A stretch of DNA of 64,000 bases from a virus (Duplodnaviria > Caudoviricetes): positions 1-64,000 of the IMG/VR virus record IMGVR_UViG_2765235997_000001. One strand, 5' to 3'. Position numbers and translations under genes: made by a program. Under the pieces are notes generated by a model. The model ran no database searches and was not told the origin of the DNA. It saw only the letters and a program-made list of their open reading frames with translations. The first letter of the stretch is position 1, and each line of letters begins with the position of its first letter. Of this stretch, positions 1-64,000 are shown piece by piece.

Positions 1-24
1 GATTCGACCCTACGGCAGGGCCTG

Positions 25-47
25 TTGTCGGTGCCCGCCCGTAGACT
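25..47 (+). promoter_or_regulatory. PafBC/RecA-NDp-type DNA-damage promoter, leaderless
   Basis: TTGTCGGTG-N8-TAGACT, 6 nt before ATG at 54. Confidence 0.7.
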
Positions 48-53
48 TCGGGC

Positions 54-230
54 ATGCCTACTCTTCCTGCCCAGCCGCCGCGCGCCCGGTCGCTGGCTGT
101 CGTGAACGAGGAGATCCGGGCGCTGCAGGCGGACGGCGGGCTGGTCACGGCGGAGGGCCGCCGCCGGTATGAGGAGTTGTTGGTGGAGTGGGCTGCGGCT
201 GTTCGCGGCGACGTAACCGAAGCGGCATGA
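54..230 (+). CDS. small hypothetical protein (58 aa, MPTLPAQPPRARSLAVVNEEIRAL...)
   Basis: Read manually; ATG 54 to TGA 230, directly behind a well-formed promoter. Confidence 0.65.
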   Translation: MPTLPAQPPRARSLAVVNEEIRALQADGGLVTAEGRRRYEELLVEWAAAVRGDVTEAA

Positions 231-554
231 TCGCCTTCGCGGTGCTGCGAAAGTGATGGCCTGACCTGCTGGTTCCATCACTTTGCCACCACTGGCGCAG
301 TGATGCGGGAGCCCAGATCCACAACCTCGCCGCCTTGTGGGTGAGCTTGTGGTTCTGCCGCACGAAGAAGCACGAACGCCCGCCCCCGAGTGGAGGGCGG
401 GCGTAAGGCGAGCGTCTCCGGGGCCGGTTCCGTTCGGTGGACGTCCCCCTGTTGGGGCACCTTGCGGGTCCGGCTCCCGGCAGACGCGGCCCGCCCGGCT
501 TGGAGCCGACAGGTTCTCGGGTGCCACGGTTTCCCAGCATGGCAGACGGCCCGC

Positions 555-576
555 TGTCAGTGGTGCCGTTTAGGAT
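555..576 (+). promoter_or_regulatory. PafBC/RecA-NDp-type DNA-damage promoter, leaderless
   Basis: TGTCAGTG-N8-TAGGAT, 6 nt before GTG at 583. Confidence 0.7.
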
Positions 577-582
577 CCGGCC

Positions 583-816
583 GTGGCGAAACCGAGTGAG
601 AACCTGATCAACCTGTGCCGTGCTGCTGTCGAGGCGCACCGTGTGGCGACGGCCCAGCCGTACACCGTGGAGGGCTGGAAACCGTGGATGGACGCTGCGG
701 AAACGTTCCAAGCTGCCGTGACAGCCGAGACAGACCAGGAGCCGAAGCAGAACCGGTTCAAGCTGGAGCAAGCGGTCAAGCGCATCGTGCTCCACCCCGA
801 GCTGGACGAGAAGTAG
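583..816 (+). CDS. hypothetical protein (77 aa)
   Basis: Protein-like composition, promoter immediately upstream, GC hairpin downstream. Confidence 0.7.
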   Translation: MAKPSENLINLCRAAVEAHRVATAQPYTVEGWKPWMDAAETFQAAVTAETDQEPKQNRFKLEQAVKRIVLHPELDEK

Positions 817-1163
817 CCCGGACGCAGCCCCGCCCCCGTCCCGGGAGCAGCCGGGTTGGGGGCGGTGAGCAATCCCCTTGTTCGCGGGCCGTGGGCCCTG
901 GGGGTTGATGTGACAAGCCTACGGGTGGGCGCTGACAACGTGCGCTCGATCAGCCCCGGCGTGGCGAAGGCGGCCGAACTCAGGCTCGCCGCGCTCCCGC
1001 CGCCGGGCCTCGATTCGCGCGAGGACGGCAGGCAGTTCCTCTGGAGTCGGCAAGTCCCTTGAGTTCCGAAGCCCTCGGTGCGGGGCCTGTCGCTCCAGCT
1101 CCCCTGCGAGGCACAGCAGGTTCGCAGCGGTAGCCGCCTGGATGCGGCGCAGAAGCCAAGCCC

Positions 1164-1460
1164 TCACGATGTCCTCCTTGACCGTCGCATCACGCGCGTG
1201 AAGCCGATGTGGAAGCCGCCCTCGGGGTCCGGCATCCCCCAGTCCTCAACGGCCTTCCTGGGCGGGTGCGCACGCAGTCGTCGGGCGTAGGCAGTCATGC
1301 CTAGCGCTTCCGCTTCATCGGGGTCGGTGATCTGGCGGCCGGGCGACAGACGGACCAGCGCCTCGCCTGGGCGCGGCTTGTACGGCGGGAGCGTCCCACC
1401 ACGAGCCGGGCCAGGGACACCGAGGCGGCGCAGGGTGGCGGTCAGCAGGCGGCGGATCAC
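1164..1460 (-). CDS. hypothetical protein
   Basis: GGAGG RBS before GTG at 1460 within ORF 1164..1667. Confidence 0.5.
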   Translation of the reverse strand: MIRRLLTATLRRLGVPGPARGGTLPPYKPRPGEALVRLSPGRQITDPDEAEALGMTAYARRLRAHPPRKAVEDWGMPDPEGGFHIGFTRVMRRSRRTS

Positions 1461-1605
1461 GGTGTCCTCCTTGGGTGCCCCCGTCGACGGGGGAGGCGAC
1501 GGGGGCACTGCCAGTGTGGCAGGGCAGGCGGGGGCAGGGTGGGCGATACGCTGACACGGCGACGCCCCGGCCACTTGTCCTGGCCGGGGCGTCACGCTGT
1601 GCGGG

Positions 1606-1863
1606 CTACTGCTCGATGGTGTGGTGGGTGATGCCCATGTACGCCGCTGCGTCCGCCGGTTGGACACTGGAAACCCAGGTTCGGTACTCGCCCTTCCACA
1701 AGACCAGCCCGATGGTGTCGGTGACGGATACCTGGTAGTCGTAGCCGTCTTCGTCGTAGCGGATGGCTTCGAGGACGGCGCTCCGGCCGTGCATGTCGCC
1801 CAAGTTCAGGGACATGTCCGTGATGACGACCTTGTCGCCCGGGGCCACGTCGTGCTCGCTCAT
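1606..1863 (-). CDS. hypothetical protein
   Basis: ORF with RBS (GAGGA) before ATG 1863; same strand as upstream genes. Confidence 0.6.
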   Translation of the reverse strand: MSEHDVAPGDKVVITDMSLNLGDMHGRSAVLEAIRYDEDGYDYQVSVTDTIGLVLWKGEYRTWVSSVQPADAAAYMGITHHTIEQ

Positions 1864-1874
1864 GATCGTGGTCC

Positions 1875-2624
1875 TCACTGCTCGGTGGTGGGGTTGCCGA
1901 CCCATTCGACGCCGGACACAAGTCCGGTGGCAGGGGTGCCGACGAAGCTGGGGGCCCAGCCGTCGTCAATGAACTTGGCTGCCACGTCCTGGGGTACCCA
2001 GCGGTCGCCCTGCGCCGGGTCCGACATCCACCCAGCCAGGCCATCCGCCGAGTCGAACACGGGGCTGATCGGAGACCCCTCGCTGACCGTCTCCCACAGC
2101 TGCCAGCCTTCGCCTTCAGGTGGGTCGGTCGGTTCCCATGCCTCAGCCTCAGCGCGCTGGCCCTCGTACTTCTCGATGCTGCCGTGACCCTTGCATGCAT
2201 GGCAGACGCCCCACGCCTTCGGGTCAAGCCCGGCGGCTTCGACGATCTTCCGAGCAATTCGGTAGCCGTCCCCGCCCCGCAGTGGATTCAGGAGATGGCC
2301 CTTGTCCTGCCCAGTAAGACCGGCGAGGAGGTCGAGGATGTCCTCCGACGGACGTACCACCTGGTACTGGGCGTCGTTGGGCGGGTAGCTGTCCTGCGCT
2401 AGCCAGGGATGGAGGGGACGTCCGCGCTTCTGGTCGGCGATGTCGCTGCCGAGCATGTCCATCCTGCTGGCGAGGACTTGGAGCCATTCGGCGGCGGCGG
2501 TGTAGCCCCGGGTGCAGTCAGGGCAGCGGTCCTCATGCAGGCGGTCGGGGGTGAGGAACCCTTCCCAGACCTTGTTCTGCGGCCAGTCGAAGTTGAGCGG
2601 AACTCGTCGGACTTCACGTCCCAT
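1875..2624 (-). CDS. phage-type hypothetical protein with CxxC motifs
   Basis: 249 aa ORF with AAGGAGG RBS; CPDC and CHAC motifs. Confidence 0.75.
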   Translation of the reverse strand: MGREVRRVPLNFDWPQNKVWEGFLTPDRLHEDRCPDCTRGYTAAAEWLQVLASRMDMLGSDIADQKRGRPLHPWLAQDSYPPNDAQYQVVRPSEDILDLLAGLTGQDKGHLLNPLRGGDGYRIARKIVEAAGLDPKAWGVCHACKGHGSIEKYEGQRAEAEAWEPTDPPEGEGWQLWETVSEGSPISPVFDSADGLAGWMSDPAQGDRWVPQDVAAKFIDDGWAPSFVGTPATGLVSGVEWVGNPTTEQ

Positions 2625-2651
2625 GATCGTGCCTCCTTGTGGCGGGGTGGG

Positions 2652-3077
2652 TCACCAGTCGCGGGCGGGCTTGTTGGCGGCGTACTTGAAGGTCTCGACG
2701 AGGTCTTCGGGGATGAGGTAGCCGACGACCTTGCCGAAGCCGGGGCCTTGAGCCTGGATCGGCGACTCAAGGGTGTCCGGCCACCAGCCGCTTCGTGCGC
2801 CCCGGTCGACTGCCCGCTTGATGGCTGCGCTGTGGCCGCGAAGGCTGCTGTCCTCACCGCTGCGCAGGTCGTCGGCGGAGACGTAGCCGCCACGGTTGGC
2901 AGCTTCCTTGATGATGCGGCGCGCATTTGGTGGCAGGGCCAGGTAGAGGCGCTCGGCGCGCTCCTTGGTCCAGGCGGCGTCGGGTTCGATGTCGGCAGCG
3001 TGGTCGGCGAGCAGGGCCAGGAGCTTCTGCTGGAAGTCCTCGGTGGGCTGCTCGACGGTGATCGTGATCTTCACCAA
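2652..3077 (-). CDS. hypothetical protein, possibly winged-helix DNA-binding
   Basis: 141 aa ORF, GAGGA RBS, helical basic composition. Confidence 0.6.
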   Translation of the reverse strand: MVKITITVEQPTEDFQQKLLALLADHAADIEPDAAWTKERAERLYLALPPNARRIIKEAANRGGYVSADDLRSGEDSSLRGHSAAIKRAVDRGARSGWWPDTLESPIQAQGPGFGKVVGYLIPEDLVETFKYAANKPARDW

Positions 3078-3197
3078 TCCTCGTTTCTACAGACGTAAAT
3101 TAATGTCTGCCTAATGAGAGTAGCGCGGCACGACTCATCTGTCTGCCGTTAGCTCAGGTTAGTTTTGACTCCGCACGACCAAAGGGGCCGACCGCAC

Positions 3198-3218
3198 TAG
3201 ACTCGAACGCATGTACGA
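3198..3218 (+). promoter_or_regulatory. -10 element (TAGACT) and LexA SOS box overlapping a leaderless start
   Basis: TCGAAC-GCAT-GTACGA (3203-3218) versus actinobacterial consensus TCGAAC-N4-GTTCGA, 1 mismatch. Confidence 0.65.
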
Positions 3219-3570
3219 CCTGCCGCCCGACCTCGACCGCCTCCGCACCCTGGAAACCTGGCTCACCCTCACCCTCGACCGAGTCCGGCAGCAGATCAAA
3301 ACCCTCGAACAGCGGCAGCAGCCCCAGCAGCCCGCACCCCAGCCCCCGCCCGCACCGCCACCAAGACCACGCACCCCCGACTGGGGCATCACCGAAGCAG
3401 GCATCGGCACACCCACCACCGAAATCCACCGAGGCAACTGCTGGGCAGCAGGGAAAACCCTCACCCCCATCACCGCAGAACGCGCCCGCAACGAACTCGC
3501 CGACGGAGCGAAATCCTGCGACGCATGCCGCCCAGACAGGCCACTCGGCATGCCGCCACCACAACCCTGA
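3211..3570 (+). CDS. DUF6233-like protein
   Basis: LPPDLDRLRTLETWL N-terminus; HxGxC...CDACRPD zinc-type motif. Confidence 0.7.
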   Translation: MYDLPPDLDRLRTLETWLTLTLDRVRQQIKTLEQRQQPQQPAPQPPPAPPPRPRTPDWGITEAGIGTPTTEIHRGNCWAAGKTLTPITAERARNELADGAKSCDACRPDRPLGMPPPQP

Positions 3571-3584
3571 CGCACCCTGACCAC

Positions 3585-4454
3585 GTGGAATACCCCGTCA
3601 AGCCAGCCCTCGCCCAAGCCGTACCCGTCATCCCCGACGGGCCCGGCTGGTGGTACGAGCCCAAGTTCGACGGGCACCGCACCATCCTCAGACGCACCGA
3701 GGAGACGGTGATCCTGTACGCCCGCTCCGGCCGAGTCGTCACCAGCCACTGGATGGACCTCGCCGTCGCCGGGATGGGACTCCAGCCAGGAACCACACTG
3801 GATGGCGAGGCGGTCATCTGGCGAAACGGGCGCATCGACTTCGGGGCCGCCCAATCCCGGGCCGCATCCTCCGTCACCCGGGCCAGGGCGCTTGCCGCAC
3901 AACACCCCGCCAGCTACGCCGTCTGGGACGTCCTGGAGCACCCCGAGCCCGGGCAGACCACCGGACTCCCCTATACGGAGAGACGCGCGATCCTCCTCGG
4001 CCTGCTCCATGACATCCCGCCCCCCATCCAGGCCGTGCCCGCCACCGACGACCGGAACGTCGCCGTCGCCTGGTACGAGGGGCTCCAGGAGCAGGGGATC
4101 GAAGGGGTCGTCTGTAAAAAGGGGGCGGCCGGTTACCCCGCTGGCCGCCGAAACTGGATCAAGGTGAGGACGGCTGACACCGAGGACGCGCTCGTCGTCG
4201 GCTACCTCGGGCCCCGGCGCCGGCCCCACCGGCTCGCACTCGCCATCGGCGACGAAGGCGGGCCAATCCGGCTGTCCGCCCGGCTCGAACCCGTACTCGC
4301 CGGCAGGATCGCTGAGGCGCTCACCGCGGCCACCGTTGTCGGGGAGCGGCGGGCCGAAGGAGAGACGTACACGCGGGTCGATGGCGACCTCGTCGTCGAA
4401 GTGCTCGCCAGCTCCGGCAGGCACGCAACGCTCACCGTAACCCGCATGCGATAG
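3585..4454 (+). CDS. ATP-dependent DNA ligase (minimal LigC/LigD-like)
   Basis: EPKFDGHR active-site motif I, LDGE, WDVL, EGVVCK, WIKVR. Confidence 0.9.
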   Translation: MEYPVKPALAQAVPVIPDGPGWWYEPKFDGHRTILRRTEETVILYARSGRVVTSHWMDLAVAGMGLQPGTTLDGEAVIWRNGRIDFGAAQSRAASSVTRARALAAQHPASYAVWDVLEHPEPGQTTGLPYTERRAILLGLLHDIPPPIQAVPATDDRNVAVAWYEGLQEQGIEGVVCKKGAAGYPAGRRNWIKVRTADTEDALVVGYLGPRRRPHRLALAIGDEGGPIRLSARLEPVLAGRIAEALTAATVVGERRAEGETYTRVDGDLVVEVLASSGRHATLTVTRMR

Positions 4455-4480
4455 CAGCCGGTCGGGAGCACCCTGGACGT

Positions 4481-4690
4481 ATGGCCGCGCCCATCGTCAT
4501 ACACCGCCCCTCCCCCAGCGGCGGCCGGCGAGTCACCATCCAAGGGCAGATCGCCGGGCTCGCGTACACCGACGCCGACGTCATCGAATTCCTCCGCCGG
4601 GCCGGGCTCCCCGATGCTGACAACCTCCTCGACCAGGGCGACTGGGTCGAATGGCGCGGCGGCAGGGCGCACCAATACGAAGCGGCATAG
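4481..4690 (+). CDS. small hypothetical protein downstream of the ligase
   Basis: 69 aa ORF followed by a hairpin. Confidence 0.65.
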   Translation: MAAPIVIHRPSPSGGRRVTIQGQIAGLAYTDADVIEFLRRAGLPDADNLLDQGDWVEWRGGRAHQYEAA

Positions 4691-4693
4691 AAA

Positions 4694-4724
4694 CGCCCTC
4701 CCCCAGCCGAGCCGAGGGAGGGCG
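4694..4724. terminator. bidirectional hairpin terminator
   Basis: CGCCCTCCC...GGGAGGGCG between convergent genes. Confidence 0.55.
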
Positions 4725-4735
4725 CGTGCAGCAGG

Positions 4736-5389
4736 TCAGGCGACGGGCTCGTACTCCACGGTCTCCTGACCACATCCCTCTGCGAGCTCGGCCAGGGCGA
4801 CGGCCTCCGGCTGGTCCACCGACAGGCCCCAGCGGAGCTTCGTCGATACCCAGTCCGCGGCGTAGGTGCAACGGGCGTCGGCCAGCGGCGGCAGCCACTC
4901 CGCCGGGTCCTGGTCGCTCTTGGACCTGTTCGTCTTCGCGGTCACCGCGACCAGCGAGCGCTCGGACCCCAGGTCGTTCGCGTAGGCCTGACGGCGCTCC
5001 GCAGTCCAGCCGGAGGCCCCGGAATCCCAGGCCTCGGCGAGCGGAACCATGTGGTCAATGTCCAGGCCACCGGGGGCCGTGAGCGTGACCGCGTCGTAGT
5101 AGCTGAACCACTCGCCGCCGGTCACCTTGCAGGCACCCTCGATCGTCGGCTCCACCCTCGACTCGGCGATCAGGACTTCCATGCGGGTGTTGCAGGAGTC
5201 GCGGTCCTCGTCGACCCAGTGCTTGAAGCTGGTGCGCTGGTAGCCCTCGCGGGACTCGGCGGCGAGCGGGAGCTCCTGGATGGCATCGGCCAGCGGGAGG
5301 GCTTCAACGGCCTGCGCGGGGGCGGCGGAGAGAAGGGGCAGGACAGCGAGAGCGGCGGCAGCGAGCCCCCGCAGAGATTTAGTGATCAT
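4736..5389 (-). CDS. secreted HNH/DUF1524-family nuclease
   Basis: Signal peptide (AQA cleavage); DIDHMVPLAEAW and NRSKSD motifs. Confidence 0.85.
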   Translation of the reverse strand: MITKSLRGLAAAALAVLPLLSAAPAQAVEALPLADAIQELPLAAESREGYQRTSFKHWVDEDRDSCNTRMEVLIAESRVEPTIEGACKVTGGEWFSYYDAVTLTAPGGLDIDHMVPLAEAWDSGASGWTAERRQAYANDLGSERSLVAVTAKTNRSKSDQDPAEWLPPLADARCTYAADWVSTKLRWGLSVDQPEAVALAELAEGCGQETVEYEPVA

Positions 5390-5587
5390 GGTGCCTTGCT
5401 ACCGGTCCGACGCCGCCGACCAGCGCTGAACCGCAGCCGCTTCACCCTGCCGAGTGGGAAGTCGTACCGCGCACCAATTGCCCCCTCAGGCGCATCACCA
5501 GTAAGCGGGAGGCTTACACCACGTGCGATCGATCACACTCCGCTTATCAACTATCACTTAACGTGCCCAACTGGCTACGCTCACCCC

Positions 5588-5911
5588 GTGAACGATGAGC
5601 AGGAACAGCCCGCCGACGAAGTGATCATCTGGGGATACAAGTACACGTGCAAGAAGTGCGAAGCACACCGCCCGACCCGCGAGACCATCGCAGCTGCCCA
5701 AGAGGATCAACTCGAACATCGCAACCGGACGCACAGCGGCATGCAGCCCGACCTCGGCGACCCGGTCGAGAAGGTCGAACTCCGTCGCGAGCCGCCCCCC
5801 AATGAGCCAACGTCCGACCTGGCGGCCTCAAAGGAAGGCGAGTCAAGCGGCGGAGGCGGCTGGATGCTCCTCGTAGTCATCCTCGTCATCGCCTACCTGG
5901 CATCCAAGTAG
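5588..5911 (+). CDS. hypothetical Zn-finger protein with C-terminal TM helix
   Basis: CKKC...HRNRTH motif and hydrophobic tail; GTG 5588. Confidence 0.55.
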   Translation: MNDEQEQPADEVIIWGYKYTCKKCEAHRPTRETIAAAQEDQLEHRNRTHSGMQPDLGDPVEKVELRREPPPNEPTSDLAASKEGESSGGGGWMLLVVILVIAYLASK

Positions 5912-6090
5912 ATCCAGGCAGCCGCGAAGCCTCCCGTGGGGAGCCGGGAGGAGCGGCAGGCCCCGCCCGCGACGGGGATCCAGACAGGCGGAGCCTGAGC
6001 AGATCCACACCCTCGGGATGAGGAGCTGCGAGAACCACGATGCACCCGAACCGGCCACGGGGATAGATGCGTGACCGGAAACGGTTGGCG

Positions 6091-6567
6091 TTACTTCGGC
6101 TGGGAGAGGTCGTCCGTTATCAGCGTCATGCCGAGAGTGGCAGCACCGACCGTGATGGCGCTGATCCCCCAGCAGTCCGAGTTCGGATCATCGGCCGCCG
6201 GATCGCCCTGGCATCCCTCGTCCACGTACTTGTCCGTTGCCGCCTGCATTTTCGCGATCTGCTTCGTCGACTCTGGATACGGGCCGCGCCCTTGAGCCTC
6301 GATCTCACTCTCTAGCTCGTTCGCGACGATCATGATGTCGGTGAGGGCCTCGGCACAGGCCTTGCTGCTAGGTGTCTGGCAGGTAGCCGCAGCACCCTCA
6401 GCAGCAGCATCAAGCTTCGGCTGCCAGACGGGCGCCAAGGCGGACAGCTTGCTCGCCGTCGGCGTCGGCTTGACGCTCGACGCCTTCGCATCCGGCTCCT
6501 GCCCGCCCGAGCATGCGGCGAGCGAGGCCGTCAGTAGTGCAGTGACGGTGAGCGCGCGGATCTTCAT
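6091..6567 (-). CDS. lipoprotein
   Basis: Signal peptide with lipobox LAAC. Confidence 0.75.
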   Translation of the reverse strand: MKIRALTVTALLTASLAACSGGQEPDAKASSVKPTPTASKLSALAPVWQPKLDAAAEGAAATCQTPSSKACAEALTDIMIVANELESEIEAQGRGPYPESTKQIAKMQAATDKYVDEGCQGDPAADDPNSDCWGISAITVGAATLGMTLITDDLSQPK

Positions 6568-7096
6568 GAGTCCCCCTGCGAGATACGGAAACGACCGACA
6601 ATGTCGCCAAAGAGTGCCTCAGCAGCGTCGACATGCGCAGCGTTTCGCTGGCCTGTGTTGGGGGCGGACAGCGTAAACCGTCCCACGGTGAGCCGTACTG
6701 CTCCTCGACCCCGAGCATCACCGCCGGAGGACGCTCTCGGTAGGCGGCAAACACTGGCGCGTCACCCAGGCCCTCCGCCGTGTTGCAGCTGGTACACAGC
6801 AAGCCGCGGATGAGGCCGCTTAGGTGGCAGTGGTCGACAAGCAGGCGTTCCGGGCGAGCGCTGCACAGGGCGCACGCTCCGGCCTGCCACCGGCGAAGCG
6901 CCTGCGTGGCGGAGAGGTGCGGTGGCACCTCTCCAGAAGGGATTTTCCACCTATGACAAGACGGGACACCTTGGCGATCAAGGATCTCCGCTTCAGCAAA
7001 GGACGGACGATTCCTCGTTGCATCCCCGAGCCACTTTCGCTCAACGTCGCCCTGACGGCGCACCTCCCCCATCGCCCACTCGTGGTCGCCGCTCAC
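6410..7096 (-). CDS. endonuclease VII domain protein (3' end uncertain)
   Basis: CALC...VDHCH...IRGLLCTSCN motif; start overlaps resolvase stop; ORF tail overlaps the lipoprotein gene. Confidence 0.75.
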   Translation of the reverse strand: MSGDHEWAMGEVRRQGDVERKWLGDATRNRPSFAEAEILDRQGVPSCHRWKIPSGEVPPHLSATQALRRWQAGACALCSARPERLLVDHCHLSGLIRGLLCTSCNTAEGLGDAPVFAAYRERPPAVMLGVEEQYGSPWDGLRCPPPTQASETLRMSTLLRHSLATLSVVSVSRRGTHEDPRAHRHCTTDGLARRMLGRAGAGCEGVERQADADGEQAVRLGARLAAEA

Positions 7097-7749
7097 GAGC
7101 TCTCCAGTTCTGCACGCGATGCGGCCGCCATTGTCGGCCGATGGCCTGCCCGAAGCTCCGGCACGTACTTGTAAATCGTGGTGCGGCTGACGCCGAGGAG
7201 CTTGGCGATCGAACTGATCGACGCCTCCGGGTCGGCGAGCATAGAGCGGGCGTGCCGGATCTGCTCCTCCGTCATCGCCGGCGGCCTGCCGAGTCGCTGC
7301 CCGCGGGCCCGTGCGGCGGCCAGGCCCTCGTGGGTGCCCTGGATGATGAGCTCGCGGATGAACTCGGCGAGTGCGGCGAAGACGTGGAAGACGAGCCGGC
7401 CGCCCGGCGTGGTGGTGTCGAGAGCCTCATGCAGCGAGCGAAAGCCGATGCCGCGCTTCCGCAGTCCGGCGACGATGGTGATGAGGTCTTGGATGGACCG
7501 GCCGAGTCGGTCCAGTGACGGCACGACGAGGGTGTCCCCTTCGCGCAGGTAGTCGAGGGCCTTCCAGAGCTCTTCGCGCTCTGTGTTCTTGCCGGACTTC
7601 TTGTCGGAGAAGGTCCGTTGGCAACCTGCGGCTTCGAGGGCGGCGATCTGGCGGTCGAGCTTCTGGCCCTTGGTGCTGACGCGGGCGTAGCCGATGAGCG
7701 CGCCTCCGCCTCCGACGGGGTCAAGGAGGTCTTGGGTGTCGAGGTCCAT
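7093..7749 (-). CDS. serine recombinase (resolvase/invertase family) with C-terminal HTH
   Basis: GYARVST, SLDRLGRS, GRLVFHVFAALAEFIRELI, GRPP and HTH. Confidence 0.95.
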   Translation of the reverse strand: MDLDTQDLLDPVGGGGALIGYARVSTKGQKLDRQIAALEAAGCQRTFSDKKSGKNTEREELWKALDYLREGDTLVVPSLDRLGRSIQDLITIVAGLRKRGIGFRSLHEALDTTTPGGRLVFHVFAALAEFIRELIIQGTHEGLAAARARGQRLGRPPAMTEEQIRHARSMLADPEASISSIAKLLGVSRTTIYKYVPELRAGHRPTMAAASRAELESS

Positions 7750-7756
7750 ACCTCAT

Positions 7757-7820
7757 TGTCCAGCAAAGGGTGGTGGACTGTATATGGACATTGAGACTTT
7801 CTGTACACCCTTTTTGGACA
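7757..7820. repeat. inverted repeat, candidate res site
   Basis: TGTCCAGCAAAGGGTG (7757-7772) / CACCCTTTTTGGACA (7806-7820) upstream of the resolvase. Confidence 0.6.
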
Positions 7821-8044
7821 ACCGCACGGGCCGCTATGCCCGTTTCGACCCCCAACTGTTCAAGTAGCCAGCAATCGATCGATTGATGGACAGTCACGTA
7901 CCGCAACGCCACAGGGCGACCCTCAGAAGCAGCGCCCCAGCAGACGTTATGCGCTACTCCAGTCCGAGCCGGCCGCCACAGGGCACGGAGAGCGGAGGCC
8001 TCCCAGCGCGCTACTGTCCCCCGAAGGCACGGACGCGTTGGGAG

Positions 8045-8173
8045 ATGCCAGTGGACCGGGATGAACTCAAGGCCGAGATCGAGGAACTGATGCGCCAGTA
8101 CGAAGTAAGGGAGATCGACGGCCCGACCTACTTCCAGAAGATGATGGAGCTGACTACCTCCGCGCAGGAGTAG
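8045..8173 (+). CDS. small acidic hypothetical protein
   Basis: MPVDRDELKAEIEELMRQY..., with GC3 bias. Confidence 0.45.
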   Translation: MPVDRDELKAEIEELMRQYEVREIDGPTYFQKMMELTTSAQE

Positions 8174-8260
8174 CGCTGGGCGAGGCTCCGGCCCACTCGC
8201 CACGAGCGCCGAAGCGGGCCCGCCCTCGGATGAGAGCGGGGCGCAGGCGTGTTCGGGCAG

Positions 8261-8282
8261 TGTCAGCGTTCGCGGCTAGAGT
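8261..8282 (+). promoter_or_regulatory. PafBC-like promoter
   Basis: TGTCAG-N10-TAGAGT, 8 nt before ATG 8291. Confidence 0.5.
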
Positions 8283-8290
8283 CCCGGCGC

Positions 8291-8932
8291 ATGAGCATCC
8301 CCTGGGGCGACATCGCCACATACACCACTGCCGGGGCCGGCCTGGTCATCTCCCTCGCGGCGTGGCGGGTCGCGGCCCGATCCGCGGACGAGGCCAAGCG
8401 CTCCGCCGACTCTGCCGAGGACGTCGCCCGGATCGAGCGCGAACGGTGGCACTCCGACCAATCCCCAGTCTTCACGGCAAAACTGAAGGAGGAGAGCGGC
8501 CGGGCGAAGCTGGACTTCCAACTCGTCGGCCCGCTCAGCCTTCAGCGCCTTGACCGCATCGAGCTCGCCATCGCCAACAGCGACGACCTTGTGCGTACTG
8601 CCCGGCTCGCCGGTAGCCGCCCCCAGGAGGAGCTCGACGCCCAGGTCTGGGGCCCGTGGCGATTCGGCGCCAGCGCGGATGGTGCCGACGCGACCGGCAA
8701 GACGATCGAGCCATTCGACCTGGAGGTGGGCCGCGGTAGACCGTTCACGCTGGAGCGGACGAGGCCGCCACATTGGCAGGAGGGGGCCGACCGGGATCAG
8801 CGGTGGGCCGAGCAGTTCGCGGGCAAGCCAGTACGCCTGGTGGCCCGCTGCCAGAAGGACGGCGTGGACCCGTGGGTTGTGCCCATCGATGTCGAGATGC
8901 CTGCGCCTCCTCCGCTGATGGCTCTGGTCTAG
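8291..8932 (+). CDS. membrane-anchored hypothetical protein
   Basis: N-terminal TM helix followed by a soluble domain. Confidence 0.7.
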   Translation: MSIPWGDIATYTTAGAGLVISLAAWRVAARSADEAKRSADSAEDVARIERERWHSDQSPVFTAKLKEESGRAKLDFQLVGPLSLQRLDRIELAIANSDDLVRTARLAGSRPQEELDAQVWGPWRFGASADGADATGKTIEPFDLEVGRGRPFTLERTRPPHWQEGADRDQRWAEQFAGKPVRLVARCQKDGVDPWVVPIDVEMPAPPPLMALV

Positions 8933-9048
8933 CGCCACCTCTCCCCCGCTGTTTGGTCACAACTCCGTCACCACCGGAACAAGAAGCTCCCCTGGTCGTA
9001 GTCGGGTGGCTACGGTCAGGCATTCACGAACCGCACGTAGGGGGACAC

Positions 9049-9828
9049 ATGTCGTACCAGCACCCTGGTTGGGGGCAGCAGCCGTTTACGCCCGAGCCGC
9101 CGAAGACCGGTGGGCCGAAGTGGGCGAAGAAGCGGGTCGTGATTCCGGCCGGGGCCGGGCTGTTCCTCGTCGGCATCATGCTCGGCGCCGCTGGAAGCGC
9201 GGACGTTGAGACCGCGGCCAGCACCAAGCCGGCCCCCACGGTGACGAAGACGGTGACCGCCAAGCCCGTCGAGCCAGCCGAGGACAAGGCCGACGACAAG
9301 CCGAAGGCCGAGAAGGCGAAGAAGGCTGAGGAGCCGGAGAAGGAAGCCGACGACAAGGCGAAGGTCCCGGACTTCGTCGGCATGGGCCTCCAGTTCGCGC
9401 AGGACGCCGCCCAGGAGAAGGGCTTCTACTCGCTGAAGTCCCACGACAGCACCGGGCGCGACCGCATGCAGGCGTTCGACCGGAACTGGAAGGTCTGCTC
9501 GCAGAACGTCAAGGCCGGGAAGGCGACCTCCACCGACACCACCCTCGACTTCGGTGCGGTGAAGCTGGAAGAGAAGTGCCCGGCCAGCGACAAGAAGGCA
9601 CCCGAGGCCGCGGGCGGGAAGATGCCCAACCTGGTCGGGGAGTCCGTGAACGCGGCGCGGGGTGCCCTGGCCTCCGGCACGTCGATCACCGTGACTGATG
9701 CGGCCGAGGACCGGATGGTGCTGATGGAGTCCAACTGGAAGGTGTGCACCCAGAAGCCGGCCGCCGGTGCCGCACTGAACGGGCAGCCGGTCGAGTTCAC
9801 CGCGGTGAAGTTCGAGGAGAGCTGCTGA
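9049..9828 (+). CDS. membrane protein with two PASTA-like domains
   Basis: TM helix; two repeats VPDFVGM...NWKVCSQ / MPNLVGE...NWKVCTQ. Confidence 0.8.
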   Translation: MSYQHPGWGQQPFTPEPPKTGGPKWAKKRVVIPAGAGLFLVGIMLGAAGSADVETAASTKPAPTVTKTVTAKPVEPAEDKADDKPKAEKAKKAEEPEKEADDKAKVPDFVGMGLQFAQDAAQEKGFYSLKSHDSTGRDRMQAFDRNWKVCSQNVKAGKATSTDTTLDFGAVKLEEKCPASDKKAPEAAGGKMPNLVGESVNAARGALASGTSITVTDAAEDRMVLMESNWKVCTQKPAAGAALNGQPVEFTAVKFEESC

Positions 9829-9886
9829 TAGCTGTCCGGATCGCCGGGGCATGAAGAAGGCCCCCTCCCGTGAGGGAGGGGGCTGT

Positions 9887-10048
9887 TCACTGCGGTTCCT
9901 CGGCCGGCGGCAGGTCGGGTTCGAGGAAGAGGCCCTCGTACTGGGGTACGGGCTGTTCTTCTGCGAGGCCGAGGTCGATGAGCGTTTCGAGGTCCCCGGC
10001 GCCTTCGTCGATGCGGCGCTCAACGGGGCGCGGCGGTGTGTCTGCCAC
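9887..10048 (-). CDS. small acidic protein at end of lysis cassette (MADTPPRPVERRIDEG...)
   Basis: Read manually; GTG 10048 to TGA 9887. Confidence 0.55.
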   Translation of the reverse strand: MADTPPRPVERRIDEGAGDLETLIDLGLAEEQPVPQYEGLFLEPDLPPAEEPQ

Positions 10049-10050
10049 GG

Positions 10051-10401
10051 TCACACTCCAGTTCGGTTGTAGTCGGCGACGCGATCCGGAGGGGCTGGGG
10101 GCTCGATGCCGTGGCTGCGCATCTGGGATGTCAGCTCGGACACGTACCAGGCGAACGAGCGGACCAGGGACTTCAGGGACCGGGTTTCGTCACGCATTTC
10201 CCTGATCTCGCCTTGCATGTCGTCCCGGATCGCCTGGAAAGCTGCTAGGTCTGCGGCCCTTTGATTTGGCTCGGCCTGCGCGAGTGAGGCAGCCCGCGTC
10301 GCATCAGCTGTCGCCCTCGATGCGGCCCGCGTCGCCTTGGCCGCGAAAACAGCAGCCAGAACCGTCCCCGCCATGCCGAACACGGCTACCCAGATGTTCA
10401 C
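10051..10401 (-). CDS. lysis-cassette membrane protein (TM + coiled coil)
   Basis: N-terminal TM helix, coiled coil, position after holin. Confidence 0.7.
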   Translation of the reverse strand: MNIWVAVFGMAGTVLAAVFAAKATRAASRATADATRAASLAQAEPNQRAADLAAFQAIRDDMQGEIREMRDETRSLKSLVRSFAWYVSELTSQMRSHGIEPPAPPDRVADYNRTGV

Positions 10402-10844
10402 GACGGCGCCTTACCTTTCCTGGCGCGCCGCGGAGCTGGGGGGACCGAATGCTCGGGCACCGTGGCCGCCCACAAGATGACCCCGACGTGCGAGGTGAGG
10501 TACCAGATTGCGACGAACCCGCCGCGGGAGTACTCGCCGCTCAGGGCGGCGGAGGTGTAGGCGGTTGCCCACACTGCGGGGGGAATGAGCGCGGCGATGA
10601 ATCCGAACCGGTCTCGGCCGATACGGAGCCAGGCGGATCCGAAGGTGACGAGACCGGCGATGATCCACAGCCAGGACCAGTGGCGGATCGAGCAGAGCTG
10701 GGTGAGAAGCCGAAGTCCTTCGGCGCTCGGCGGGTTCACGAGGAACGAGACGCCCCAGCAGGTCTTCCCCACACCGGCGATCAGAAGGAAGATGCCGCGG
10801 CGTCCCAGCCTTCGGTGCAGCCACTGGGCCGCACGGCACGGCAC
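10398..10844 (-). CDS. lysis-cassette 4-TM membrane protein
   Basis: Multiple hydrophobic helices; overlapping start/stop with neighbours. Confidence 0.7.
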   Translation of the reverse strand: MPCRAAQWLHRRLGRRGIFLLIAGVGKTCWGVSFLVNPPSAEGLRLLTQLCSIRHWSWLWIIAGLVTFGSAWLRIGRDRFGFIAALIPPAVWATAYTSAALSGEYSRGGFVAIWYLTSHVGVILWAATVPEHSVPPAPRRARKGKAPS

Positions 10845-11165
10845 CTAGCCGCCTACTGTGGCGGCCGGCTTGGCACCGACGTTCTGGGCCTTGCCGCTGA
10901 CGCCGGTGGGCTTCCACAGGCCGAAGTGCGACAGGACCGCGGTGCCGAACGACACCAGGGTGAGGACGGCTGCGGTGCCGACGTTGTAGCCGTCACCGGG
11001 GTTCGCGAGCTCGACGAGGAACCCGTTCAGGGCGGTCAGCCCCAGGAGCAGCACCGCCTTGGTGCCGGAGTGCGTGACCCGGGTGGTGACGAGGCCGACG
11101 AGGACTGGGAGCACCACGCTGATGAGGAGGCCCAGCCAGTAGGCGGTGTCGAGTGTGACGTTCAT
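10845..11165 (-). CDS. holin
   Basis: Small 3-TM protein directly after the endolysin. Confidence 0.75.
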   Translation of the reverse strand: MNVTLDTAYWLGLLISVVLPVLVGLVTTRVTHSGTKAVLLLGLTALNGFLVELANPGDGYNVGTAAVLTLVSFGTAVLSHFGLWKPTGVSGKAQNVGAKPAATVGG

Positions 11166-11203
11166 GAGGAGATCCGTTTCTGCGAAGCGAGTAGGAGTTG
11201 GGG

Positions 11204-12295
11204 TCAGCGCCAGACGAGGCCGTCGACCGTGCGGTGCGTGACCGTGGCGCCCGCACCGTCGGCGAGCGCCTCGACCTTGAGGTACTGGCCGGCAGGCAGC
11301 GCCCCGCGGCGGGACACCTGCGTCCCGGTGTCGCCGCCGCGGACGTACACGTCCACGGGGAGGGCGGCGCTGCGGCGGCGGGTCTCGATGTCGACGTGGA
11401 CGAACCGGAGCTGCACCCTGCTGGCGTCGCCGGTGCCGGACAGCACCGCGGAGAACCCCACGTCGTAGGTGCAGGGGCCGCGGATAATCGCCGTGTCCTC
11501 CGCGGCCGGGAGCTCGGTCCACTCTCCGGCGGGAAGGTCGGGGCCGCCGGCGACGGACTCGTGCAGGGCGGTGGGTGCGGGCATGGGGTCCTCCACAGGA
11601 ACAGCAGGGGCAGGGGTGGGTGCGGGGGGCTTGTCGTTCTTCGGCGGTGCCGTGGGCTCCGACGGCGGCTCGGCGCCCGGTTTCCGGGCCAGCTGCGCCT
11701 TGACGTCGGCCCGGAACTGGCTCATCGAGAAGGGCCCGCCGCCCTCGATGGGACCGCGGGGGTCGATCTTCCCGGGCTGCCACTCCTTGTGGCCGATGAC
11801 GGACTTTTCAGACCAGCCGTGGGCCCGGCACAGTGCAGCGGCCCACAGCACCGCAGCCCGGTACTGGGCGCGGGTGTAGGTGTCCTTGTTGTCGCCGAGG
11901 TTGACGATCTCCAGCCCGTAGAAGTGCCGGTTCCCGTCGGTGTTCGCCTCGTTCGCCGGAGGCGGCGCGGTCTCGTTGATGACGGCGCGCAGGACGTCGT
12001 CGTCGCCGAGCCCGGCATGGTTCGCGCGGGCCGAGGAGACAAGCGCGATGGTGCCGTCGTTGCGGCCGACGCCGTGACAGAGCGGTCCGGGCAGGGCGGA
12101 GTGGCCGTTGTAGCAGAGGGCCACCGAGGAGTCGTCGCCGGAGCTCACCGTGTGGTGGATCATCACGCCGTGGGCCGGGCCCCACGGCCCCTTGTGGTTG
12201 CGGTTGTTCGAGCGCCACCCGGGACGCTCGGACACCTTGACGCCCTCGTCGCGCAGCGCCTTCAGTTGCCGGTCAGCGGACAGTGGTGTGGCCAT
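11204..12295 (-). CDS. endolysin, N-acetylmuramoyl-L-alanine amidase
   Basis: MIHHT, ANHAG, GLEI, IGHKEW, KIDP amidase_2 motifs; Pro-rich linker. Confidence 0.9.
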   Translation of the reverse strand: MATPLSADRQLKALRDEGVKVSERPGWRSNNRNHKGPWGPAHGVMIHHTVSSGDDSSVALCYNGHSALPGPLCHGVGRNDGTIALVSSARANHAGLGDDDVLRAVINETAPPPANEANTDGNRHFYGLEIVNLGDNKDTYTRAQYRAAVLWAAALCRAHGWSEKSVIGHKEWQPGKIDPRGPIEGGGPFSMSQFRADVKAQLARKPGAEPPSEPTAPPKNDKPPAPTPAPAVPVEDPMPAPTALHESVAGGPDLPAGEWTELPAAEDTAIIRGPCTYDVGFSAVLSGTGDASRVQLRFVHVDIETRRRSAALPVDVYVRGGDTGTQVSRRGALPAGQYLKVEALADGAGATVTHRTVDGLVWR

Positions 12296-12358
12296 CAAGC
12301 CCTCCAGGCATGACGAAGCCCCGGGCCGGACGGCGCGGGGCAGTATGTGAAGTGCGAG

Positions 12359-12871
12359 TCAGGGGGCGATGGCGTGCCACTGGATCTCGATACCAGCCCA
12401 CGTGGCGTTGTTGCCGCCGACCGCGGCGTACACGAACGGCTTGAAGTTCGTGGTGGTGATGTCGATGGCGCGGGTGCTCCACCGTGCGGTCGAGGCGGCG
12501 CCGGAATGGATGTTGAGGAAGACCCGGGGGGCGACCGCGAAAGCCGACGGAAACGTCACCGTCGTCCCGCTGTACTGGTCCAGGTTCGTGAAGCTGAGGT
12601 TGACCGTGCCGGACTGGGCGATCGACAACTGCCGCCACACCGTGCCGTCGTAGATGTAGAGGCGGTTGACGTCCTGCAGCCAGGACGTCATGCCTTCGAC
12701 CGGGGCGGCAGGGCCGGTGAGCGCGGTGGTGCGGGCCGACGCTGACGCGAACCGCAGCACGGACCGGCTGACGATGCCGTTCGCAATGTTCTTCGCCAGA
12801 GTTTCAGCGTCCGGGGCGTCCGTCAGAGTCGTCACCGACACGCCCTGGCTGTAGTCATCAGTGGTGGCCAC
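12359..12871 (-). CDS. minor tail/fibre protein
   Basis: RFASASAR...EGMTSW...YDG motif typical of actinophage minor tail proteins; position. Confidence 0.7.
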   Translation of the reverse strand: MATTDDYSQGVSVTTLTDAPDAETLAKNIANGIVSRSVLRFASASARTTALTGPAAPVEGMTSWLQDVNRLYIYDGTVWRQLSIAQSGTVNLSFTNLDQYSGTTVTFPSAFAVAPRVFLNIHSGAASTARWSTRAIDITTTNFKPFVYAAVGGNNATWAGIEIQWHAIAP

Positions 12872-12879
12872 AGGCCCTC

Positions 12880-13473
12880 CTACAGGGTTGAGAAGCGGGC
12901 GTTGATCGTGATGAAGCTGATCGCCCCGGCGGGCAGGTTGGAGAACCGGACAACACCCGACGACACGATCTCCAACTGCCGGGCGACGTTGCCCGACGTG
13001 AAGGCGATCGACATCTGGGTGGCCTGCGGCCGATAGCCGGCCGGGAGCGTGAAGACAGTGCTGCTGCCCGTCACTGAGGTGCCGCCGGTGGCGACCAGGC
13101 CCTCGATGGCCACGTCACCGTCGGGGTACCGGCGGTAGCGGGCAGTCTGGAAGCCGCCGCCACCCGCATAGTTGATCCACGGGGAGGCGAACGTAGGCGT
13201 GAGCCACCCGTCACCGCTCGCCCCAACCAGGCGGCCCCGGGCGAGCCACGCCCCGGACGATGCCTGGGCCAGCTCGATAAGGTCGCCGACCAGCGGCTGA
13301 TAGGTATCGAGGCGCCGGGCGGTCACCCCACCAGCAGTTACCGTGCCGTCGGATGCGACCGCGGTCACCACCGCGGTCTGCCAGTCTCCGCCCCGCACGG
13401 TCGGGGCCTGCTCACCAGCCTGCACGGATTGGCGGAGCATCTCGTCGGCGACCGCCTGAGTCATCGACGTCAT
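12880..13473 (-). CDS. minor tail protein
   Basis: FTLPAGYRP beta-domain; position. Confidence 0.7.
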   Translation of the reverse strand: MTSMTQAVADEMLRQSVQAGEQAPTVRGGDWQTAVVTAVASDGTVTAGGVTARRLDTYQPLVGDLIELAQASSGAWLARGRLVGASGDGWLTPTFASPWINYAGGGGFQTARYRRYPDGDVAIEGLVATGGTSVTGSSTVFTLPAGYRPQATQMSIAFTSGNVARQLEIVSSGVVRFSNLPAGAISFITINARFSTL

Positions 13474-14561
13474 GCGTTCTCCTTCGCACCGATCGTGGTG
13501 ATCGGGAAGTCGCCGCCCGCGTTCAGGGGGACGGTGAAGGACTGCACCTGGTGAATTTCGCCGAGCCCGTCGGGGTGGATGACCCTCAGGACATCGCCCG
13601 GCTCCAGCGCAGGGTTCGGCATGGCGGTGAAACTGCCGGAGGCGTTCGGGGCGCGAAGTGCCGCCAGCTTCAACTGGGCGGCAGCCCGGCACGCGCCTAC
13701 CGTTGTCAGCGTCGACGACGAGTAGAACGCAACTCGGTGCCCGTAAGGGCCGCCCCAGTACGTAGGACTGCCAGGGTCGTCGTCGGTGACCAGGTACGAC
13801 ACGGGCACCCCGGCGGCCTCAGTGTTGTCGCCCCGCGCCATCACACCGTTGAAGACACCAGCCGATGACATGCCGCGCTCACCGCGGATGTACACCCCGC
13901 CCTCTCCGGCCTCGACCGACCACACCGGGTTGACCGCAGCAGCATCCGGCAGGGTCGCGATGACGAAGGTGCCGGATGCGTCCGCGTAGCACTCGGCGCC
14001 GGCCGCCGCCGCGATCTCCTGAACAGCAGCCCACGGGTCACCCTCGATGTCCCAGGTTCGTGGACCGATCGACACGTCGGCGATCATCGGCAGGATCTGG
14101 GCGTCGGGCAGAGACCTCAAGATCAGGGCGGTGATCGCCACAATGACGGAGCCGGACGCCCGCCACGGTTCCCGGAACCGGTCATCCTGCAGCACAGCCT
14201 CCAGGCCGACACCGGTCAAGGTGACCGGCCCGGTACGGACGTCGCCGCGGATCTCGTCCAGGCGGAACAGGCCGACGGGCACAAGCTCTTGCGTGCCGTC
14301 GCCGTAGTCGATGCCGCGGGACACCCTCAGCCGGGCCCCGTACACCAGGAGTTCGTCCGCCGGGTTCGTGGGGATGAGCGACAGATCCGCCGAGGTGACG
14401 GTGCAGGTGCGGCGGATGGCCGCCCCTCGGTCGACCGGCACGGACCCGCCAGTATGCGGCAGGTCAATGACCTCACCGTTCGTCTGGATCAGCTGGACCT
14501 GGGTGACGACCTGGTGCGGCTGTGGGAGCGTCTTCAGGAACCTGTCCGTGACGGGGTACAC
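13470..14561 (-). CDS. minor tail/baseplate hub protein (DUF5047-like)
   Basis: GGSVxVDR, PNPALEPGD motifs; position. Confidence 0.75.
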   Translation of the reverse strand: MYPVTDRFLKTLPQPHQVVTQVQLIQTNGEVIDLPHTGGSVPVDRGAAIRRTCTVTSADLSLIPTNPADELLVYGARLRVSRGIDYGDGTQELVPVGLFRLDEIRGDVRTGPVTLTGVGLEAVLQDDRFREPWRASGSVIVAITALILRSLPDAQILPMIADVSIGPRTWDIEGDPWAAVQEIAAAAGAECYADASGTFVIATLPDAAAVNPVWSVEAGEGGVYIRGERGMSSAGVFNGVMARGDNTEAAGVPVSYLVTDDDPGSPTYWGGPYGHRVAFYSSSTLTTVGACRAAAQLKLAALRAPNASGSFTAMPNPALEPGDVLRVIHPDGLGEIHQVQSFTVPLNAGGDFPITTIGAKENA

Positions 14562-14562
14562 G

Positions 14563-16800
14563 TCATGTCCTCCTGTCGAGGAAGACGTCCTCCCACGTGG
14601 CGAACGTGCCCAGCAGGTCGCCCCAGGTAGCGAACTCGGTCAGGATGTCCTGCCACGTTCGGCCCGCAGATCCGTTCACACCGACAGTGGTGGGCATGTC
14701 GACCTCGGTCAGCGGCAGTGCCCACTCCCGCCAAGGCTCCATCGCCGGGCCGCCAACCCTGCCTTCTGTGGGCTGCCCGACGGACACGTACATGTCGTCG
14801 ACGCCCATGCCTGGGGCTGCCTGCCACAGCAGGGTGCGCCCTGACCCCAACAGCGTGTGGAGTGCCTTCCGTTCGTCGTCGGAGCGGGTCCACACGACGA
14901 GGTCGCCCTCCAGGCCGCCCATCACATCGGAGAGGACGACAGGGTTCTTCCTCCCAGCGATCCGGAACACGCCGCGTTCCACCGGCCGCTGCCAGTTCGG
15001 GGCCGACTTCACCATCACAACGGTGTTCCGCTGAGGAGCGGACGGGTCCTTCAGCCACGCCAAGTTGATGTCGGCGTGAGGAACCGTCACTGTCCCTGAC
15101 AGGCGGGTCGCTGTGCCCCCCGTCACCGGGTCGACAAGCTCAACCCGGTAGTACACCGGCGCCAGCAGCGGGGCCTCCGCATCCTCAATCACCATCAGGT
15201 CCGAGGTCACTGAGACTGTGCCGTCCAGCAAGCCGGACGGGCCACGCACCAGAGTCCGGGCCCCGTCAGCAGTCACCCGGTACACCCGAATCAGGTCCCC
15301 GATGTCCAGCTCCCGCAAGGTAACGGTGACGGACGCCGTTGCGGCCTGCGGCACCGCAGTGATCAGAGGTAGGGCCTGCCACAGGGCAACCCGGTCCAGG
15401 TTGACGACGCTGCTGGTTGACGTCGCGGCCAACGTCAGTTCCACCGCAGCCTGCGTGGCCGCGGCCGGCGCAGTCTGGTCGGTGGACAGCAGCCACCACC
15501 CCGGTCCTGGCACAGCCGCCGCACTCGTCGTGGTAAGCCCCAGATCCGTATCGGCAGCGTCGTACCAGCGGATCCCTCGCGTCACAGTCCATCCGCCGGC
15601 GGTGACCGACTCACCGAACTGGAGCCGGAACCCGAGGCCCCCAGTCCCCGCCGGCAGCGGGAACTTCGCGGATCGGATCGTCGACGCCGTTGCCGTGCTC
15701 GACGACACGGTCAGGGAGTAGCTGCCGTCGAGAGCAACAGCACCCCACGGAGTCGAGCGGGCAATCGTTGCGATTCCGGTGGTCTTCGTCCAGCCTGCGA
15801 CACCGCCCTCGAACGAGGCGTCGGCATAGGGCAGAACCGATCCGGCCTGCATGGCTGGCGCAGCCGTGACAACGGCCTGCTCCACGCGCAGAACTTGTGC
15901 CGCTGTGGCGCTGTCCATTCCGGCGGCAAGGCGGCAGGTGACTGCGCCGACGGGCGCTACTGCCGAGGCGCGCTGCCGGTGGTAGCCCGTGCTTGCGGGT
16001 GCGAGTGTTGACCTGGTTGTCGACACCAGGCTGCTGGCCGCATCGTAAAACCGCAGCTCAATCCATGCAGTCGAACCCGTGGTGGGGGGTGCCAGGTACG
16101 CGTAGCCGAGGTACTCCACCCCTTCGGTTACGGCAGGGTTCTCCACGGATACTGCCGACGTGGTACCCGATCCCGTGGCGGTGACGGTGAGCACATGGGC
16201 GCCGGCCCAGTACCAGTCGACCGGCCACGCCACCATTGGGGCCTGTCGGCCCACGGTCGTGTTCGTGCCCGCAGTCCACGACGAGGTGTCGATTTCCGGG
16301 GTCTCGGTCGCGAACGAGAACAGGTTCCCGGTGGTCCGGATCGGGGCGCCCAGGTACACGTTCTCCCAGTAGTGGGAAACAGCCGACCCGGCTGCGTTGG
16401 ACGACAGGACAACCCGCACCCGGGCCGCACCTGCGGGGGCGACGCCTGCCACACCAACTCGGTGCCACGAAGACGACGCTGATGCTGTGGTCAGGGACCA
16501 GAGCACCGATCCGACCGGAGTGTAGGTCGCGTCGAGCCACTCCAAGCCGATCCGTTCGGCCTCTGTCGATGACGAGGTGTCCGCGAAAACCTGGTAGGTC
16601 TGACCGGCGGTCACCGGGTACCCGGTGACCGTTTCGGCCTGCGTTTCACCTGCCGCAGTCGATTTGACGGAGAGGCTCTTCGCTCCGTTGCGACCACCCG
16701 TGCCAGAGAGGAGGGTGCAGTTGAGCCGCACCCTCCACCCGGTGAACGTAGGATCCATCGACTCTGTAGCAGCCGACAGCATGTTCCCGGGGATCGGCAT
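14563..16800 (-). CDS. distal tail (Dit)-like protein with repeated carbohydrate-binding-type modules
   Basis: Immediately after the tape measure gene; three GN/GS...W...WYDA...AP.GA repeats. Confidence 0.7.
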   Translation of the reverse strand: MPIPGNMLSAATESMDPTFTGWRVRLNCTLLSGTGGRNGAKSLSVKSTAAGETQAETVTGYPVTAGQTYQVFADTSSSTEAERIGLEWLDATYTPVGSVLWSLTTASASSSWHRVGVAGVAPAGAARVRVVLSSNAAGSAVSHYWENVYLGAPIRTTGNLFSFATETPEIDTSSWTAGTNTTVGRQAPMVAWPVDWYWAGAHVLTVTATGSGTTSAVSVENPAVTEGVEYLGYAYLAPPTTGSTAWIELRFYDAASSLVSTTRSTLAPASTGYHRQRASAVAPVGAVTCRLAAGMDSATAAQVLRVEQAVVTAAPAMQAGSVLPYADASFEGGVAGWTKTTGIATIARSTPWGAVALDGSYSLTVSSSTATASTIRSAKFPLPAGTGGLGFRLQFGESVTAGGWTVTRGIRWYDAADTDLGLTTTSAAAVPGPGWWLLSTDQTAPAAATQAAVELTLAATSTSSVVNLDRVALWQALPLITAVPQAATASVTVTLRELDIGDLIRVYRVTADGARTLVRGPSGLLDGTVSVTSDLMVIEDAEAPLLAPVYYRVELVDPVTGGTATRLSGTVTVPHADINLAWLKDPSAPQRNTVVMVKSAPNWQRPVERGVFRIAGRKNPVVLSDVMGGLEGDLVVWTRSDDERKALHTLLGSGRTLLWQAAPGMGVDDMYVSVGQPTEGRVGGPAMEPWREWALPLTEVDMPTTVGVNGSAGRTWQDILTEFATWGDLLGTFATWEDVFLDRRT

Positions 16801-19800
16801 TATGGCCTCCTCCCTGCGCGCAGTGTCTGCGTCAGCTCTCCGAAGCGCCCGTCCACCACCTGGGCGGCCTCTCCCCGCACCCGGCCGAGGAACTCGCCCG
16901 AGTCGAGGTACAGGTCGCCTTCGAACCGGGACGGACCACCGGCAGTACCGCGGCTGAGCGCATTGGCCTGCTGGGTGGTGAACACCGGCTCGGGCCGGCC
17001 GGTCCCGTTGTAGGCCAAGTTGAGGCCGGGCTGGAGGTAGCCGCCCTGGTCGTAGGTGCCCTTGTAGGCGTACTGGTGCGTGAACAGGTTGTCCTTGTAG
17101 GAGCGGGCCCGGGAGCCGATGACGACACCGTCGCCGCCGCGGCTCTCGACGTTGACGCCGTTGATCGTGCCCGCGGTGTGGCCCACACCAGCGTTGGTGA
17201 TGCCGATCATGTACGGGGACTTGCCGCCGAGCTGCCACCCTGGCGGGGCGGTCTTCCCGGAGAAGCTGCCGGTGGCCCACCTCCTGTGCGGCTTCTGGCC
17301 TCGGATGACGGACTCGATGGCAGAGACCAGCCCGCTGCAGTCCCACGACGGGTTGCCGTTGCCGCCCCACTGGTACGGCAGTCCGTGCTGGGTCCGCGCC
17401 CACTTGAGTCCAGCCTTGAATCCTCCGCCACCGATCCCGGCAGCTTCCATCTTGCCGTCGGCCTTGCCGCCGAAGTCGAGAATGCTGCTGATCATCTTCT
17501 TCGGGACGCCGGAAACCATGTCCCGATACAAGGACTTCGACCCGGCAATCTTGGCCAGCAGCGGCTTGACGACCTTGTTCAGCCCAGCCTGCGCACTCCC
17601 CTTGATCCCGTCCTTCAGCCAGGACACACCAGTCTTCGCCAGGTCGACGGTCTTGCCCGCCGCCTTCCCGACCCAGTCGAAGATCCCGCCCTTCGCGAAC
17701 CCCTGATAGGGGGAAAGGGGCTTGCCCTGCATCGCGGCCTGGTTGACCGCATGCAGACGGGCCCGCTCGTAGGGGTTCTTCATCGCTTCCGACACGTACA
17801 CGCCCTCGCCGCGACGCATCGGCACGAGCTGGTCATCGCCCTGCCGGTAGGTCGACCGGCCGGGCAGGATTCCGCCGCGGGCAAAGCCAGTGAACTTGTC
17901 CAGCTTCGGGGCTCCGAAAGCTCCGGCCACCGTGTTCCAGACGCCGCGGATGCCCTTGTTGTAGACCTGGTCGATGATGAACGTCACCGGCTTCTTCGCG
18001 ATCCCGGCAAGCTTCGACCACTGCTCGTCGATGTAGTTCTTCGTGGTGCGGAAGGAGTCGCCAATAGCCCTGAGCCCCTTCTTGATCAGTTCGAACTGGG
18101 GCTTCAACGCTGTGTTCCACAGCCACTTTCCCCTGTCGCCGATCCACCCGAAGACCGGGTGGATGACGTTCTTCCACAGAGACCGGGCACCTTCGCCGAC
18201 AGCCTTCATGTCAGCCTTAACTGCGCCGAACGCAGGCTTGACCGCGTTGTTCCACAGCCATCTCGCCTTGTCACCGATCCACCCGAACACGGGGCTGAGG
18301 ACGTTCTTCCACAGCCAGGTGGCGTCCTTCGCGATCTGCTTGAACGCAGGCCCGATCGCGTTCTTCCATAGCCACCCGGCAATGGCGCCGAGCACCTTGA
18401 TCGCGGCAACAATCGGCAGGATCACTGCCACAACAACGATCGTGAACAGCACCTTCGCCGCGGTCCAGATGAACTTGAACACCGGGCCGAGCACGTTGCT
18501 CCACAACCATGTCGCCCACCGGCCGATGGTCTGCAGCCCCGCCCAGATCGCCGAGAACACAGGCTTGAGAACGTTGTTCCACGCCCACACGGCCGCGGTC
18601 TGAATGCCCGACCAGGCGGCGTTGACGATGTTCCGGAACGTCTCGAAGTTTTTGTACGCGTAGACGACGGCGGCGACCAGTGCCACGATCGCAATGATGA
18701 TCAGGGTGATGGGGTTCGCGGCCAGGACCAGGTTGAACGCGATCATCGCCAAGGTCCACAACTTCGTCGCGATCCACACCGCGTAGAACAGCTGGATCAG
18801 CCACGGCAGCTCGCGGGCAATCTCCGCGATAGCGCTAGCCACAGCACCCAGGGCTTTCAGGACCGGGCCGGACAGCGGGGACACGGCCTTTGCCATCTGG
18901 TAGAAGGCGCTGCTGATGTCACCGACTGCCTTCGCCAGCACCGGGCCCATCCGGGACGAGTAGGCAAGGAACCCCTCGAACTTCTCGCTGCCCTTAAGGC
19001 TGGTGCCCCAAGTTGCGAAGCGGCCTGTGATCTCCTGCATCCGGTGGGAGATCGAGTCCATGTGTGGCAGGAACGCCTGGACGATGCCGCCCATCCCCTT
19101 GAAGATCCGTCCGAAGGACGCGCCCAGGCCGACGATCGCGGGCTCCACAGAGCCCGCCAGGTCCGCCTTGAACCCGTGCCACCACGGGGACTTGAAGCCG
19201 GCCGACACCCGGTCCTGCAGCTCCCCGATCGCGCGAGCAGCAGCAAGAACGAACGGTGTCAGGCCGGGCAGGCTGTTCTTCAACCCGATTAGCGCCCGGG
19301 TGAAGAGCGGCATCACCTGCGGCTGCAACGACTTCGACCACGAGGTGAATGCCGTCCGCAGCGAGGTGAACGCGTTGAGCGTGTCCCTCGCCGCCGGCGT
19401 CAGCTTCGCCAGCTCGGCCTGGTACTTGGCCTGCGCGACGGCAGCCTGATCCACGCCCCCGGCCGCAGACTGCACGGCGGAGGCAACCTGACGCTGAGCC
19501 GACGCCACCGACTCGGCAGCCGACTGCTGAGCGGCGGCAAGCGATTCCTGGGCGCGCTGAACCGACCGCGCACCGTCCGCCTGCGTGGTGGCGACGTTGC
19601 GCTGCGACTCGGCGACCTTCTCCTGTGCCTCCGCAAGATCCTGCTGCGACCGGATGTTCTGGCGAGCCGCTTCGTCGCGTGCTGTCGCCAGCGCTTTTCC
19701 CTGGTCTGCGACTTCCTTTTCGGCGGCGGCGATACGCTCCTGGGCGGCCCGCACCGTGTCTGAACCCTCGACGCCGGCCCGGTCAGCTTTCCGCTTCTCG

Positions 19801-21236
19801 GCGGACAGGTTCTTCGTCTCAGCCTGCTGCTCCTTGAGCCGCTGCGTCGCCTGGTCGTAGGCGAGCTGGGCGCGCTGCTGCTCCAGCAATGTCGCCTTCG
19901 ACCCGGCGGCGGATACCGACTGGAGCCGGGCGCGGGCCTCCTGCACGTCAAGGACCGCGTCGCGTTCCGACAGTTGGGCGTTCGCCACCCGGTCGGCAAG
20001 CTCGGTGAGCTGCTGGGCGGCATCCCGGCGGGCCTGCGTCAGATCCTGCTGGGCCTGCCGGGCAGTGCGCTGAGCATCAGCCAACGACTCCTCGGCCCGC
20101 GCCACCGACTCAGCCGAGTCCCGCTGACGGTCCGCAGCCTGCTGCACCGCATCCGCCAGCGACTGCTGGGCCTGGGTCACCTGCTGGGCTGCCCGCCGGT
20201 TCGCCTCCGACGCCGACCGGACAGCATCCTCGACACCCTGCTGCGCCTGCGCAATCTGCCGGGCCGCGTTCCGGTGCGCGGACGCCAGAGCCTGCTGGGC
20301 CCCAGCCATCTGCAACGCCTTCGACGCACCCTGACCGGACGCCTGGGCCCCCTTCATCGTGGCGGCCGACGCCGCGTCCTGGGCGGCTTTCTGTGCCTGG
20401 AGGACACCGGCAATGCTGATGATCGCCGGGACTGCTACGGCGGCCAGGGCACCGACACCGACGCCAGCGGCGACCGCGGCAGAACCAATCGCACCGATGC
20501 CCGCGGCGAGCACGGGGATCGCAGGGATGAGGGCCAAGCCGCCGATCGCGACCGCCAGGTGCAGAATCGCTCCCACGGCGCCGGTGGTGTTCACGTTGAC
20601 CCTGGCCGTTTTGCCGTCGACAGCAGCGATCTGCGCGCGTACAGCGGTCAGCTCGGCGATAGCCCGCGCCGTGTCGGCCCGCACCTGCACGTTCGGGTGC
20701 CTCGCCCCGAGCCGGGTCAGCTCGGCCTCGATCAGTTTGATCTCGGCCTTCGCGGCGCCCGCGTCGATATCAATCCCGATGCGCTTGTTCGCGAGGGTCT
20801 CCATGCGGACCCGCAGCGCCTGCAGATCAGCGTCCGCCTCGGACGTGTCCGCATCGATCGTGATCTTCGGGAGGGAGCGGAATGCGGCCTCCAGCCGGGT
20901 CTTCAACGCCCGGGAGAAGGCCCCGCCCGTCTCGTCGCCCTGCCGGACCGCCGACGCACGCGCCGCCGCACCACCCTGGGTGACACCCTGCCGCAGGGAC
21001 CCACGGATCTCCGCAGTGATGCGGGACGCGATCTGCTGACCGATCTGCTGACCGATCCGGAGACCGATGTCGCCGACCTGCCCCTGCATCGCCGGGCCGA
21101 ACGACCGGCCCGCCGCATTACCCGCGTCCTGGCCGGCCCGCGTCGCGGCGGGTACCAGGGCCCGCTGGAGCTGCTGGTAGATGCCCCGGGTGTTCGGTAT
21201 GACGTCGACTTCGACCGAGCCCACGCTGATTGCCAC
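16800..21236 (-). CDS. tape measure protein with C-terminal NlpC/P60-like peptidase
   Basis: 1478 aa, Ala/Gln coiled coils, periodic Trp repeats; YQWGG..WDCSG...GHT. Confidence 0.92.
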   Translation of the reverse strand: MAISVGSVEVDVIPNTRGIYQQLQRALVPAATRAGQDAGNAAGRSFGPAMQGQVGDIGLRIGQQIGQQIASRITAEIRGSLRQGVTQGGAAARASAVRQGDETGGAFSRALKTRLEAAFRSLPKITIDADTSEADADLQALRVRMETLANKRIGIDIDAGAAKAEIKLIEAELTRLGARHPNVQVRADTARAIAELTAVRAQIAAVDGKTARVNVNTTGAVGAILHLAVAIGGLALIPAIPVLAAGIGAIGSAAVAAGVGVGALAAVAVPAIISIAGVLQAQKAAQDAASAATMKGAQASGQGASKALQMAGAQQALASAHRNAARQIAQAQQGVEDAVRSASEANRRAAQQVTQAQQSLADAVQQAADRQRDSAESVARAEESLADAQRTARQAQQDLTQARRDAAQQLTELADRVANAQLSERDAVLDVQEARARLQSVSAAGSKATLLEQQRAQLAYDQATQRLKEQQAETKNLSAEKRKADRAGVEGSDTVRAAQERIAAAEKEVADQGKALATARDEAARQNIRSQQDLAEAQEKVAESQRNVATTQADGARSVQRAQESLAAAQQSAAESVASAQRQVASAVQSAAGGVDQAAVAQAKYQAELAKLTPAARDTLNAFTSLRTAFTSWSKSLQPQVMPLFTRALIGLKNSLPGLTPFVLAAARAIGELQDRVSAGFKSPWWHGFKADLAGSVEPAIVGLGASFGRIFKGMGGIVQAFLPHMDSISHRMQEITGRFATWGTSLKGSEKFEGFLAYSSRMGPVLAKAVGDISSAFYQMAKAVSPLSGPVLKALGAVASAIAEIARELPWLIQLFYAVWIATKLWTLAMIAFNLVLAANPITLIIIAIVALVAAVVYAYKNFETFRNIVNAAWSGIQTAAVWAWNNVLKPVFSAIWAGLQTIGRWATWLWSNVLGPVFKFIWTAAKVLFTIVVVAVILPIVAAIKVLGAIAGWLWKNAIGPAFKQIAKDATWLWKNVLSPVFGWIGDKARWLWNNAVKPAFGAVKADMKAVGEGARSLWKNVIHPVFGWIGDRGKWLWNTALKPQFELIKKGLRAIGDSFRTTKNYIDEQWSKLAGIAKKPVTFIIDQVYNKGIRGVWNTVAGAFGAPKLDKFTGFARGGILPGRSTYRQGDDQLVPMRRGEGVYVSEAMKNPYERARLHAVNQAAMQGKPLSPYQGFAKGGIFDWVGKAAGKTVDLAKTGVSWLKDGIKGSAQAGLNKVVKPLLAKIAGSKSLYRDMVSGVPKKMISSILDFGGKADGKMEAAGIGGGGFKAGLKWARTQHGLPYQWGGNGNPSWDCSGLVSAIESVIRGQKPHRRWATGSFSGKTAPPGWQLGGKSPYMIGITNAGVGHTAGTINGVNVESRGGDGVVIGSRARSYKDNLFTHQYAYKGTYDQGGYLQPGLNLAYNGTGRPEPVFTTQQANALSRGTAGGPSRFEGDLYLDSGEFLGRVRGEAAQVVDGRFGELTQTLRAGRRP

Positions 21237-21255
21237 GGGAGCCTCCTCCCGCGCG

Positions 21256-21729
21256 TCAGGCCGCGCCTTCCGGGTTGAGCATCTTGAACAAGACCTCGGC
21301 GTGCTGATCCGTCAACTGCTCACGCTTCTTCGGAACACCCGCGCCGACTCCCGGCCGGCGCATCGGCTCCGGCCTCGACGGCTTACGGCCCTTGCCGTCA
21401 GAGTTCGCCACCACGGTGATGTACTGCAGCTCCCGCACCGCGTCCGTCAGACCGGCGACGAGTTGCTCCAGCACCGACCAACGGGCCTCTTCAGGCTTCC
21501 CACTACGGGCCTGCTCCTCGTACTCCTCCGGAGTCAGGGCATTCCGCAGGGCGGTCATCGTTGCCGACTCCGGTGGCAGCCTCTGAATCAGGACCCGGAG
21601 CCGGCGGGGCGACATCTCGCCCCGCCAGTAGGCGTCGATCTGGTCCTCGGGGTTGCAGTACCAGGCGAGATCGCCTTCTAGCGCCTCCGCGTGCGCCTCG
21701 ACGATCCGGCGGGTCCACGCGATTTCCCC
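21256..21729 (-). CDS. tail assembly chaperone, frameshifted C-terminal part (gpT-like)
   Basis: -1 frame open from the GGGGAAA site into MSPRRLRVLIQRLPPES. Confidence 0.8.
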   Translation of the reverse strand, partial: GEIAWTRRIVEAHAEALEGDLAWYCNPEDQIDAYWRGEMSPRRLRVLIQRLPPESATMTALRNALTPEEYEEQARSGKPEEARWSVLEQLVAGLTDAVRELQYITVVANSDGKGRKPSRPEPMRRPGVGAGVPKKREQLTDQHAEVLFKMLNPEGAA

Positions 21730-22094
21730 AGGCTCTCACCACCGCGGCGGGCGGCCTCCGCCACGAACGCCTCGAACTCGTCGTTCGTCGGGTCGATCTC
21801 GAAGTACAGGTCCAGGTCGTCCGGGTGGACGACCTGCTCGGCGAAGAACGTGAAGTTCGCGTTGGACAGCGCCGTCTGCCACGACTGCCTCCACGCCCCC
21901 GGCGGAACGATGCGGATCTCCTCGTCGGCGAGCATCGCCGTCACGAAGTGCCCCTCGGCCTCGATCTCCTGAGCCTCGGCCGGGGTCGCCTCGTCGTCGA
22001 AGTCGTCCCGAGTCACAGGGGCGAGCTCCCGCGGTGTACGGGCGGGACGGGCAGCAGTGGTCTTTCGGGCGGTGGTTCGGCTGTTCGCGGCCAT
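21678..22094 (-). CDS. tail assembly chaperone (gpG-like)
   Basis: Between the major tail and tape measure genes; ends ...ESLGKS. Confidence 0.8.
   Translation of the reverse strand: MAANSRTTARKTTAARPARTPRELAPVTRDDFDDEATPAEAQEIEAEGHFVTAMLADEEIRIVPPGAWRQSWQTALSNANFTFFAEQVVHPDDLDLYFEIDPTNDEFEAFVAEAARRGGESLGKSRGPAGSSRRTRRR
21723..21729 (-). other. programmed -1 frameshift slippery site GGGGAAA
   Basis: CTG GGG AAA; -1 frame continues EIAWTRRIVEAH... into the downstream ORF. Confidence 0.8.
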
Positions 22095-22186
22095 CGGCGC
22101 GGGCCTCCTCAAATCGTGGCGCGGGCAGAAGAATGAAGGGTGGGCGGGTCGGGCCCGCGCCAGCAGAAGTGACCCGCCCACCCAGC

Positions 22187-22774
22187 TCAGGAGCCCGTGT
22201 ACTCAGGGGTCACGGGGATCTTGTCGACGTGGTAGACCGTGTTACCGGCCGCGTCCGGGTACGTAGTGATCGTCCACTCGAAGCCCGACATCTCGTCCTG
22301 CTTGAACGTCACGTCGGACCGGTCGTTGATCTCGCCCTCAGGGATGTAAAACCCCTTGTAGGCGCCGCCGTCGATCACCAAAAACCAGAACGCGCGACGG
22401 TCCGGCACAGGGCTGGCCGTGTCGGCGTACTTCGTGATGCCGTCCACGTCCGGCTCGAACGCCGCCGCGGCCAACCGGTTCTGGAGGCTCATGACGGAGA
22501 CCCGGTTCGTCTCCCACACGGTCAGCCCGAATGTGCGGATCGACTGGGTGATCTGCGTGCGGAACGGCGACGTGAGACCCCACGGGGTGAACGTCTGCGA
22601 GTCCTCGTCGAACCCGTAGGTCAGGCCGTCATCACTGATGGCCCCCAGCGGCTCCCACGGAGCCACCGGCTGGTCGAGCGGCGAAGCGAGAGCAGAGGTG
22701 CCCACAGGCGCCACCCATCCCCCGCCATTTGCACCAACGAGCGCCAGGTCAGCGGCGCGGGTGATCAGGACCAT
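22187..22774 (-). CDS. major tail (tube) protein
   Basis: LGAISDDG motif, size, position; C-terminus ...PEYTGS. Confidence 0.85.
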   Translation of the reverse strand: MVLITRAADLALVGANGGGWVAPVGTSALASPLDQPVAPWEPLGAISDDGLTYGFDEDSQTFTPWGLTSPFRTQITQSIRTFGLTVWETNRVSVMSLQNRLAAAAFEPDVDGITKYADTASPVPDRRAFWFLVIDGGAYKGFYIPEGEINDRSDVTFKQDEMSGFEWTITTYPDAAGNTVYHVDKIPVTPEYTGS

Positions 22775-22845
22775 GATGAGTCTCCAGACATGGAAGAGCC
22801 CGCGCACGGGCGGGACAGAAAGGGCACGGCGCGGGCCCGGGGCGG

Positions 22846-23238
22846 TCAGGAGACCGGGTGAAAGAAGATCTCGTAGGTGCCGCCGACACGGCGGAGACCG
22901 ACGTTCTCGTAGGGGCGGATAGCCGGAAGGGTCAGGCAGCTGACACGGCCGATCACGGCGGTGGCGCTGGTGCTTCCCCGCACTGTGCGGGTCAGCCAGT
23001 TGTGCACCTCGATGGCCAGCGCGAACGCCCCGGCCCGGGAGGTGGCGTAGATGTTCGTGTCGACAAGGGCGCGGGCCAGCCGCAGCCCGTCCTCACCCCC
23101 GCCGGGGACCTGCTCGAACTGGATCGTCGGCAGCTCGGCAAGGAGGTTGTTGTCGAGCTCGTCACGGACCACAGCGGCGGGCCACACCGGGGTGGCTCTG
23201 CCGATCAGCTCCGCCTCGATGTCGAGAAGCGCCGTCAC
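22846..23238 (-). CDS. tail terminator
   Basis: 130 aa, immediately upstream of the major tail gene. Confidence 0.7.
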   Translation of the reverse strand: MTALLDIEAELIGRATPVWPAAVVRDELDNNLLAELPTIQFEQVPGGGEDGLRLARALVDTNIYATSRAGAFALAIEVHNWLTRTVRGSTSATAVIGRVSCLTLPAIRPYENVGLRRVGGTYEIFFHPVS

Positions 23239-23414
23239 GGAACCTCCTCAGCGAACTCACGGCCGTCGAGCGAAGCGTGCACGTAGACCCAAACGACCAG
23301 CCCACCGACCTCAACCGGGACAGCCTCCGGGCCACAGACGCACGACGGTTCCTCGCCGCCCGTCTCGTGCTCGATGAGATCGTCGAGCGGGGCGACATGC
23401 GCAGTCGCGGCCAT
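23235..23414 (-). CDS. small hypothetical protein (CVCGP...HASLDGRE)
   Basis: Overlapping start/stop with both neighbours. Confidence 0.6.
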   Translation of the reverse strand: MAATAHVAPLDDLIEHETGGEEPSCVCGPEAVPVEVGGLVVWVYVHASLDGREFAEEVP

Positions 23415-23746
23415 CAGCGACCACCGCCAGCCTGAGCAGCCCGCAGCAGCACATGGTGGGCCGGGACCCGCTCGGTGCCGTACTCCACCCACCGGGCGTA
23501 GTACGCCGTGTTCGTCACCGTCGCCGTCGCCCGGTCCTTGCGGCGGCCACCACGAGTCGTGGTCGTCACCGTGAACGACGACTTGTACCGGCCGGGGTGC
23601 GGATCCGACGGACCGCCGACCGGGGCGATAGCGATGGCCGCATCCTCGATTGCCTCGGCGCGACCCAGCATGTCCGCCTGGATCATCCGAGACCTGAGCA
23701 GCTGCCCGACACCCTTCTTGGACATCTTGAACTTCGCGGGCATCAT
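23414..23746 (-). CDS. HK97 gp10-like neck/tail completion protein
   Basis: APV...GRYKSS...YARWVEYGT motif. Confidence 0.8.
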   Translation of the reverse strand: MMPAKFKMSKKGVGQLLRSRMIQADMLGRAEAIEDAAIAIAPVGGPSDPHPGRYKSSFTVTTTTRGGRRKDRATATVTNTAYYARWVEYGTERVPAHHVLLRAAQAGGGR

Positions 23747-23774
23747 GACCACCTCGACTCACACAGGGGGCAGC

Positions 23775-24095
23775 ATGGACGTCAAAGGCGTCATGGGCAG
23801 CATCACCTTCGACGGCGAATGGATCACCATCACGAAGAAGGAAGCCGGCCAGCAGCAGCGCCAGTTCCGCATCCGGGCCGCCGACATCACCGGCACCCGG
23901 CTCAAGCCAGCCACCCGGTTGTTCCACGGCTACCTACAGTTCGTGCTCCCCGGCAGCGCACCCGCCACCGAAGACAAAGGCCTCATGGCCGGCGGGCGAC
24001 CGCCCCAATCCGACCCGCACAGCCTGTCCATCCGCCACGGCGCCAACGACGCTGCGGCGAAGCTGATGGCCGCAGTCGAGCAGGCCCGGACCTAA
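23775..24095 (+). CDS. DUF4429-like (PH-like) protein, antisense to the structural operon
   Basis: VKGVMGSITFDGEWITI...KPATRLFHGYLQF; GGGGG RBS. Confidence 0.7.
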   Translation: MDVKGVMGSITFDGEWITITKKEAGQQQRQFRIRAADITGTRLKPATRLFHGYLQFVLPGSAPATEDKGLMAGGRPPQSDPHSLSIRHGANDAAAKLMAAVEQART

Positions 24096-24454
24096 CCGGT
24101 CACCCGGTCCGCAGCGAACTGCACAGGACCAGCTGTGCCGGTGAACGGGGACTTCCCCCAGTCGCCTGGGAAACCGGTGACCTCGCACGTCTCGCCACGA
24201 ATCCGAACCCGGTCCGTGGTGCGGACCGAACTCCCCGGCGGGGCGTACACCGTGTACCCGACAATCACCGTGTCCCGGGCCTGCTGGTCGTCCCCGCCAA
24301 CCGTCGGATTCTCCGCACGCGGAGCCACCACGCAGCCCGGAAGGTCAAACGACTCATCCGGGCCCGGCAGCGGCTGACCGCGAGGATCACGACCTGGCGA
24401 GGTGCCGGTACGCAGAATGCGTACCGTCTCCCCATACGGGTACGGGGCAGGCAT
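24092..24454 (-). CDS. head-tail stopper/closure protein
   Basis: DPRG, TVYAP, DRVRIRG..EVTG motifs; position. Confidence 0.75.
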   Translation of the reverse strand: MPAPYPYGETVRILRTGTSPGRDPRGQPLPGPDESFDLPGCVVAPRAENPTVGGDDQQARDTVIVGYTVYAPPGSSVRTTDRVRIRGETCEVTGFPGDWGKSPFTGTAGPVQFAADRVTG

Positions 24455-24864
24455 CACGACCACCCCGGCTCGAAGACGTCATCGCCGAAGAAGGTGTCGT
24501 CGATCGGCCACGTCGGAGACGGATCCGCAGTCGAAGGGGTCGGGTCGACGGTGAACGCACCACCGCGGCCCGCGAGACTCTTCAGCGCAGCCTTATCCGC
24601 CTTCGTCAGATACAGCCCCCCGCTTCCGCTGGGCCGCTGCACCGACATCGGGCCGATCGTCTCGTAAGACACCTGCTGCGGATTGACGTAGGCCCGACCA
24701 GCGACCGACAAGACGACAGCAGTCGCCTGATCGGGCAGCGGCTTCACCACCGACTCGGCCAGCGAAACCGCCTGCTGGATCAGCAGGTCAGCCCGGTCGC
24801 CGTCGATCTCCGGCAACCCCAGGTACATGCCCAGCTGCTCGGCAGTCGGGGATACGAATGCCAC
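24454..24864 (-). CDS. head-tail adaptor
   Basis: RAYVNP...ETIGP...GLYLT motif. Confidence 0.8.
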   Translation of the reverse strand: MAFVSPTAEQLGMYLGLPEIDGDRADLLIQQAVSLAESVVKPLPDQATAVVLSVAGRAYVNPQQVSYETIGPMSVQRPSGSGGLYLTKADKAALKSLAGRGGAFTVDPTPSTADPSPTWPIDDTFFGDDVFEPGWS

Positions 24865-24873
24865 GGTGACCTC

Positions 24874-25905
24874 CTAGCGGGCCAGGCCCTCGATCGCGGT
24901 GCACCACTCCGCCAACTCGACGGACGGGTTCAGCTCGGCGGATCGGGCCTTCGCCCGCTTGCTGGCAAGCCGGTACTCCGGAGCGGTGAGGAGCTTCCGC
25001 AGCACCGCCTCGTAACCGTCCAGGTCTTCGCGGTCCACGAAAACCCCAGCCTCACCCAGAGACTCGGTCAGCCCCGGGGTTGGGTGAGCCACGACGGGGA
25101 TACCGCTAGCCAACGCCTCGACGCCGGCCCGCCCCCAAGACTCGTAGGAGCTGGGCATCAGCAGCACCTTCGTGCGGCCATACACCTGCTCCCGCATGTC
25201 CTCGCCCCGGACATGCTCGACGATCTCGACGTTCGGCAGCTCAGGGAGGATCTGCTCCCCGTAGGCGCCCTTCACGGCCAGGAACTGCTGGTCCGGCATC
25301 CGGCGAGCTAGTGCAGCGAGCACCTTGCCGCCCTTCTCCGGGTTGCAGTTGACCAGAGTGATCGCCTTGCCGGGCTTCGTCGCATAGTCCTCGGCGAACA
25401 CGGGAGGGCGCACGATCAGCTCGGACGCTGGCCGAACCGACTTCGGGAACTCGGCAAAGAACATCTCCGCCTCCGCCTGCATCCACTGGCTGTTGTAGAC
25501 CGCCAAAGCAGTCCCACCAGCAGCAGCGTCCCGAAAAGTCGGGCGGTGCGTGTTGTGACACACCACCACCAGCGGCACCCCATACCCACGGGCCAAGGAC
25601 GCCGTCGACGGCACCGTCTCCAGGTGCGACACCAGGACGTTCGCCCGGCGCACCGCCGTCGGGAAGTCCAAGCGGGACTCCAGCGGCACCACCTTGATGC
25701 CCCGGTACTCGTACTCCTCGTGGGCCTTCCCGTACCGGGACAGCCACACGGACACATCGTGGCCACGCTCCACCAACGGGCGAAGCATGCTGACGAGCAT
25801 GTGCTCGGCCCCCGCATTGTGCTCCGGAGGCATCGCGTGCACCCTGGCCACGATCTTCAGCGGCTTGGCGGTCCCGCCCGGCGCGGAGACCGGGACCGCA
25901 GCCAT
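24874..25905 (-). CDS. glycosyltransferase, family 4 (GT-B)
   Basis: AGAE, RGHDV, KG, PSSYESWGRAGVEA (EX7E), GIPVVA. Confidence 0.9.
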   Translation of the reverse strand: MAAVPVSAPGGTAKPLKIVARVHAMPPEHNAGAEHMLVSMLRPLVERGHDVSVWLSRYGKAHEEYEYRGIKVVPLESRLDFPTAVRRANVLVSHLETVPSTASLARGYGVPLVVVCHNTHRPTFRDAAAGGTALAVYNSQWMQAEAEMFFAEFPKSVRPASELIVRPPVFAEDYATKPGKAITLVNCNPEKGGKVLAALARRMPDQQFLAVKGAYGEQILPELPNVEIVEHVRGEDMREQVYGRTKVLLMPSSYESWGRAGVEALASGIPVVAHPTPGLTESLGEAGVFVDREDLDGYEAVLRKLLTAPEYRLASKRAKARSAELNPSVELAEWCTAIEGLAR

Positions 25906-26861
25906 CAGCTACCGCTCGGGGTGCCGGTGTACTTCACGAACGCGTCCGCGTCACCCTGCACGTAGCCGTAGTACGCCTCCGCCAGGAGGAGAACCAAATT
26001 CTCTTGGAACGCGCTGTGGACACCACCCTCCTCGTCGACGTAGGTCGCCTCCTTGGAGATCCGCACGGTGATGTCCATGCCCACCCCGTAGGCGGCCTGC
26101 GACCAGTCGCCGCCGATCGCACGCAGACCCGTGTCCGAAGACGCGGACTGCCGGCGCTGCTTGCCCGACACACTGCGCGAGTAGGCGAGCGGCTCACCGA
26201 TCAGGGTGCCCGCCGACGCCATCTGCGTCCCCGGGACCGTCGTGTCGACCAGGATCGGCCGGCCCGTGGTGTCCGTCGCCAGCAGCAGCGACGGCTTCAG
26301 CCGGTGGTCGGCGACGGTACCGGTGTAGTCCCAGTCCTCGTCGATGACCTCGGCCATGCCGTTGACGAAGTCCGCCCAGATACCGCCCTGCGCCTGCGTG
26401 GCCGTACCCAGCGCCACCGCATTGCTGGTCATGGCGAGGTAGTCGGTAAAGGGGCCGGTGGCACCCTTCATCGTCTTGCCGTGGATCGCCGCGTGGTCGA
26501 AAGCGCGGGCGAACGCCGTCGGGAGATCCGTCTGGAGCTGAGTCCACAGCCCGCCGGAGTTGGTCATGACGACCTCTTCGGCGACCGGGATGAGAACGGC
26601 CAACTTTTTCGCGGTCATCTGCTTCACGCCGACGGACGAGGTCGACAGGGGCTTCCGCGCCGCCTGCCCCACCCAGTCAGCGGTCGGAACGTCCATCGGG
26701 ATCGGCACCGACGTCGTCGCGTCCAGAGCCAGCGGCGCCTGACGCGCCAGCGCCATCACCGCCGACTGCTCGACGGACTTCTCGAAGATGGGCCCGGCCA
26801 GAGTCCTCGGCAGAAGCGCATCGTTGACATCAGAAATCTTCAGTGGGGCGGTGACCGCCAT
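25905..26861 (-). CDS. major capsid protein (HK97 fold)
   Basis: KLAVLIPV, GDWSQ, FQENLVLL motifs; C-terminus ...YTGTPSGS. Confidence 0.9.
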   Translation of the reverse strand: MAVTAPLKISDVNDALLPRTLAGPIFEKSVEQSAVMALARQAPLALDATTSVPIPMDVPTADWVGQAARKPLSTSSVGVKQMTAKKLAVLIPVAEEVVMTNSGGLWTQLQTDLPTAFARAFDHAAIHGKTMKGATGPFTDYLAMTSNAVALGTATQAQGGIWADFVNGMAEVIDEDWDYTGTVADHRLKPSLLLATDTTGRPILVDTTVPGTQMASAGTLIGEPLAYSRSVSGKQRRQSASSDTGLRAIGGDWSQAAYGVGMDITVRISKEATYVDEEGGVHSAFQENLVLLLAEAYYGYVQGDADAFVKYTGTPSGS

Positions 26862-26881
26862 GGTGTCCTCTTTCTCTGCAG

Positions 26882-27529
26882 CTACTTGAGCTGCGGCTTC
26901 AGCCAGCCGGCGAACTCATCGCCGGGTGCGGGGGGCCTGCTCTTGTTGGCACCGGACGCCTGAGTGCGGTCCGGTGCGGGACGCCGCGGGCCCTCCTGGG
27001 GCTGGGCCTTCGCCCAGTGCGGCTTGCGCTCCAACAGCGCCTGAAGGTCGGCCTCGATGGCCGCCTCGTCGATGTCGCCATCACCGTCGATGTACGAGTC
27101 GAGATTGAGCGCGCCGACCGCGTCCTCGGGATCCGTGAACGCTGGCCGATCCTCGGAGGCAGCCCCGGCCAGGGCCTGCACCCGAGCCTTCGCCAGGCGC
27201 TCGCGCGTCTTGGTGATCTGCTCGTTGGCCCGGGTCAGCTGGTCGTTGAGGCGCTCGGTGTCGCTCTTCTCCGAGTCCTTGATGCGCTGGAGCTCAGCAG
27301 CCGCCGGCTCCAGCTCCTTCAGACGCTTCCGGAGGTTCTGGGCCTCCGAGTTCGCCTTCCGGATCTTCGCCTCGGCCTGCTTCCGGTCGAACGGCTTGTC
27401 CTCGGTCTCCGCCTCCTGGGCGTCGTTCGTGGACTCGGTGCTGCTCTCCTCGGTCGCCGTCTCCTCGACGGTCCCCTCGGTGCCGGTCTCGGCCTGCTGC
27501 TGCTCGGTGCTCTCGGTCTCTTCAGGCAT
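26882..27529 (-). CDS. capsid scaffold protein
   Basis: Acidic N-terminus, coiled coil, KPHWA; upstream of the capsid gene. Confidence 0.85.
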   Translation of the reverse strand: MPEETESTEQQQAETGTEGTVEETATEESSTESTNDAQEAETEDKPFDRKQAEAKIRKANSEAQNLRKRLKELEPAAAELQRIKDSEKSDTERLNDQLTRANEQITKTRERLAKARVQALAGAASEDRPAFTDPEDAVGALNLDSYIDGDGDIDEAAIEADLQALLERKPHWAKAQPQEGPRRPAPDRTQASGANKSRPPAPGDEFAGWLKPQLK

Positions 27530-27606
27530 GACGAATCGGCCCTCCAGGGGCTGTCGAAATGAGAAAGGCCGCCACCAGGGCGACCACGTTGCGAAGTGAG
27601 CGCGGA

Positions 27607-28362
27607 CTAGCCGTGCTCGGCAATCGCACGCCGGAACCGGCGCAACTGATCGCCAGGAAACGGGGCGGCGTACTCGCGGTACAACCGGTCCCACTCCTGC
27701 GCATGGGCGGACAGCTCAAACCGCTGCCCGCGAAACACCGGGATCACGCCGCAGTTGCAGCCGTCGTGAGCCCGGAAGTCGGCGGTGTCCTGCGCGTAGA
27801 CCATGCCGCGGGCCGCCAGGAGCCGGCAGAACGCGCAAGCACCCAACGCAGCGGCGCGGGCGTAGCCGACAGCCATACGATCCTGCTGGACCGCGGCCTG
27901 CACAGTGCCCCTCCCCTGGTCCGTAACCAGCTTCTGGGCAACCCCCTCCGCCTTCTTCTCCGCCGCGTCCAACCGGACCTCCAACGGGGCCCGCTGGGCG
28001 GCGGTCGTCTTCGGGTCCTCCGAGTCGCGGGGCCACAAGTCCTTCGTGGCCCACCGCAGACTGTTGTCGACCTGCTCATCCGGCGGCGGATCCAGCAACG
28101 GCACCGTGAACCGGCCCGTCACCCGGGCAGCAACACGCTCCGCCTCGTAGAAATCCGCAGCCGCCGAAGCCGAGGCAGTGCCGTACTCGCCAACCAGGGC
28201 GCGCACAGCCTCAATCCAGTCCGGGACCGTCTCCTGCATCCGCGACGGAATGATCAGGCGGCGGAGCTTGCGCACATCCCGAACCAGCAGCCGTGACAAA
28301 CCGCGCTGCACCTGCCGCTGCCGCCGGGCACCCGCACTGTCATCCGAGACCAACGTCGCCAT
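27607..28362 (-). CDS. minor capsid/head morphogenesis protein (MuF/VG15-like)
   Basis: CAFCRLLAARG..Y...HDGCNC motif after portal. Confidence 0.8.
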   Translation of the reverse strand: MATLVSDDSAGARRQRQVQRGLSRLLVRDVRKLRRLIIPSRMQETVPDWIEAVRALVGEYGTASASAAADFYEAERVAARVTGRFTVPLLDPPPDEQVDNSLRWATKDLWPRDSEDPKTTAAQRAPLEVRLDAAEKKAEGVAQKLVTDQGRGTVQAAVQQDRMAVGYARAAALGACAFCRLLAARGMVYAQDTADFRAHDGCNCGVIPVFRGQRFELSAHAQEWDRLYREYAAPFPGDQLRRFRRAIAEHG

Positions 28363-29785
28363 CAACGACCTCCGGAGGCCGTGCCGCATCATCGGCCTCG
28401 CCCAGCGCCGCCAAACGGTCCAAGACCGCAGTGCCACGAGCGCGCTGCCGGTCCGCACGAATGCGCTGACGCTGGCCCTCGGTGAACCCAGCCATCTCCA
28501 ACGCCACATCAGAGTCAGCGGGGATGATGTTCGCCTGCACCAGCTTGACCGTGGCGTCCGCCTGAGCGGCCACCGTCGGCGTCGCCGGATTCCGCCACAC
28601 CGTCTCAATACGACGGGTCCGATCCGGCGGCTCACCATCCCGCACCCACAGAGCGAGACGCATGGCCTCCTCCCAACGGGAACCGAACCGGCGAATCCGA
28701 CGCTCGCTGCGCTTCACGAGCTTCGCCTCGGTGCTGCGGATCGCGTCCGCGCTCGCCGGGTTGTCCGTGGTGTAGCCGAGCATGTGCGGCGGCAGACCGA
28801 ACTGGCTGGACATGATCCGCGCGTACAGGTCGATGATCTTCGTCTGACCGGAAGGATCGTGGGCCGCGAACTGGCCCACCGTCGGAACCGCACCATCCTC
28901 GTCCCGCTCCAACGCAAGGACACGGCCGATGTACGTCTCCCACGCCGACTTCGCGTTGCCCTCAGCATCCTGGAACGCCGACTCGCTGGCGCCCAAGATG
29001 TAGCGTTGCGGAGCCCCAAAAAACTCGGCGGCCACCTCAATGCCCATCAGTCGGCGGCAGGCCGCGTCCGTGATGCTCATGACGTCCGGGGTGATCTCGG
29101 ACTTGCCCACGCGGTCAGCCGTTCTCTGCCTGTTCGCCAGCCTGACGATCGGCACCACGCCCAACTTGTGCATGTCCCGGTCGACGACCTCCCAGCCGCC
29201 CGACGGATTCGGCAGCGCCGTCACCGTCTGATCCGGCAGGTACAGGACGATCATCCGCTCATCCGCGCCGGACTCGACCAGCCCGTCCGTCTGGCACTCA
29301 CGCAGCCCCGCAACACCCATGCGAATGCGGGCATCCCACATCAGCGTCATGTCCAACGGTGACTCCACGCTGATCAGCGGCGGGGAGCCGTCGTCATCAC
29401 CAGAGCCGATCGTGACGTACTCGCGCCCATAGATCAGGGCGTCCAGGTGCCCAAGGCTCGACTCGTCGAGGAGATCATTCGCTGTGACGATCTCCTCCAG
29501 CTCCGACGAATCGGAACCGTCACCCCACCGAAACGCTTCGAGATCGAGGCGCTCCTCCAGGGACTCCACGCCCACCCGCGGCCAGCCGATGACCGTGTGC
29601 AAGCCCCTGAGCTGCGGCGGGATGCTGATGCCCAAGTCACGGACCAGCTGCTCACCGTTGAAGTACGCATCCCTCAACTGCAACGTCCAGCGGTCACGCA
29701 GCAAGTCGGCACGCAAAACGTTGATCAACGCCATTTCGTCGTCAGACAGATGCACCAGCGGCAGCTCGGGAATCGAAACGGTCAT
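28340..29785 (-). CDS. portal protein
   Basis: 481 aa after terminase; GKSEI, PQRY, NPASADA. Confidence 0.9.
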   Translation of the reverse strand: MTVSIPELPLVHLSDDEMALINVLRADLLRDRWTLQLRDAYFNGEQLVRDLGISIPPQLRGLHTVIGWPRVGVESLEERLDLEAFRWGDGSDSSELEEIVTANDLLDESSLGHLDALIYGREYVTIGSGDDDGSPPLISVESPLDMTLMWDARIRMGVAGLRECQTDGLVESGADERMIVLYLPDQTVTALPNPSGGWEVVDRDMHKLGVVPIVRLANRQRTADRVGKSEITPDVMSITDAACRRLMGIEVAAEFFGAPQRYILGASESAFQDAEGNAKSAWETYIGRVLALERDEDGAVPTVGQFAAHDPSGQTKIIDLYARIMSSQFGLPPHMLGYTTDNPASADAIRSTEAKLVKRSERRIRRFGSRWEEAMRLALWVRDGEPPDRTRRIETVWRNPATPTVAAQADATVKLVQANIIPADSDVALEMAGFTEGQRQRIRADRQRARGTAVLDRLAALGEADDAARPPEVVDGDVGLG

Positions 29786-31536
29786 CGCAACACCACCACC
29801 CGTCCCTTGCCGCGCGCAGTGGTGCGCTTCTGATTCTTCGGACTGTTCAGGACGGTTCGCCGCAACATCCGGGCCCCGATCATGCAGATCGCAAGGTCGA
29901 TCTTCCGGGCCGACTCACGGTGCTCCTTACCGATCGTGATCCCCCAAGCATTCGTGCGCCGCCGGGCATTGATCACGTGGGTACGCATCACCTTGTGCCC
30001 GTCATGCACCAGCTGCCGCTGCAAGATGTCCTCGCGGGTCCGTTTCACCGCGTCGGTGAACGTCTCCTGGTTTCGCCGGTCACGCATGTCCCACCGGACC
30101 GCGTGCGCCCTCGGACCCGACACCACAGCGCGCAGAAGCAGCTTCTTGCCATAGGACTGGCCCCACCTGTCCAGGAAGGCGTCCCAGTACATCTCGCCGT
30201 CCTCGTCCTGCCCGGAGCCAGGGTCGGCAAAGAACGCCAGCACCTTGAACCGGTGGAACGCGTTCTGCACGACACCGTCGACGTCCTCGCGCGGCACCTG
30301 CCACGGCACGTAGCCCGGCGTGTTCGGTGACGGCCAGTTCGGCGGCTTCTGCCACACGCCCAACGTCGACACCAGACCGTCCGACATGCGGCAAGCAGCT
30401 AGGCCCGTCGCGTCATCCGACTTCGACCCGTCGAAGAACACGACGACCTCGTCACCGTCCGCCAGGCTGAGATCCTCGCGCTTGCAGGCGTCCCACTCGT
30501 AGCGGGCCATCCACGCGTCCTCGGCAGCGTCGATCATGTTGTACCAGAACCGTCGGCTACGGCTCGGCGGGTTACGGGTGTCGAGGATCGACGACTTCAA
30601 CCGCCCAATGTCCAGCCACGTCGAATCCCCGCGCACCGCCCGCAATGTCGGCTCGATCCACGCCTCCGTCAACTTCGCCTCAGGCGGAGCCTCCAGCGAG
30701 TCGTAGAACAGGCCAGTGTCTGCCGCCCGGCCCGCCTCGACGGCCTCGTAGGCGTCCCGGGTCCGCTCGGCCACCGAGTCCTCGCCGGGCTCGAAAGCGT
30801 TCGTGTCCGCCAGCGTCCGGGACTGCCCGTCCGCCGACTTCGTCGCGTTGCGCTCAATGACCGCAGCCATCTCGTGGCCCGAGTTCGACTCCAGCCAGTG
30901 ATGCGTCTCGCCCATCGACGTGAACGTCGGCCGGCCACCCTCCAAGGCCCGCGGAGAGCTCGTGACGGCTTCCATGCGGGCCCGGCCCTTGTCGGCGTAA
31001 ATGATCTCCTTGCCGAGGTCGATCCGGTACTCCTCGATCGCCCGCTTCGTGAAGATCGAGGGGAACAAGGTCATCGTGTTCCGGGTCTGGTCCTGCGACA
31101 CTGCGGCGATCTGGACCCACGCCGCCGGATGCTGCATGCCCAGCGGCTGCCCCAGAGGGACACCCCACTCGTTGCCCTCGTCCGCAACCCTGTCGAACCG
31201 GCACGGGCCAACGAACTCGAACGCGCTCCACGTCGCCTTGACCGGGTCTTTTCCCCAGCCCTTCAGCCTCTGGAGCACCCCGTCCCGCCACAGGAACCGG
31301 TTCGTCACCGGATCCATGGCATACCACCAGAGAGTCAGGCGCGCCTGCTCAGGCGTGTACTGCCAGGGTCGACCGACGTAGTGCTGCAGGTAGGTCTTCG
31401 TCCAGGAGAGGCAGTGCCAGCCGAGGGTGTACTCAGGCAGCAGAAACCTGCCATCCGGGCCGCGCTTCCAGGTGGGCCCCAGGGTGAAAGGTTCGACGAC
31501 GTCGGGGACCTGCTCCTCAACCTCCGGCGATGTCAC
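29782..31536 (-). CDS. terminase large subunit
   Basis: RLKGWGKDP Walker A, ETHHW, FDGSKSDD, KID nuclease motifs. Confidence 0.95.
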   Translation of the reverse strand: MTSPEVEEQVPDVVEPFTLGPTWKRGPDGRFLLPEYTLGWHCLSWTKTYLQHYVGRPWQYTPEQARLTLWWYAMDPVTNRFLWRDGVLQRLKGWGKDPVKATWSAFEFVGPCRFDRVADEGNEWGVPLGQPLGMQHPAAWVQIAAVSQDQTRNTMTLFPSIFTKRAIEEYRIDLGKEIIYADKGRARMEAVTSSPRALEGGRPTFTSMGETHHWLESNSGHEMAAVIERNATKSADGQSRTLADTNAFEPGEDSVAERTRDAYEAVEAGRAADTGLFYDSLEAPPEAKLTEAWIEPTLRAVRGDSTWLDIGRLKSSILDTRNPPSRSRRFWYNMIDAAEDAWMARYEWDACKREDLSLADGDEVVVFFDGSKSDDATGLAACRMSDGLVSTLGVWQKPPNWPSPNTPGYVPWQVPREDVDGVVQNAFHRFKVLAFFADPGSGQDEDGEMYWDAFLDRWGQSYGKKLLLRAVVSGPRAHAVRWDMRDRRNQETFTDAVKRTREDILQRQLVHDGHKVMRTHVINARRRTNAWGITIGKEHRESARKIDLAICMIGARMLRRTVLNSPKNQKRTTARGKGRVVVLR

Positions 31537-31954
31537 GGTACGAATCCAGCGGGCTCACCGACGCCAACTGCGCGCCGGCAGGCTTCTTCCGCTCCAGCTC
31601 CATCCGAGCCCGGCGCCGGTCCCCCTCCGTCGTCAGCAGCGACGACATCACCGAGTTCAACGCCGCGACCAGCTGGCCGTTCGGCCCGCGGTCCGACAGC
31701 ACCACCTGCGACATCACGTGTGCCGCGTACCGAGCCATCGCCCAGTCCGACGGCTCGTAGAACGCCGACTGCCCCGACTCACGCAGGGACAGATACCAGT
31801 CCGCTGCGATCGGGTGCCACAGCGGATCAGGCCCGGGCAGGTCCGGCATCTCCTCCGGCGGACCCGAAGAGGCCTGCACCAGGTCCGGGCCGTCCGGCTT
31901 GTTCCGCCGGCGGCGAGCTTCGGAGCGCTCAGGGATAGGTCCACGAGTGCCCAT
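31517..31954 (-). CDS. terminase small subunit
   Basis: RGPIP..S, WY.SL..SGQ..FY..SDW, TEGDRRR motifs. Confidence 0.85.
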   Translation of the reverse strand: MGTRGPIPERSEARRRRNKPDGPDLVQASSGPPEEMPDLPGPDPLWHPIAADWYLSLRESGQSAFYEPSDWAMARYAAHVMSQVVLSDRGPNGQLVAALNSVMSSLLTTEGDRRRARMELERKKPAGAQLASVSPLDSYRDIAGG

Positions 31955-32099
31955 AACGACCTCCAGGGTCAGAGCACGCCACCAGGGCGCACAGGGCGAG
32001 AGAGAAGACGACCGAGCGCCACCGCCAGGGCGAGGCCGGCCGAGAGGTAGAGCTGCAGGCCAGGGCCTAGGAAACCCGTACACGGGGTCGTGTGCTTTA

Positions 32100-32312
32100 C
32101 GGCTCCGATCCCTGAAGATCGCCGGGAGGGGGGCACGCCCCCAGGCCGGCCGATCCGCTTAGGGATCATGGAATTTGCAGTGCGAATCGATTGATGCAGG
32201 TACCAGGTATCACCTTGATCAACTCGCGTTTGATCTTCGTTTCGTGATCTTCGAATCAGATTCGATCTTGATCGTCGATCACTGAACCTTGATCACCAAT
32301 CGCATGATCACC
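32100..32312. other. candidate packaging (cos/pac) region, AT-rich with 12 GATC sites
   Basis: Non-coding gap between the HNH region and terS; GGGGG-CGTG-CCCCC dyad near 32128-32142. Confidence 0.55.
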
Positions 32313-32446
32313 TAACACATGACCATCACGACCTCGCCCTGCTGCCTGCCCTGGCCGGCCACCCGGACCCGGCAGCCTCGGGCCCTGCGGGCACTGGCCT
32401 CGCCGAGCGCCCTGGGTGATCGGCTGTCGTCTCGCATGCTGATGCG

Positions 32447-32692
32447 TCAGCGTCGCCGTCGGCCGGCATTGGCCCTGCTCCCGGTGTAGGCCCCGGTTGC
32501 CCGTCGGTGCATGAGCTGGCAGTAGCCCTTGGCCCTGGCTCCCATGTACTTGGAGAGCTGCCGGTTGCACCGGGTCCAGTCGCCTGGTGTTCCCCATCGG
32601 ATCTTGGCTGCGCCGGCTCCGCTGGTCCAGTACCTGCGGAGCGTCTCGGCGTTGCCGCGCTTGCTTCGTCCCTTGGTTGCCACAGTGTTCAC
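32447..32692 (-). CDS. small basic hypothetical protein (LRRYW..GAGAAKIRWGTPGDW.RC)
   Basis: AGGAG RBS; motif recognisable from phage head-associated proteins. Confidence 0.65.
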   Translation of the reverse strand: MNTVATKGRSKRGNAETLRRYWTSGAGAAKIRWGTPGDWTRCNRQLSKYMGARAKGYCQLMHRRATGAYTGSRANAGRRRR

Positions 32693-32889
32693 TCCTTCTG
32701 CGGCGCGGACCCTACTGGTTCGTCTACCCGTTCGATGTGGGCGCCAGCCTCAGCCGGGATGGCAAGGCAGGTGCCGGCGGCGTCGGTGAAGATGGCCCAC
32801 CCGTGTTCGAAGTGGAGGGTGAGGGCGGGGTCTTCGACGAGGAGGTCGTCGCTGGTTTTGCCGGGGTGCCGAATCAGGAAGTGGGGCAT
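32689..32889 (-). CDS. hypothetical protein
   Basis: Coupled small ORF. Confidence 0.55.
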   Translation of the reverse strand: MPHFLIRHPGKTSDDLLVEDPALTLHFEHGWAIFTDAAGTCLAIPAEAGAHIERVDEPVGSAPQKE

Positions 32890-32891
32890 GG

Positions 32892-33140
32892 TCACCAGAG
32901 CTTTGTCGGCCGAAGGGTGACCTTGTACTCCACCGACCACGCGTCAAGGTCAGCCAGATCCGGCGGCGCTTCATACTCGTCGCCAGCGCCACCGAAGATG
33001 GTGATGGGGTCCACGGTCACGTCCGGCTCGGAAGTCAGCTCGTGGCCGTGTGCTGCGCAGCGGTTGAGGACCACCATGAGGGCCTGGACTTCGGACAGTT
33101 CAACACCCTCGTCGGTGAAGACTGTGAATGATTGGCGCAC
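32892..33140 (-). CDS. hypothetical protein
   Basis: Coupled small ORF with GAGG RBS. Confidence 0.55.
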   Translation of the reverse strand: MRQSFTVFTDEGVELSEVQALMVVLNRCAAHGHELTSEPDVTVDPITIFGGAGDEYEAPPDLADLDAWSVEYKVTLRPTKLW

Positions 33141-33144
33141 TTGG

Positions 33145-33438
33145 TCACCTCATACCTGGGTGGGCTTCGGGTGGTCGCTTCCGTCCGGGCCGACCTTTGA
33201 CCTTGGCGGCGGCTGCCCCTTCTCGGGCCGATTTCTGGTCGTGGCAGGGGCCGCATACGCCTTGGAGCCCGGTGTCGCTGTGGTCGTCGGCCTTGGCGAT
33301 GATGTGGTCGCAGAACTGGCTGGGCCTGACGCCACACAGGACGCACGTCCTGTCCCGTTCGAGGATGCGCGCCCGGATCTTGGCCCACCCGCTGGGCAGC
33401 CGGCTCTTGCGGTCGGATCCTGCCCATCCTCCGCTCAT
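33145..33438 (-). CDS. HNH endonuclease (terminase-associated type)
   Basis: ILERD..CVLC...DHI....CGPCHDQKS. Confidence 0.9.
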   Translation of the reverse strand: MSGGWAGSDRKSRLPSGWAKIRARILERDRTCVLCGVRPSQFCDHIIAKADDHSDTGLQGVCGPCHDQKSAREGAAAAKVKGRPGRKRPPEAHPGMR

Positions 33439-33448
33439 GCCCGTCTCC

Positions 33449-33688
33449 TTAGTCGTCTTCGTCGGCGACGTTGACGTAGCCGTTGTTCTCGATGTGGAGG
33501 GCGGCGGTGAGCATGCCGAGGCTGGTGATCCAGTCGAGGGATTCGGATGTGGCTTTGATGAAGGAGATGACGCCGTCGGGCTTCACGATCTTGATGAGGA
33601 CGAGGGCGTCGACTGGAAGGTCGCCTTCATCGAGGTCGGCGGTGACGCCGAGCGTGTCGAGCAGTTGCCCGATCTGCTGGTCAGCCAT
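33449..33688 (-). CDS. hypothetical protein
   Basis: 79 aa coupled ORF. Confidence 0.6.
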   Translation of the reverse strand: MADQQIGQLLDTLGVTADLDEGDLPVDALVLIKIVKPDGVISFIKATSESLDWITSLGMLTAALHIENNGYVNVADEDD

Positions 33689-33998
33689 GGGGCGTCCCGG
33701 TGTCGTCGTGGTCGCCTCGGTACTTGGCGAGGGCTTCGTGGACGCGGGTCTCGCTGCTGTCGTTGGAGTCCCACCATTCGACGGCTTTCCATACGTCGCT
33801 GAGGCGGGCGAGGCGGACGGTGGCGCGGGTTTCCCACTGCCGGTAGAGCACGAGGAGTTCTTCGGTTTCGCGTGCTGCGTCTTGTGCGTAGCCGAGGCCT
33901 GCGAGGCGGTTGGCCATTTCTTCGAGGTCTCAGCGTCGGGCTTGGAGGTCTTCGAGGTCTGCGGCGGCGTAGAGGTAGTTGTAGCTGCCGCCGCTCAT
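33681..33998 (-). pseudogene. MSGGSYNYLY-type phage protein interrupted by an in-frame TGA
   Basis: ATG 33998 overlaps the upstream stop; TGA at 33930-33932; the frame continues DLEEMANRL... Confidence 0.6.
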
Positions 33999-34717
33999 CG
34001 GAGGCCCTGCTGTCGTGGGGCGATCTCTCCGGCTTGCTCGCTGGCGATGTCGACGCGTTCGGCGGGCTGTTGGTCACCGTTGAGTGCGGCCTCGATGAGG
34101 TCGGCGACTGGTCCCCATGTGGGCGTGATGCCGCGTATGCGGACTACTTCGGCGCGCACGCGGGTGAGCGCTTCGTCGTACTCGACTGCCTGCTTGAGGT
34201 GCTCGCAGCTATCGATGTGCGGCGGCCAGCCTTCGGTGAGCCACGCCGGGGCGACGCCGTGGTCGGACCAGCCGCAGTGCTTCTGTCCGATCTCGTAGCC
34301 GTGCCGGGCCCACAGCCGGGCTTCGTCGCGCTCGATTTCCGCGTGCTCGGCCCGGCCGATCAGCTCGTGGATGTTGGCGTGTTTGCCCCGGATAGCGGAC
34401 AGGGCCGCGCTGTGGAGCTGTCCGGGAGCGAGGCCGAGTTCCGCATGCATCTCGTCCCGCTCGGTCTCGGCCCCGGATTCGACGGCGTCACGGAGGTATC
34501 CGCTGGTGTCGTTGGCGGGGATGTCGATGGTGTCTTCGAAGACGAGAACGGCGCGGGCGCCAATCTTCTCTGCGATGCCGTCGAACTCGTCGATGGGGTC
34601 CGGCTGGTCGGGCCCGAGGATGTACCGCTGACGCGTGTACCCGTCTACGACGAGAATGAATGGCGGCCGGTCGTCGCCTGCACCTTCGGGGAGTTCGAGG
34701 ATCTGCAAGCGGGCCAT
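33995..34717 (-). CDS. hypothetical protein (MARLQILELPEG...)
   Basis: 240 aa coupled ORF. Confidence 0.7.
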   Translation of the reverse strand: MARLQILELPEGAGDDRPPFILVVDGYTRQRYILGPDQPDPIDEFDGIAEKIGARAVLVFEDTIDIPANDTSGYLRDAVESGAETERDEMHAELGLAPGQLHSAALSAIRGKHANIHELIGRAEHAEIERDEARLWARHGYEIGQKHCGWSDHGVAPAWLTEGWPPHIDSCEHLKQAVEYDEALTRVRAEVVRIRGITPTWGPVADLIEAALNGDQQPAERVDIASEQAGEIAPRQQGLR

Positions 34718-34890
34718 CAGCTGCTCACCGCCTCGTCGGTCCGGATGATGCTGCGGACGTCGAGGGGCCGGATGTAGGCGGTGGTTTCGCCGTTGGTGCG
34801 GGCGATGTACTGGTCGCCGTCGTATACGAGGGTGTCGACGGTGAGCTTTTGGTTGCTGCCGTCGTCGTAGGTGATGAGGTAGGTGGCCAT
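34717..34890 (-). CDS. small hypothetical protein
   Basis: GGAGCCCGCGCC-ATG start. Confidence 0.6.
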   Translation of the reverse strand: MATYLITYDDGSNQKLTVDTLVYDGDQYIARTNGETTAYIRPLDVRSIIRTDEAVSS

Positions 34891-34915
34891 GGCGCGGGCT
34901 CCAGGGTGTGGTGGG

Positions 34916-35341
34916 TTACGGCTTCCAGTGGGGCCCGCGTAGTGCTTCGGGCACGTCGCTGGTGGTGATGGGGTTGGTGGCGGTGAGGATGTCGCCGAGG
35001 CCGAGGCGGCGTTCGCTGCGCGGTGCCGGTCGGGGTAGCTGCGGCCTGTCGAGTCCGGCGAGCACGTCGGGTGTGATGCCGTGGGCGTGCGCGAGGTCAA
35101 GCAGCTCGGGGCAGTCGTTGAGGTTGTCGATGTTCGACAGGTCCATGTCGCCGTAGGTGCCGCAGCCATGGCAGGCGGGTTCGTAGGTGACGTTCGGGTC
35201 GAGCCTGTGCCGGGCGAGGATGCGGCGGTCCGCCTCACAGCGGCGCAGGACGCCGTCGTCCTGGCTGGGCGGGTACTCGCCCTCTTCGACGAGCTGCTCG
35301 ACCTCGTCGACTTGCTGGGTGATCCAGGTGTGGAGATCCAT
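34916..35341 (-). CDS. DUF6221-like protein
   Basis: VLRRCEADRRILARH motif. Confidence 0.6.
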   Translation of the reverse strand: MDLHTWITQQVDEVEQLVEEGEYPPSQDDGVLRRCEADRRILARHRLDPNVTYEPACHGCGTYGDMDLSNIDNLNDCPELLDLAHAHGITPDVLAGLDRPQLPRPAPRSERRLGLGDILTATNPITTSDVPEALRGPHWKP

Positions 35342-35358
35342 GGCGCGGGCTCCGAGGG

Positions 35359-35580
35359 TCAGGTGTCTTCGTGGTGGATGCTGATGCGCCGGGCGAACAT
35401 GGTGATCGTGATGGCCACGGCTTCGTCGTCCCGCATGTCGTCGATCTTGATGCTGCTTCCGGAAGGGATCGGTACTTCGACACCGTTGATGCGGACGGTG
35501 CTCGGGATGAGGACTTGGTCGCCGCTGCTCCGGTCGATGATCTCGATGTCCGCCCCACGGCGAGGCTCCGGCTTGCGCAT
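35359..35580 (-). CDS. small hypothetical protein
   Basis: VRINGVEV beta-rich ORF. Confidence 0.55.
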   Translation of the reverse strand: MRKPEPRRGADIEIIDRSSGDQVLIPSTVRINGVEVPIPSGSSIKIDDMRDDEAVAITITMFARRISIHHEDT

Positions 35581-35585
35581 GTCGG

Positions 35586-35873
35586 TCACGACGTCGCCTC
35601 TGCTTCGCTGTCGGAGGCCTTCGCGTCGCCCGGAGCGAAGAAGCCGGTGAACAGGTCGTTCCACGCCTTCTTCGTCTTCTCGGCGAGTTCGTCGCCGCTG
35701 GCCTTGCGCACGTAGCTGCTGATGCCCTCGGCCTGATGCCGGACGTCCTCGGGCACGGCGGTGAGGACTTGCTGGAGGCAGGTGTGGGTGCTGCTGTGCT
35801 GGTCCTCGTAGGACTGGATCGCGATGATGAGGTTCCATGCCCACAGGGGCAGGTCGGGCGTGGTGGCAGCCAT
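35586..35873 (-). CDS. hypothetical protein
   Basis: GCCCGCGCC-ATG start. Confidence 0.55.
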   Translation of the reverse strand: MAATTPDLPLWAWNLIIAIQSYEDQHSSTHTCLQQVLTAVPEDVRHQAEGISSYVRKASGDELAEKTKKAWNDLFTGFFAPGDAKASDSEAEATS

Positions 35874-35893
35874 GGCGCGGGCCTTCCGAGGGT

Positions 35894-36082
35894 TCAGTGT
35901 TGGTGGACGCGCCTCGTGAGAAGCCCGGTCCAGGTACGGATTTCGTGGTTGCTGCCGCCGCAGTTCTTGATGAGGCACACGGTCTTGTCCGGGTACACCC
36001 CGCGCTCGGGCTCAGGCTCGGCCTGTCCGATGCCGAGTTCGCGTTCGAGGTGCGCAATCCGCTGATAGTCCGGGGAAGCCAT
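35894..36082 (-). CDS. small hypothetical protein (RIAHLERELGI)
   Basis: AGGAG RBS. Confidence 0.55.
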   Translation of the reverse strand: MASPDYQRIAHLERELGIGQAEPEPERGVYPDKTVCLIKNCGGSNHEIRTWTGLLTRRVHQH

Positions 36083-36105
36083 GGTGGGGCTCCTATGCTC
36101 GGGCC

Positions 36106-36291
36106 ATGGAAACTGGCATGAGGGTTGAGCGTCTGGTGTCCGTGCTTGAGGACGAGGGCGATGCGTGGCGGGGCTTCTGCGACCAGCCGCACGCCGCCGA
36201 ACGACAGTGGGCCACAGTCCCGGTGCCCTCACTTGAGATGGCCGAGCGGCTTCTGGCCGAGCATGCGGAGAGGGATCACGTCGCTGCCTAG
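36106..36291 (+). CDS. small hypothetical protein
   Basis: Fills the gap on the opposite strand. Confidence 0.4.
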   Translation: METGMRVERLVSVLEDEGDAWRGFCDQPHAAERQWATVPVPSLEMAERLLAEHAERDHVAA

Positions 36292-36292
36292 G

Positions 36293-37162
36293 TCAGGAGT
36301 CAAGTGCCCGCCGGATTCCCTCTTCCAGAGTGATCTGCGGGCTGTAGTAGCTGAGCATCCGGGTCGGGTCGCACACCCGGTGATGCACCCCCTGCGGGGC
36401 GGTCGGCAGGTGTCTGATGCGCGGGGTGTAGCCGGCGGCAGCGGTGACGTAGCCGGCGAGCTGGTCGAACGAGGTGGCCCTGCCCCAGCCGAGGTTCACC
36501 GGCCCGGTGATGTCCTGGTCGATGGCGGCCAACGTGGCGCCGACGACATCGCTCACGTGGATCCAGTCGCGGGTGCTGCTGCCGTCGCCCCAGACTTCGA
36601 AGGGGTCTTCACGGCGGCGGGCCCTGCCGATGAACGCGGGGAACGGGTAGCAGTCGTCCTGGTCCTCGCCATAGCCCGAGAACGGGCGCAACACGTGGAC
36701 GCGGCACCCTTCGGCTTCGGCGTACTGGGCGAGCCGCTCCCCTGTGACCTTAGCGAGCCCGTATGTGGCGTCGGGGAGGCCGGGGTTGTTGAGGTCGATG
36801 TCGTCCTCGACAAGGCGGTGGATGTCGCCGGGCTGCTGAAGTTCGACGGGGTAGGCGGCCGAGGAGCTGAAGTACACGGCGCGCGGGGTGCCGGTGCGGA
36901 CGAGCCACTGGAAATACCAGGCATCCAGCGCGAGGTTGGTGGCGACGGCGAGCGGGGATCCGTCGATGGCTGCCCGGCCGCCGACGTTCGCCGCACAGTG
37001 AATGGCGAGGTCCCAGGGGCCTTCGTCGTAGCGGAAGAAGTCGAGGGCATCGGAGTGGTGCCGCTCCAGGTCGACGCCTTGAACGTCGTGGCCGCGCTCG
37101 TCGAGGGCCCGGTGGAGGTGCCTGCCGATGAAGCCCCGGTGGCCGGTCAGGAGGACGTTCAT
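36293..37162 (-). CDS. NAD-dependent NDP-sugar epimerase/dehydratase (extended SDR)
   Basis: TGHRGFIG (GxxGxxG), SSS, YGLAK (YxxxK), RDWIHVSD. Confidence 0.93.
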   Translation of the reverse strand: MNVLLTGHRGFIGRHLHRALDERGHDVQGVDLERHHSDALDFFRYDEGPWDLAIHCAANVGGRAAIDGSPLAVATNLALDAWYFQWLVRTGTPRAVYFSSSAAYPVELQQPGDIHRLVEDDIDLNNPGLPDATYGLAKVTGERLAQYAEAEGCRVHVLRPFSGYGEDQDDCYPFPAFIGRARRREDPFEVWGDGSSTRDWIHVSDVVGATLAAIDQDITGPVNLGWGRATSFDQLAGYVTAAAGYTPRIRHLPTAPQGVHHRVCDPTRMLSYYSPQITLEEGIRRALDS

Positions 37163-37485
37163 CAGGCACCGTCCCCGTGGTCCAGGTCTGGCTGGTAGTC
37201 CTTCGCCATCTCCTTGGCGGTGATCACGAGGAGTTCACCGCTGGAGGTTCGGGCGACCCAGTCGTCCGGGCCTGCGTATGCCGGGCCCTTCGGGGTGGAG
37301 ACGCGCAGGTACCAGTAGTCCTCGCCCAGGAACTCGGGGGCGATCAGGTCGTTGTTCCCGGCGTCGATGAGCCACTGCGGGACTTCCTCCCCACGGACGA
37401 CCCAGGGGTTGTCCGCGTACTCGGCCAGCGCGTACTGGGCCGCTTCGACAACGGTGTATCCGGTGCGGAAGTACTGGTTGGTCAT
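37162..37485 (-). CDS. hypothetical phage protein
   Basis: 107 aa, coupled to the epimerase gene. Confidence 0.65.
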   Translation of the reverse strand: MTNQYFRTGYTVVEAAQYALAEYADNPWVVRGEEVPQWLIDAGNNDLIAPEFLGEDYWYLRVSTPKGPAYAGPDDWVARTSSGELLVITAKEMAKDYQPDLDHGDGA

Positions 37486-37504
37486 CTCTGTCTCCTGGGT
37501 GTGC

Positions 37505-37536
37505 GGAAGCCCCGAGCCAGGAGACTCGGGGCTTCC
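37505..37536 (-). terminator. stem-loop within the glycosylation operon
   Basis: GGAAGCCCCGAG...CTCGGGGCTTCC. Confidence 0.5.
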
Positions 37537-37574
37537 TTCCTGCGGTGATCAAGCCGCAGGCGTATGGGGGGTGG

Positions 37575-38174
37575 TCAGGCGGTGGGCTTGATGGCCCGGT
37601 AGACGCCCCATGGGAGGTCGCTGTCGACGGGCTCCAGCCCGATGGCCGCGCAGGCTTCGGTCTGCTGTTCGGCGGACCATGTGGTGACGCCGATCCAGCT
37701 GTCGGCCTCGGATGGCGTCTCGGAGACGGGCCAGTCGAGGACGAGGATCCCGCCGAGCTTGGTGGCCGCCCGGAGCTTGCCGATGATGTGCAGGCAGTCC
37801 TCGTAGCTGTGGTGGATGAGGACGGCCAACGTGTAGACGGCGTCCATGCGACGCCGGCCGAGGTGTCCGGCGATGCCGTCGGCGTCAGCCTGGACGGTGG
37901 TCACGTCGGGGTCGCGTTCGCCGAGCCGGTCGAGCATGTTCTTGGAGGCGTCGACGGCGGTCACCTCGTACCCGAGGGCGGCCATGGGGACAGCGACCCG
38001 TCCGTCTCCGCACCCGAAGTCCATCACCTTCGCCCCGTCGGGGATGACCGACGCGAGCATGGCGGCCTGGCCTTTGCCGGACTCCCAGTAGGCATCCTCG
38101 GACACGTTCCGCAGCGGGTGGATCGCGGTGGGGTCGGCCTTGTCCCACGCCCGGATGACGTCATCGGCGGTCAC
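37575..38174 (-). CDS. class I SAM-dependent methyltransferase
   Basis: DFGCGDG motif I, AVDAS, GGILVLD. Confidence 0.9.
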   Translation of the reverse strand: MTADDVIRAWDKADPTAIHPLRNVSEDAYWESGKGQAAMLASVIPDGAKVMDFGCGDGRVAVPMAALGYEVTAVDASKNMLDRLGERDPDVTTVQADADGIAGHLGRRRMDAVYTLAVLIHHSYEDCLHIIGKLRAATKLGGILVLDWPVSETPSEADSWIGVTTWSAEQQTEACAAIGLEPVDSDLPWGVYRAIKPTA

Positions 38175-38473
38175 GATGCCCCCTCGCAGTCATCGGCGGT
38201 GTGCCACGAGGTCAGGATGTCGTCGTCCAGCATGTCGTTCGGCTTGGCCGGGTGGCGGTAGTCGAGGTTCTCCTCGAAGACGAGCCCGGTCTTGCCGACC
38301 GCAACGACGCTGGCGATCCACAGCCCTTCGGTGCCGTTGCGGCATCCGTCGAAAGGCTCCCGGAGCAGGTGCTTGGGAACTTCGCTGATGAAGCCGAGGC
38401 GGCAGGGCAGCGGGGCGCCGGTTCGCCGGTCGGTGGCGGCGTAGTGCACATGGTCGCCAAGGCGGGGCTTCAC
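38171..38473 (-). CDS. hypothetical protein
   Basis: PRLGDHVHY...SWH; overlaps both neighbours. Confidence 0.6.
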   Translation of the reverse strand: MKPRLGDHVHYAATDRRTGAPLPCRLGFISEVPKHLLREPFDGCRNGTEGLWIASVVAVGKTGLVFEENLDYRHPAKPNDMLDDDILTSWHTADDCEGAS

Positions 38474-39174
38474 GATGCCTCCTCGACGAGTTTCCGAAGC
38501 TTGGCCAGGTCGGTGTCGAGCCCACCGTTGTCCCGGTAGTCGTAGTAGGCGGCACTGTCGGCCGACACCTGCTCGGGGCTGTTGCACTCCTCGTAGCCCT
38601 GATCGACCTCCGCCTTCTCAGCGGCCGGGTGCAGGTGCTCGATCACCATGTCGTCCAGGTAGGTGATCCGCCCCATGCCTCGACCCCAGTCCAACCAGCA
38701 CAGATCCAGGCACAAGTGCACCAGGGCCGGAGGGCTGAAGTAGCCGAGAGTCTGGACGATGTCCGAGGTCATGGCTACCGCGGTCGGCATCCGCTCCCCC
38801 ATCAGGAGGTCGTTGCCGTACACAATGCCGGGGCCGCCGGACAAACAGATCCGGATCCGCTCATCCCACGCGGCGGTTCGCGGACGGTGGTCATCGCCCA
38901 TGAACGCCAGGAACCGGTAGCGCTTCGCCGCCTTGACCGCCTGCTGGTTCAGGGTGCCGCACAGCCGCAGGCGCTTTCCGTACACGAACCGGAACCGGCT
39001 GTCGCCCTTGAGCTTCGCTGCCTCCGCCTTGTACTTGGCGAGTTCGGGGTCGTCGTTGTCGACGGCGAACAGCAGGTCCGCGGTCGCCCCCGTGTTGTCC
39101 CACGCCTGCACAAGCGCGGGCACGGCCTGGGGGCGTCCTCGGGTCGGGATGATGACGAGCAGGTCGTCGGCCAT
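38470..39174 (-). CDS. glycosyltransferase, GT-A fold (family 2-like)
   Basis: IIPTRGRP, VDNDD, FMGDDH (DxD-like), HLHP. Confidence 0.85.
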   Translation of the reverse strand: MADDLLVIIPTRGRPQAVPALVQAWDNTGATADLLFAVDNDDPELAKYKAEAAKLKGDSRFRFVYGKRLRLCGTLNQQAVKAAKRYRFLAFMGDDHRPRTAAWDERIRICLSGGPGIVYGNDLLMGERMPTAVAMTSDIVQTLGYFSPPALVHLCLDLCWLDWGRGMGRITYLDDMVIEHLHPAAEKAEVDQGYEECNSPEQVSADSAAYYDYRDNGGLDTDLAKLRKLVEEAS

Positions 39175-39209
39175 GGCGCGGGCCCTTCTACAGCTGGGTG
39201 GTTGCCGGT

Positions 39210-40741
<1,532 letters not shown>

Positions 40742-40765
40742 GGGGCCTCCCCTCTGGGTACGCGA

Positions 40766-40800
40766 AAGCCCCCGCCGGTTCTCTCCACGGCGGGGGCTTC
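40766..40800 (-). terminator. intrinsic terminator-like hairpin
   Basis: AAGCCCCCGCCG...CGGCGGGGGCTT, followed by TTT on the minus strand. Confidence 0.55.
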
Positions 40801-40873
40801 AGAAGCGTGATGTGACTCGTGTGTCACGATCAAGAATTGGACTTACAGTCCGGTTTGTCAAGCCCTTCCAGGG

Positions 40874-41692
40874 TTAAGCAGCTTTACGGGGCTCGCTCGG
40901 CTTCCGGTTCATCCACGCGCGTCCTCGCTCTATCAGGAAGCGCATGTGCTCGACGTAGTAGACGGGGCGACCCTTGTCGTCTTCCCCGACAGGCTCGATT
41001 GCCTTCCGGTGCGCCCAACTCGCGACCGTGTTGGGGCTCATGCCGAAGAGCTTCGCCCCCTCGGTCGCGGTGGCAGTCTCTCCGGTTACGGGAGTGGGGA
41101 GTACAAGCTTCGTCCGCGTTCGAAGGTGGCCTTTGCCGATGGAGGCGACGGTTGGCCAGGTGGGGTCTGGTACTCCGTGCTGCGCGACGAGGGTGTCGAT
41201 GTGGGCCAGGAGCTTTTGTGTCTGGCGGAAGTACTCGCTTCTCTTGCCGACGCGGCACCATAAGAACTGCCTGTGTCGCAAGTATTCGTCGTCGGGGCCG
41301 CCGGGTTCGAAGGCCAGGATCTCGTCGGGGCGCAGGCTGCTGAAGCGGCTATGGGGGTCGGTGGTGGTGCCGATCTTGATGAAGTCTGCTCGCCGCATGT
41401 AGTAGACGATGGACTGCCGATCGGGCCTACTGCGACGCTGCTGCCAACCGGCTGAGGGGGTTTCCCTCTGCTGCTTCTGTTCGTGCTTCTGCTTGCCGAG
41501 TTTCACTGCGATGGCGACGGCCGATTCGTCAAGCTCGACGCCTGCGGTCTTCATGGTCTGCAATGCGTCCGCGATGCACGCGAAGGCAGGATCGTCCGTG
41601 TCGATCATCGCGAGCAGGGGCGCCACGCTGCGGCGGACTCCGGCGCGTTGGTCTTTGATTGATTGGGGCGTGAAGGCGTTACCCTGGCCCAT
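40874..41692 (-). CDS. GIY-YIG-like nuclease domain fused to MerR-like HTH
   Basis: VYYMR..IKIGTT..R...E..RH..F...EYF; C-terminal GAKLFGMSPNTVASWAHR. Confidence 0.75.
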   Translation of the reverse strand: MGQGNAFTPQSIKDQRAGVRRSVAPLLAMIDTDDPAFACIADALQTMKTAGVELDESAVAIAVKLGKQKHEQKQQRETPSAGWQQRRSRPDRQSIVYYMRRADFIKIGTTTDPHSRFSSLRPDEILAFEPGGPDDEYLRHRQFLWCRVGKRSEYFRQTQKLLAHIDTLVAQHGVPDPTWPTVASIGKGHLRTRTKLVLPTPVTGETATATEGAKLFGMSPNTVASWAHRKAIEPVGEDDKGRPVYYVEHMRFLIERGRAWMNRKPSEPRKAA

Positions 41693-41773
41693 GTCGATCT
41701 CCTCTGAAGGTCGGCCATGCCCCGGGAGGTCTAGCCACCTCGCCGGGGTCTCAACTGCCCTAATTCTACCGGC

Positions 41774-42208
41774 TCATGGCGATTTTCGTCGGCCTGGTGG
41801 GCGCGCGTAGAGGGCGTGTTCGAGGGCCGCTGTCCCGTCATCTGAGCTGGAGCTCTGCAGCGGAACTCGCCCGTCCATCCAGTCCCAGGCACGGTCGGCC
41901 GACACGGCCCCCGCCCCGGTGATCTCAACGCGGGCCGCAGGGTCGTCGGTGAAGGGGAGCAGGAGTGTCGACGGCGCGACCCGGAAAACTGCGGCCAGGG
42001 CCACAAGCTCGTCCGCGCTGATGTGTCGCTCGGCCTTTTCCATCCTCGTGATCCCTGATGCCGGGATGGTGCGCCCAGCTTCTTCGAGAAGGCTGGCGAG
42101 ACGGCGCGTACTGAAGCCGCGCACGCTTCTGAGCCGGGCCAGGTTCGCGGCTACCGTCCGGCCAGTTGGGCCGACTACGAGCGCTCTACGACCGCGCTCG
42201 TCGCTCAT
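41774..42208 (-). CDS. XRE-family HTH regulator
   Basis: NLARLR..RGFSTRRLA...ITRMEKAERHISADEL. Confidence 0.8.
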   Translation of the reverse strand: MSDERGRRALVVGPTGRTVAANLARLRSVRGFSTRRLASLLEEAGRTIPASGITRMEKAERHISADELVALAAVFRVAPSTLLLPFTDDPAARVEITGAGAVSADRAWDWMDGRVPLQSSSSDDGTAALEHALYARPPGRRKSP

Positions 42209-43011
42209 GCCGCGACCCCCGCGTCTTCTCGCAGCACCGCGTCCTGCTGTTCCCGGAGTTGCTTCCACTCCCCCAGCGTCTCCCACCGCGCCCCGCAGGT
42301 GCCGCACCGTACTCGGTGGCTGCTTGCGGTGGCGGTGAGGTCGGCCCGGCAGAGGCTGCCGTCGTCGTACCGGGCGGGGCAGCGGCCGATGTTGACCCGT
42401 CCGGGCCGGTGTTCGTTGGCGGCGACCGCTGTGCATTCGGCGTGGAGGCGGCGCAGGTCGTCGATGTCCTGGCCGACCGACTCGTAGCTCGACACGGCCC
42501 ACGGCAGGTTGTTGGCCAGGAACTTGAGGTGCTCGGGCACGGCCTTGCCAGCGGTCTGGGTGCGCCAGTGCGGGTAGACCCGGTCACCCTTCACCGGCCG
42601 CCCGACGTTGATGCGCCCGGCCGTGTCCCGGGTGACGGGGAACGTGGTCCGCTCGTCGACCGTCGGCAGGGTGTCCCAGCCGAGGGCTTGCCGCCAGGAG
42701 TCCTCGATGGCCTGCAACCGGGTGGCGACTCCCCCGTTCGCGGTGAGGGCAAGGACTTCGAGGCGCGGGGGTATCGGCGGGGTGCGGCTACCGGACGTTG
42801 CACCGCCGGGCCGGCGGGCGCCACGCATCAGCGTGCTGGTCTCGTTGAGCCGGCGGAACAGGGGCCCGAGTTCGGCGAGGTGCTTGGCCGCCTGGTCTTC
42901 ACAGGGGCGGCACGCGTATCGGCCGGTCTCGGCAACCCAGAGCTGCCGCCCGCACCGGGGAGTCACGCACACGGGCCACTGGTAGTCGAGGTCTTCAGAG
43001 TTGTCGTGCAC
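42205..43011 (-). CDS. Cys-rich hypothetical phage protein (possible late regulator)
   Basis: N- and C-terminal CxxC pairs; last gene of the early array. Confidence 0.65.
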   Translation of the reverse strand: MHDNSEDLDYQWPVCVTPRCGRQLWVAETGRYACRPCEDQAAKHLAELGPLFRRLNETSTLMRGARRPGGATSGSRTPPIPPRLEVLALTANGGVATRLQAIEDSWRQALGWDTLPTVDERTTFPVTRDTAGRINVGRPVKGDRVYPHWRTQTAGKAVPEHLKFLANNLPWAVSSYESVGQDIDDLRRLHAECTAVAANEHRPGRVNIGRCPARYDDGSLCRADLTATASSHRVRCGTCGARWETLGEWKQLREQQDAVLREDAGVAA

Positions 43012-43122
43012 AGCGGCTCCTCGTGGTGGGTGCGGGAAGCAAGAGACCTGTAGGCCAATTGTGCGCTGGCGTGATGACAACCCTGGGCCAATGGCCGTGT
43101 CGGCGCGCCTCGGGCCCGCCTG

Positions 43123-44076
43123 ATGGTTCAGGGCGGGCCCAGGGTGGGGGTACTCGGACCCGCTCGCACTAGGCTGTGCGAACACCGAGTGCCAGGGGGC
43201 GACTTGATCCAGTACCGCGCGTTTCGGACGTGGCAGGCTATGCAAAAGCGGTCGAACAACAGCATCCTGGCGCTGTCGGTGGGGGCGAATCACGCTCGGC
43301 GGGAGATGAGCCAGGCGCCGGACCCTGAGGTCAGGGCGCGCATGCTGCTCAATGCGGTGCCGCTGACGGAGCGGCTCGACGTGACAGCCGCAGAGGCGAC
43401 GAAGATCTTCGAGTCTGCGGCGACCGATATGGCGTTCCTCGCCATCCCCCAGGTCATGGCGCTGCACATTGAGCTGTGCGTCGAGACGATCGTTGAGTGC
43501 CAACGGTTCCCAAGCCTCATCAGGAGGAAGGGGGCGCCCGGCAAGTGGCAGGTGCCGGATCTCCATGAGGCGTTGCGTTTCGGCAAGGCGGAAACCAGCG
43601 CAGATGAACTACTCGACTTCTGCTTGAAGCTACGAAACGCGATGATGCACGGCGCGGGCAAGGTCAACGAGAAAGTGACAAAGCGATGGGAGAGGTTGTC
43701 GCCGGCGGCGGTTGCGCGATGGCAAAGCCTGGCGGGACGCCCTTTTACGTACACGAAGGTCGGTGTGCTGCCGACGCTGGGTTGGCCCGAGATCATGGCC
43801 ACGTTGGCGGTGACGAAGGAGTCGGCCCATGAGATCAACGGGCGAGTCCGGGGCGCCCTTACTCGCGCCCAGTGGGCGGAGGTCATCGCTCGTGACTACC
43901 GTGACTCCACGACGGTTGGCCGCCGACGGTTCAATGCCGCGCCGGCTGGTCATGGGGTTGCAGGTCCGGAACTGGACCGGGTGGTGCAGCGACTTCAGGG
44001 GCACGCGATGACGTACTACCCCGACCTGGCGATGACGCCTGCGGAGTTGCGGGCTGGCCGGGATGCGGTTCGTTAG
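43123..44076 (+). CDS. moron protein with HEPN-like RxxxxH motif (start uncertain)
   Basis: LRNAMMHG in a helical protein; opposite strand to its neighbours. Confidence 0.6.
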   Translation: MVQGGPRVGVLGPARTRLCEHRVPGGDLIQYRAFRTWQAMQKRSNNSILALSVGANHARREMSQAPDPEVRARMLLNAVPLTERLDVTAAEATKIFESAATDMAFLAIPQVMALHIELCVETIVECQRFPSLIRRKGAPGKWQVPDLHEALRFGKAETSADELLDFCLKLRNAMMHGAGKVNEKVTKRWERLSPAAVARWQSLAGRPFTYTKVGVLPTLGWPEIMATLAVTKESAHEINGRVRGALTRAQWAEVIARDYRDSTTVGRRRFNAAPAGHGVAGPELDRVVQRLQGHAMTYYPDLAMTPAELRAGRDAVR

Positions 44077-44115
44077 GAGCGGACGCTCTACTTGAGCTAC
44101 GAGACGACGCGAACG

Positions 44116-44184
44116 TGGACTGGCCCGGACTTGCACCGGGATCTTCCGCACAGTGGCGGTTCCGGTGACGAACCGGACCCATCC
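44116..44184 (-). ncRNA. tRNA-like cloverleaf element (non-canonical)
   Basis: Acceptor-like GGATGGG/CCAGTCC-A, two arms, T-arm CCCGG-TGCAAGT-CCGGG. Confidence 0.4.
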
Positions 44185-44247
44185 TGAAGATGACCGCCTG
44201 GCCCCGACCCTACCGGACGGGGCCTTCCACCATCACCGCGTCGGCCG

Positions 44248-44505
44248 TCACGTGTCCTCCAGTACGTATCCGGTGCGGCGGGGTGCCCCGTCGCGGGTGG
44301 TAGGCGTGGTGTGGAGTTGGTCGGATCGCATCCAGCGTGGGCGGATCTCGCGCCCGTCTCGGGTGATGGTGACGACCTGGACCTTCCGCATGCCGTCGAG
44401 GTCCGCGGCTCCGATCGGGGCGTTGGTGATCCGGATGCGGGTGGGCCCATCTGACGGGTGGTGGCGGTTGCTGAGGCTGCGGTAGGTCTGTCCGGGCTGG
44501 ATCAT
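44248..44505 (-). CDS. hypothetical protein (MIQPGQTYRS...)
   Basis: GAGGAG RBS; coupled ORF. Confidence 0.6.
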   Translation of the reverse strand: MIQPGQTYRSLSNRHHPSDGPTRIRITNAPIGAADLDGMRKVQVVTITRDGREIRPRWMRSDQLHTTPTTRDGAPRRTGYVLEDT

Positions 44506-44681
44506 CGCGGGGGCTCCTCGGTGGGGTTCTTCCGGCTGCCGTTGCAGTATCCGAACCCGGGTTCGCCGGGTCGGGTGGGGTGGCGGGCGCCGTGGGCGGG
44601 GATAGTGTCGTCGTCCCGGAGGCGGTAGGGGCGGCCACACGTCGGGCAGTGTTCCTTCCGTGCCGGGGTGGATGGCTTCAT
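44502..44681 (-). CDS. small Zn-ribbon protein (CPTCGR...H...C)
   Basis: Read manually; 59 aa, overlapping start/stop with neighbours. Confidence 0.55.
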   Translation of the reverse strand: MKPSTPARKEHCPTCGRPYRLRDDDTIPAHGARHPTRPGEPGFGYCNGSRKNPTEEPPR

Positions 44682-44953
44682 CGCGGGGGCTCCCGAGGGG
44701 GGTTGTGGGCCGCCGTGCCGTACACAGCAGCCCAGGGGTGGTCAGGGAATTCGCTTGCGTTGACGGTCTCGAACCACCGCCACTCGCGGCTCTCCCAGTA
44801 CTCGACACGGGCCTGTTCGGCGCGGCTGTCCCCTCCGAGCGCGGCACGCACCAGGGCGTAGGCCTTGGCCTCGCTGGTGTGGTCGGAGGTGGCGCGGACG
44901 TCGGGCCCGGTGATGATGACGCGCCACGGCTTCCGGGGCTTCTTGGCGGCCAT
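44678..44953 (-). CDS. hypothetical protein
   Basis: GAGGAG RBS. Confidence 0.6.
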   Translation of the reverse strand: MAAKKPRKPWRVIITGPDVRATSDHTSEAKAYALVRAALGGDSRAEQARVEYWESREWRWFETVNASEFPDHPWAAVYGTAAHNPPREPPR

Positions 44954-44957
44954 CGGT

Positions 44958-45074
44958 CTACTCCTCGTCGTCGTTGTCATAGTCCCGCTCGAACCATTCG
45001 CGGTCACGGCGGGCCACCTCGGCCAGGGTGTCCTCCCACGGCGGCAACGGGGCCGGGGCAGACGGCGCGGTCAC
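44958..45074 (-). CDS. 38-aa acidic peptide
   Basis: Read manually; fills the gap, start overlaps the upstream stop. Confidence 0.4.
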   Translation of the reverse strand: MTAPSAPAPLPPWEDTLAEVARRDREWFERDYDNDDEE

Positions 45075-45529
45075 GGGGTGCCTCCGTGTTCACGGGCGGT
45101 GTGGCGGTACAGCTCTTCCTCGGCGGACCCGTCGTCCACGTGCCACACCGTGGTGCGCCACCCGCACGTGCTGCACTTCCGGGACACTTCGGCGCTGGTC
45201 GCGGTGACGGACCGGAGGTACAGGCCCCCGCCGCCACCACCGAACGGGCTGCTCTCGGAGGTGTAGCCGTGGCAGTCGTCGGCCTCGCACGCATACGGGT
45301 CGAAGACCGGGGCGAATGGCTTCGGGTAGTCGTCCTGCGGGCAGCGGCACACGGCCTTTCGAGCTGCGCGCCGGGCTTTCATGCGGGCGAGGCGTTGGGC
45401 ATTGGTGGGCTGCTCCCACTGGTGACCGCCCTTCCCGCGAAGGTACTGCCAGCCGTGCGGGTTGTCGTAGCCGCACCACCGGCACCCGTCCGGGTTCGGG
45501 GCAGCCTGGTGGCGGATGACCTTGGCCAT
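45071..45529 (-). CDS. Cys-rich hypothetical protein
   Basis: CRWC, CSTC motifs; coupled. Confidence 0.6.
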   Translation of the reverse strand: MAKVIRHQAAPNPDGCRWCGYDNPHGWQYLRGKGGHQWEQPTNAQRLARMKARRAARKAVCRCPQDDYPKPFAPVFDPYACEADDCHGYTSESSPFGGGGGGLYLRSVTATSAEVSRKCSTCGWRTTVWHVDDGSAEEELYRHTAREHGGTP

Positions 45530-46020
45530 CAGAACGTCCCGGCCTGCAGGTCGTCCGGGCCGTCGTCGGATCGGTAGAGCGGCCCGTAGTCCGACTCGAC
45601 CTCGCCGACGGGCACCGGTTCGTTGCTGTGGTCGTTCCGGACCCGCATCAGCGGCTGCCCCTGGTCGTCGACGCCGCAGGCCATCCAGTAGAAGCCCTCG
45701 GCGTCGCGGTACCAGGCGGCGGCGTTGTACCTGACGCCGTTCCAGACGACGGTGGCGCGCTCGCAGTCCGGAGCGTGGTGGGACGGGTCGAAGCAACGGC
45801 AGACGGATGCCTCCAGCTTTGCGATACGGGCGCTCGCCCCACCCAGGTCGCTTTCCAGCTCGGCCACCTGGCTGGCCGCCTCGGACAGGGCCTTCCGCAG
45901 CCGGTCGACCTCGGCCAGGAGGTCGCGGGCGAACAGGTTCCCGAGCGAGTAGTTGCTCATCTCGGCGACGTGCGACCGGATCCGCTGCTCGTACTCCGGG
46001 GTCATCGGGGTGTCGGTCAT
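45529..46020 (-). CDS. hypothetical Streptomyces phage protein (C-terminal W.D..G..W...YGPL domain)
   Basis: GGAAGG RBS; coiled coil plus a conserved-looking domain. Confidence 0.6.
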   Translation of the reverse strand: MTDTPMTPEYEQRIRSHVAEMSNYSLGNLFARDLLAEVDRLRKALSEAASQVAELESDLGGASARIAKLEASVCRCFDPSHHAPDCERATVVWNGVRYNAAAWYRDAEGFYWMACGVDDQGQPLMRVRNDHSNEPVPVGEVESDYGPLYRSDDGPDDLQAGTF

Positions 46021-46253
46021 CGGGGTCCTTCCGGAGACAGGGCGGGGGTAATGGGCACGGGCTTCCACTCGTCGAGCTCCCAGTTCTCCGCATCCAGGGC
46101 GGTTGCAGTGGCGGGCTCGCCGGGGCGGTACAGGAAGCCGACCGCTCGCATCTCCTGATCGAACGGATTCGGGGCGACTGCGAGGCACTGGAAGATCCAG
46201 CGGCGGCGCTGGTAGGTGCGGTTGGCCTCGAAGAAGTCGGCGGTTGCGCTCAT
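46017..46253 (-). CDS. hypothetical protein
   Basis: 78 aa with AGGAG RBS. Confidence 0.6.
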   Translation of the reverse strand: MSATADFFEANRTYQRRRWIFQCLAVAPNPFDQEMRAVGFLYRPGEPATATALDAENWELDEWKPVPITPALSPEGPR

Positions 46254-46277
46254 GACGTCTCCTGCTCGGAAGTTGGT

Positions 46278-46679
46278 CTACGCGCACCTCGCGAAGTCGG
46301 CGGCGACCAGGTGGCGGGTGGCCTTGTACGTGGTGAGTGCGGTGTACAGGGCCGGGTCGGTGGGCTTGTAGACGTGGACGTGAATCCACCGGCCGGTGGT
46401 GCGGTGCTGGGCCCAGACCTTGACGGCGTCGGCTCCGAGGTGGGTGGCCCGGTAGGCCTTGGCGGTGTGCCGGCCGTACCAACTGGCCTGCCCGTCCTTC
46501 AGGCCGGCGCCGAGGCGGTCGAGCATGTCGCCGGTGCGGATGAGGGTGCCCGTGTCGACGGCGACGGCGATGAGGCCGGAGAGGCACCGGTAGCGGAGGG
46601 CCTTCGCCGTGTGGCGGGCGGCGCGGTGGGTGGCGGCGATGGTGCGGAGTGTCCGGCGGGTGCGGGTGGTGGCGATCAC
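46278..46679 (-). CDS. basic hypothetical protein
   Basis: GAGGGG RBS; first gene of a leftward operon. Confidence 0.6.
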   Translation of the reverse strand: MIATTRTRRTLRTIAATHRAARHTAKALRYRCLSGLIAVAVDTGTLIRTGDMLDRLGAGLKDGQASWYGRHTAKAYRATHLGADAVKVWAQHRTTGRWIHVHVYKPTDPALYTALTTYKATRHLVAADFARCA

Positions 46680-46721
46680 GGGTCCCCCTCGGGTGGTGCT
46701 GTGCGACTTGGCGATGACTCC

Positions 46722-46797
46722 ATCATGTAGCCCTACATGTAGCCCTGTCAATAGGGCTATACGTAGGGCGTGTAGTTGGCCTTACTGTAGGGCTACC
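46722..46797. promoter_or_regulatory. operator array of TAGCCCT/AGGGCTA repeats in a divergent promoter region
   Basis: TAGCCCT at 46728 and 46740, AGGGCTA at 46753 and 46789; palindrome ATGTAG-CC-CTACAT. Confidence 0.65.
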
Positions 46798-46816
46798 CGT
46801 GTGTCAAAATGAGGGC

Positions 46817-47080
46817 ATGGCCACCGACTACCGACCCAGCCCAGACGCAGCCGACGTCTTCGCCCAGTACAAGGAGCACTACGAAGGCGAGCGAGAACTC
46901 AAGCCCGCCATGCGCGAACACGCCGCCAATGAACTCAAAGCCGGTGCCACCGTTGGCCAGCTCGCCAAAGCCACTGGACTTACCCCAGAGGTCTTCCGGC
47001 GCATGGCCCGCGACCTCGGCATCGAACGCCTCCGCCCACCCACCGTCGGCAAGCTCAAGCCCGAGGGGGACGGCTCATGA
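46817..47080 (+). CDS. small HTH regulator
   Basis: GATVGQLAKATGLTPEVFRRMAR. Confidence 0.7.
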   Translation: MATDYRPSPDAADVFAQYKEHYEGERELKPAMREHAANELKAGATVGQLAKATGLTPEVFRRMARDLGIERLRPPTVGKLKPEGDGS

Positions 47081-47598
47081 ACGTCGCCGAGGTCGACGCC
47101 CTGGCCGAAGCTGCGCACGCCGGCCAGTTCGACAAGATCGGCGTCCCGTACATCGAGCACGTCCGCGCCGTCGCTGCCGGGCTCACCCCGTTCGGTGACG
47201 AGCTGGTGATGGCCGGGCTGCTGCATGACGTCATCGAGGACACCGACTGGACCGCCGAGCAGCTGCGCGGGGCCGGGGTCCCGGACCGGGTGGTGCGCGT
47301 CGTGGAAGCGGTCACCAACCAGAAGGGTGTGCCGTATGAGGTGAAGGTGCGTCGGATCGCCCTGAACCGCGACGCGACCTTGGTGAAGATCGCCGACAAC
47401 GCGCACAACTCGCACCCGGACCGAGCGGCCCAACTGCCCGAAGACAAGCGGGCCCGGCTGGCCGCCAAGTACCGAAGCGCACGCGACGTGCTGTGGATGG
47501 CGGCTGGCGCTCTCGACGTCGCGACCATCATCAACATCGTCAACCCGTCGCTGCTCGACGAACTCCGGGAACGGCAGAGCGCTGGACGCCCCTCATGA
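47077..47598 (+). CDS. HD-domain protein, SpoT/Mesh1-like small alarmone hydrolase
   Basis: AHAGQ.DK.G.PYIEH, LLHDVIEDT, VKIADN.HN. Confidence 0.8.
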   Translation: MNVAEVDALAEAAHAGQFDKIGVPYIEHVRAVAAGLTPFGDELVMAGLLHDVIEDTDWTAEQLRGAGVPDRVVRVVEAVTNQKGVPYEVKVRRIALNRDATLVKIADNAHNSHPDRAAQLPEDKRARLAAKYRSARDVLWMAAGALDVATIINIVNPSLLDELRERQSAGRPS

Positions 47599-47906
47599 CC
47601 GACGCCTTGGTGGCCTTCCTCCGGGCCCGTTTCGCCGAGGAGTTGGAGAAGGCCCGCTTCGCGAGCAGCACGGTGACCCAGGATCCTGAGCGGTTCGGTG
47701 TCGCACCCGAGGACGCCGCGGCGCACGCCCGGTTCTCCGTCGCCACCGCCGAGGTGCACCTCGCACTCCTGGAGGACACCGTGATCCCAAACGTGGGAGC
47801 GGAGGGGGCGGCCGGCCGGATTGCCGAGTACCAGCTGCGACTCCTCGCCGCCCCCTACGTCGAGCACAAGGACTACCCGCACGACGAGCCCAGGAGCTCT
47901 GCATGA
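47595..47906 (+). CDS. DUF6221-like protein
   Basis: LVAFLRAR...LLAAPYVEHKDY. Confidence 0.6.
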   Translation: MTDALVAFLRARFAEELEKARFASSTVTQDPERFGVAPEDAAAHARFSVATAEVHLALLEDTVIPNVGAEGAAGRIAEYQLRLLAAPYVEHKDYPHDEPRSSA

Positions 47907-48340
47907 CAGCAGACCTGGCTGCTTTCCTCCGGGCCCGACTCGGCGAGGACCATGAAGCGGCGCGGCTTACCTTCGGAGTGAATGGCATGGCTCGCATCCG
48001 GCGCGGCGAGCCTGCGCCCCGGTGGGTTCCCAGCCCTGAGGGCGATGCGGGGATCTGGGACACGGACGGCACCCCGCGCGTCAAGCACGTGTGGGCGCTG
48101 GAGCGTAACCACATCATCCGCCAGGATCCGGCCCGCACCCTGCGGGAAGTCGAAGCGGCGCAGGCCGTACTGGACCTGTACGAGGAGGCCGGGGACCGCA
48201 TGGACCGGGCCATGAGCGACGGAGACACGGTCGCGTACCAGGAAGCACGGATTGAGCAGAGGACGTTGCGCAAGGTGCTGTTGCGCGAGGCCACCGTCCA
48301 CGAAGCCCACCCGGACTACCTGCCGGAGTGGCGGCCTTAA
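47903..48340 (+). CDS. DUF6221-like protein
   Basis: LAAFLRARL..HIIRQDPARTLREVEA..HPDYLPEWRP. Confidence 0.75.
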   Translation: MTADLAAFLRARLGEDHEAARLTFGVNGMARIRRGEPAPRWVPSPEGDAGIWDTDGTPRVKHVWALERNHIIRQDPARTLREVEAAQAVLDLYEEAGDRMDRAMSDGDTVAYQEARIEQRTLRKVLLREATVHEAHPDYLPEWRP

Positions 48341-48385
48341 CCGTTCCTCCCCCGCCACCCCTGCTCCCCCGGCAGAATGCCCCTC

Positions 48386-48568
48386 ATGGCGAGGTTCACG
48401 GTCCACGGCCGCACCCAGGACGAGTGCCAGCAGGCGCTGGATGACCTGCGCCGGCTGCTGGACGTCGAGGTGACCCTCCCGCCGACAGACCGGCTCGGTG
48501 GGGCGTGGATCGCCCGCGCAACACGAAAGGCCCCGGACCAGACGGTCCGGGGCCTTGCCGTGCGGTGA
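48386..48568 (+). CDS. small hypothetical protein
   Basis: MARFTVHGRTQDECQQAL... Confidence 0.5.
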   Translation: MARFTVHGRTQDECQQALDDLRRLLDVEVTLPPTDRLGGAWIARATRKAPDQTVRGLAVR

Positions 48569-48571
48569 GTT

Positions 48572-49054
48572 TCAGGCGTCGACCATCTGCCGTCGGATGA
48601 CCTCGGCGGCCTCCTCCCACTCCCCCTCGGCGAGCGATCGGGGCTGCTCACCGGTGGGCCTGACGTCGATGGCGTTGACCGGGGTGAGGAGCGGGGTGTC
48701 GCCGTCGAAGTCGCCGAGGTGCTTCCACACGGTGCCGCGCCCGTCGAAGGTAGCCCCGGCGGGGAGGAAGTGGTCGCGCAGGTCGAACTCTTCCCCGGTG
48801 CCGGGGTGAATCCACCGGTTGGCCTTGTCGGCGGCGTCGGCGCAGCGCTGGCACTGGTTGTCGTAGGTGAGGTGCTGGCCGCAGTAGTAGCCGCCGCACC
48901 CGTGTTCGTCGCCACCGGGGGTCTTCCCGCAGAGGTAGCCGAGACCCCGGTCGATCTTCTCTTCGCAGCCGGTTTCCTCGCAGATGGCCTCGACACCGTA
49001 TCCGGCGTGGATGGTCTGGCCGTTGCGGTGGATCTCGTAGTGCGCGTATCCCAT
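48572..49054 (-). CDS. Cys-rich hypothetical phage protein
   Basis: AAGGAGG RBS; CE..GC...IDRGLGYLCG...GCGGYYC. Confidence 0.7.
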   Translation of the reverse strand: MGYAHYEIHRNGQTIHAGYGVEAICEETGCEEKIDRGLGYLCGKTPGGDEHGCGGYYCGQHLTYDNQCQRCADAADKANRWIHPGTGEEFDLRDHFLPAGATFDGRGTVWKHLGDFDGDTPLLTPVNAIDVRPTGEQPRSLAEGEWEEAAEVIRRQMVDA

Positions 49055-49127
49055 GGTGTGCCTCCTTGGTTGATGGTCCCGCCGGTTGCGGGGTGAGTGG
49101 TCGAGATGGGTGTCAGCCGCGTGTCGT

Positions 49128-49277
49128 TCAGTCGTGGCCGTTGAGCATGTGGTCTACGCAATCCGGGCAGTCCTCCCGGGGTGCGAGGTGCTTGTGCTGT
49201 TCGCGGCTGTCGTAGGCGTGCAGCCAGCACTGGGGGCACTCGCCTTTCGGCGGGTTCAAAGCGGTCTTGCTGGCCAT
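49128..49277 (-). CDS. small Cys/His protein resembling those of Streptomyces plasmid transfer regions (pRL2-8-like)
   Basis: Read manually: PPKGECPQCWLHAYD...EDCPDCVDHM. Confidence 0.6.
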   Translation of the reverse strand: MASKTALNPPKGECPQCWLHAYDSREQHKHLAPREDCPDCVDHMLNGHD

Positions 49278-49286
49278 CAGGGACTC

Positions 49287-49799
49287 CTAGCTGTACGTCT
49301 GGTTGCGGGTGTTGGCGATGACGCCGCGGGTGGTGCTGGTGACGGTGCGGGAGTCGTGGTGGACGGTGCCGTGGAAGTGGTTGGTGACCGGCGTCGGAGC
49401 GGCCTCAGCCACTTCCCTGGCGTTCTTCATCAGCCCCTTGAGCGCCAGCACGGGCAGCGTGAGGGCCACGGGAACGGCGACGACGCCGCCGCAGATCCAG
49501 GCGATGACCGTCTCGTTGGCGTGGCCCGAACTCCACAGGACGGCGCTGGCTGCTCCCCCAGCAGCAAGGGTGAGGATGCTGCTGGTGAGGATGGTGACGT
49601 TGCGGTCGACGGCCCGCTGGCTCATCGACGCCCGGCCGGGCTGCTCGACGGGCGGGGCTGATCCGACGACGGGGAGCGGCGTCTCGTCCCGGTGGTAGGT
49701 GGCCTGGCCGATCTCGTTGATGGCGGCCATGAGTTGGTCGGCGTTGCAGCGGATGGTGGTGTCGGGCTGCCCGGCGACGGGCTGCTCGGGCAGCTGCAT
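49287..49799 (-). CDS. 2-TM spread (Spd)-like membrane protein
   Basis: Two hydrophobic helices; downstream of traB. Confidence 0.6.
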   Translation of the reverse strand: MQLPEQPVAGQPDTTIRCNADQLMAAINEIGQATYHRDETPLPVVGSAPPVEQPGRASMSQRAVDRNVTILTSSILTLAAGGAASAVLWSSGHANETVIAWICGGVVAVPVALTLPVLALKGLMKNAREVAEAAPTPVTNHFHGTVHHDSRTVTSTTRGVIANTRNQTYS

Positions 49800-49808
49800 G
49801 GCGGTCTC

Positions 49809-50003
49809 CTAGTGGTTGTCGACGGCCCAGCGGCCGTTCACGGGGCGAATGGTGAAGCCGGGGCCGTTGACCCGGTTCGACACGGGGAAGATCACGCCGA
49901 TGCCCAGGTCGTCGATGGTGTTGAGTAGCTCGGCAACCTGGGCGGCGTAGTCGGCAGCCCGGGTCTCGCGGCGGCGAAGCTCGGCAGGCGTTCCGGTGAA
50001 CAC
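49809..50003 (-). CDS. small hypothetical protein
   Basis: GGAGG RBS; coupled. Confidence 0.5.
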   Translation of the reverse strand: MFTGTPAELRRRETRAADYAAQVAELLNTIDDLGIGVIFPVSNRVNGPGFTIRPVNGRWAVDNH

Positions 50004-50012
50004 GAGGGCCTC

Positions 50013-50594
50013 CTAGGCGATGCGGAAGGTGTCGGGGCGCCGGGTTTCGTGGAGCACCCCGGTGTCGATGAGGTCGGTGACGTGGGCTGCAATCCAGGTG
50101 CGGGAGCGGCCGATTCGGGGTGCGGCTTCGGTGAGGTCGGCGGTGGTGATGCGGTCACGGCCGGCTGCGGTGCGTTCGGCGAGGAGGCCGTGGATGACGG
50201 CGGCGGCGCGTTCGGGGGTGGAGTGGGAGGGCCGATTCTCGGCGAGGTCGTCGCGGAAAAAGGCGAGAAGGCGGCCCTGCTGCCTGGCGGTGATGGGGTT
50301 GGTGGAGGCGAACGCCCAGTGGGGTGGGTAGCGAATTTCGAGGCGTGCGACGGTGGGTTCTGGGTCGTTGTCAACGGTGGTCCAGGTGCGGAGTGCGGCG
50401 GCTAGGACTTTGGCTCGACTCCCGTCCGTTTCGGGGCTTTTCACGGGTTTGTCTCCTGTGTCAGGTCGAGGTGTCATCGGAGGGGCGGTCACGCGCGCGC
50501 ACGCGCATGACCTATAGAGATCGGCCCTCCGGAGGGCTTCTGACACCCGTTCTGACACCTTCGCGGTGTCAGAACGGGTGCCAGACGGTGTCAC
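50013..50594 (-). CDS. hypothetical protein with C-terminal winged HTH (start uncertain)
   Basis: ITTADL...GRSRTWIAAHV..L..TG.L. Confidence 0.5.
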   Translation of the reverse strand: MTPSGTRSDTAKVSERVSEALRRADLYRSCACARVTAPPMTPRPDTGDKPVKSPETDGSRAKVLAAALRTWTTVDNDPEPTVARLEIRYPPHWAFASTNPITARQQGRLLAFFRDDLAENRPSHSTPERAAAVIHGLLAERTAAGRDRITTADLTEAAPRIGRSRTWIAAHVTDLIDTGVLHETRRPDTFRIA

Positions 50595-50740
50595 CGCAGG
50601 TCAGAGGGGGTGTCAGCGCTGACACCTTGAGGTGTCAGACCTCGACCGGCACCGGGTACAGCAGCCGGTAGACCCCCGGCTGGTCCGTTTCTGACAGGTG
50701 AATCCCGGCGTCTGACAGGTCTCCCAGGGCTCCTGACACC
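50458..50740. repeat. clt-like TGACACC/GGTGTCA repeat cluster
   Basis: Exact copies at 50470, 50541, 50553, 50565, 50587, 50609, 50620, 50631, 50734, plus variants, at the 3' end of traB. Confidence 0.75.
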
Positions 50741-52638
50741 CAGGAACGAGCCCTTCCGATGCGCTCCCCCTTACCGAACGGACCGAAGTCCTTCGGGCCG
50801 ATGAACTCCCGTTCCTCGGCTCGGAACTCGTCGAGCATGACCATCAGGGCGTCCATGCCGGCCTCGGGGCTCTTCTCCTCCACGGGGGCCGGCGCTTGGC
50901 CGAACGACCAGGTCTCGGTAGGCGGGGCGATCTCCTGGTCGGCGTCGATGTCGGGCACGAACCCGTCGTCGTCGGGGTCGTCGCCGACCATGGCGTCGAT
51001 CTCGCGGTCGACCTGCTTTTCCAGCAGCGCTTTCTCGGCCTGTTCGTTCTCGTCGTTCGACATGACGATTGCCTCCTGTCGGGTGCTGTCACTGCTGGTC
51101 GGGGGCGTGTCAGCGTCGTATCGGGTGCGGTTGGCGTAGGCGTCACCGGCTGCGGCGGCGGTGACGGGGTCAATGGGGGTGCGGGGCAGGATGGATAGGG
51201 CCCCGGTGATCTGGTCGTCGTCGATGAGGTAGGTGCGCAGCGGGGTGGCGTAGCGGTCTTCGTCGACGCCGGGGGCGACGAGGTAGGCGTAGCCGGGTTT
51301 GCGGTTCTCCCATGCTTCGGGGCGGGCGCCGGCGTCGCGGACGTCGTCGGGGAGGGCCATGTCGGCGGTGGTGGAGCCCTTGACGCCGAAGCAGAGGACG
51401 CCGCCGAGTTGCTCGCGGACATCGGTCGGCATCGACGTGGCGGAGGGACGTTGGAGGCTGATGATGACGCTGATTCCGGCGGACCGGGCCTCCATGACGA
51501 GGCCTTCCATCTCGGTGCCGTTGCGGAAGAACTTGGCGGCCTCTTCGATCCACACGATCATGTACGGCATGCCGAGCTCGTCGAACGCGGCCGGGGTCCA
51601 GTTCTTGTAGCCGTGCCGGCCAAGGTGGTTGGCGCGGGCGGTAATGACCTGCGACAGGGCGTCGATCATCTCGTTGCCACCTGCCTCGGTCATCTCGACC
51701 CAGTCGAGGTGGGGCAGGAACGGAGCGAACGTCTGCTGCCCCTTGGAGGGGTCGACCGCCCAGACGATGGCATCGGGCTTGGTCAGCACTTCGGCCATGG
51801 CGACGCTGATGCCGGTGGACTTCGCTGAGCCGTTCATGCCCGCGGCCAGGAAGTGGGTGGCGTTCCTCTTGGTGTGCGAGTCGAAGGGGAACCAAAGGAC
51901 GGCCACTTCGCCGTCCTCGTAGATCCCGATGGCGATCGGGTCGGTAATGCTGCCGCCCGGGTTGGACGGGCCGGGCCAGATGGTGCTGGTTTTCAGTTCG
52001 TCCTTGGGGACGACGACGAGGGTGGCGCGGGCGGCGTCGTCGGGGTCGGGGATGACGCGGATGCTGTTCGGGGAGACGCCGAGCTCGCTGGCAATGTGCT
52101 TGATGCGGTTGCCGAGGTCGTCGGAGGTGACCTGCCCGGCGGCCAGTTGCAGGGGCACGGTGACTTTGTTCGGCTCGACCTTCGGCTTGCCGCGGAGGGC
52201 GACCTTGGCTTCGCCGATGGCCTTGACGAGGATCCCGGTCTCGGCGTTGCCGCCAGCCTTCTGGGGGTCGACGTTGACGCGGAGGGCCTGGCGGATGTTC
52301 CACGACCCGGCAGCCACCGACCCGCCGATGATGAGGGTGGAGGCGAGGGCCGGGTCGAACGGCCCGACGGCGGTCCCGACGACGAGGTACGAGGTGCCGA
52401 GGCCGGTGGACAGGGTGGCGTGGATGCGCCGGCCGGGCTTGGTGCCCTCCCCCGCCCACCAGGTGGCGGCGGTCAGTACCCCTGCGGCGACGGTGAGGCC
52501 GATCGCGGCGGGCACGGAGTCGCCCCAGTAGTGGTGGGCGGCGAAGGTGGCGGGGACCTCGGCGGCGACTGTCAGCCAGGGCCTCATGCGGGGGTGCTTG
52601 ATGGCCTTCCACAGGTCGGCCTTCTGGCTGTCAGCCAC
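50635..52638 (-). CDS. traB: Streptomyces conjugative DNA translocase (FtsK/SpoIIIE-like TraB)
   Basis: N-terminal TM helices, Walker A GMNGSAKS, Walker B WIEEA, ARSAGI..LQRP, C-terminal wHTH. Confidence 0.85.
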   Translation of the reverse strand: MADSQKADLWKAIKHPRMRPWLTVAAEVPATFAAHHYWGDSVPAAIGLTVAAGVLTAATWWAGEGTKPGRRIHATLSTGLGTSYLVVGTAVGPFDPALASTLIIGGSVAAGSWNIRQALRVNVDPQKAGGNAETGILVKAIGEAKVALRGKPKVEPNKVTVPLQLAAGQVTSDDLGNRIKHIASELGVSPNSIRVIPDPDDAARATLVVVPKDELKTSTIWPGPSNPGGSITDPIAIGIYEDGEVAVLWFPFDSHTKRNATHFLAAGMNGSAKSTGISVAMAEVLTKPDAIVWAVDPSKGQQTFAPFLPHLDWVEMTEAGGNEMIDALSQVITARANHLGRHGYKNWTPAAFDELGMPYMIVWIEEAAKFFRNGTEMEGLVMEARSAGISVIISLQRPSATSMPTDVREQLGGVLCFGVKGSTTADMALPDDVRDAGARPEAWENRKPGYAYLVAPGVDEDRYATPLRTYLIDDDQITGALSILPRTPIDPVTAAAAGDAYANRTRYDADTPPTSSDSTRQEAIVMSNDENEQAEKALLEKQVDREIDAMVGDDPDDDGFVPDIDADQEIAPPTETWSFGQAPAPVEEKSPEAGMDALMVMLDEFRAEEREFIGPKDFGPFGKGERIGRARSWVSGALGDLSDAGIHLSETDQPGVYRLLYPVPVEV

Positions 52639-52677
52639 GGGGTGTTCTCCTGGTTCGAGGTTGGTCGGGGATGTTGG

Positions 52678-53259
52678 TTAGCGCCAGCCGAACTTGGTGG
52701 GGCGCGGCTGCTGGGTGCGGCCCTTGCCGACCTTCCGCAGGTCGGACTCGTACTCACGCTCGAACGTGCCGTAGATCATGGCGGAGTACTTCTGGATGTT
52801 CTTCTCGGCGGCGGCAACCTTCTTCAGCCACCGGGACACCCGGCGGGCGCGGGCGCGGGCTCCGTGGAGGCTGCCTCCTCCGTCGGGGATGGTGCGGAGG
52901 ACCGCTTCGAGGTGGTCGGCGTCCATGGCCCGCTCGGTGGCACGGTTCCGGGACTCCTTGCGGAGGTACTCGCAGAAGGCCCGGATGTCTTCGTTCGACA
53001 TGAAGTCGGAACCGGGGATCTTTCCGCCGGTGCCGGGGCCGGCGCCCCCGCCGGGGGCTGTGCTACCGCCGGCCTTTCCGTTCACGACGGTCTTGTTCAC
53101 GGCGAGTCCGATGGACGGGTTGAAGCCGCCGCCGGTGCGGGTCTTCGAGTTGTCCACGCTGGTCGGCCGGGTGCCGTTGGTGGGTGCGGTACGAGGGCGG
53201 TGCGAGGTGGAGGGCTGGGGCCCTGCCCAGGTCCAGCCCTGGTCGGCGGGACTGCTCAT
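52678..53259 (-). CDS. TraA-like plasmid transfer protein
   Basis: Immediately upstream of traB; Gly-rich N-terminus, EDIRAFC...ARARARRV. Confidence 0.6.
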   Translation of the reverse strand: MSSPADQGWTWAGPQPSTSHRPRTAPTNGTRPTSVDNSKTRTGGGFNPSIGLAVNKTVVNGKAGGSTAPGGGAGPGTGGKIPGSDFMSNEDIRAFCEYLRKESRNRATERAMDADHLEAVLRTIPDGGGSLHGARARARRVSRWLKKVAAAEKNIQKYSAMIYGTFEREYESDLRKVGKGRTQQPRPTKFGWR

Positions 53260-53310
53260 CTCAGTTCTCCTCGGGGTTGATTCGGGTGGTTGCAGAGCAG
53301 CGAGCGGTGC

Positions 53311-54702
53311 TCACTTCTGCTCCTCCGTGGAGGCGTTCTTAGCGGCGATAGCGGCCTGCTTGCGCGCGGCCGAAACGAAGGCGGGAGAGTCCCCCGCCCG
53401 GCGGGTTCCACGGACCCTCGGACCGGTCTTGCTGCCCCTGCCAGCACCAGGGGGCAGATGTGGAACACGCTGCGCGTTCGTGGTCTTGCTGAGGGTGCTG
53501 ACGGGCTTGTTGAGGCGGGCCGCTTCCACCTTCGCCGCAGCCGTGTTCCGCATGCGGAGAATCTCGTCGGACTCCCCCGGCATGGCGCCGTCGACGTCGA
53601 GCTTGGCCTGCTTCCAAATGGCGGGAGTGATGGCCGTCTCACCGAGGTCCGCGGCGAGCTTCAGGGCGTGCGCGTGGACCCGGGGGAACATCTGCTTGCG
53701 GTCGGCGTCCAGCTTGTTGGCGGCATCGCGTGCAGCGTTCTCCAGGTGGGCCTGCCGCTCGGCTTCGAACAGCTCCGCCGCGACCTTCTCTTCGGCCGCT
53801 CGCTTCGCCGCCTTCTTCGCCGCACGCCGCTCCCGCCGGGTGAGCACCCCGTCCCGCCGCCGGATCCGCCCGTGCTCGTGGAGGTCCCACACCCCCGGGC
53901 CGGCGAGCGACGCGAACGCCGTACCGAAAGCGGTCGCCGGGTCGAACGCATCCAACCCGTGCTTCAAGTTGATCCCGGCGGCAATGAACGCGAACACCCA
54001 GGCGACAGTGCGGTAGTGCCAGTGCGGCCGGTTCGCAGCAACAGCTGCCGCGGCACCCTTGGTCACGACAAGCGCGGCACCTTCGAGCATCAGCGGGGCG
54101 ATGACGAGCCAAGGCGCATCACGGTCCCAGAACGCGGCAATCTGCACGGGAAGGGCGACGATCGCGCAGACGGCGTAGAACGCGATGGCGTACTTCCGCC
54201 ACGTCTTACTGGCCTTGGCGACGTCAGCTTCGGCGGCTGCCGCGGTCTGCTGCTGCTCCTGGTGGGCGCGCTCGTCGGCCTGCTGGCCCCGCTCGGCTGC
54301 TGCCCGCTTCCGCTCGGACTCGGCGATGCGGGCGTCCCGGGCCTTCTGCTCCTCGACGGCTCGGGCTTCGGCCTTGTCGTTGGCGAGCTTCAGCTTCCGG
54401 GCTTCCTCGGCCGCCTTCATCTCGGCAGCCTTGGCCTCACCCTCGGCCTTGAGGCGCAGGGCTTCGGCCTCAGCCTCTGCTCGGGCGCGCTGTTCTTCGG
54501 CGTCGGCGTAGGCCTTGGTGCGGATCGCGTCCGCTTCGGCCTGGGCGACGAGGTCGACGGCGGGGGTGGCCGGCTCGGGCTGTGCTTCGGGGGCGGTGGT
54601 GGCGACCGGCTCCTCGGCGGGCGCCGCGAGGAGCGTCTGCCACTCCGTGATCACGGGGATGCGGCGGCGGTGGCCGTTCACCTGGGGCGGGCTGGTCGTC
54701 AC
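53311..54702 (-). CDS. SpdB-like coiled-coil membrane protein
   Basis: Long Ala/Glu coiled coil then four TM helices; in the transfer operon. Confidence 0.65.
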   Translation of the reverse strand: MTTSPPQVNGHRRRIPVITEWQTLLAAPAEEPVATTAPEAQPEPATPAVDLVAQAEADAIRTKAYADAEEQRARAEAEAEALRLKAEGEAKAAEMKAAEEARKLKLANDKAEARAVEEQKARDARIAESERKRAAAERGQQADERAHQEQQQTAAAAEADVAKASKTWRKYAIAFYAVCAIVALPVQIAAFWDRDAPWLVIAPLMLEGAALVVTKGAAAAVAANRPHWHYRTVAWVFAFIAAGINLKHGLDAFDPATAFGTAFASLAGPGVWDLHEHGRIRRRDGVLTRRERRAAKKAAKRAAEEKVAAELFEAERQAHLENAARDAANKLDADRKQMFPRVHAHALKLAADLGETAITPAIWKQAKLDVDGAMPGESDEILRMRNTAAAKVEAARLNKPVSTLSKTTNAQRVPHLPPGAGRGSKTGPRVRGTRRAGDSPAFVSAARKQAAIAAKNASTEEQK

Positions 54703-54733
54703 GGCGAGTGGGTCCTTTCTCGTGGGGTGTTGG

Positions 54734-54913
54734 TCAGTTGCAGTTCGGGCAGTCGGGCTTGCCGCAGACCTCGATCTGGCCGAGCCCCAGGGCGGACGTG
54801 ACCCGGTTGGCGACCTTTCCGCCCCGCTCCCCCGCGACCTTCTGGCCGACGGCGTGGATGGCGCGGGTGGCGGTCTCGGCGGTGCTGACGCCGCTGTTCT
54901 CGCGTCGGGGCAT
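54734..54913 (-). CDS. small protein with C-terminal Cys cluster
   Basis: MPRRENSG...CGKPDCPNCN. Confidence 0.5.
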   Translation of the reverse strand: MPRRENSGVSTAETATRAIHAVGQKVAGERGGKVANRVTSALGLGQIEVCGKPDCPNCN

Positions 54914-54924
54914 AGAGCTCTCCT

Positions 54925-55305
54925 TCATCGGTTGACAACGGGTCGGTGCATGTCGCGGTGCTGGAGGGTGACGGTGTACCCGTTGGCGACGAGCCGGTCG
55001 GCGAGGGCCTGGGCGAAGACAGGGGCCCTGTGCCGGCCTCCCGCGCACCCGTCCGCGACAGTCACGGGGCCGGAGCTGGGGCCTGTAGCGAACGCGTTGA
55101 CCGCGTCCGCCACAGCCACGACGAGGCTGGTGATGCCCGGAGTGCCCAGCACCGCCTGCCGCACCGGGTCATCGGCGGCCGTCATGTACCGGAGCTCCGA
55201 GGACACGTGCGGGTCACGGAAGTGGTGGCGCAGGTCAAGGGTGATGTGCGCGGGCGGCGGCTCACCGTGCAGGTAGCCGAACGAGACGATCTTGACGTCA
55301 GTCAT
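54925..55305 (-). CDS. RapZ C-terminal-like domain protein
   Basis: SFGYLH, DLR.HFRDPH, GCAGGRHR, HRD. Confidence 0.8.
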   Translation of the reverse strand: MTDVKIVSFGYLHGEPPPAHITLDLRHHFRDPHVSSELRYMTAADDPVRQAVLGTPGITSLVVAVADAVNAFATGPSSGPVTVADGCAGGRHRAPVFAQALADRLVANGYTVTLQHRDMHRPVVNR

Positions 55306-55520
55306 GCGGAGCCGCCGGTGAGAGCCGCAGCAGCCTTGGCGACCTCGGCGTAGACGGCGGCAAGCCCGCCATAGACGGCAATGCGGGCATGGTTGAACTC
55401 GTCGGTGCCGCGGTCGCTGGTGGCGTACCGGTCGGCCCGGTCGGCGTACTTCACGGCCTTCGCCAGGGCGTGGGCGCCGATCTCCTGCGGGGTCATGGCG
55501 GTCTCGGTCTGCGTGGTCAT
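55302..55520 (-). CDS. small hypothetical protein
   Basis: AAGGAG RBS; coupled. Confidence 0.55.
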   Translation of the reverse strand: MTTQTETAMTPQEIGAHALAKAVKYADRADRYATSDRGTDEFNHARIAVYGGLAAVYAEVAKAAAALTGGSA

Positions 55521-55537
55521 GACGGGGTCTCCTTGGG

Positions 55538-55930
55538 TCAGGTGGCGAGTGCGAGTGCGGCAATGCAGATGGCGGTGATGTGGCCGGCCTGGTCGACGTG
55601 GGCTGCCCCGCCGTTCTGCGCCCACCCGGTCTGCCGGGCGAACCGCATCCACCGGGCGACAGGCCACCGGCGGTCGATGAAGGCGTGAGAGCCGGTGATC
55701 CACAGCAGGGCTGCGGCGGCGGGGAGGAAGTCCAGGTCCAAGCCGAGGGCGATCCGCCCGGCGGCCAGGGCCAGCCCGGAAACCGCCAGATGCACCCCGG
55801 CGTGGGCCAGGTTTGCCCGCCACCCCGCCGCCCCGCAGTCGGCCTTGTGCTTGGCCTGGCGATCCGTCTGTCCCGGGTAGTCCGCGAGCAGATGGGCGAC
55901 GTACAGCAGGATGAACAGGGTGGCGAACAC
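55538..55930 (-). CDS. DUF3307-like membrane protein
   Basis: AHLLADY..Q, HAFIDRR, DQAGH. Confidence 0.75.
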   Translation of the reverse strand: MFATLFILLYVAHLLADYPGQTDRQAKHKADCGAAGWRANLAHAGVHLAVSGLALAAGRIALGLDLDFLPAAAALLWITGSHAFIDRRWPVARWMRFARQTGWAQNGGAAHVDQAGHITAICIAALALAT

Positions 55931-55939
55931 GGGGTGCCC

Positions 55940-56425
55940 CTACTGCCCGGTGATCAGGTTGAGTGCGGCGGTGACGGTGCCGGGGAGGGTGGTGCAGACA
56001 GGCACGTTGTGGCGGCGGGCCACGTAGGCCAGGTAGCGGTTCCGCTCCGGGTTGGGGCAGTCGTCGGGAATCCCGAGGACCGCCCGGCCGCTGGTGGCGT
56101 CCAACCCGAACTCGACGTTGGTCGTCATGCCGGGCATCGTCTTCAGGTCCCGGGGGATCCAGAAGAGGATCGCGGTGGCAGCGGCGCGGGCGTCGGTCTC
56201 CCAGTCGACCTGCGTCTCGTACCGGTCGGCCCGCACCCCGTTGCGGGACTCGGGGCTCAGTACAGTCAAGGTCTGCGGGCCGGCCCACTGCTCGGTCAGG
56301 ATCTTGAGGGCGGTGGGCCGCCACGACGGAACCGGGTTGCTCTTGTCCGGAGTCGGCCCCGCCAAGAACACCGACGGGCCGACGGGAAGGGGCTCGCGGG
56401 CCATGACCAGCTTGACGATGCTCAT
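55940..56425 (-). CDS. nucleoside 2-deoxyribosyltransferase-like protein
   Basis: SVFLAGP, WE, ILFWIP, TTNVEFG. Confidence 0.8.
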   Translation of the reverse strand: MSIVKLVMAREPLPVGPSVFLAGPTPDKSNPVPSWRPTALKILTEQWAGPQTLTVLSPESRNGVRADRYETQVDWETDARAAATAILFWIPRDLKTMPGMTTNVEFGLDATSGRAVLGIPDDCPNPERNRYLAYVARRHNVPVCTTLPGTVTAALNLITGQ

Positions 56426-56790
56426 GCCCCTGCCCCCTTCGCAGCGGCGCGGGCCTCGTGCTGCGGGGTCCACGGCAAGGGCAGGTCGTCGCCGTCCCGC
56501 CGGGGGACGATGTGAACGTGCAGGTGGAACACGGACTGCGTCGCCTCGACGCCCTTGCTGGTGATGAGGTTCGCGGCCGGCAGCTCGGCCATCAGCTCGG
56601 CTGCCCGCCCCATCACCGCCCTGGTGACCTCAATGTCGACACCGGCGTCCTCAACATGGACACGCGGCAGAACGAGCACATGGCCTCCGTTTACCCCGCC
56701 GCGAGGGCGGATCGCGAGCGCATCGGGCCACTCGCGGACAATCGTGGCCGGGGCGTCGCCGGCGGCAATGGCGCAGAAGACACAGGACAT
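56422..56790 (-). CDS. HIT-family nucleotide hydrolase
   Basis: CVFCAI, GHVLVLPR.H, QSVFHLHVHIVPR. Confidence 0.92.
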   Translation of the reverse strand: MSCVFCAIAAGDAPATIVREWPDALAIRPRGGVNGGHVLVLPRVHVEDAGVDIEVTRAVMGRAAELMAELPAANLITSKGVEATQSVFHLHVHIVPRRDGDDLPLPWTPQHEARAAAKGAGA

Positions 56791-56829
56791 GCGGGGCTCC
56801 TAGAGCAGGTGATGGGGCGGGCTGCCAGG

Positions 56830-57042
56830 TCAGGCGTGGTTGGGCTTCCAGGTTCCGTTGTCCAGCTGGTTCAGCTCGTCGAGGTTCTCGTCGGCGGCCC
56901 GCCGCATGGACTCGGCGAGGCCGTGCTGGCCGTTCGCGGCGGCGTCACGCTGCGCCTGCCGGCTGTTCTGGATGTCGGCGGTGATGTCGGCGCGGGTCTG
57001 CTCGGCGGACTGGCTCTTGAAGAAGTGACGGGCGCTGGCCAT
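56830..57042 (-). CDS. small hypothetical protein
   Basis: AAGGAG RBS. Confidence 0.6.
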   Translation of the reverse strand: MASARHFFKSQSAEQTRADITADIQNSRQAQRDAAANGQHGLAESMRRAADENLDELNQLDNGTWKPNHA

Positions 57043-57137
57043 GGGGTTCTCCTTGGGTTGGTGTCGGGTCCGGGTGACTCCCGGGCCACTCCGCCGCCAC
57101 CAACCCGGGGTTGGGGACGACAGGGCAGGCCGGAGGG

Positions 57138-57440
57138 TCAGGCCGCAGCCAAGGTGGACAGGCCGTCCAGCTCATCGAGCTCGTCCAGCAGGCGGGGCCC
57201 GAACGGCTGCCCGGCGTCGTGCTCAGCCGCCAGACCACGCAGCCAGTGCCGGGTGCTGTGGTCACCACGGGCCGCGACGTACCGGGTGACGATCTCCCCC
57301 GGCGACAGGCCCTCCGCCTCCTCCCACGTCACCTGGACGTCGGAGGTGAGGAGCGCGGCCCGCAGGTTGTGGATCTCGGCGGACACGGTGGCGAGGTCGC
57401 CGGAGAACAGGTCGGTGACGGTCGAGACGTAAGGAGACAT
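57138..57440 (-). CDS. hypothetical protein
   Basis: ATG 57440 within ORF 57138..57623. Confidence 0.5.
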   Translation of the reverse strand: MSPYVSTVTDLFSGDLATVSAEIHNLRAALLTSDVQVTWEEAEGLSPGEIVTRYVAARGDHSTRHWLRGLAAEHDAGQPFGPRLLDELDELDGLSTLAAA

Positions 57441-57680
57441 GGGGGTGCCTATCTGTGAGGTGATGGGGTGAAGAAGAGGTGAGGTGGAGAGCCGCGCCCG
57501 GCCGGCCGAGGGATGTCGCCGACGGGGCGCGGCGGACTGTGGGGTGCTACCGGCGGCGGGCTTCCTGCCGGGCCATCGCGGCCCGAACATCAGCACCAGC
57601 CTGATAATCGCGGCGGCAAGCATCCGGGGTAGCGGGCTCCGCGACGATCGTGTTCTCGCGCGGCTGCTCGGCCGTAGCCA

Positions 57681-57848
57681 TCAGAGACGCCGCTGGGCGA
57701 TCAGCCGGCGACGGGCCGGGGTGTCGGCGGGGAGGGTGACCGACTCCTGGGAGACCACGGCCGGGCGGCGGCGGTACGACGCTTTCTCGTGGGCCTCCCG
57801 GTCCGCCTCCGACATCGGGGCAGCCGGCGGAGTGATCGGCGGGGTCAT
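57681..57848 (-). CDS. small hypothetical protein
   Basis: Start overlaps the excisionase-like gene stop. Confidence 0.45.
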   Translation of the reverse strand: MTPPITPPAAPMSEADREAHEKASYRRRPAVVSQESVTLPADTPARRRLIAQRRL

Positions 57849-58060
57849 GCCGCCACCTCGCTCGGGGAGGTCGGGTTGCTCAGGCGGTCCGTCACGGCCG
57901 ACTCGGGGATCCGAATCGAACCGCCGCCGCCCTCGATGGCGACTCCGGGCTCTATCGGCTTCCCGTACCTGACGGCGGGAAGGTGGCCGTCGGCAATCCA
58001 CCGGTAGACGGTCGCGGGATGAACTCTCAGGCGGTCGGCGACCTCCTTCACACGCAGCAT
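57845..58060 (-). CDS. excisionase-like HTH_17 protein
   Basis: LRVKEVADRLRVHPATVYRWI..G.LPA. Confidence 0.85.
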   Translation of the reverse strand: MLRVKEVADRLRVHPATVYRWIADGHLPAVRYGKPIEPGVAIEGGGGSIRIPESAVTDRLSNPTSPSEVAA

Positions 58061-58222
58061 CAGGTGCTCCCATCGTTGGCTTGATGCGATGTCGCAACCA
58101 TACAGCTTTATAGCTTAAGGCGGCAAGGTTGCGGGTCCGTGCGTGTCCAATGCGGCACCCGCCGCTCTATGCATCAAGGCTTTAAGGTGGAGGTCAGAGG
58201 CTTGCCAGCAAGGAAGGGACCA

Positions 58223-58753
58223 ATGAAAAAAAACTGGAGCAGCACCTCACTGCCCTACGTGCTGCCCAAGTCAGCCGGCCAGGCAGACACGTGGTCGGAC
58301 GACACCTCAGGGCAGCAGACATCGCAGCACCTAATAGAGGTTGCCGAGGTCGCCCCACCAGCGCGGATCGCTAGCGCCCTCAGCCTTCAGCAGGGCGAGC
58401 GAGCCGTGGTCCGGAGGCGCCTCATGAAGCGAGGCAACCGCCCGGTCGAACTCACGGACTCGTATTACCCGCTCGCCATCGCCGCCGGAACGGCCCTTGC
58501 CGACAAGCGGAAGATCAAAGGCGGGGCGCCAACGCTGCTCGCGGAACTCGGGTACCGACCTCGACACGTAGTCGAAGAGGTTGAGAGCAGGGAGCCGAGC
58601 GCCAGCGAAATCTCATCCTTGCAACTGGAGCCTGGCGAGCCCGTCCTCATCCTGTGCCGTCTCACAACATCCCAGGACGGCAACCCCATGGAGGCGAGCC
58701 TCATGACCATGCGACGAGGAGCCATCCTCCGGTACGAAATCGAGGTGGCCTGA
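58223..58753 (+). CDS. UTRA-domain-only protein
   Basis: Paralogous to the UTRA domain of the next gene; no HTH. Confidence 0.8.
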   Translation: MKKNWSSTSLPYVLPKSAGQADTWSDDTSGQQTSQHLIEVAEVAPPARIASALSLQQGERAVVRRRLMKRGNRPVELTDSYYPLAIAAGTALADKRKIKGGAPTLLAELGYRPRHVVEEVESREPSASEISSLQLEPGEPVLILCRLTTSQDGNPMEASLMTMRRGAILRYEIEVA

Positions 58754-58754
58754 C

Positions 58755-59516
58755 ATGGCCGAACGCAAGGACACGAGGCCGGTCGGCGAGCGAGTCGCCG
58801 CGAACATCCGAGCCCTTGTCATGTCTGGCGAATGGGAGCCAGGCTTCAAGATCCCCAGCACCGACGAGCTGAGGACTGAACACAAGACCTCCAACGTAAC
58901 CATCCAGCGAGCCCTGGGGCTCCTCAAGACGGAAGGCCTGCTGGAGGGCAAACCCGGCAAGGGCGTCTTCGTGCGGGAAGTCGCTCCTCAGGCCATCGCC
59001 CCAGCCTCGTTCATGGCGCCTTCGGAGTCGGGCCAGCCATATCGCTGGATCTCGGAGGCGGCGAAGCACGGACGGCGGGCCAGTAACCGAATCCTCGATG
59101 TGACGGAGACTGTTCCACCAAGGCGAGTGCGCGAAATCCTCGGACTACCTGCGGGGGGCTTGGCCGTGCTGCGATCCCGCGTCGGTCTCCTTGACGACGA
59201 GCCTGCGGAACTGGTCGATTCCTACTACCCCATCGAGCTGGCCCGCGGCACGCGCCTGGCAGACCGGCGCAAAATCCCCGGCGGCTCCCCCACCCTTCTC
59301 GCGGAGATGGGGTATCCACCGAGGGAGCAGGAAGACGAGGTGGCCGCCCGGCCGGCAACCAGCCGAGAGTTCATCCACTTGGAGCTCCCTGCCGACATCG
59401 CCGTCATCGAGGTGTTCCGCGTGGTCTACAGCGACGACCGAAGGCCGATCGAGGTCACAACCCTCGCGAAGCCGTCGCACCTCTTCAAGATGGGCTACCA
59501 CCTGCCCGTCCAGTGA
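58755..59516 (+). CDS. GntR/HutC-family regulator (Kor/TraR-like)
   Basis: PGFKIPS..EL..T.QRAL..L...G.GVFV plus UTRA; divergent from the transfer operon. Confidence 0.9.
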   Translation: MAERKDTRPVGERVAANIRALVMSGEWEPGFKIPSTDELRTEHKTSNVTIQRALGLLKTEGLLEGKPGKGVFVREVAPQAIAPASFMAPSESGQPYRWISEAAKHGRRASNRILDVTETVPPRRVREILGLPAGGLAVLRSRVGLLDDEPAELVDSYYPIELARGTRLADRRKIPGGSPTLLAEMGYPPREQEDEVAARPATSREFIHLELPADIAVIEVFRVVYSDDRRPIEVTTLAKPSHLFKMGYHLPVQ

Positions 59517-59524
59517 GTCCCACC

Positions 59525-59554
59525 AAGCCCTCCGGCGCGGATTCCGGAGGGCTT
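59525..59554 (+). terminator. intrinsic terminator
   Basis: AAGCCCTCCGG...CCGGAGGGCTT, followed by T. Confidence 0.65.
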
Positions 59555-59664
59555 TGGCGTGCGCCGACACAGCGACACCTTGATACAGATGCGAATAAGG
59601 TCTACCGTCAGTGCAAGACCCCTCTACGGAGCGATGCCGGGCATCCGTATGTCGAGAGGACAAC

Positions 59665-60198
59665 ATGACGGACGAGACCACCAGCGAGCGCACCGCGCTC
59701 TACCGCCTGTTCGACGCCGACCAGCAGTTGCTCTACGTCGGGATCACGAAAGACCCAAAGAAGCGTTGGCGCACTCACGCGCAGTGGGCACGCTCCAGTT
59801 GGTGGCCTTCCGTCACCCGGAAGGTCGTCGAGTGGTTCCCGGACCGCGAGGCGGCAGACCTTGCGGAAACCGCAGCCATCAACTCGGAGAAGCCCCTGCA
59901 TAACCTGGCCAAACGCGAGAGGCCGGGCGGGCCAGCCCCCTACTTCTGCCCGGAGATCGACTGGGGGTGGCAGGAGAAGCGGAGCATCACCGAACAGGTA
60001 GCCGACATCCTGCGGCGAGAGATCCAGGAAGGGCGTTACGCCGTCGGTGACCCGATGCCTACGCGCCTTGATCTGAAGGAGCGTTTTGGCATGGCGCCCG
60101 CCACTGCGCAGAAGTCCCTCAGCATCCTCGCCAAGGAAGGGCTGACCCACCAGCCCGGCCCGAAGCGGCGCTTCATCTGCGGCCCTCCGTCCTCCTGA
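59665..60198 (+). CDS. GIY-YIG-like domain fused to GntR HTH
   Basis: ALYR...LYVGIT..P..RW..H...E..AI..E.P.HN; C-terminal GDPMPT..L...FG. Confidence 0.75.
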   Translation: MTDETTSERTALYRLFDADQQLLYVGITKDPKKRWRTHAQWARSSWWPSVTRKVVEWFPDREAADLAETAAINSEKPLHNLAKRERPGGPAPYFCPEIDWGWQEKRSITEQVADILRREIQEGRYAVGDPMPTRLDLKERFGMAPATAQKSLSILAKEGLTHQPGPKRRFICGPPSS

Positions 60199-60337
60199 AG
60201 GCCCTGACAGCAGCCAGCGGCGACCGCCATTGGATCGGCTGCGGGCATGAAAAAGCCGGGCGCTGTAACGCCCGGCCTGTTTCACCAGCGGTACCACCCG
60301 CTGGTCAGTGAGTTCCACTCTCATCAAGGAGTCCTCG

Positions 60338-60736
60338 ATGGACATCGTACAGACTTCCCCTGCCCTCGTCTCCCCGGTCTTGTCGGCCCCGGTTCCTCCG
60401 CAGCCGCCGGCCCCGGCCGCCCCGACCGCGCATCCGACGTCGTGCCCGTCGTGGTGCAAGGACCGGAACTATCCGGCGGGTCACAACTCGTCGCCGCGTG
60501 ACACCGCCCACCGGTCGCGTGCTCTGGAGCTGAAGCTGTCGGGTGAGACGGCGACGGTGACGTTGGTCCGTGCGGAGTTGTTCCGCCTGGACGAGCTGGA
60601 CGACGTCGGCGAGACGGTGTTGTACGTGCAGGGGGAGGACGAGCAGGGCTCGTCGGGTCCTGAGGTGGAGATGTTCGTGGCGAACCTGATCGCGTTCACG
60701 GAGAACGTGCGGATCCTGCGCGGACAGATGGGCTGA
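60338..60736 (+). CDS. DUF6907-like protein
   Basis: CPSWC...H motif; AAGGAG RBS. Confidence 0.6.
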   Translation: MDIVQTSPALVSPVLSAPVPPQPPAPAAPTAHPTSCPSWCKDRNYPAGHNSSPRDTAHRSRALELKLSGETATVTLVRAELFRLDELDDVGETVLYVQGEDEQGSSGPEVEMFVANLIAFTENVRILRGQMG

Positions 60737-60871
60737 TCAGCCCCTGCGGTTTCTCACGGCCGGGCAGCTGGTGCTGCCCGGCCGTTTCCAGATCGGCGGG
60801 CGGGTCCCGCGTTCCCTCAGGAGTGCTGTGTTTGTGCTGCTCGGCGTTGGTCGTTGCGGTGGAGGTTGTGG

Positions 60872-62095
60872 ATGAGTAGCGAGTTGCGCCGTCAGTTGCG
60901 TGAGGCGTTGGGGCCGGAGATCAAGGGGTTGCAGCGGGCTGTGGCGTTGGAGATCGCCGACGACGCCCGGTACGACGACGGGTGGCGGTTCGATGCGGCC
61001 CGGGGCCGGCGCAGCAAGGTGCGCTTGGCGGACCTGGTGCGGTGGACGGGGGCGAAGAACGAGCGGGTGGTCCGGGATGCGCTGCGGAGCTTGTCGCTGG
61101 CCGGCTGGGAGTTCCGGCTGCCGATCGGTGTGGGTACGGATGGGCGCCCGATGTATGCGATTCCTGGGGTGGCGATGCAGTACCGGGTGCCGGACTTCAG
61201 GGCGCCGGTCGCCGTCACCCCGGAAGGGACAGCCACCACTGGCCCTTCGGTTGAGCAAGGGACAGTCACGGCTGGCCCTATGGATCCGGAAGGGCCAGTG
61301 GTGGCTGCACAAGGGCCAGTCACCACTGCGCAAGAGCCAGCCGTGACTGCAGAAGGGCCAGTGGTGACTGGCCCCCCTTCTCCTGTTCTTCTCCTTGCTT
61401 CTCCTCAAGACTCTCCCTCCTCCTCCGGGCCGTTGCCGTCTGCGGGTGATGAGCCGGCCGCCGAGGGAGGAGGCGGTGGCGATTTCCTTCATCAAAACGA
61501 GGACCGAGGTGCCGCCACCGGTACGCCGGAACTCCACCCGCAGGCCGAGCCGTTGGTCGCCGCCCTGGACTTCCGTGGCCGCCCGCCGGGGTCGAAGCAA
61601 CGTCGGCGGTTGGTCGCTTCGGTCGCTGCCGCTTTGGACGCCGGCTGGGTGGAGCAGGACTTGAAGACGTACCTCGACCTCGGGGGCGCGGCGGTGAACT
61701 CGGCTGCGGCCGTGTACGCGCACCGGCTGGCCGCGGATGAGCTCCCGGACCCGGCAACCTTCCGGGAGGCTGCGAGACGACCCCTGGAGGGCACGGACGC
61801 GGTTGTAGACGGGTGGATGACCCTGTCCCGGCAGCTGGGTGACGAGCGGGAGCATGCCCCGGCCGGGAACCGGGCGTCAGGGCGCCGCGGGTACAGCGGG
61901 CCAGCACGCCCCAACACTGTCTGGGATCGCATCGCAGCGGACGCCGCGAACGGCGTGTCACCCCCGGGCGCCGAGAAGTACAAGCACTGCGGCACCTGCG
62001 ACCCGGTCACCCGGATGCGTAAAGGGGATGACTGGACCGGGCAGGGGAAGCACAGCCCATGCGGCCGTTGCCACCCGTCAATGCAGTTCAGCTAG
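60872..62095 (+). CDS. putative replication initiator protein
   Basis: N-terminal wHTH-like region (ALEIADDA), internal iteron repeats, C-terminal HCGTCD...CGRCHP. Confidence 0.7.
   Translation: MSSELRRQLREALGPEIKGLQRAVALEIADDARYDDGWRFDAARGRRSKVRLADLVRWTGAKNERVVRDALRSLSLAGWEFRLPIGVGTDGRPMYAIPGVAMQYRVPDFRAPVAVTPEGTATTGPSVEQGTVTAGPMDPEGPVVAAQGPVTTAQEPAVTAEGPVVTGPPSPVLLLASPQDSPSSSGPLPSAGDEPAAEGGGGGDFLHQNEDRGAATGTPELHPQAEPLVAALDFRGRPPGSKQRRRLVASVAAALDAGWVEQDLKTYLDLGGAAVNSAAAVYAHRLAADELPDPATFREAARRPLEGTDAVVDGWMTLSRQLGDEREHAPAGNRASGRRGYSGPARPNTVWDRIAADAANGVSPPGAEKYKHCGTCDPVTRMRKGDDWTGQGKHSPCGRCHPSMQFS
61224..61375. repeat. iteron-like repeats (candidate origin) inside the rep gene
   Basis: AAG(G/A)G(A/C)CAG at 61224, 61257, 61290, 61311, 61332, 61353 (33- then 21-bp spacing). 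Confidence 0.7.
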
Positions 62096-62173
62096 CAAAA
62101 CAGTCAGAACTCGGGACGCGGGCACCTATTCCGGGACAACATCAGATCCACACTCGCCCTTCGAGAGGACAGC

Positions 62174-62827
62174 ATGACCATCAAACCCATAGAAACCCGG
62201 TATGCCAGCCACCGGTTCCGTTCCCGCCTCGAAGCCCGCTGGGCCGTCTTCTTCGACACTCTCGGCCTCCGTTGGGAGTACGAACCACAGGGGTACCTCG
62301 TCGGCCCGGAACGTAAGCCCTACCTTCCCGACTTCTGGCTCCCCAAGGAGCGGCTGTGGGTCGAGGTCAAGGGGTCCGAGGAGCACTTGGACGTCGAACT
62401 GCTCGTCCACGCGGCCTCACTCGACACCGGCCTGCCTCGGACCACCGAGCCGCACGTCGTCAGCGAGCACGAAGCCCGCCTGCTGGTCCTCGGGCCGCAT
62501 GGGCGCGGCGTCCACGGGCTCATCGACAAGGCCAGCAAGGAGCACGTGGGGTACGTGCTGCCCATCCACACGGCCCTGACCATCCGCAAGGGCGACGTGT
62601 TCCAGAGCCACGCCTGGTTCTCGCAGAACGGCGTGACGGTCGACCCCACCGAGGATCGAATCGCCGACGACTCCGTGGATATCGACTGGGAGGGGCGCGG
62701 TCACCGCTGGGGCAACCTCGTTGGCGGCGGCGGCATGATCTCCGAAGACAAGTACGACGAGACAGTCGTCAACGCGTACCAGAGCGCCATTTCAGCCCGC
62801 TTCGAGCACGGTCAGAGCGGAGCCTGA
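62174..62827 (+). CDS. PD-(D/E)XK nuclease-like phage protein
   Basis: FRSRLEARWA..F, YEP, YLPDF, WVEVKG. Confidence 0.8.
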   Translation: MTIKPIETRYASHRFRSRLEARWAVFFDTLGLRWEYEPQGYLVGPERKPYLPDFWLPKERLWVEVKGSEEHLDVELLVHAASLDTGLPRTTEPHVVSEHEARLLVLGPHGRGVHGLIDKASKEHVGYVLPIHTALTIRKGDVFQSHAWFSQNGVTVDPTEDRIADDSVDIDWEGRGHRWGNLVGGGGMISEDKYDETVVNAYQSAISARFEHGQSGA

Positions 62828-63050
62828 CCTGCACGCCAGGCCGCCCCCGCAGGATTCGGGGGCGGCCTTCTTCAGCTAACCACGGGGCCCAAGTGCCGAC
62901 GAGGCAGTAACGCCCCGTGTTGCCCTGGCGCGGAGGCGACGACGACGGACTGCGGCGGGGCGGGTCAGCGGCGAGGTGTGCCGAGATGCAGGGTCTGCGG
63001 TCTGGGGTGAGCCTGGAAGGAGACCCCCTGCTTCCACCGCTTGGAGAGCC

Positions 63051-63296
63051 ATGATCGTCAAAATGCTGCATGACAAGGGCCTCAAGGCCGAGCACGCGTA
63101 CACGGCCGGCTTCGTGTCGATCGGGTTGTCGATCGCGTCGTGGTGCGGGTCGATGAAGCTTGAGCCGGCGGGCACTGCGCGCGCTGACCGGTGGGGGATC
63201 TTCGTCGGGGAGTGGGCGCCGACGTTCTTCGGCCTTGGTCTGGCGTTGGCGCACTACGAGCATGATGAGGACACGCTGCACTCGGTGACGCACTGA
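63051..63296 (+). CDS. small membrane protein
   Basis: Two hydrophobic segments; ADRWGIFVGEWAPT. Confidence 0.7.
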   Translation: MIVKMLHDKGLKAEHAYTAGFVSIGLSIASWCGSMKLEPAGTARADRWGIFVGEWAPTFFGLGLALAHYEHDEDTLHSVTH

Positions 63297-63382
63297 CGGC
63301 GCCGTTGGCCGCTGACGAGACCCCCGCCCAGTCGGGCAGGGGCCTCGTTGCGCTCGGGCGGTGATGCCGTTTCGAGGCGCCC

Positions 63383-63631
63383 TTACCCTTCGGCGTCGCG
63401 CCATGCGGTGGGGAATCCGGGGGTGTGGGCGTAGAGGGTGGCGATAGGCGTGAGGATGCCGCCGAGGATGCCTTCCCGGTACTTCGCGATGATGGGGTCG
63501 TCTTCGGGGTGGCCCATGTCGAGGAGTTGGGTGCAGGTGGTGATGGCTGCGCGGTGGGCTGCGGCTTGTGGGGTGGTGTCGTCGGCGAGGACGGTGTCTA
63601 GGTGCTGGGCCAGTTCGGCGTAGGGGGTCAT
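63383..63631 (-). CDS. small protein with DUF6221-like C-terminus
   Basis: AGGAG RBS; ends IATLYAHTPGFPTAWR. Confidence 0.55.
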   Translation of the reverse strand: MTPYAELAQHLDTVLADDTTPQAAAHRAAITTCTQLLDMGHPEDDPIIAKYREGILGGILTPIATLYAHTPGFPTAWRDAEG

Positions 63632-63813
63632 GGGGGCTCCTGGTGGATGTTGGCTGGTGGGGAGCGTTGCAGGCTGGTCGTCGCAAGCTGGGTAATCGTG
63701 GCCCCCGTCACCCTTCCGGGTGAATCTTAGGAACCCCCTTGCTTTTAATCTTAGGGGGGTGCTAACTTTGAGTTGTCGCCGGGGGAAGCCCCGAACAACC
63801 CGAGGAGATCAGC

Positions 63814-64000
63814 ATGCTGCGAGTCGTCCGCTCCACCGTTCAGGGCCTCAACATCGACGCCGACCTTGAAGACGACTACGCAGCCGCCGCCGAGGCTGGA
63901 GAGCTCCTCCACGAGACGTACACCAGCGACAAGAACCTCACCATCGAGGTCCGCGCCTACACCGACCCCGCCGGCCAGAACCGGTTCGCCGTCCTCTACA
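63814..64000 (+). CDS. hypothetical protein (truncated by window end)
   Basis: GAGGAG RBS, ATG 63814, open to the end. Confidence 0.55.
   Translation, partial: MLRVVRSTVQGLNIDADLEDDYAAAAEAGELLHETYTSDKNLTIEVRAYTDPAGQNRFAVLY

Follow-up and report, generated by a model that had tools for sequence, protein, structure and literature searches.

Does the Streptomyces provirus studied here encode an enzyme that decorates its own capsid and tail with sugars? The question arises from the head-tail module of the window, the whole stretch of 64,000 nucleotides that was analyzed (positions 1 to 64,000 of the IMG/VR record IMGVR_UViG_2765235997_000001), in which a GT4-family glycosyltransferase gene (hereafter GT4) accompanies the gene of the major capsid protein. 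The preliminary description took this arrangement, together with Gly-Ser termini on the capsid and the tail tube, as a sign of virion glycosylation of the mycobacteriophage kind. To our knowledge, a few mycobacteriophages are the only phages whose particles have been shown to be glycosylated, and there glycosylation alters how antibodies view the particle. The features on which our analysis is based are collected in Table 1.

Table 1. Features of the head-tail module and of a second sugar cassette in the window.
Feature	Position	Strand	Remarks
Major capsid protein, HK97 type	25905..26861	-	318 aa; ends ...KYTGTPSGS; proposed acceptor
Capsid C-terminal tail codons (YTGTPSGS)	25908..25931	-	terminal Ser codon AGC at 25908-25910
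TGATG stop/start overlap, capsid/GT4	25903..25907	-	read directly; translational coupling likely
GT4-family (GT-B fold) glycosyltransferase	24874..25905	-	343 aa; proposed to glycosylate capsid and tube
Head-tail adaptor Ad1	24454..24864	-	phrog_137 2.1e-12; directly downstream of GT4
Head closure protein Hc1	24092..24463	-	phrog_501 3.6e-22
Tail terminator	22846..23238	-	phrog_123 7.3e-11; ends ...HPVS
Tail tube protein	22187..22774	-	195 aa from Met at 22774; ends ...PEYTGS; proposed second acceptor
Tube terminal Ser codon	22190-22192	-	
Second glycosyltransferase, GT-A fold	38470..39177	-	235 aa; phrog_14945 'glycosyltransferase' 2.7e-47
Class I SAM-dependent methyltransferase	37575..38174	-	Pfam Methyltransf_25 6.4e-13
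SDR nucleotide-sugar epimerase/reductase	36293..37162	-	Pfam Epimerase 2.8e-35; phrog_540 4.3e-47

Coupling of the glycosyltransferase gene to the capsid gene

The capsid ORF matches Pfam Phage_capsid (PF05065) at 1e-22 and the PHROG profile phrog_10 at 8e-42. Reading the minus strand confirmed that GT4 lies between the capsid and adaptor genes and shares a TGATG with the former, as had been described: at the junction (...GGTAGCTGATGGCT...), the capsid TGA and the GT4 ATG have one base, 25905, in common. Across 132 related loci with both genes, in which GT4 starts were placed by a heuristic, the overlap is TGATG in 95 and amounts to 1 or 4 nt in 114. The TGATG overlap likely reflects translational coupling of capsid and GT4. 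The adaptor gene follows 9 nt after GT4, with a GGAGG in the gap, and no promoter-like site was found on the coding strand within 21-33 kb, leaving GT4 without one of its own.

The GT4 protein matches Glyco_trans_1_4 (PF13692; 1.1e-13, 52.1 bits against a cut-off of 27), Glycos_transf_1 (PF00534; 6.5e-13, 49.0 bits, cut-off 26.4) and, in its N-terminal domain, Glyco_trans_4_4 (PF13579; 1.9e-7, 32.0 bits, cut-off 29.7), with PF13439 just below its cut-off of 28.5 at 27.1 bits; among PHROG profiles it matches phrog_26352 at 2e-167. The top Foldseek matches of its AlphaFold model (pLDDT 88.7) are MshA, GlgA, PimA and BshA (E 1e-14 to 1e-11, TM 0.65-0.77). Two glutamates of the donor-binding domain, E255 and E263, are invariant in 20 homologues (68-96% identity) and, being eight residues apart, form what we take to be the E-x7-E motif. 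A C-terminal Glycos_transf_1-type domain, an N-terminal Rossmann domain, the GT-B fold and this glutamate pair place the enzyme in family GT4, and retaining transfer from a nucleotide-sugar donor, a feature of the class, is predicted for it. In sequence and fold it otherwise resembles small-molecule and lipid GT4 enzymes only generically, and it shows no similarity to the enzymes of mycobacteriophages Che8 and Corndog, so nothing in the GT4 sequence points to a protein acceptor.

The association of this gene with the capsid gene extends to every close relative recovered independently of the glycosyltransferase. When genome loci were sought by their capsid alone, all 58 that were recovered had GT4 next after the capsid gene; they belong to Streptomyces, Nonomuraea, Sphaerisporangium, Streptosporangium, Actinomadura, Embleya and Wenjunlia. 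GT4 is likewise present in 15 of 15 relatives found by the tube and having upstream context, in all eight members of a clade whose tube is about 50% identical, and in all 45 long virus records tested. Carriers of the prophage include named strains from culture collections. Most GT4-bearing loci represent one phage lineage, so these large counts are not independent.

Serine at the ends of capsid and tail tube

The translations carry the ends given in the preliminary description, ...YTGTPSGS for the capsid and ...PEYTGS for the tube. Of the 80 distinct capsids that GT4-bearing loci supplied, 74 have Ser as the last residue, four have Thr and two close with ...SGSA. Within the last ten positions the final one has the lowest entropy, its neighbors being variable. 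The capsids of the 58 genome loci found by capsid end in S (49), T (7) or A (2), nine of them thus having Thr or a ...SGSA end instead of terminal Ser. Terminal Ser is encoded by TCC, TCG and AGC, that is, by both Ser codon families, which indicates that selection acts on the amino acid. Judged from these alignments, only the Ser of the Gly-Ser match proposed earlier is conserved, the preceding residue being G, A, L, S, N, V, M or T.

The tail tube, called as an ORF at 22187-22807 (-), likely starts at the Met at 22774, because its homologues have 194-196 aa; it matches Phage_TTP_17 (PF25681) at 1.6e-14 and phrog_117 at 1.7e-35. All 120 listed close homologues (the GT4-linked clade) share its Ser end, as do 78 of the 79 distinct tubes of virus loci and 54 of the 55 tubes of genome loci, one genome-locus tube being without its normal end owing to a frameshift. 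The entropy of its last position, 0.10, contrasts with values of 1.2-1.9 at positions -3 to -6. A wider sample of the family comprised 150 representatives at <=50% identity, 112 of them of stand-alone length; these 112 end in Ser in 27 cases (24%), so that a terminal Ser is not rare in the wider family, and in Gly-Ser in four. By these counts, the Ser end of GT4-linked tubes is more than chance.

Other proteins of the module also have constant ends. All 84 Hc1 sequences have Gly as their last residue. Terminal Ser is found in 71 of 80 distinct tail-terminator sequences, yet the entire tail of this protein is kept as well, all four last positions having low entropy. Invariance of a last residue is therefore not specific in itself.

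The preliminary description would have been refuted by GS termini being equally common in relatives without the GT gene, and this comparison turned out in its favor: the nearest relatives that lack the glycosyltransferase lack the matching ends. Eight such controls were compared (L153, L154, L215, L216, L217, Rowa, VWB and Gsput1, the GT check of the last two spanning 18.5 kb). In this order, their tubes end in V, T, A, A, A, A, P and P, none of them Ser, and their capsids in A, S, N, F, F, A, A and A, with Ser in one of the eight. Counted by lineage, in a test of 7 versus 8 hand-picked cases, a Ser-ended tube occurs in 7/7 GT4 lineages versus 0/8 GT-less ones (Fisher p = 0.00016), and a Ser-ended capsid in 6/6 versus 1/8 (p = 0.005).

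Comparison with known systems and a second sugar cassette

The capsid and tail tube of Che8 and Corndog are described, in three papers, as glycosylated by the phages' own enzymes (PMC11600133, PMC12363180, PMC11256854). The capsid of Che8 ends ...KTGS and its tube ...SDGS, as compared with ...SGS and ...TGS in our prophage, and the corresponding ends of Corndog, ...LVGS and ...KGDS, are again both Ser-ended. As with GT4, the Corndog enzyme genes lie beside the capsid gene in the structural module, and methyltransferase genes accompany the glycosyltransferases of both mycobacteriophages, one such gene being present in this provirus too. All three phages encode glycosyltransferase(s), glycosylation being a prediction in the present one. 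Freeman et al. (2023, in Cell Host Microbe) reportedly assigned virion O-glycosylation to Che8 gp108-110 and Corndog gp35-38, with the Che8 glycans at the C-terminus.

The mycobacteriophage precedent invoked in the preliminary description thus holds for the Ser-ended capsid and tube but does not extend to the enzymes. Che8 gp108 combines a GT2 with a TylF-type methyltransferase and gp110 is GT25-like, whereas GT4 has the GT-B fold. Neither GT4 nor the second, GT-A protein had a BLASTP match below E = 0.1 among Che8 gp108-110 and Corndog gp36-38, and hhalign of the GT-A profile against gp110/gp38 gave a probability of 0.2%. Since GT4 is not homologous to the mycobacteriophage enzymes, we regard the provirus as an analogue, not a member, of the Che8/Corndog system, from which it also differs in its constant element, a single GT4 whose translation is probably coupled to that of the capsid, and in its hosts, which are Streptomyces and Streptosporangiales.

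A counterpart with an enzyme of the same GT4 subfamily is TurkishDelight, the sole phage matching GT4 in 50,697 phage records (as two copies of its genome record), for which no mention was found in the literature searched. Its gp20 (NC_073473), annotated as a glycosyltransferase, has 39% identity to GT4 over 95% of the query and is encoded between a capsid (...PGSTS) and a major tail protein (...CVAS), both Ser-ended as here. Unlike GT4, gp20 consists of two GT4 modules fused in tandem (678 aa), and TurkishDelight, an isolated Streptomyces phage of virulent type and 93.6 kb, has capsid and tail proteins unrelated to those of the provirus. In a further lineage with a different capsid subtype (25% identity), two GT4 genes flank the adaptor, the capsid ends ...TTAAS and the tube ...YTGS, and at locus L156 a GT4 with 49% identity accompanies a tube ending ...ALS. 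We count these three cases as independent recurrences of GT4 together with a Ser end.

That a GT4 fold can take a protein acceptor follows from GtfA/GtfB, which modify the serine-rich-repeat adhesins of Gram-positive bacteria: these cytoplasmic GT4, GT-B enzymes place sugar onto Ser/Thr of a folded or nascent protein. They require a partner subunit, act on long Ser-rich repeats and not on a single terminal Ser, and are absent among the GT4 sequence and fold matches listed.

A second sugar cassette, missing from the preliminary description, lies at 36.3-39.2 kb, upstream of the terminase, and comprises a GT-A enzyme, a methyltransferase and a sugar-nucleotide reductase/epimerase. No Pfam family matched the GT-A protein; its model (pLDDT 80.3, one of five models confident) has SpsA, the fucosyltransferase WrtF and TarS/TarP as top Foldseek matches. 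The SDR enzyme is nearest to GDP-L-fucose synthase (NCBIfam GDPFucSynFcl, 2.2e-24), with 86.5 bits, far below the cut-off of 500, and 41 of 42 related loci have its gene adjoining that of the GT-A enzyme. The GT-A enzyme may extend the glycan.

Competing explanations and the meaning of a possible sugar coat

As GT4 is coupled to the capsid gene and Ser-ended capsids and tubes are kept among relatives, the phage probably sugar-coats its own particle, and this reading is well supported by the genomic comparison. The late structural operon would yield GT4 along with the capsid protein; the enzyme would draw on a host nucleotide-sugar and would, in the cytoplasm, O-glycosylate a Ser located at, or close to, the very C-terminus of the major capsid and tube subunits, so that the released virion would bear sugars on head and tail. 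We consider this course of events fairly probable. Its weakest step is the last, in which the second cassette, where present, would lengthen or methylate the glycan.

The most serious competitor, though an unlikely one, is that GT4 acts on another acceptor, such as the tail terminator, a fiber or a host envelope polymer late in infection, and that the Ser ends serve assembly. The closest structural relatives of GT4 indeed act on small molecules, lipids or glycans, the tail terminator is also mostly Ser-ended, and the constant Gly of Hc1 shows how a last residue can be kept without any link to sugar. This explanation nevertheless leaves unaccounted for the retention of a terminal Ser within otherwise variable tails, as well as the joint occurrence of Ser and GT4 even where capsid and tube belong to unrelated families, and the lack of this Ser in GT-less relatives. 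Phage glycosyltransferases that alter host surface glycans are well known (O-antigen and teichoic-acid glycosyltransferases), and GT4 could by this precedent be a lysogenic-conversion or superinfection-exclusion gene, expressed from the prophage to glycosylate a host surface polymer or receptor. The phage is temperate, its record being classed as a provirus, and GT4 has a partial Pfam match to 'GT4 in conflict systems' (5.5e-8). We think such a role quite improbable: rather than standing apart from the late structural operon with expression of its own, GT4 lies within that operon, overlapping the capsid stop and having no promoter-like site, which would be unusual for a conversion gene; the virulent-type TurkishDelight has GT4 in the same place; and a PADLOC search gave no match for GT4.

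Slightly less probable still is that the glycosyltransferases, above all the GT-A enzyme of the second cassette with its epimerase, sugar modified bases of the phage DNA. In a preprint, DNA sugar-hypermodification is attributed to GT-A or GT-B enzymes acting with 5mYOX or thymidylate-synthase-like enzymes; phage GT-A enzymes, some beside epimerases and with TarP as a structural relative, glycosylate hydroxymethylated bases, and the GT-A plus nucleotide-sugar epimerase pairing of our second cassette corresponds to one subclass (10.1101/2023.12.21.572611). The GT-A protein also matches phrog_2675, 'DNA methyltransferase', besides resembling TarS/TarP by fold, and the record has a nucleoside 2-deoxyribosyltransferase-like gene and a C5 DNA methylase. 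Unlike such clusters, however, the 87,088-base record gave no match at E <= 0.1 to a TET/JBP dioxygenase (PF12851) or a thymidylate-synthase-like hydroxymethylase (PF00303), GT4 lies among head and connector genes and not among DNA-metabolism genes, and the Ser ends would be left unexplained.

Self-glycosylation of the virion, if true, would mean that among the very common Streptomyces and Streptosporangiales prophages of this group, represented here by 115 IMG/VR stretches and 58 species genomes, the job done in mycobacteriophages falls to a different enzyme family. Virion glycosylation would then be a widespread, convergent trait of actinobacterial phages and more than a mycobacterial curiosity, and a one-residue sequence rule would be at hand for spotting it. 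A bolder and only tentative idea is that the C-terminal Ser is a convergent tag for phage self-glycosylation: unrelated enzymes, which are GT-A types in mycobacteriophages and a GT-B GT4 coupled to the capsid gene in Streptomyces/Streptosporangiales phages, would each have come to recognize a free C-terminus bearing Ser on head and tail subunits alike. Sugar-coated phage particles could then be predicted from one terminal residue. Self-glycosylation would also raise the question of what use a sugar coat is to a phage of the soil, where no immune system is encountered; under the tag idea, its purpose would not be to evade antibodies but, for example, to hide capsid and tube from bacterial sensors or proteases.

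A capsid-linked glycosyltransferase gene

The full IMG/VR record, classed as a provirus, comprises 87,088 bases; the window covers its initial 64 kb and has a G+C content of 65-71%. A siphovirus structural module occupies the minus strand (see the table of features). Base 25905 is common to the TGA of the capsid gene and the ATG of GT4, the gene for a GT-B-fold glycosyltransferase (GT), and this junction reads ...GGTAGCTGATGGCT... on the minus strand, while the GT4 stop codon and the adaptor start are 9 nt apart, with GGAGG inside the gap. Over 21-33 kb the coding strand carries no promoter-like site. The position of GT4, the TGATG overlap and the ...SGS and ...TGS ends of capsid and tail tube, all read from the sequence in the preliminary description, are correct as written.

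Features of the structural module and of the second cassette
Feature	Position	Strand	Remark
Collagen-repeat protein	39210-40274	-	
235-aa GT-A protein	38470-39177	-	matches phrog_14945 'glycosyltransferase'
Class I SAM methyltransferase	37575-38174	-	
Small ORF		-	between methyltransferase and SDR in listed order
SDR nucleotide-sugar enzyme	36293-37162	-	closest to GDP-L-fucose synthase, far under that model's cut-off
Small terminase	31517-32083	-	
Large terminase	29782-31536	-	
Portal	28340-29785	-	
VG15/MuF-like protein		-	between portal and scaffold in listed order
Scaffold	26882-27694	-	
Major capsid protein	25905-26861	-	HK97-type; C-terminus ...KYTGTPSGS
GT4 glycosyltransferase	24874-25905	-	
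Adaptor Ad1	24454-24864	-	
Head closure Hc1	24092-24463	-	
Tail terminator	22846-23238	-	
Tail tube	22187-22807	-	start probably Met 22774; C-terminus ...PEYTGS
Chaperones and tape measure	16800-21236	-	

This minus-strand operon is interrupted, between Hc1 and the tail terminator, by an ORF on the plus strand (23508-24095, 195 aa), which has a DUF4429 domain (2.7e-10) and high third-position G+C and is probably an inserted accessory gene. Near the left end, 3525-5389 and 7093-7749 encode a protein with an ATP-dependent DNA ligase domain, one with a GmrSD C-terminal nuclease domain and a serine resolvase, possibly cargo or adjoining host DNA. An FtsK/SpoIIIE-like protein (phrog_24831, 2.6e-91) and a nucleoside 2-deoxyribosyltransferase-like protein are encoded at 50635-52638 (-) and 55940-56473 (-), and a C5 DNA methylase lies beyond the window, at 72301-73308 of the full record.

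The GT4 protein exceeds the Pfam cut-offs of Glyco_trans_1_4, Glycos_transf_1 and Glyco_trans_4_4 and matches one PHROG of unknown function (2e-167). Searches for a more specific family returned sub-threshold generic matches in NCBIfam and generic matches among PDB sequences, and PADLOC gave no match. The predicted model, built on 20 homologues, has a mean pLDDT of 88.7, and its best structural matches are the retaining GT-B enzymes MshA, glycogen synthase, PimA and BshA. The enzyme looks active because E255 and E263, eight residues apart, are invariant in the 20-homologue alignment. Neither sequence nor structure matches gave a pointer to its acceptor or sugar.

The coupling of GT4 to the capsid gene recurs among relatives. 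An IMG/VR scan with GT4 as bait recovered 115 related stretches, the best 80 of which (70-96% identity) were kept. GT4 followed the capsid gene in all 15 loci with upstream context from a tube-baited search, in 8/8 loci of a clade with about 50% tube identity, and in all 58 loci (capsid identity at least 69%) from a capsid-baited search of named genomes, whose hosts are Streptomyces, Nonomuraea, Sphaerisporangium, Streptosporangium, Actinomadura, Embleya and Wenjunlia. Carriers of the prophage include the culture-collection strains S. parvus JCM 4069, S. lavendofoliae JCM 4391, S. olivaceus NRRL B-3009 and S. filamentosus JCM 4122. Among 132 loci with both genes, where GT4 starts were set by a heuristic, the junction is TGATG in 95; overlaps of 1 or 4 nt occur in 114, spacers of 1-2 nt in 8 and gaps of 86-573 nt in 10.

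Serine ends of capsid and tail tube

The tail tube ends in Ser in 120/120 homologues among the matches listed (at least 66% identity) and in 78 of 79 distinct tubes from GT4-carrying loci. Distinct capsids from such loci (n=80) end in Ser (74), Thr (4) or Ala (2, both ...SGSA). Among the genome loci from the capsid-baited search, 54/55 have a Ser-ended tube, and the capsids end in Ser (49), Thr (7) or Ala (2). The sole tube exception in the GT4 clade is an Actinomadura sp. prophage present in both collections (L147 and L205), in which a single-nucleotide indel immediately ahead of an intact ...TCCTGA changes the reading frame and makes the tube 17 residues longer, its gene ending near 10591 and 11421, respectively.

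An invariant last residue is by itself no evidence, because head closure protein Hc1 always ends in Gly and the tail terminator usually in ...HPVS (a Ser end in 71 of 80 distinct relatives), in both cases within a tail conserved as a whole; what counts is the contrast with neighbouring positions. The terminator could be a third glycan acceptor or merely have a conserved tail. Over the last ten residues of the tube, the terminal position has the lowest entropy (0.10 bit), against 1.2-1.9 bits at -3 to -6 and 1.9-2.2 bits, equal or higher, at -8 and -10; the capsid follows the same trend more weakly, with 0.45 bit at its terminal position. The use of TCC, TCG and AGC for the terminal Ser of capsid and tube points to selection on the amino acid itself. 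The C-termini of portal, scaffold, adaptor and GT4 are varied. A constraint from the GT4 ribosome-binding site does not account for conservation of the capsid tail: the Ser end is kept across the gaps of 86-573 nt (10 of 132 loci), and the tube has no such neighbouring gene.

The base rate was taken from 150 representatives of the tube family sharing at most 50% mutual identity: among the 112 of stand-alone length, the last residue is Ser in 27 and Ala in 42, and a Gly-Ser end occurs in 4. Representatives longer than 225 aa (32/150, about a quarter) mostly carry extra residues past the tube domain, which fits a tube C-terminus that would point outward. One representative (P0122, 237 aa, 51% identical to the window tube), for which no genomic context was found, is extended at its C-terminus by about 50 residues, with much Gly, Ser and Thr and a final ...STAA, and may be a multi-site acceptor.

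Capsid and tube ends in GT-less controls
Locus or phage	GT status	Capsid end	Tube end
L153	none in structural module	...WTA	...AEV
L154/L155 (counted as one case)	none in structural module	...DVS	...ITT
Nocardioides prophage L215	none in structural module	...DAN	...IAA
Leifsonia prophage L216	none in structural module	...AAF	...LVA
Mycobacterium prophage L217	none in structural module	...AAF	...LSA
Streptomyces phage Rowa	none among 69 features	...LNA	...AAA
Streptomyces phage VWB	none in structural module, 18.5 kb covered	...VLA	...VTP
Gordonia phage Gsput1	none in structural module, 18.5 kb covered	...SAA	...PTP

We compared these controls, the nearest relatives that lack a GT in this module, with seven lineages that carry GT4: the main Streptomyces clade, the clade of about 50% tube identity, Streptosporangiales, Embleya, an alternative-capsid lineage, the single locus L156 and phage TurkishDelight. 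Counted over these few, author-defined lineages, tubes end in Ser in 7/7 with GT4 vs 0/8 without (p = 0.00016), and capsids in 6/6 vs 1/8 (p = 0.005). The preliminary description had coupled GT4 to a terminal Gly-Ser; the Ser indeed tracks GT4, but the residue before it varies (in the 120 listed tubes, G 94, A 16, L 6, S 2, V 1 and M 1). In the tube group containing L153 and L154, the lone GT4-bearing locus, L156 (GT4 49% identical), has ...ALS as its tube end, and upstream of its GT4 there is no capsid gene. Scans of viral contigs for closer GT-less outgroups, with tube representatives P0122, P0123 and P0125, found no relative.

Two side features of these loci may be recorded. On the 4.4-kb IMG/VR contig of L156, about four direct repeats with spacers (166-489), giving a repeated peptide on translation, precede GT4 and may be a CRISPR-like array or an assembly join. 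The GT4-less Nocardioides and Leifsonia capsids (L215, 6989-8206; L216, 7001-8260), directly followed by the adaptor gene, contain roughly 90-100 inserted residues, probably a surface domain, with a match to a tail-protein PHROG.

The pairing also recurs with other capsids. Three records (G004, G006 and G038) have a capsid ending ...TTAAS that belongs to another HK97 subtype and shares 25% identity with the window capsid; behind its gene come, in this order, a GT4 paralogue, the adaptor gene and a further GT4. Their tube retains the ...YTGS end. The two paralogues that flank the adaptor behind a capsid of different HK97 subtype in L220 (5528-8200), L221 and L222 have 46-56% and 56-77% identity to the window GT4. 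Among 50,697 phage records TurkishDelight, whose genome record is present twice, was alone in matching GT4. Between its capsid (...PGSTS) and major tail protein (...CVAS) lies a tandem double GT4 of 678 aa. A literature search found no paper mentioning this phage.

A second cassette upstream of the terminase

A second set of genes with a possible role in sugar transfer lies upstream of the terminase (36293-40274, minus strand). Its 235-aa GT-A protein drew no match in Pfam, even at E <= 1, or among PDB sequences; one of five predicted models is confident (pLDDT 80.3) and matches the GT-A enzymes SpsA, fucosyltransferase WrtF and TarS/TarP (TM 0.5-0.6). In 41/42 related loci the GT-A gene is the direct neighbour of the SDR gene. 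GT4 is present in 18/18 long records chosen via the GT-A gene, while the GT-A gene occurs in only 6 of 27 chosen via GT4, one of these matches being weak, so that 24 of 45 long records have the GT-A gene; the second cassette is therefore optional, and GT4 and the Ser ends are constant. The cassette could extend or methylate a virion glycan, by analogy with the methyltransferase and GT sets of mycobacteriophages Che8 and Corndog, or could glycosylate the neighbouring collagen-like protein. A third option is DNA modification, a role reported for GT-A enzymes that come with epimerases; against it, a search of the full record for TET/JBP and thymidylate-synthase-like genes found none.

Relation to known virion glycosylation

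Che8 and Corndog are described as glycosylated by their own enzymes, and Myrna is a third phage reported as glycosylated. According to Freeman et al. 2023, virion glycans are reportedly O-linked at the C-terminus, and putative GTs are said to have been noted there in some Streptomyces phages. Three papers describe Che8 gp110 and Corndog gp38 as essential for capsid and tail-tube glycosylation (PMC11256854, PMC11600133, PMC12363180). From the sequence records, capsid and tube end ...KTGS and ...SDGS in Che8 and ...LVGS and ...KGDS in Corndog, so that both proteins are Ser-ended there, as in the window phage. However, none of their enzymes resembles GT4: Che8 gp108 combines a GT2 with a TylF-type methyltransferase, gp110 is GT25-like, and BLASTP of GT4 against gp108 gave no match. 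When all window enzymes were compared by BLASTP with Che8 gp107-110, Corndog gp35-39 and TurkishDelight gp18-20, TurkishDelight gp20 alone matched, and hhalign found nothing between the GT-A profile and gp110 or gp38. Since these enzymes are unlike GT4, the window system is, as judged by sequence comparison, an analogue with the same acceptor signature, outside the Che8/Corndog family. A preprint on the Che8 capsid structure does not mention glycans, and our search of the literature on Streptomyces phage capsid glycosylation, outside which most subscription papers fell, found no report of a GT4-capsid pairing.

The proposed mechanism is that GT4 would be translated together with the capsid protein, would recognise, on the subunits of capsid and tube, a flexible short tail with Ser-COOH at its end, and would move a sugar from a host nucleotide-sugar onto that tail; as the GT4 family is retaining, membership in it suggests an alpha linkage. 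The comparative evidence supports the virion-glycosylation reading of the preliminary description with reasonable probability, and GT4 itself is fairly likely to be the enzyme by which this phage glycosylates its own capsid and tube.
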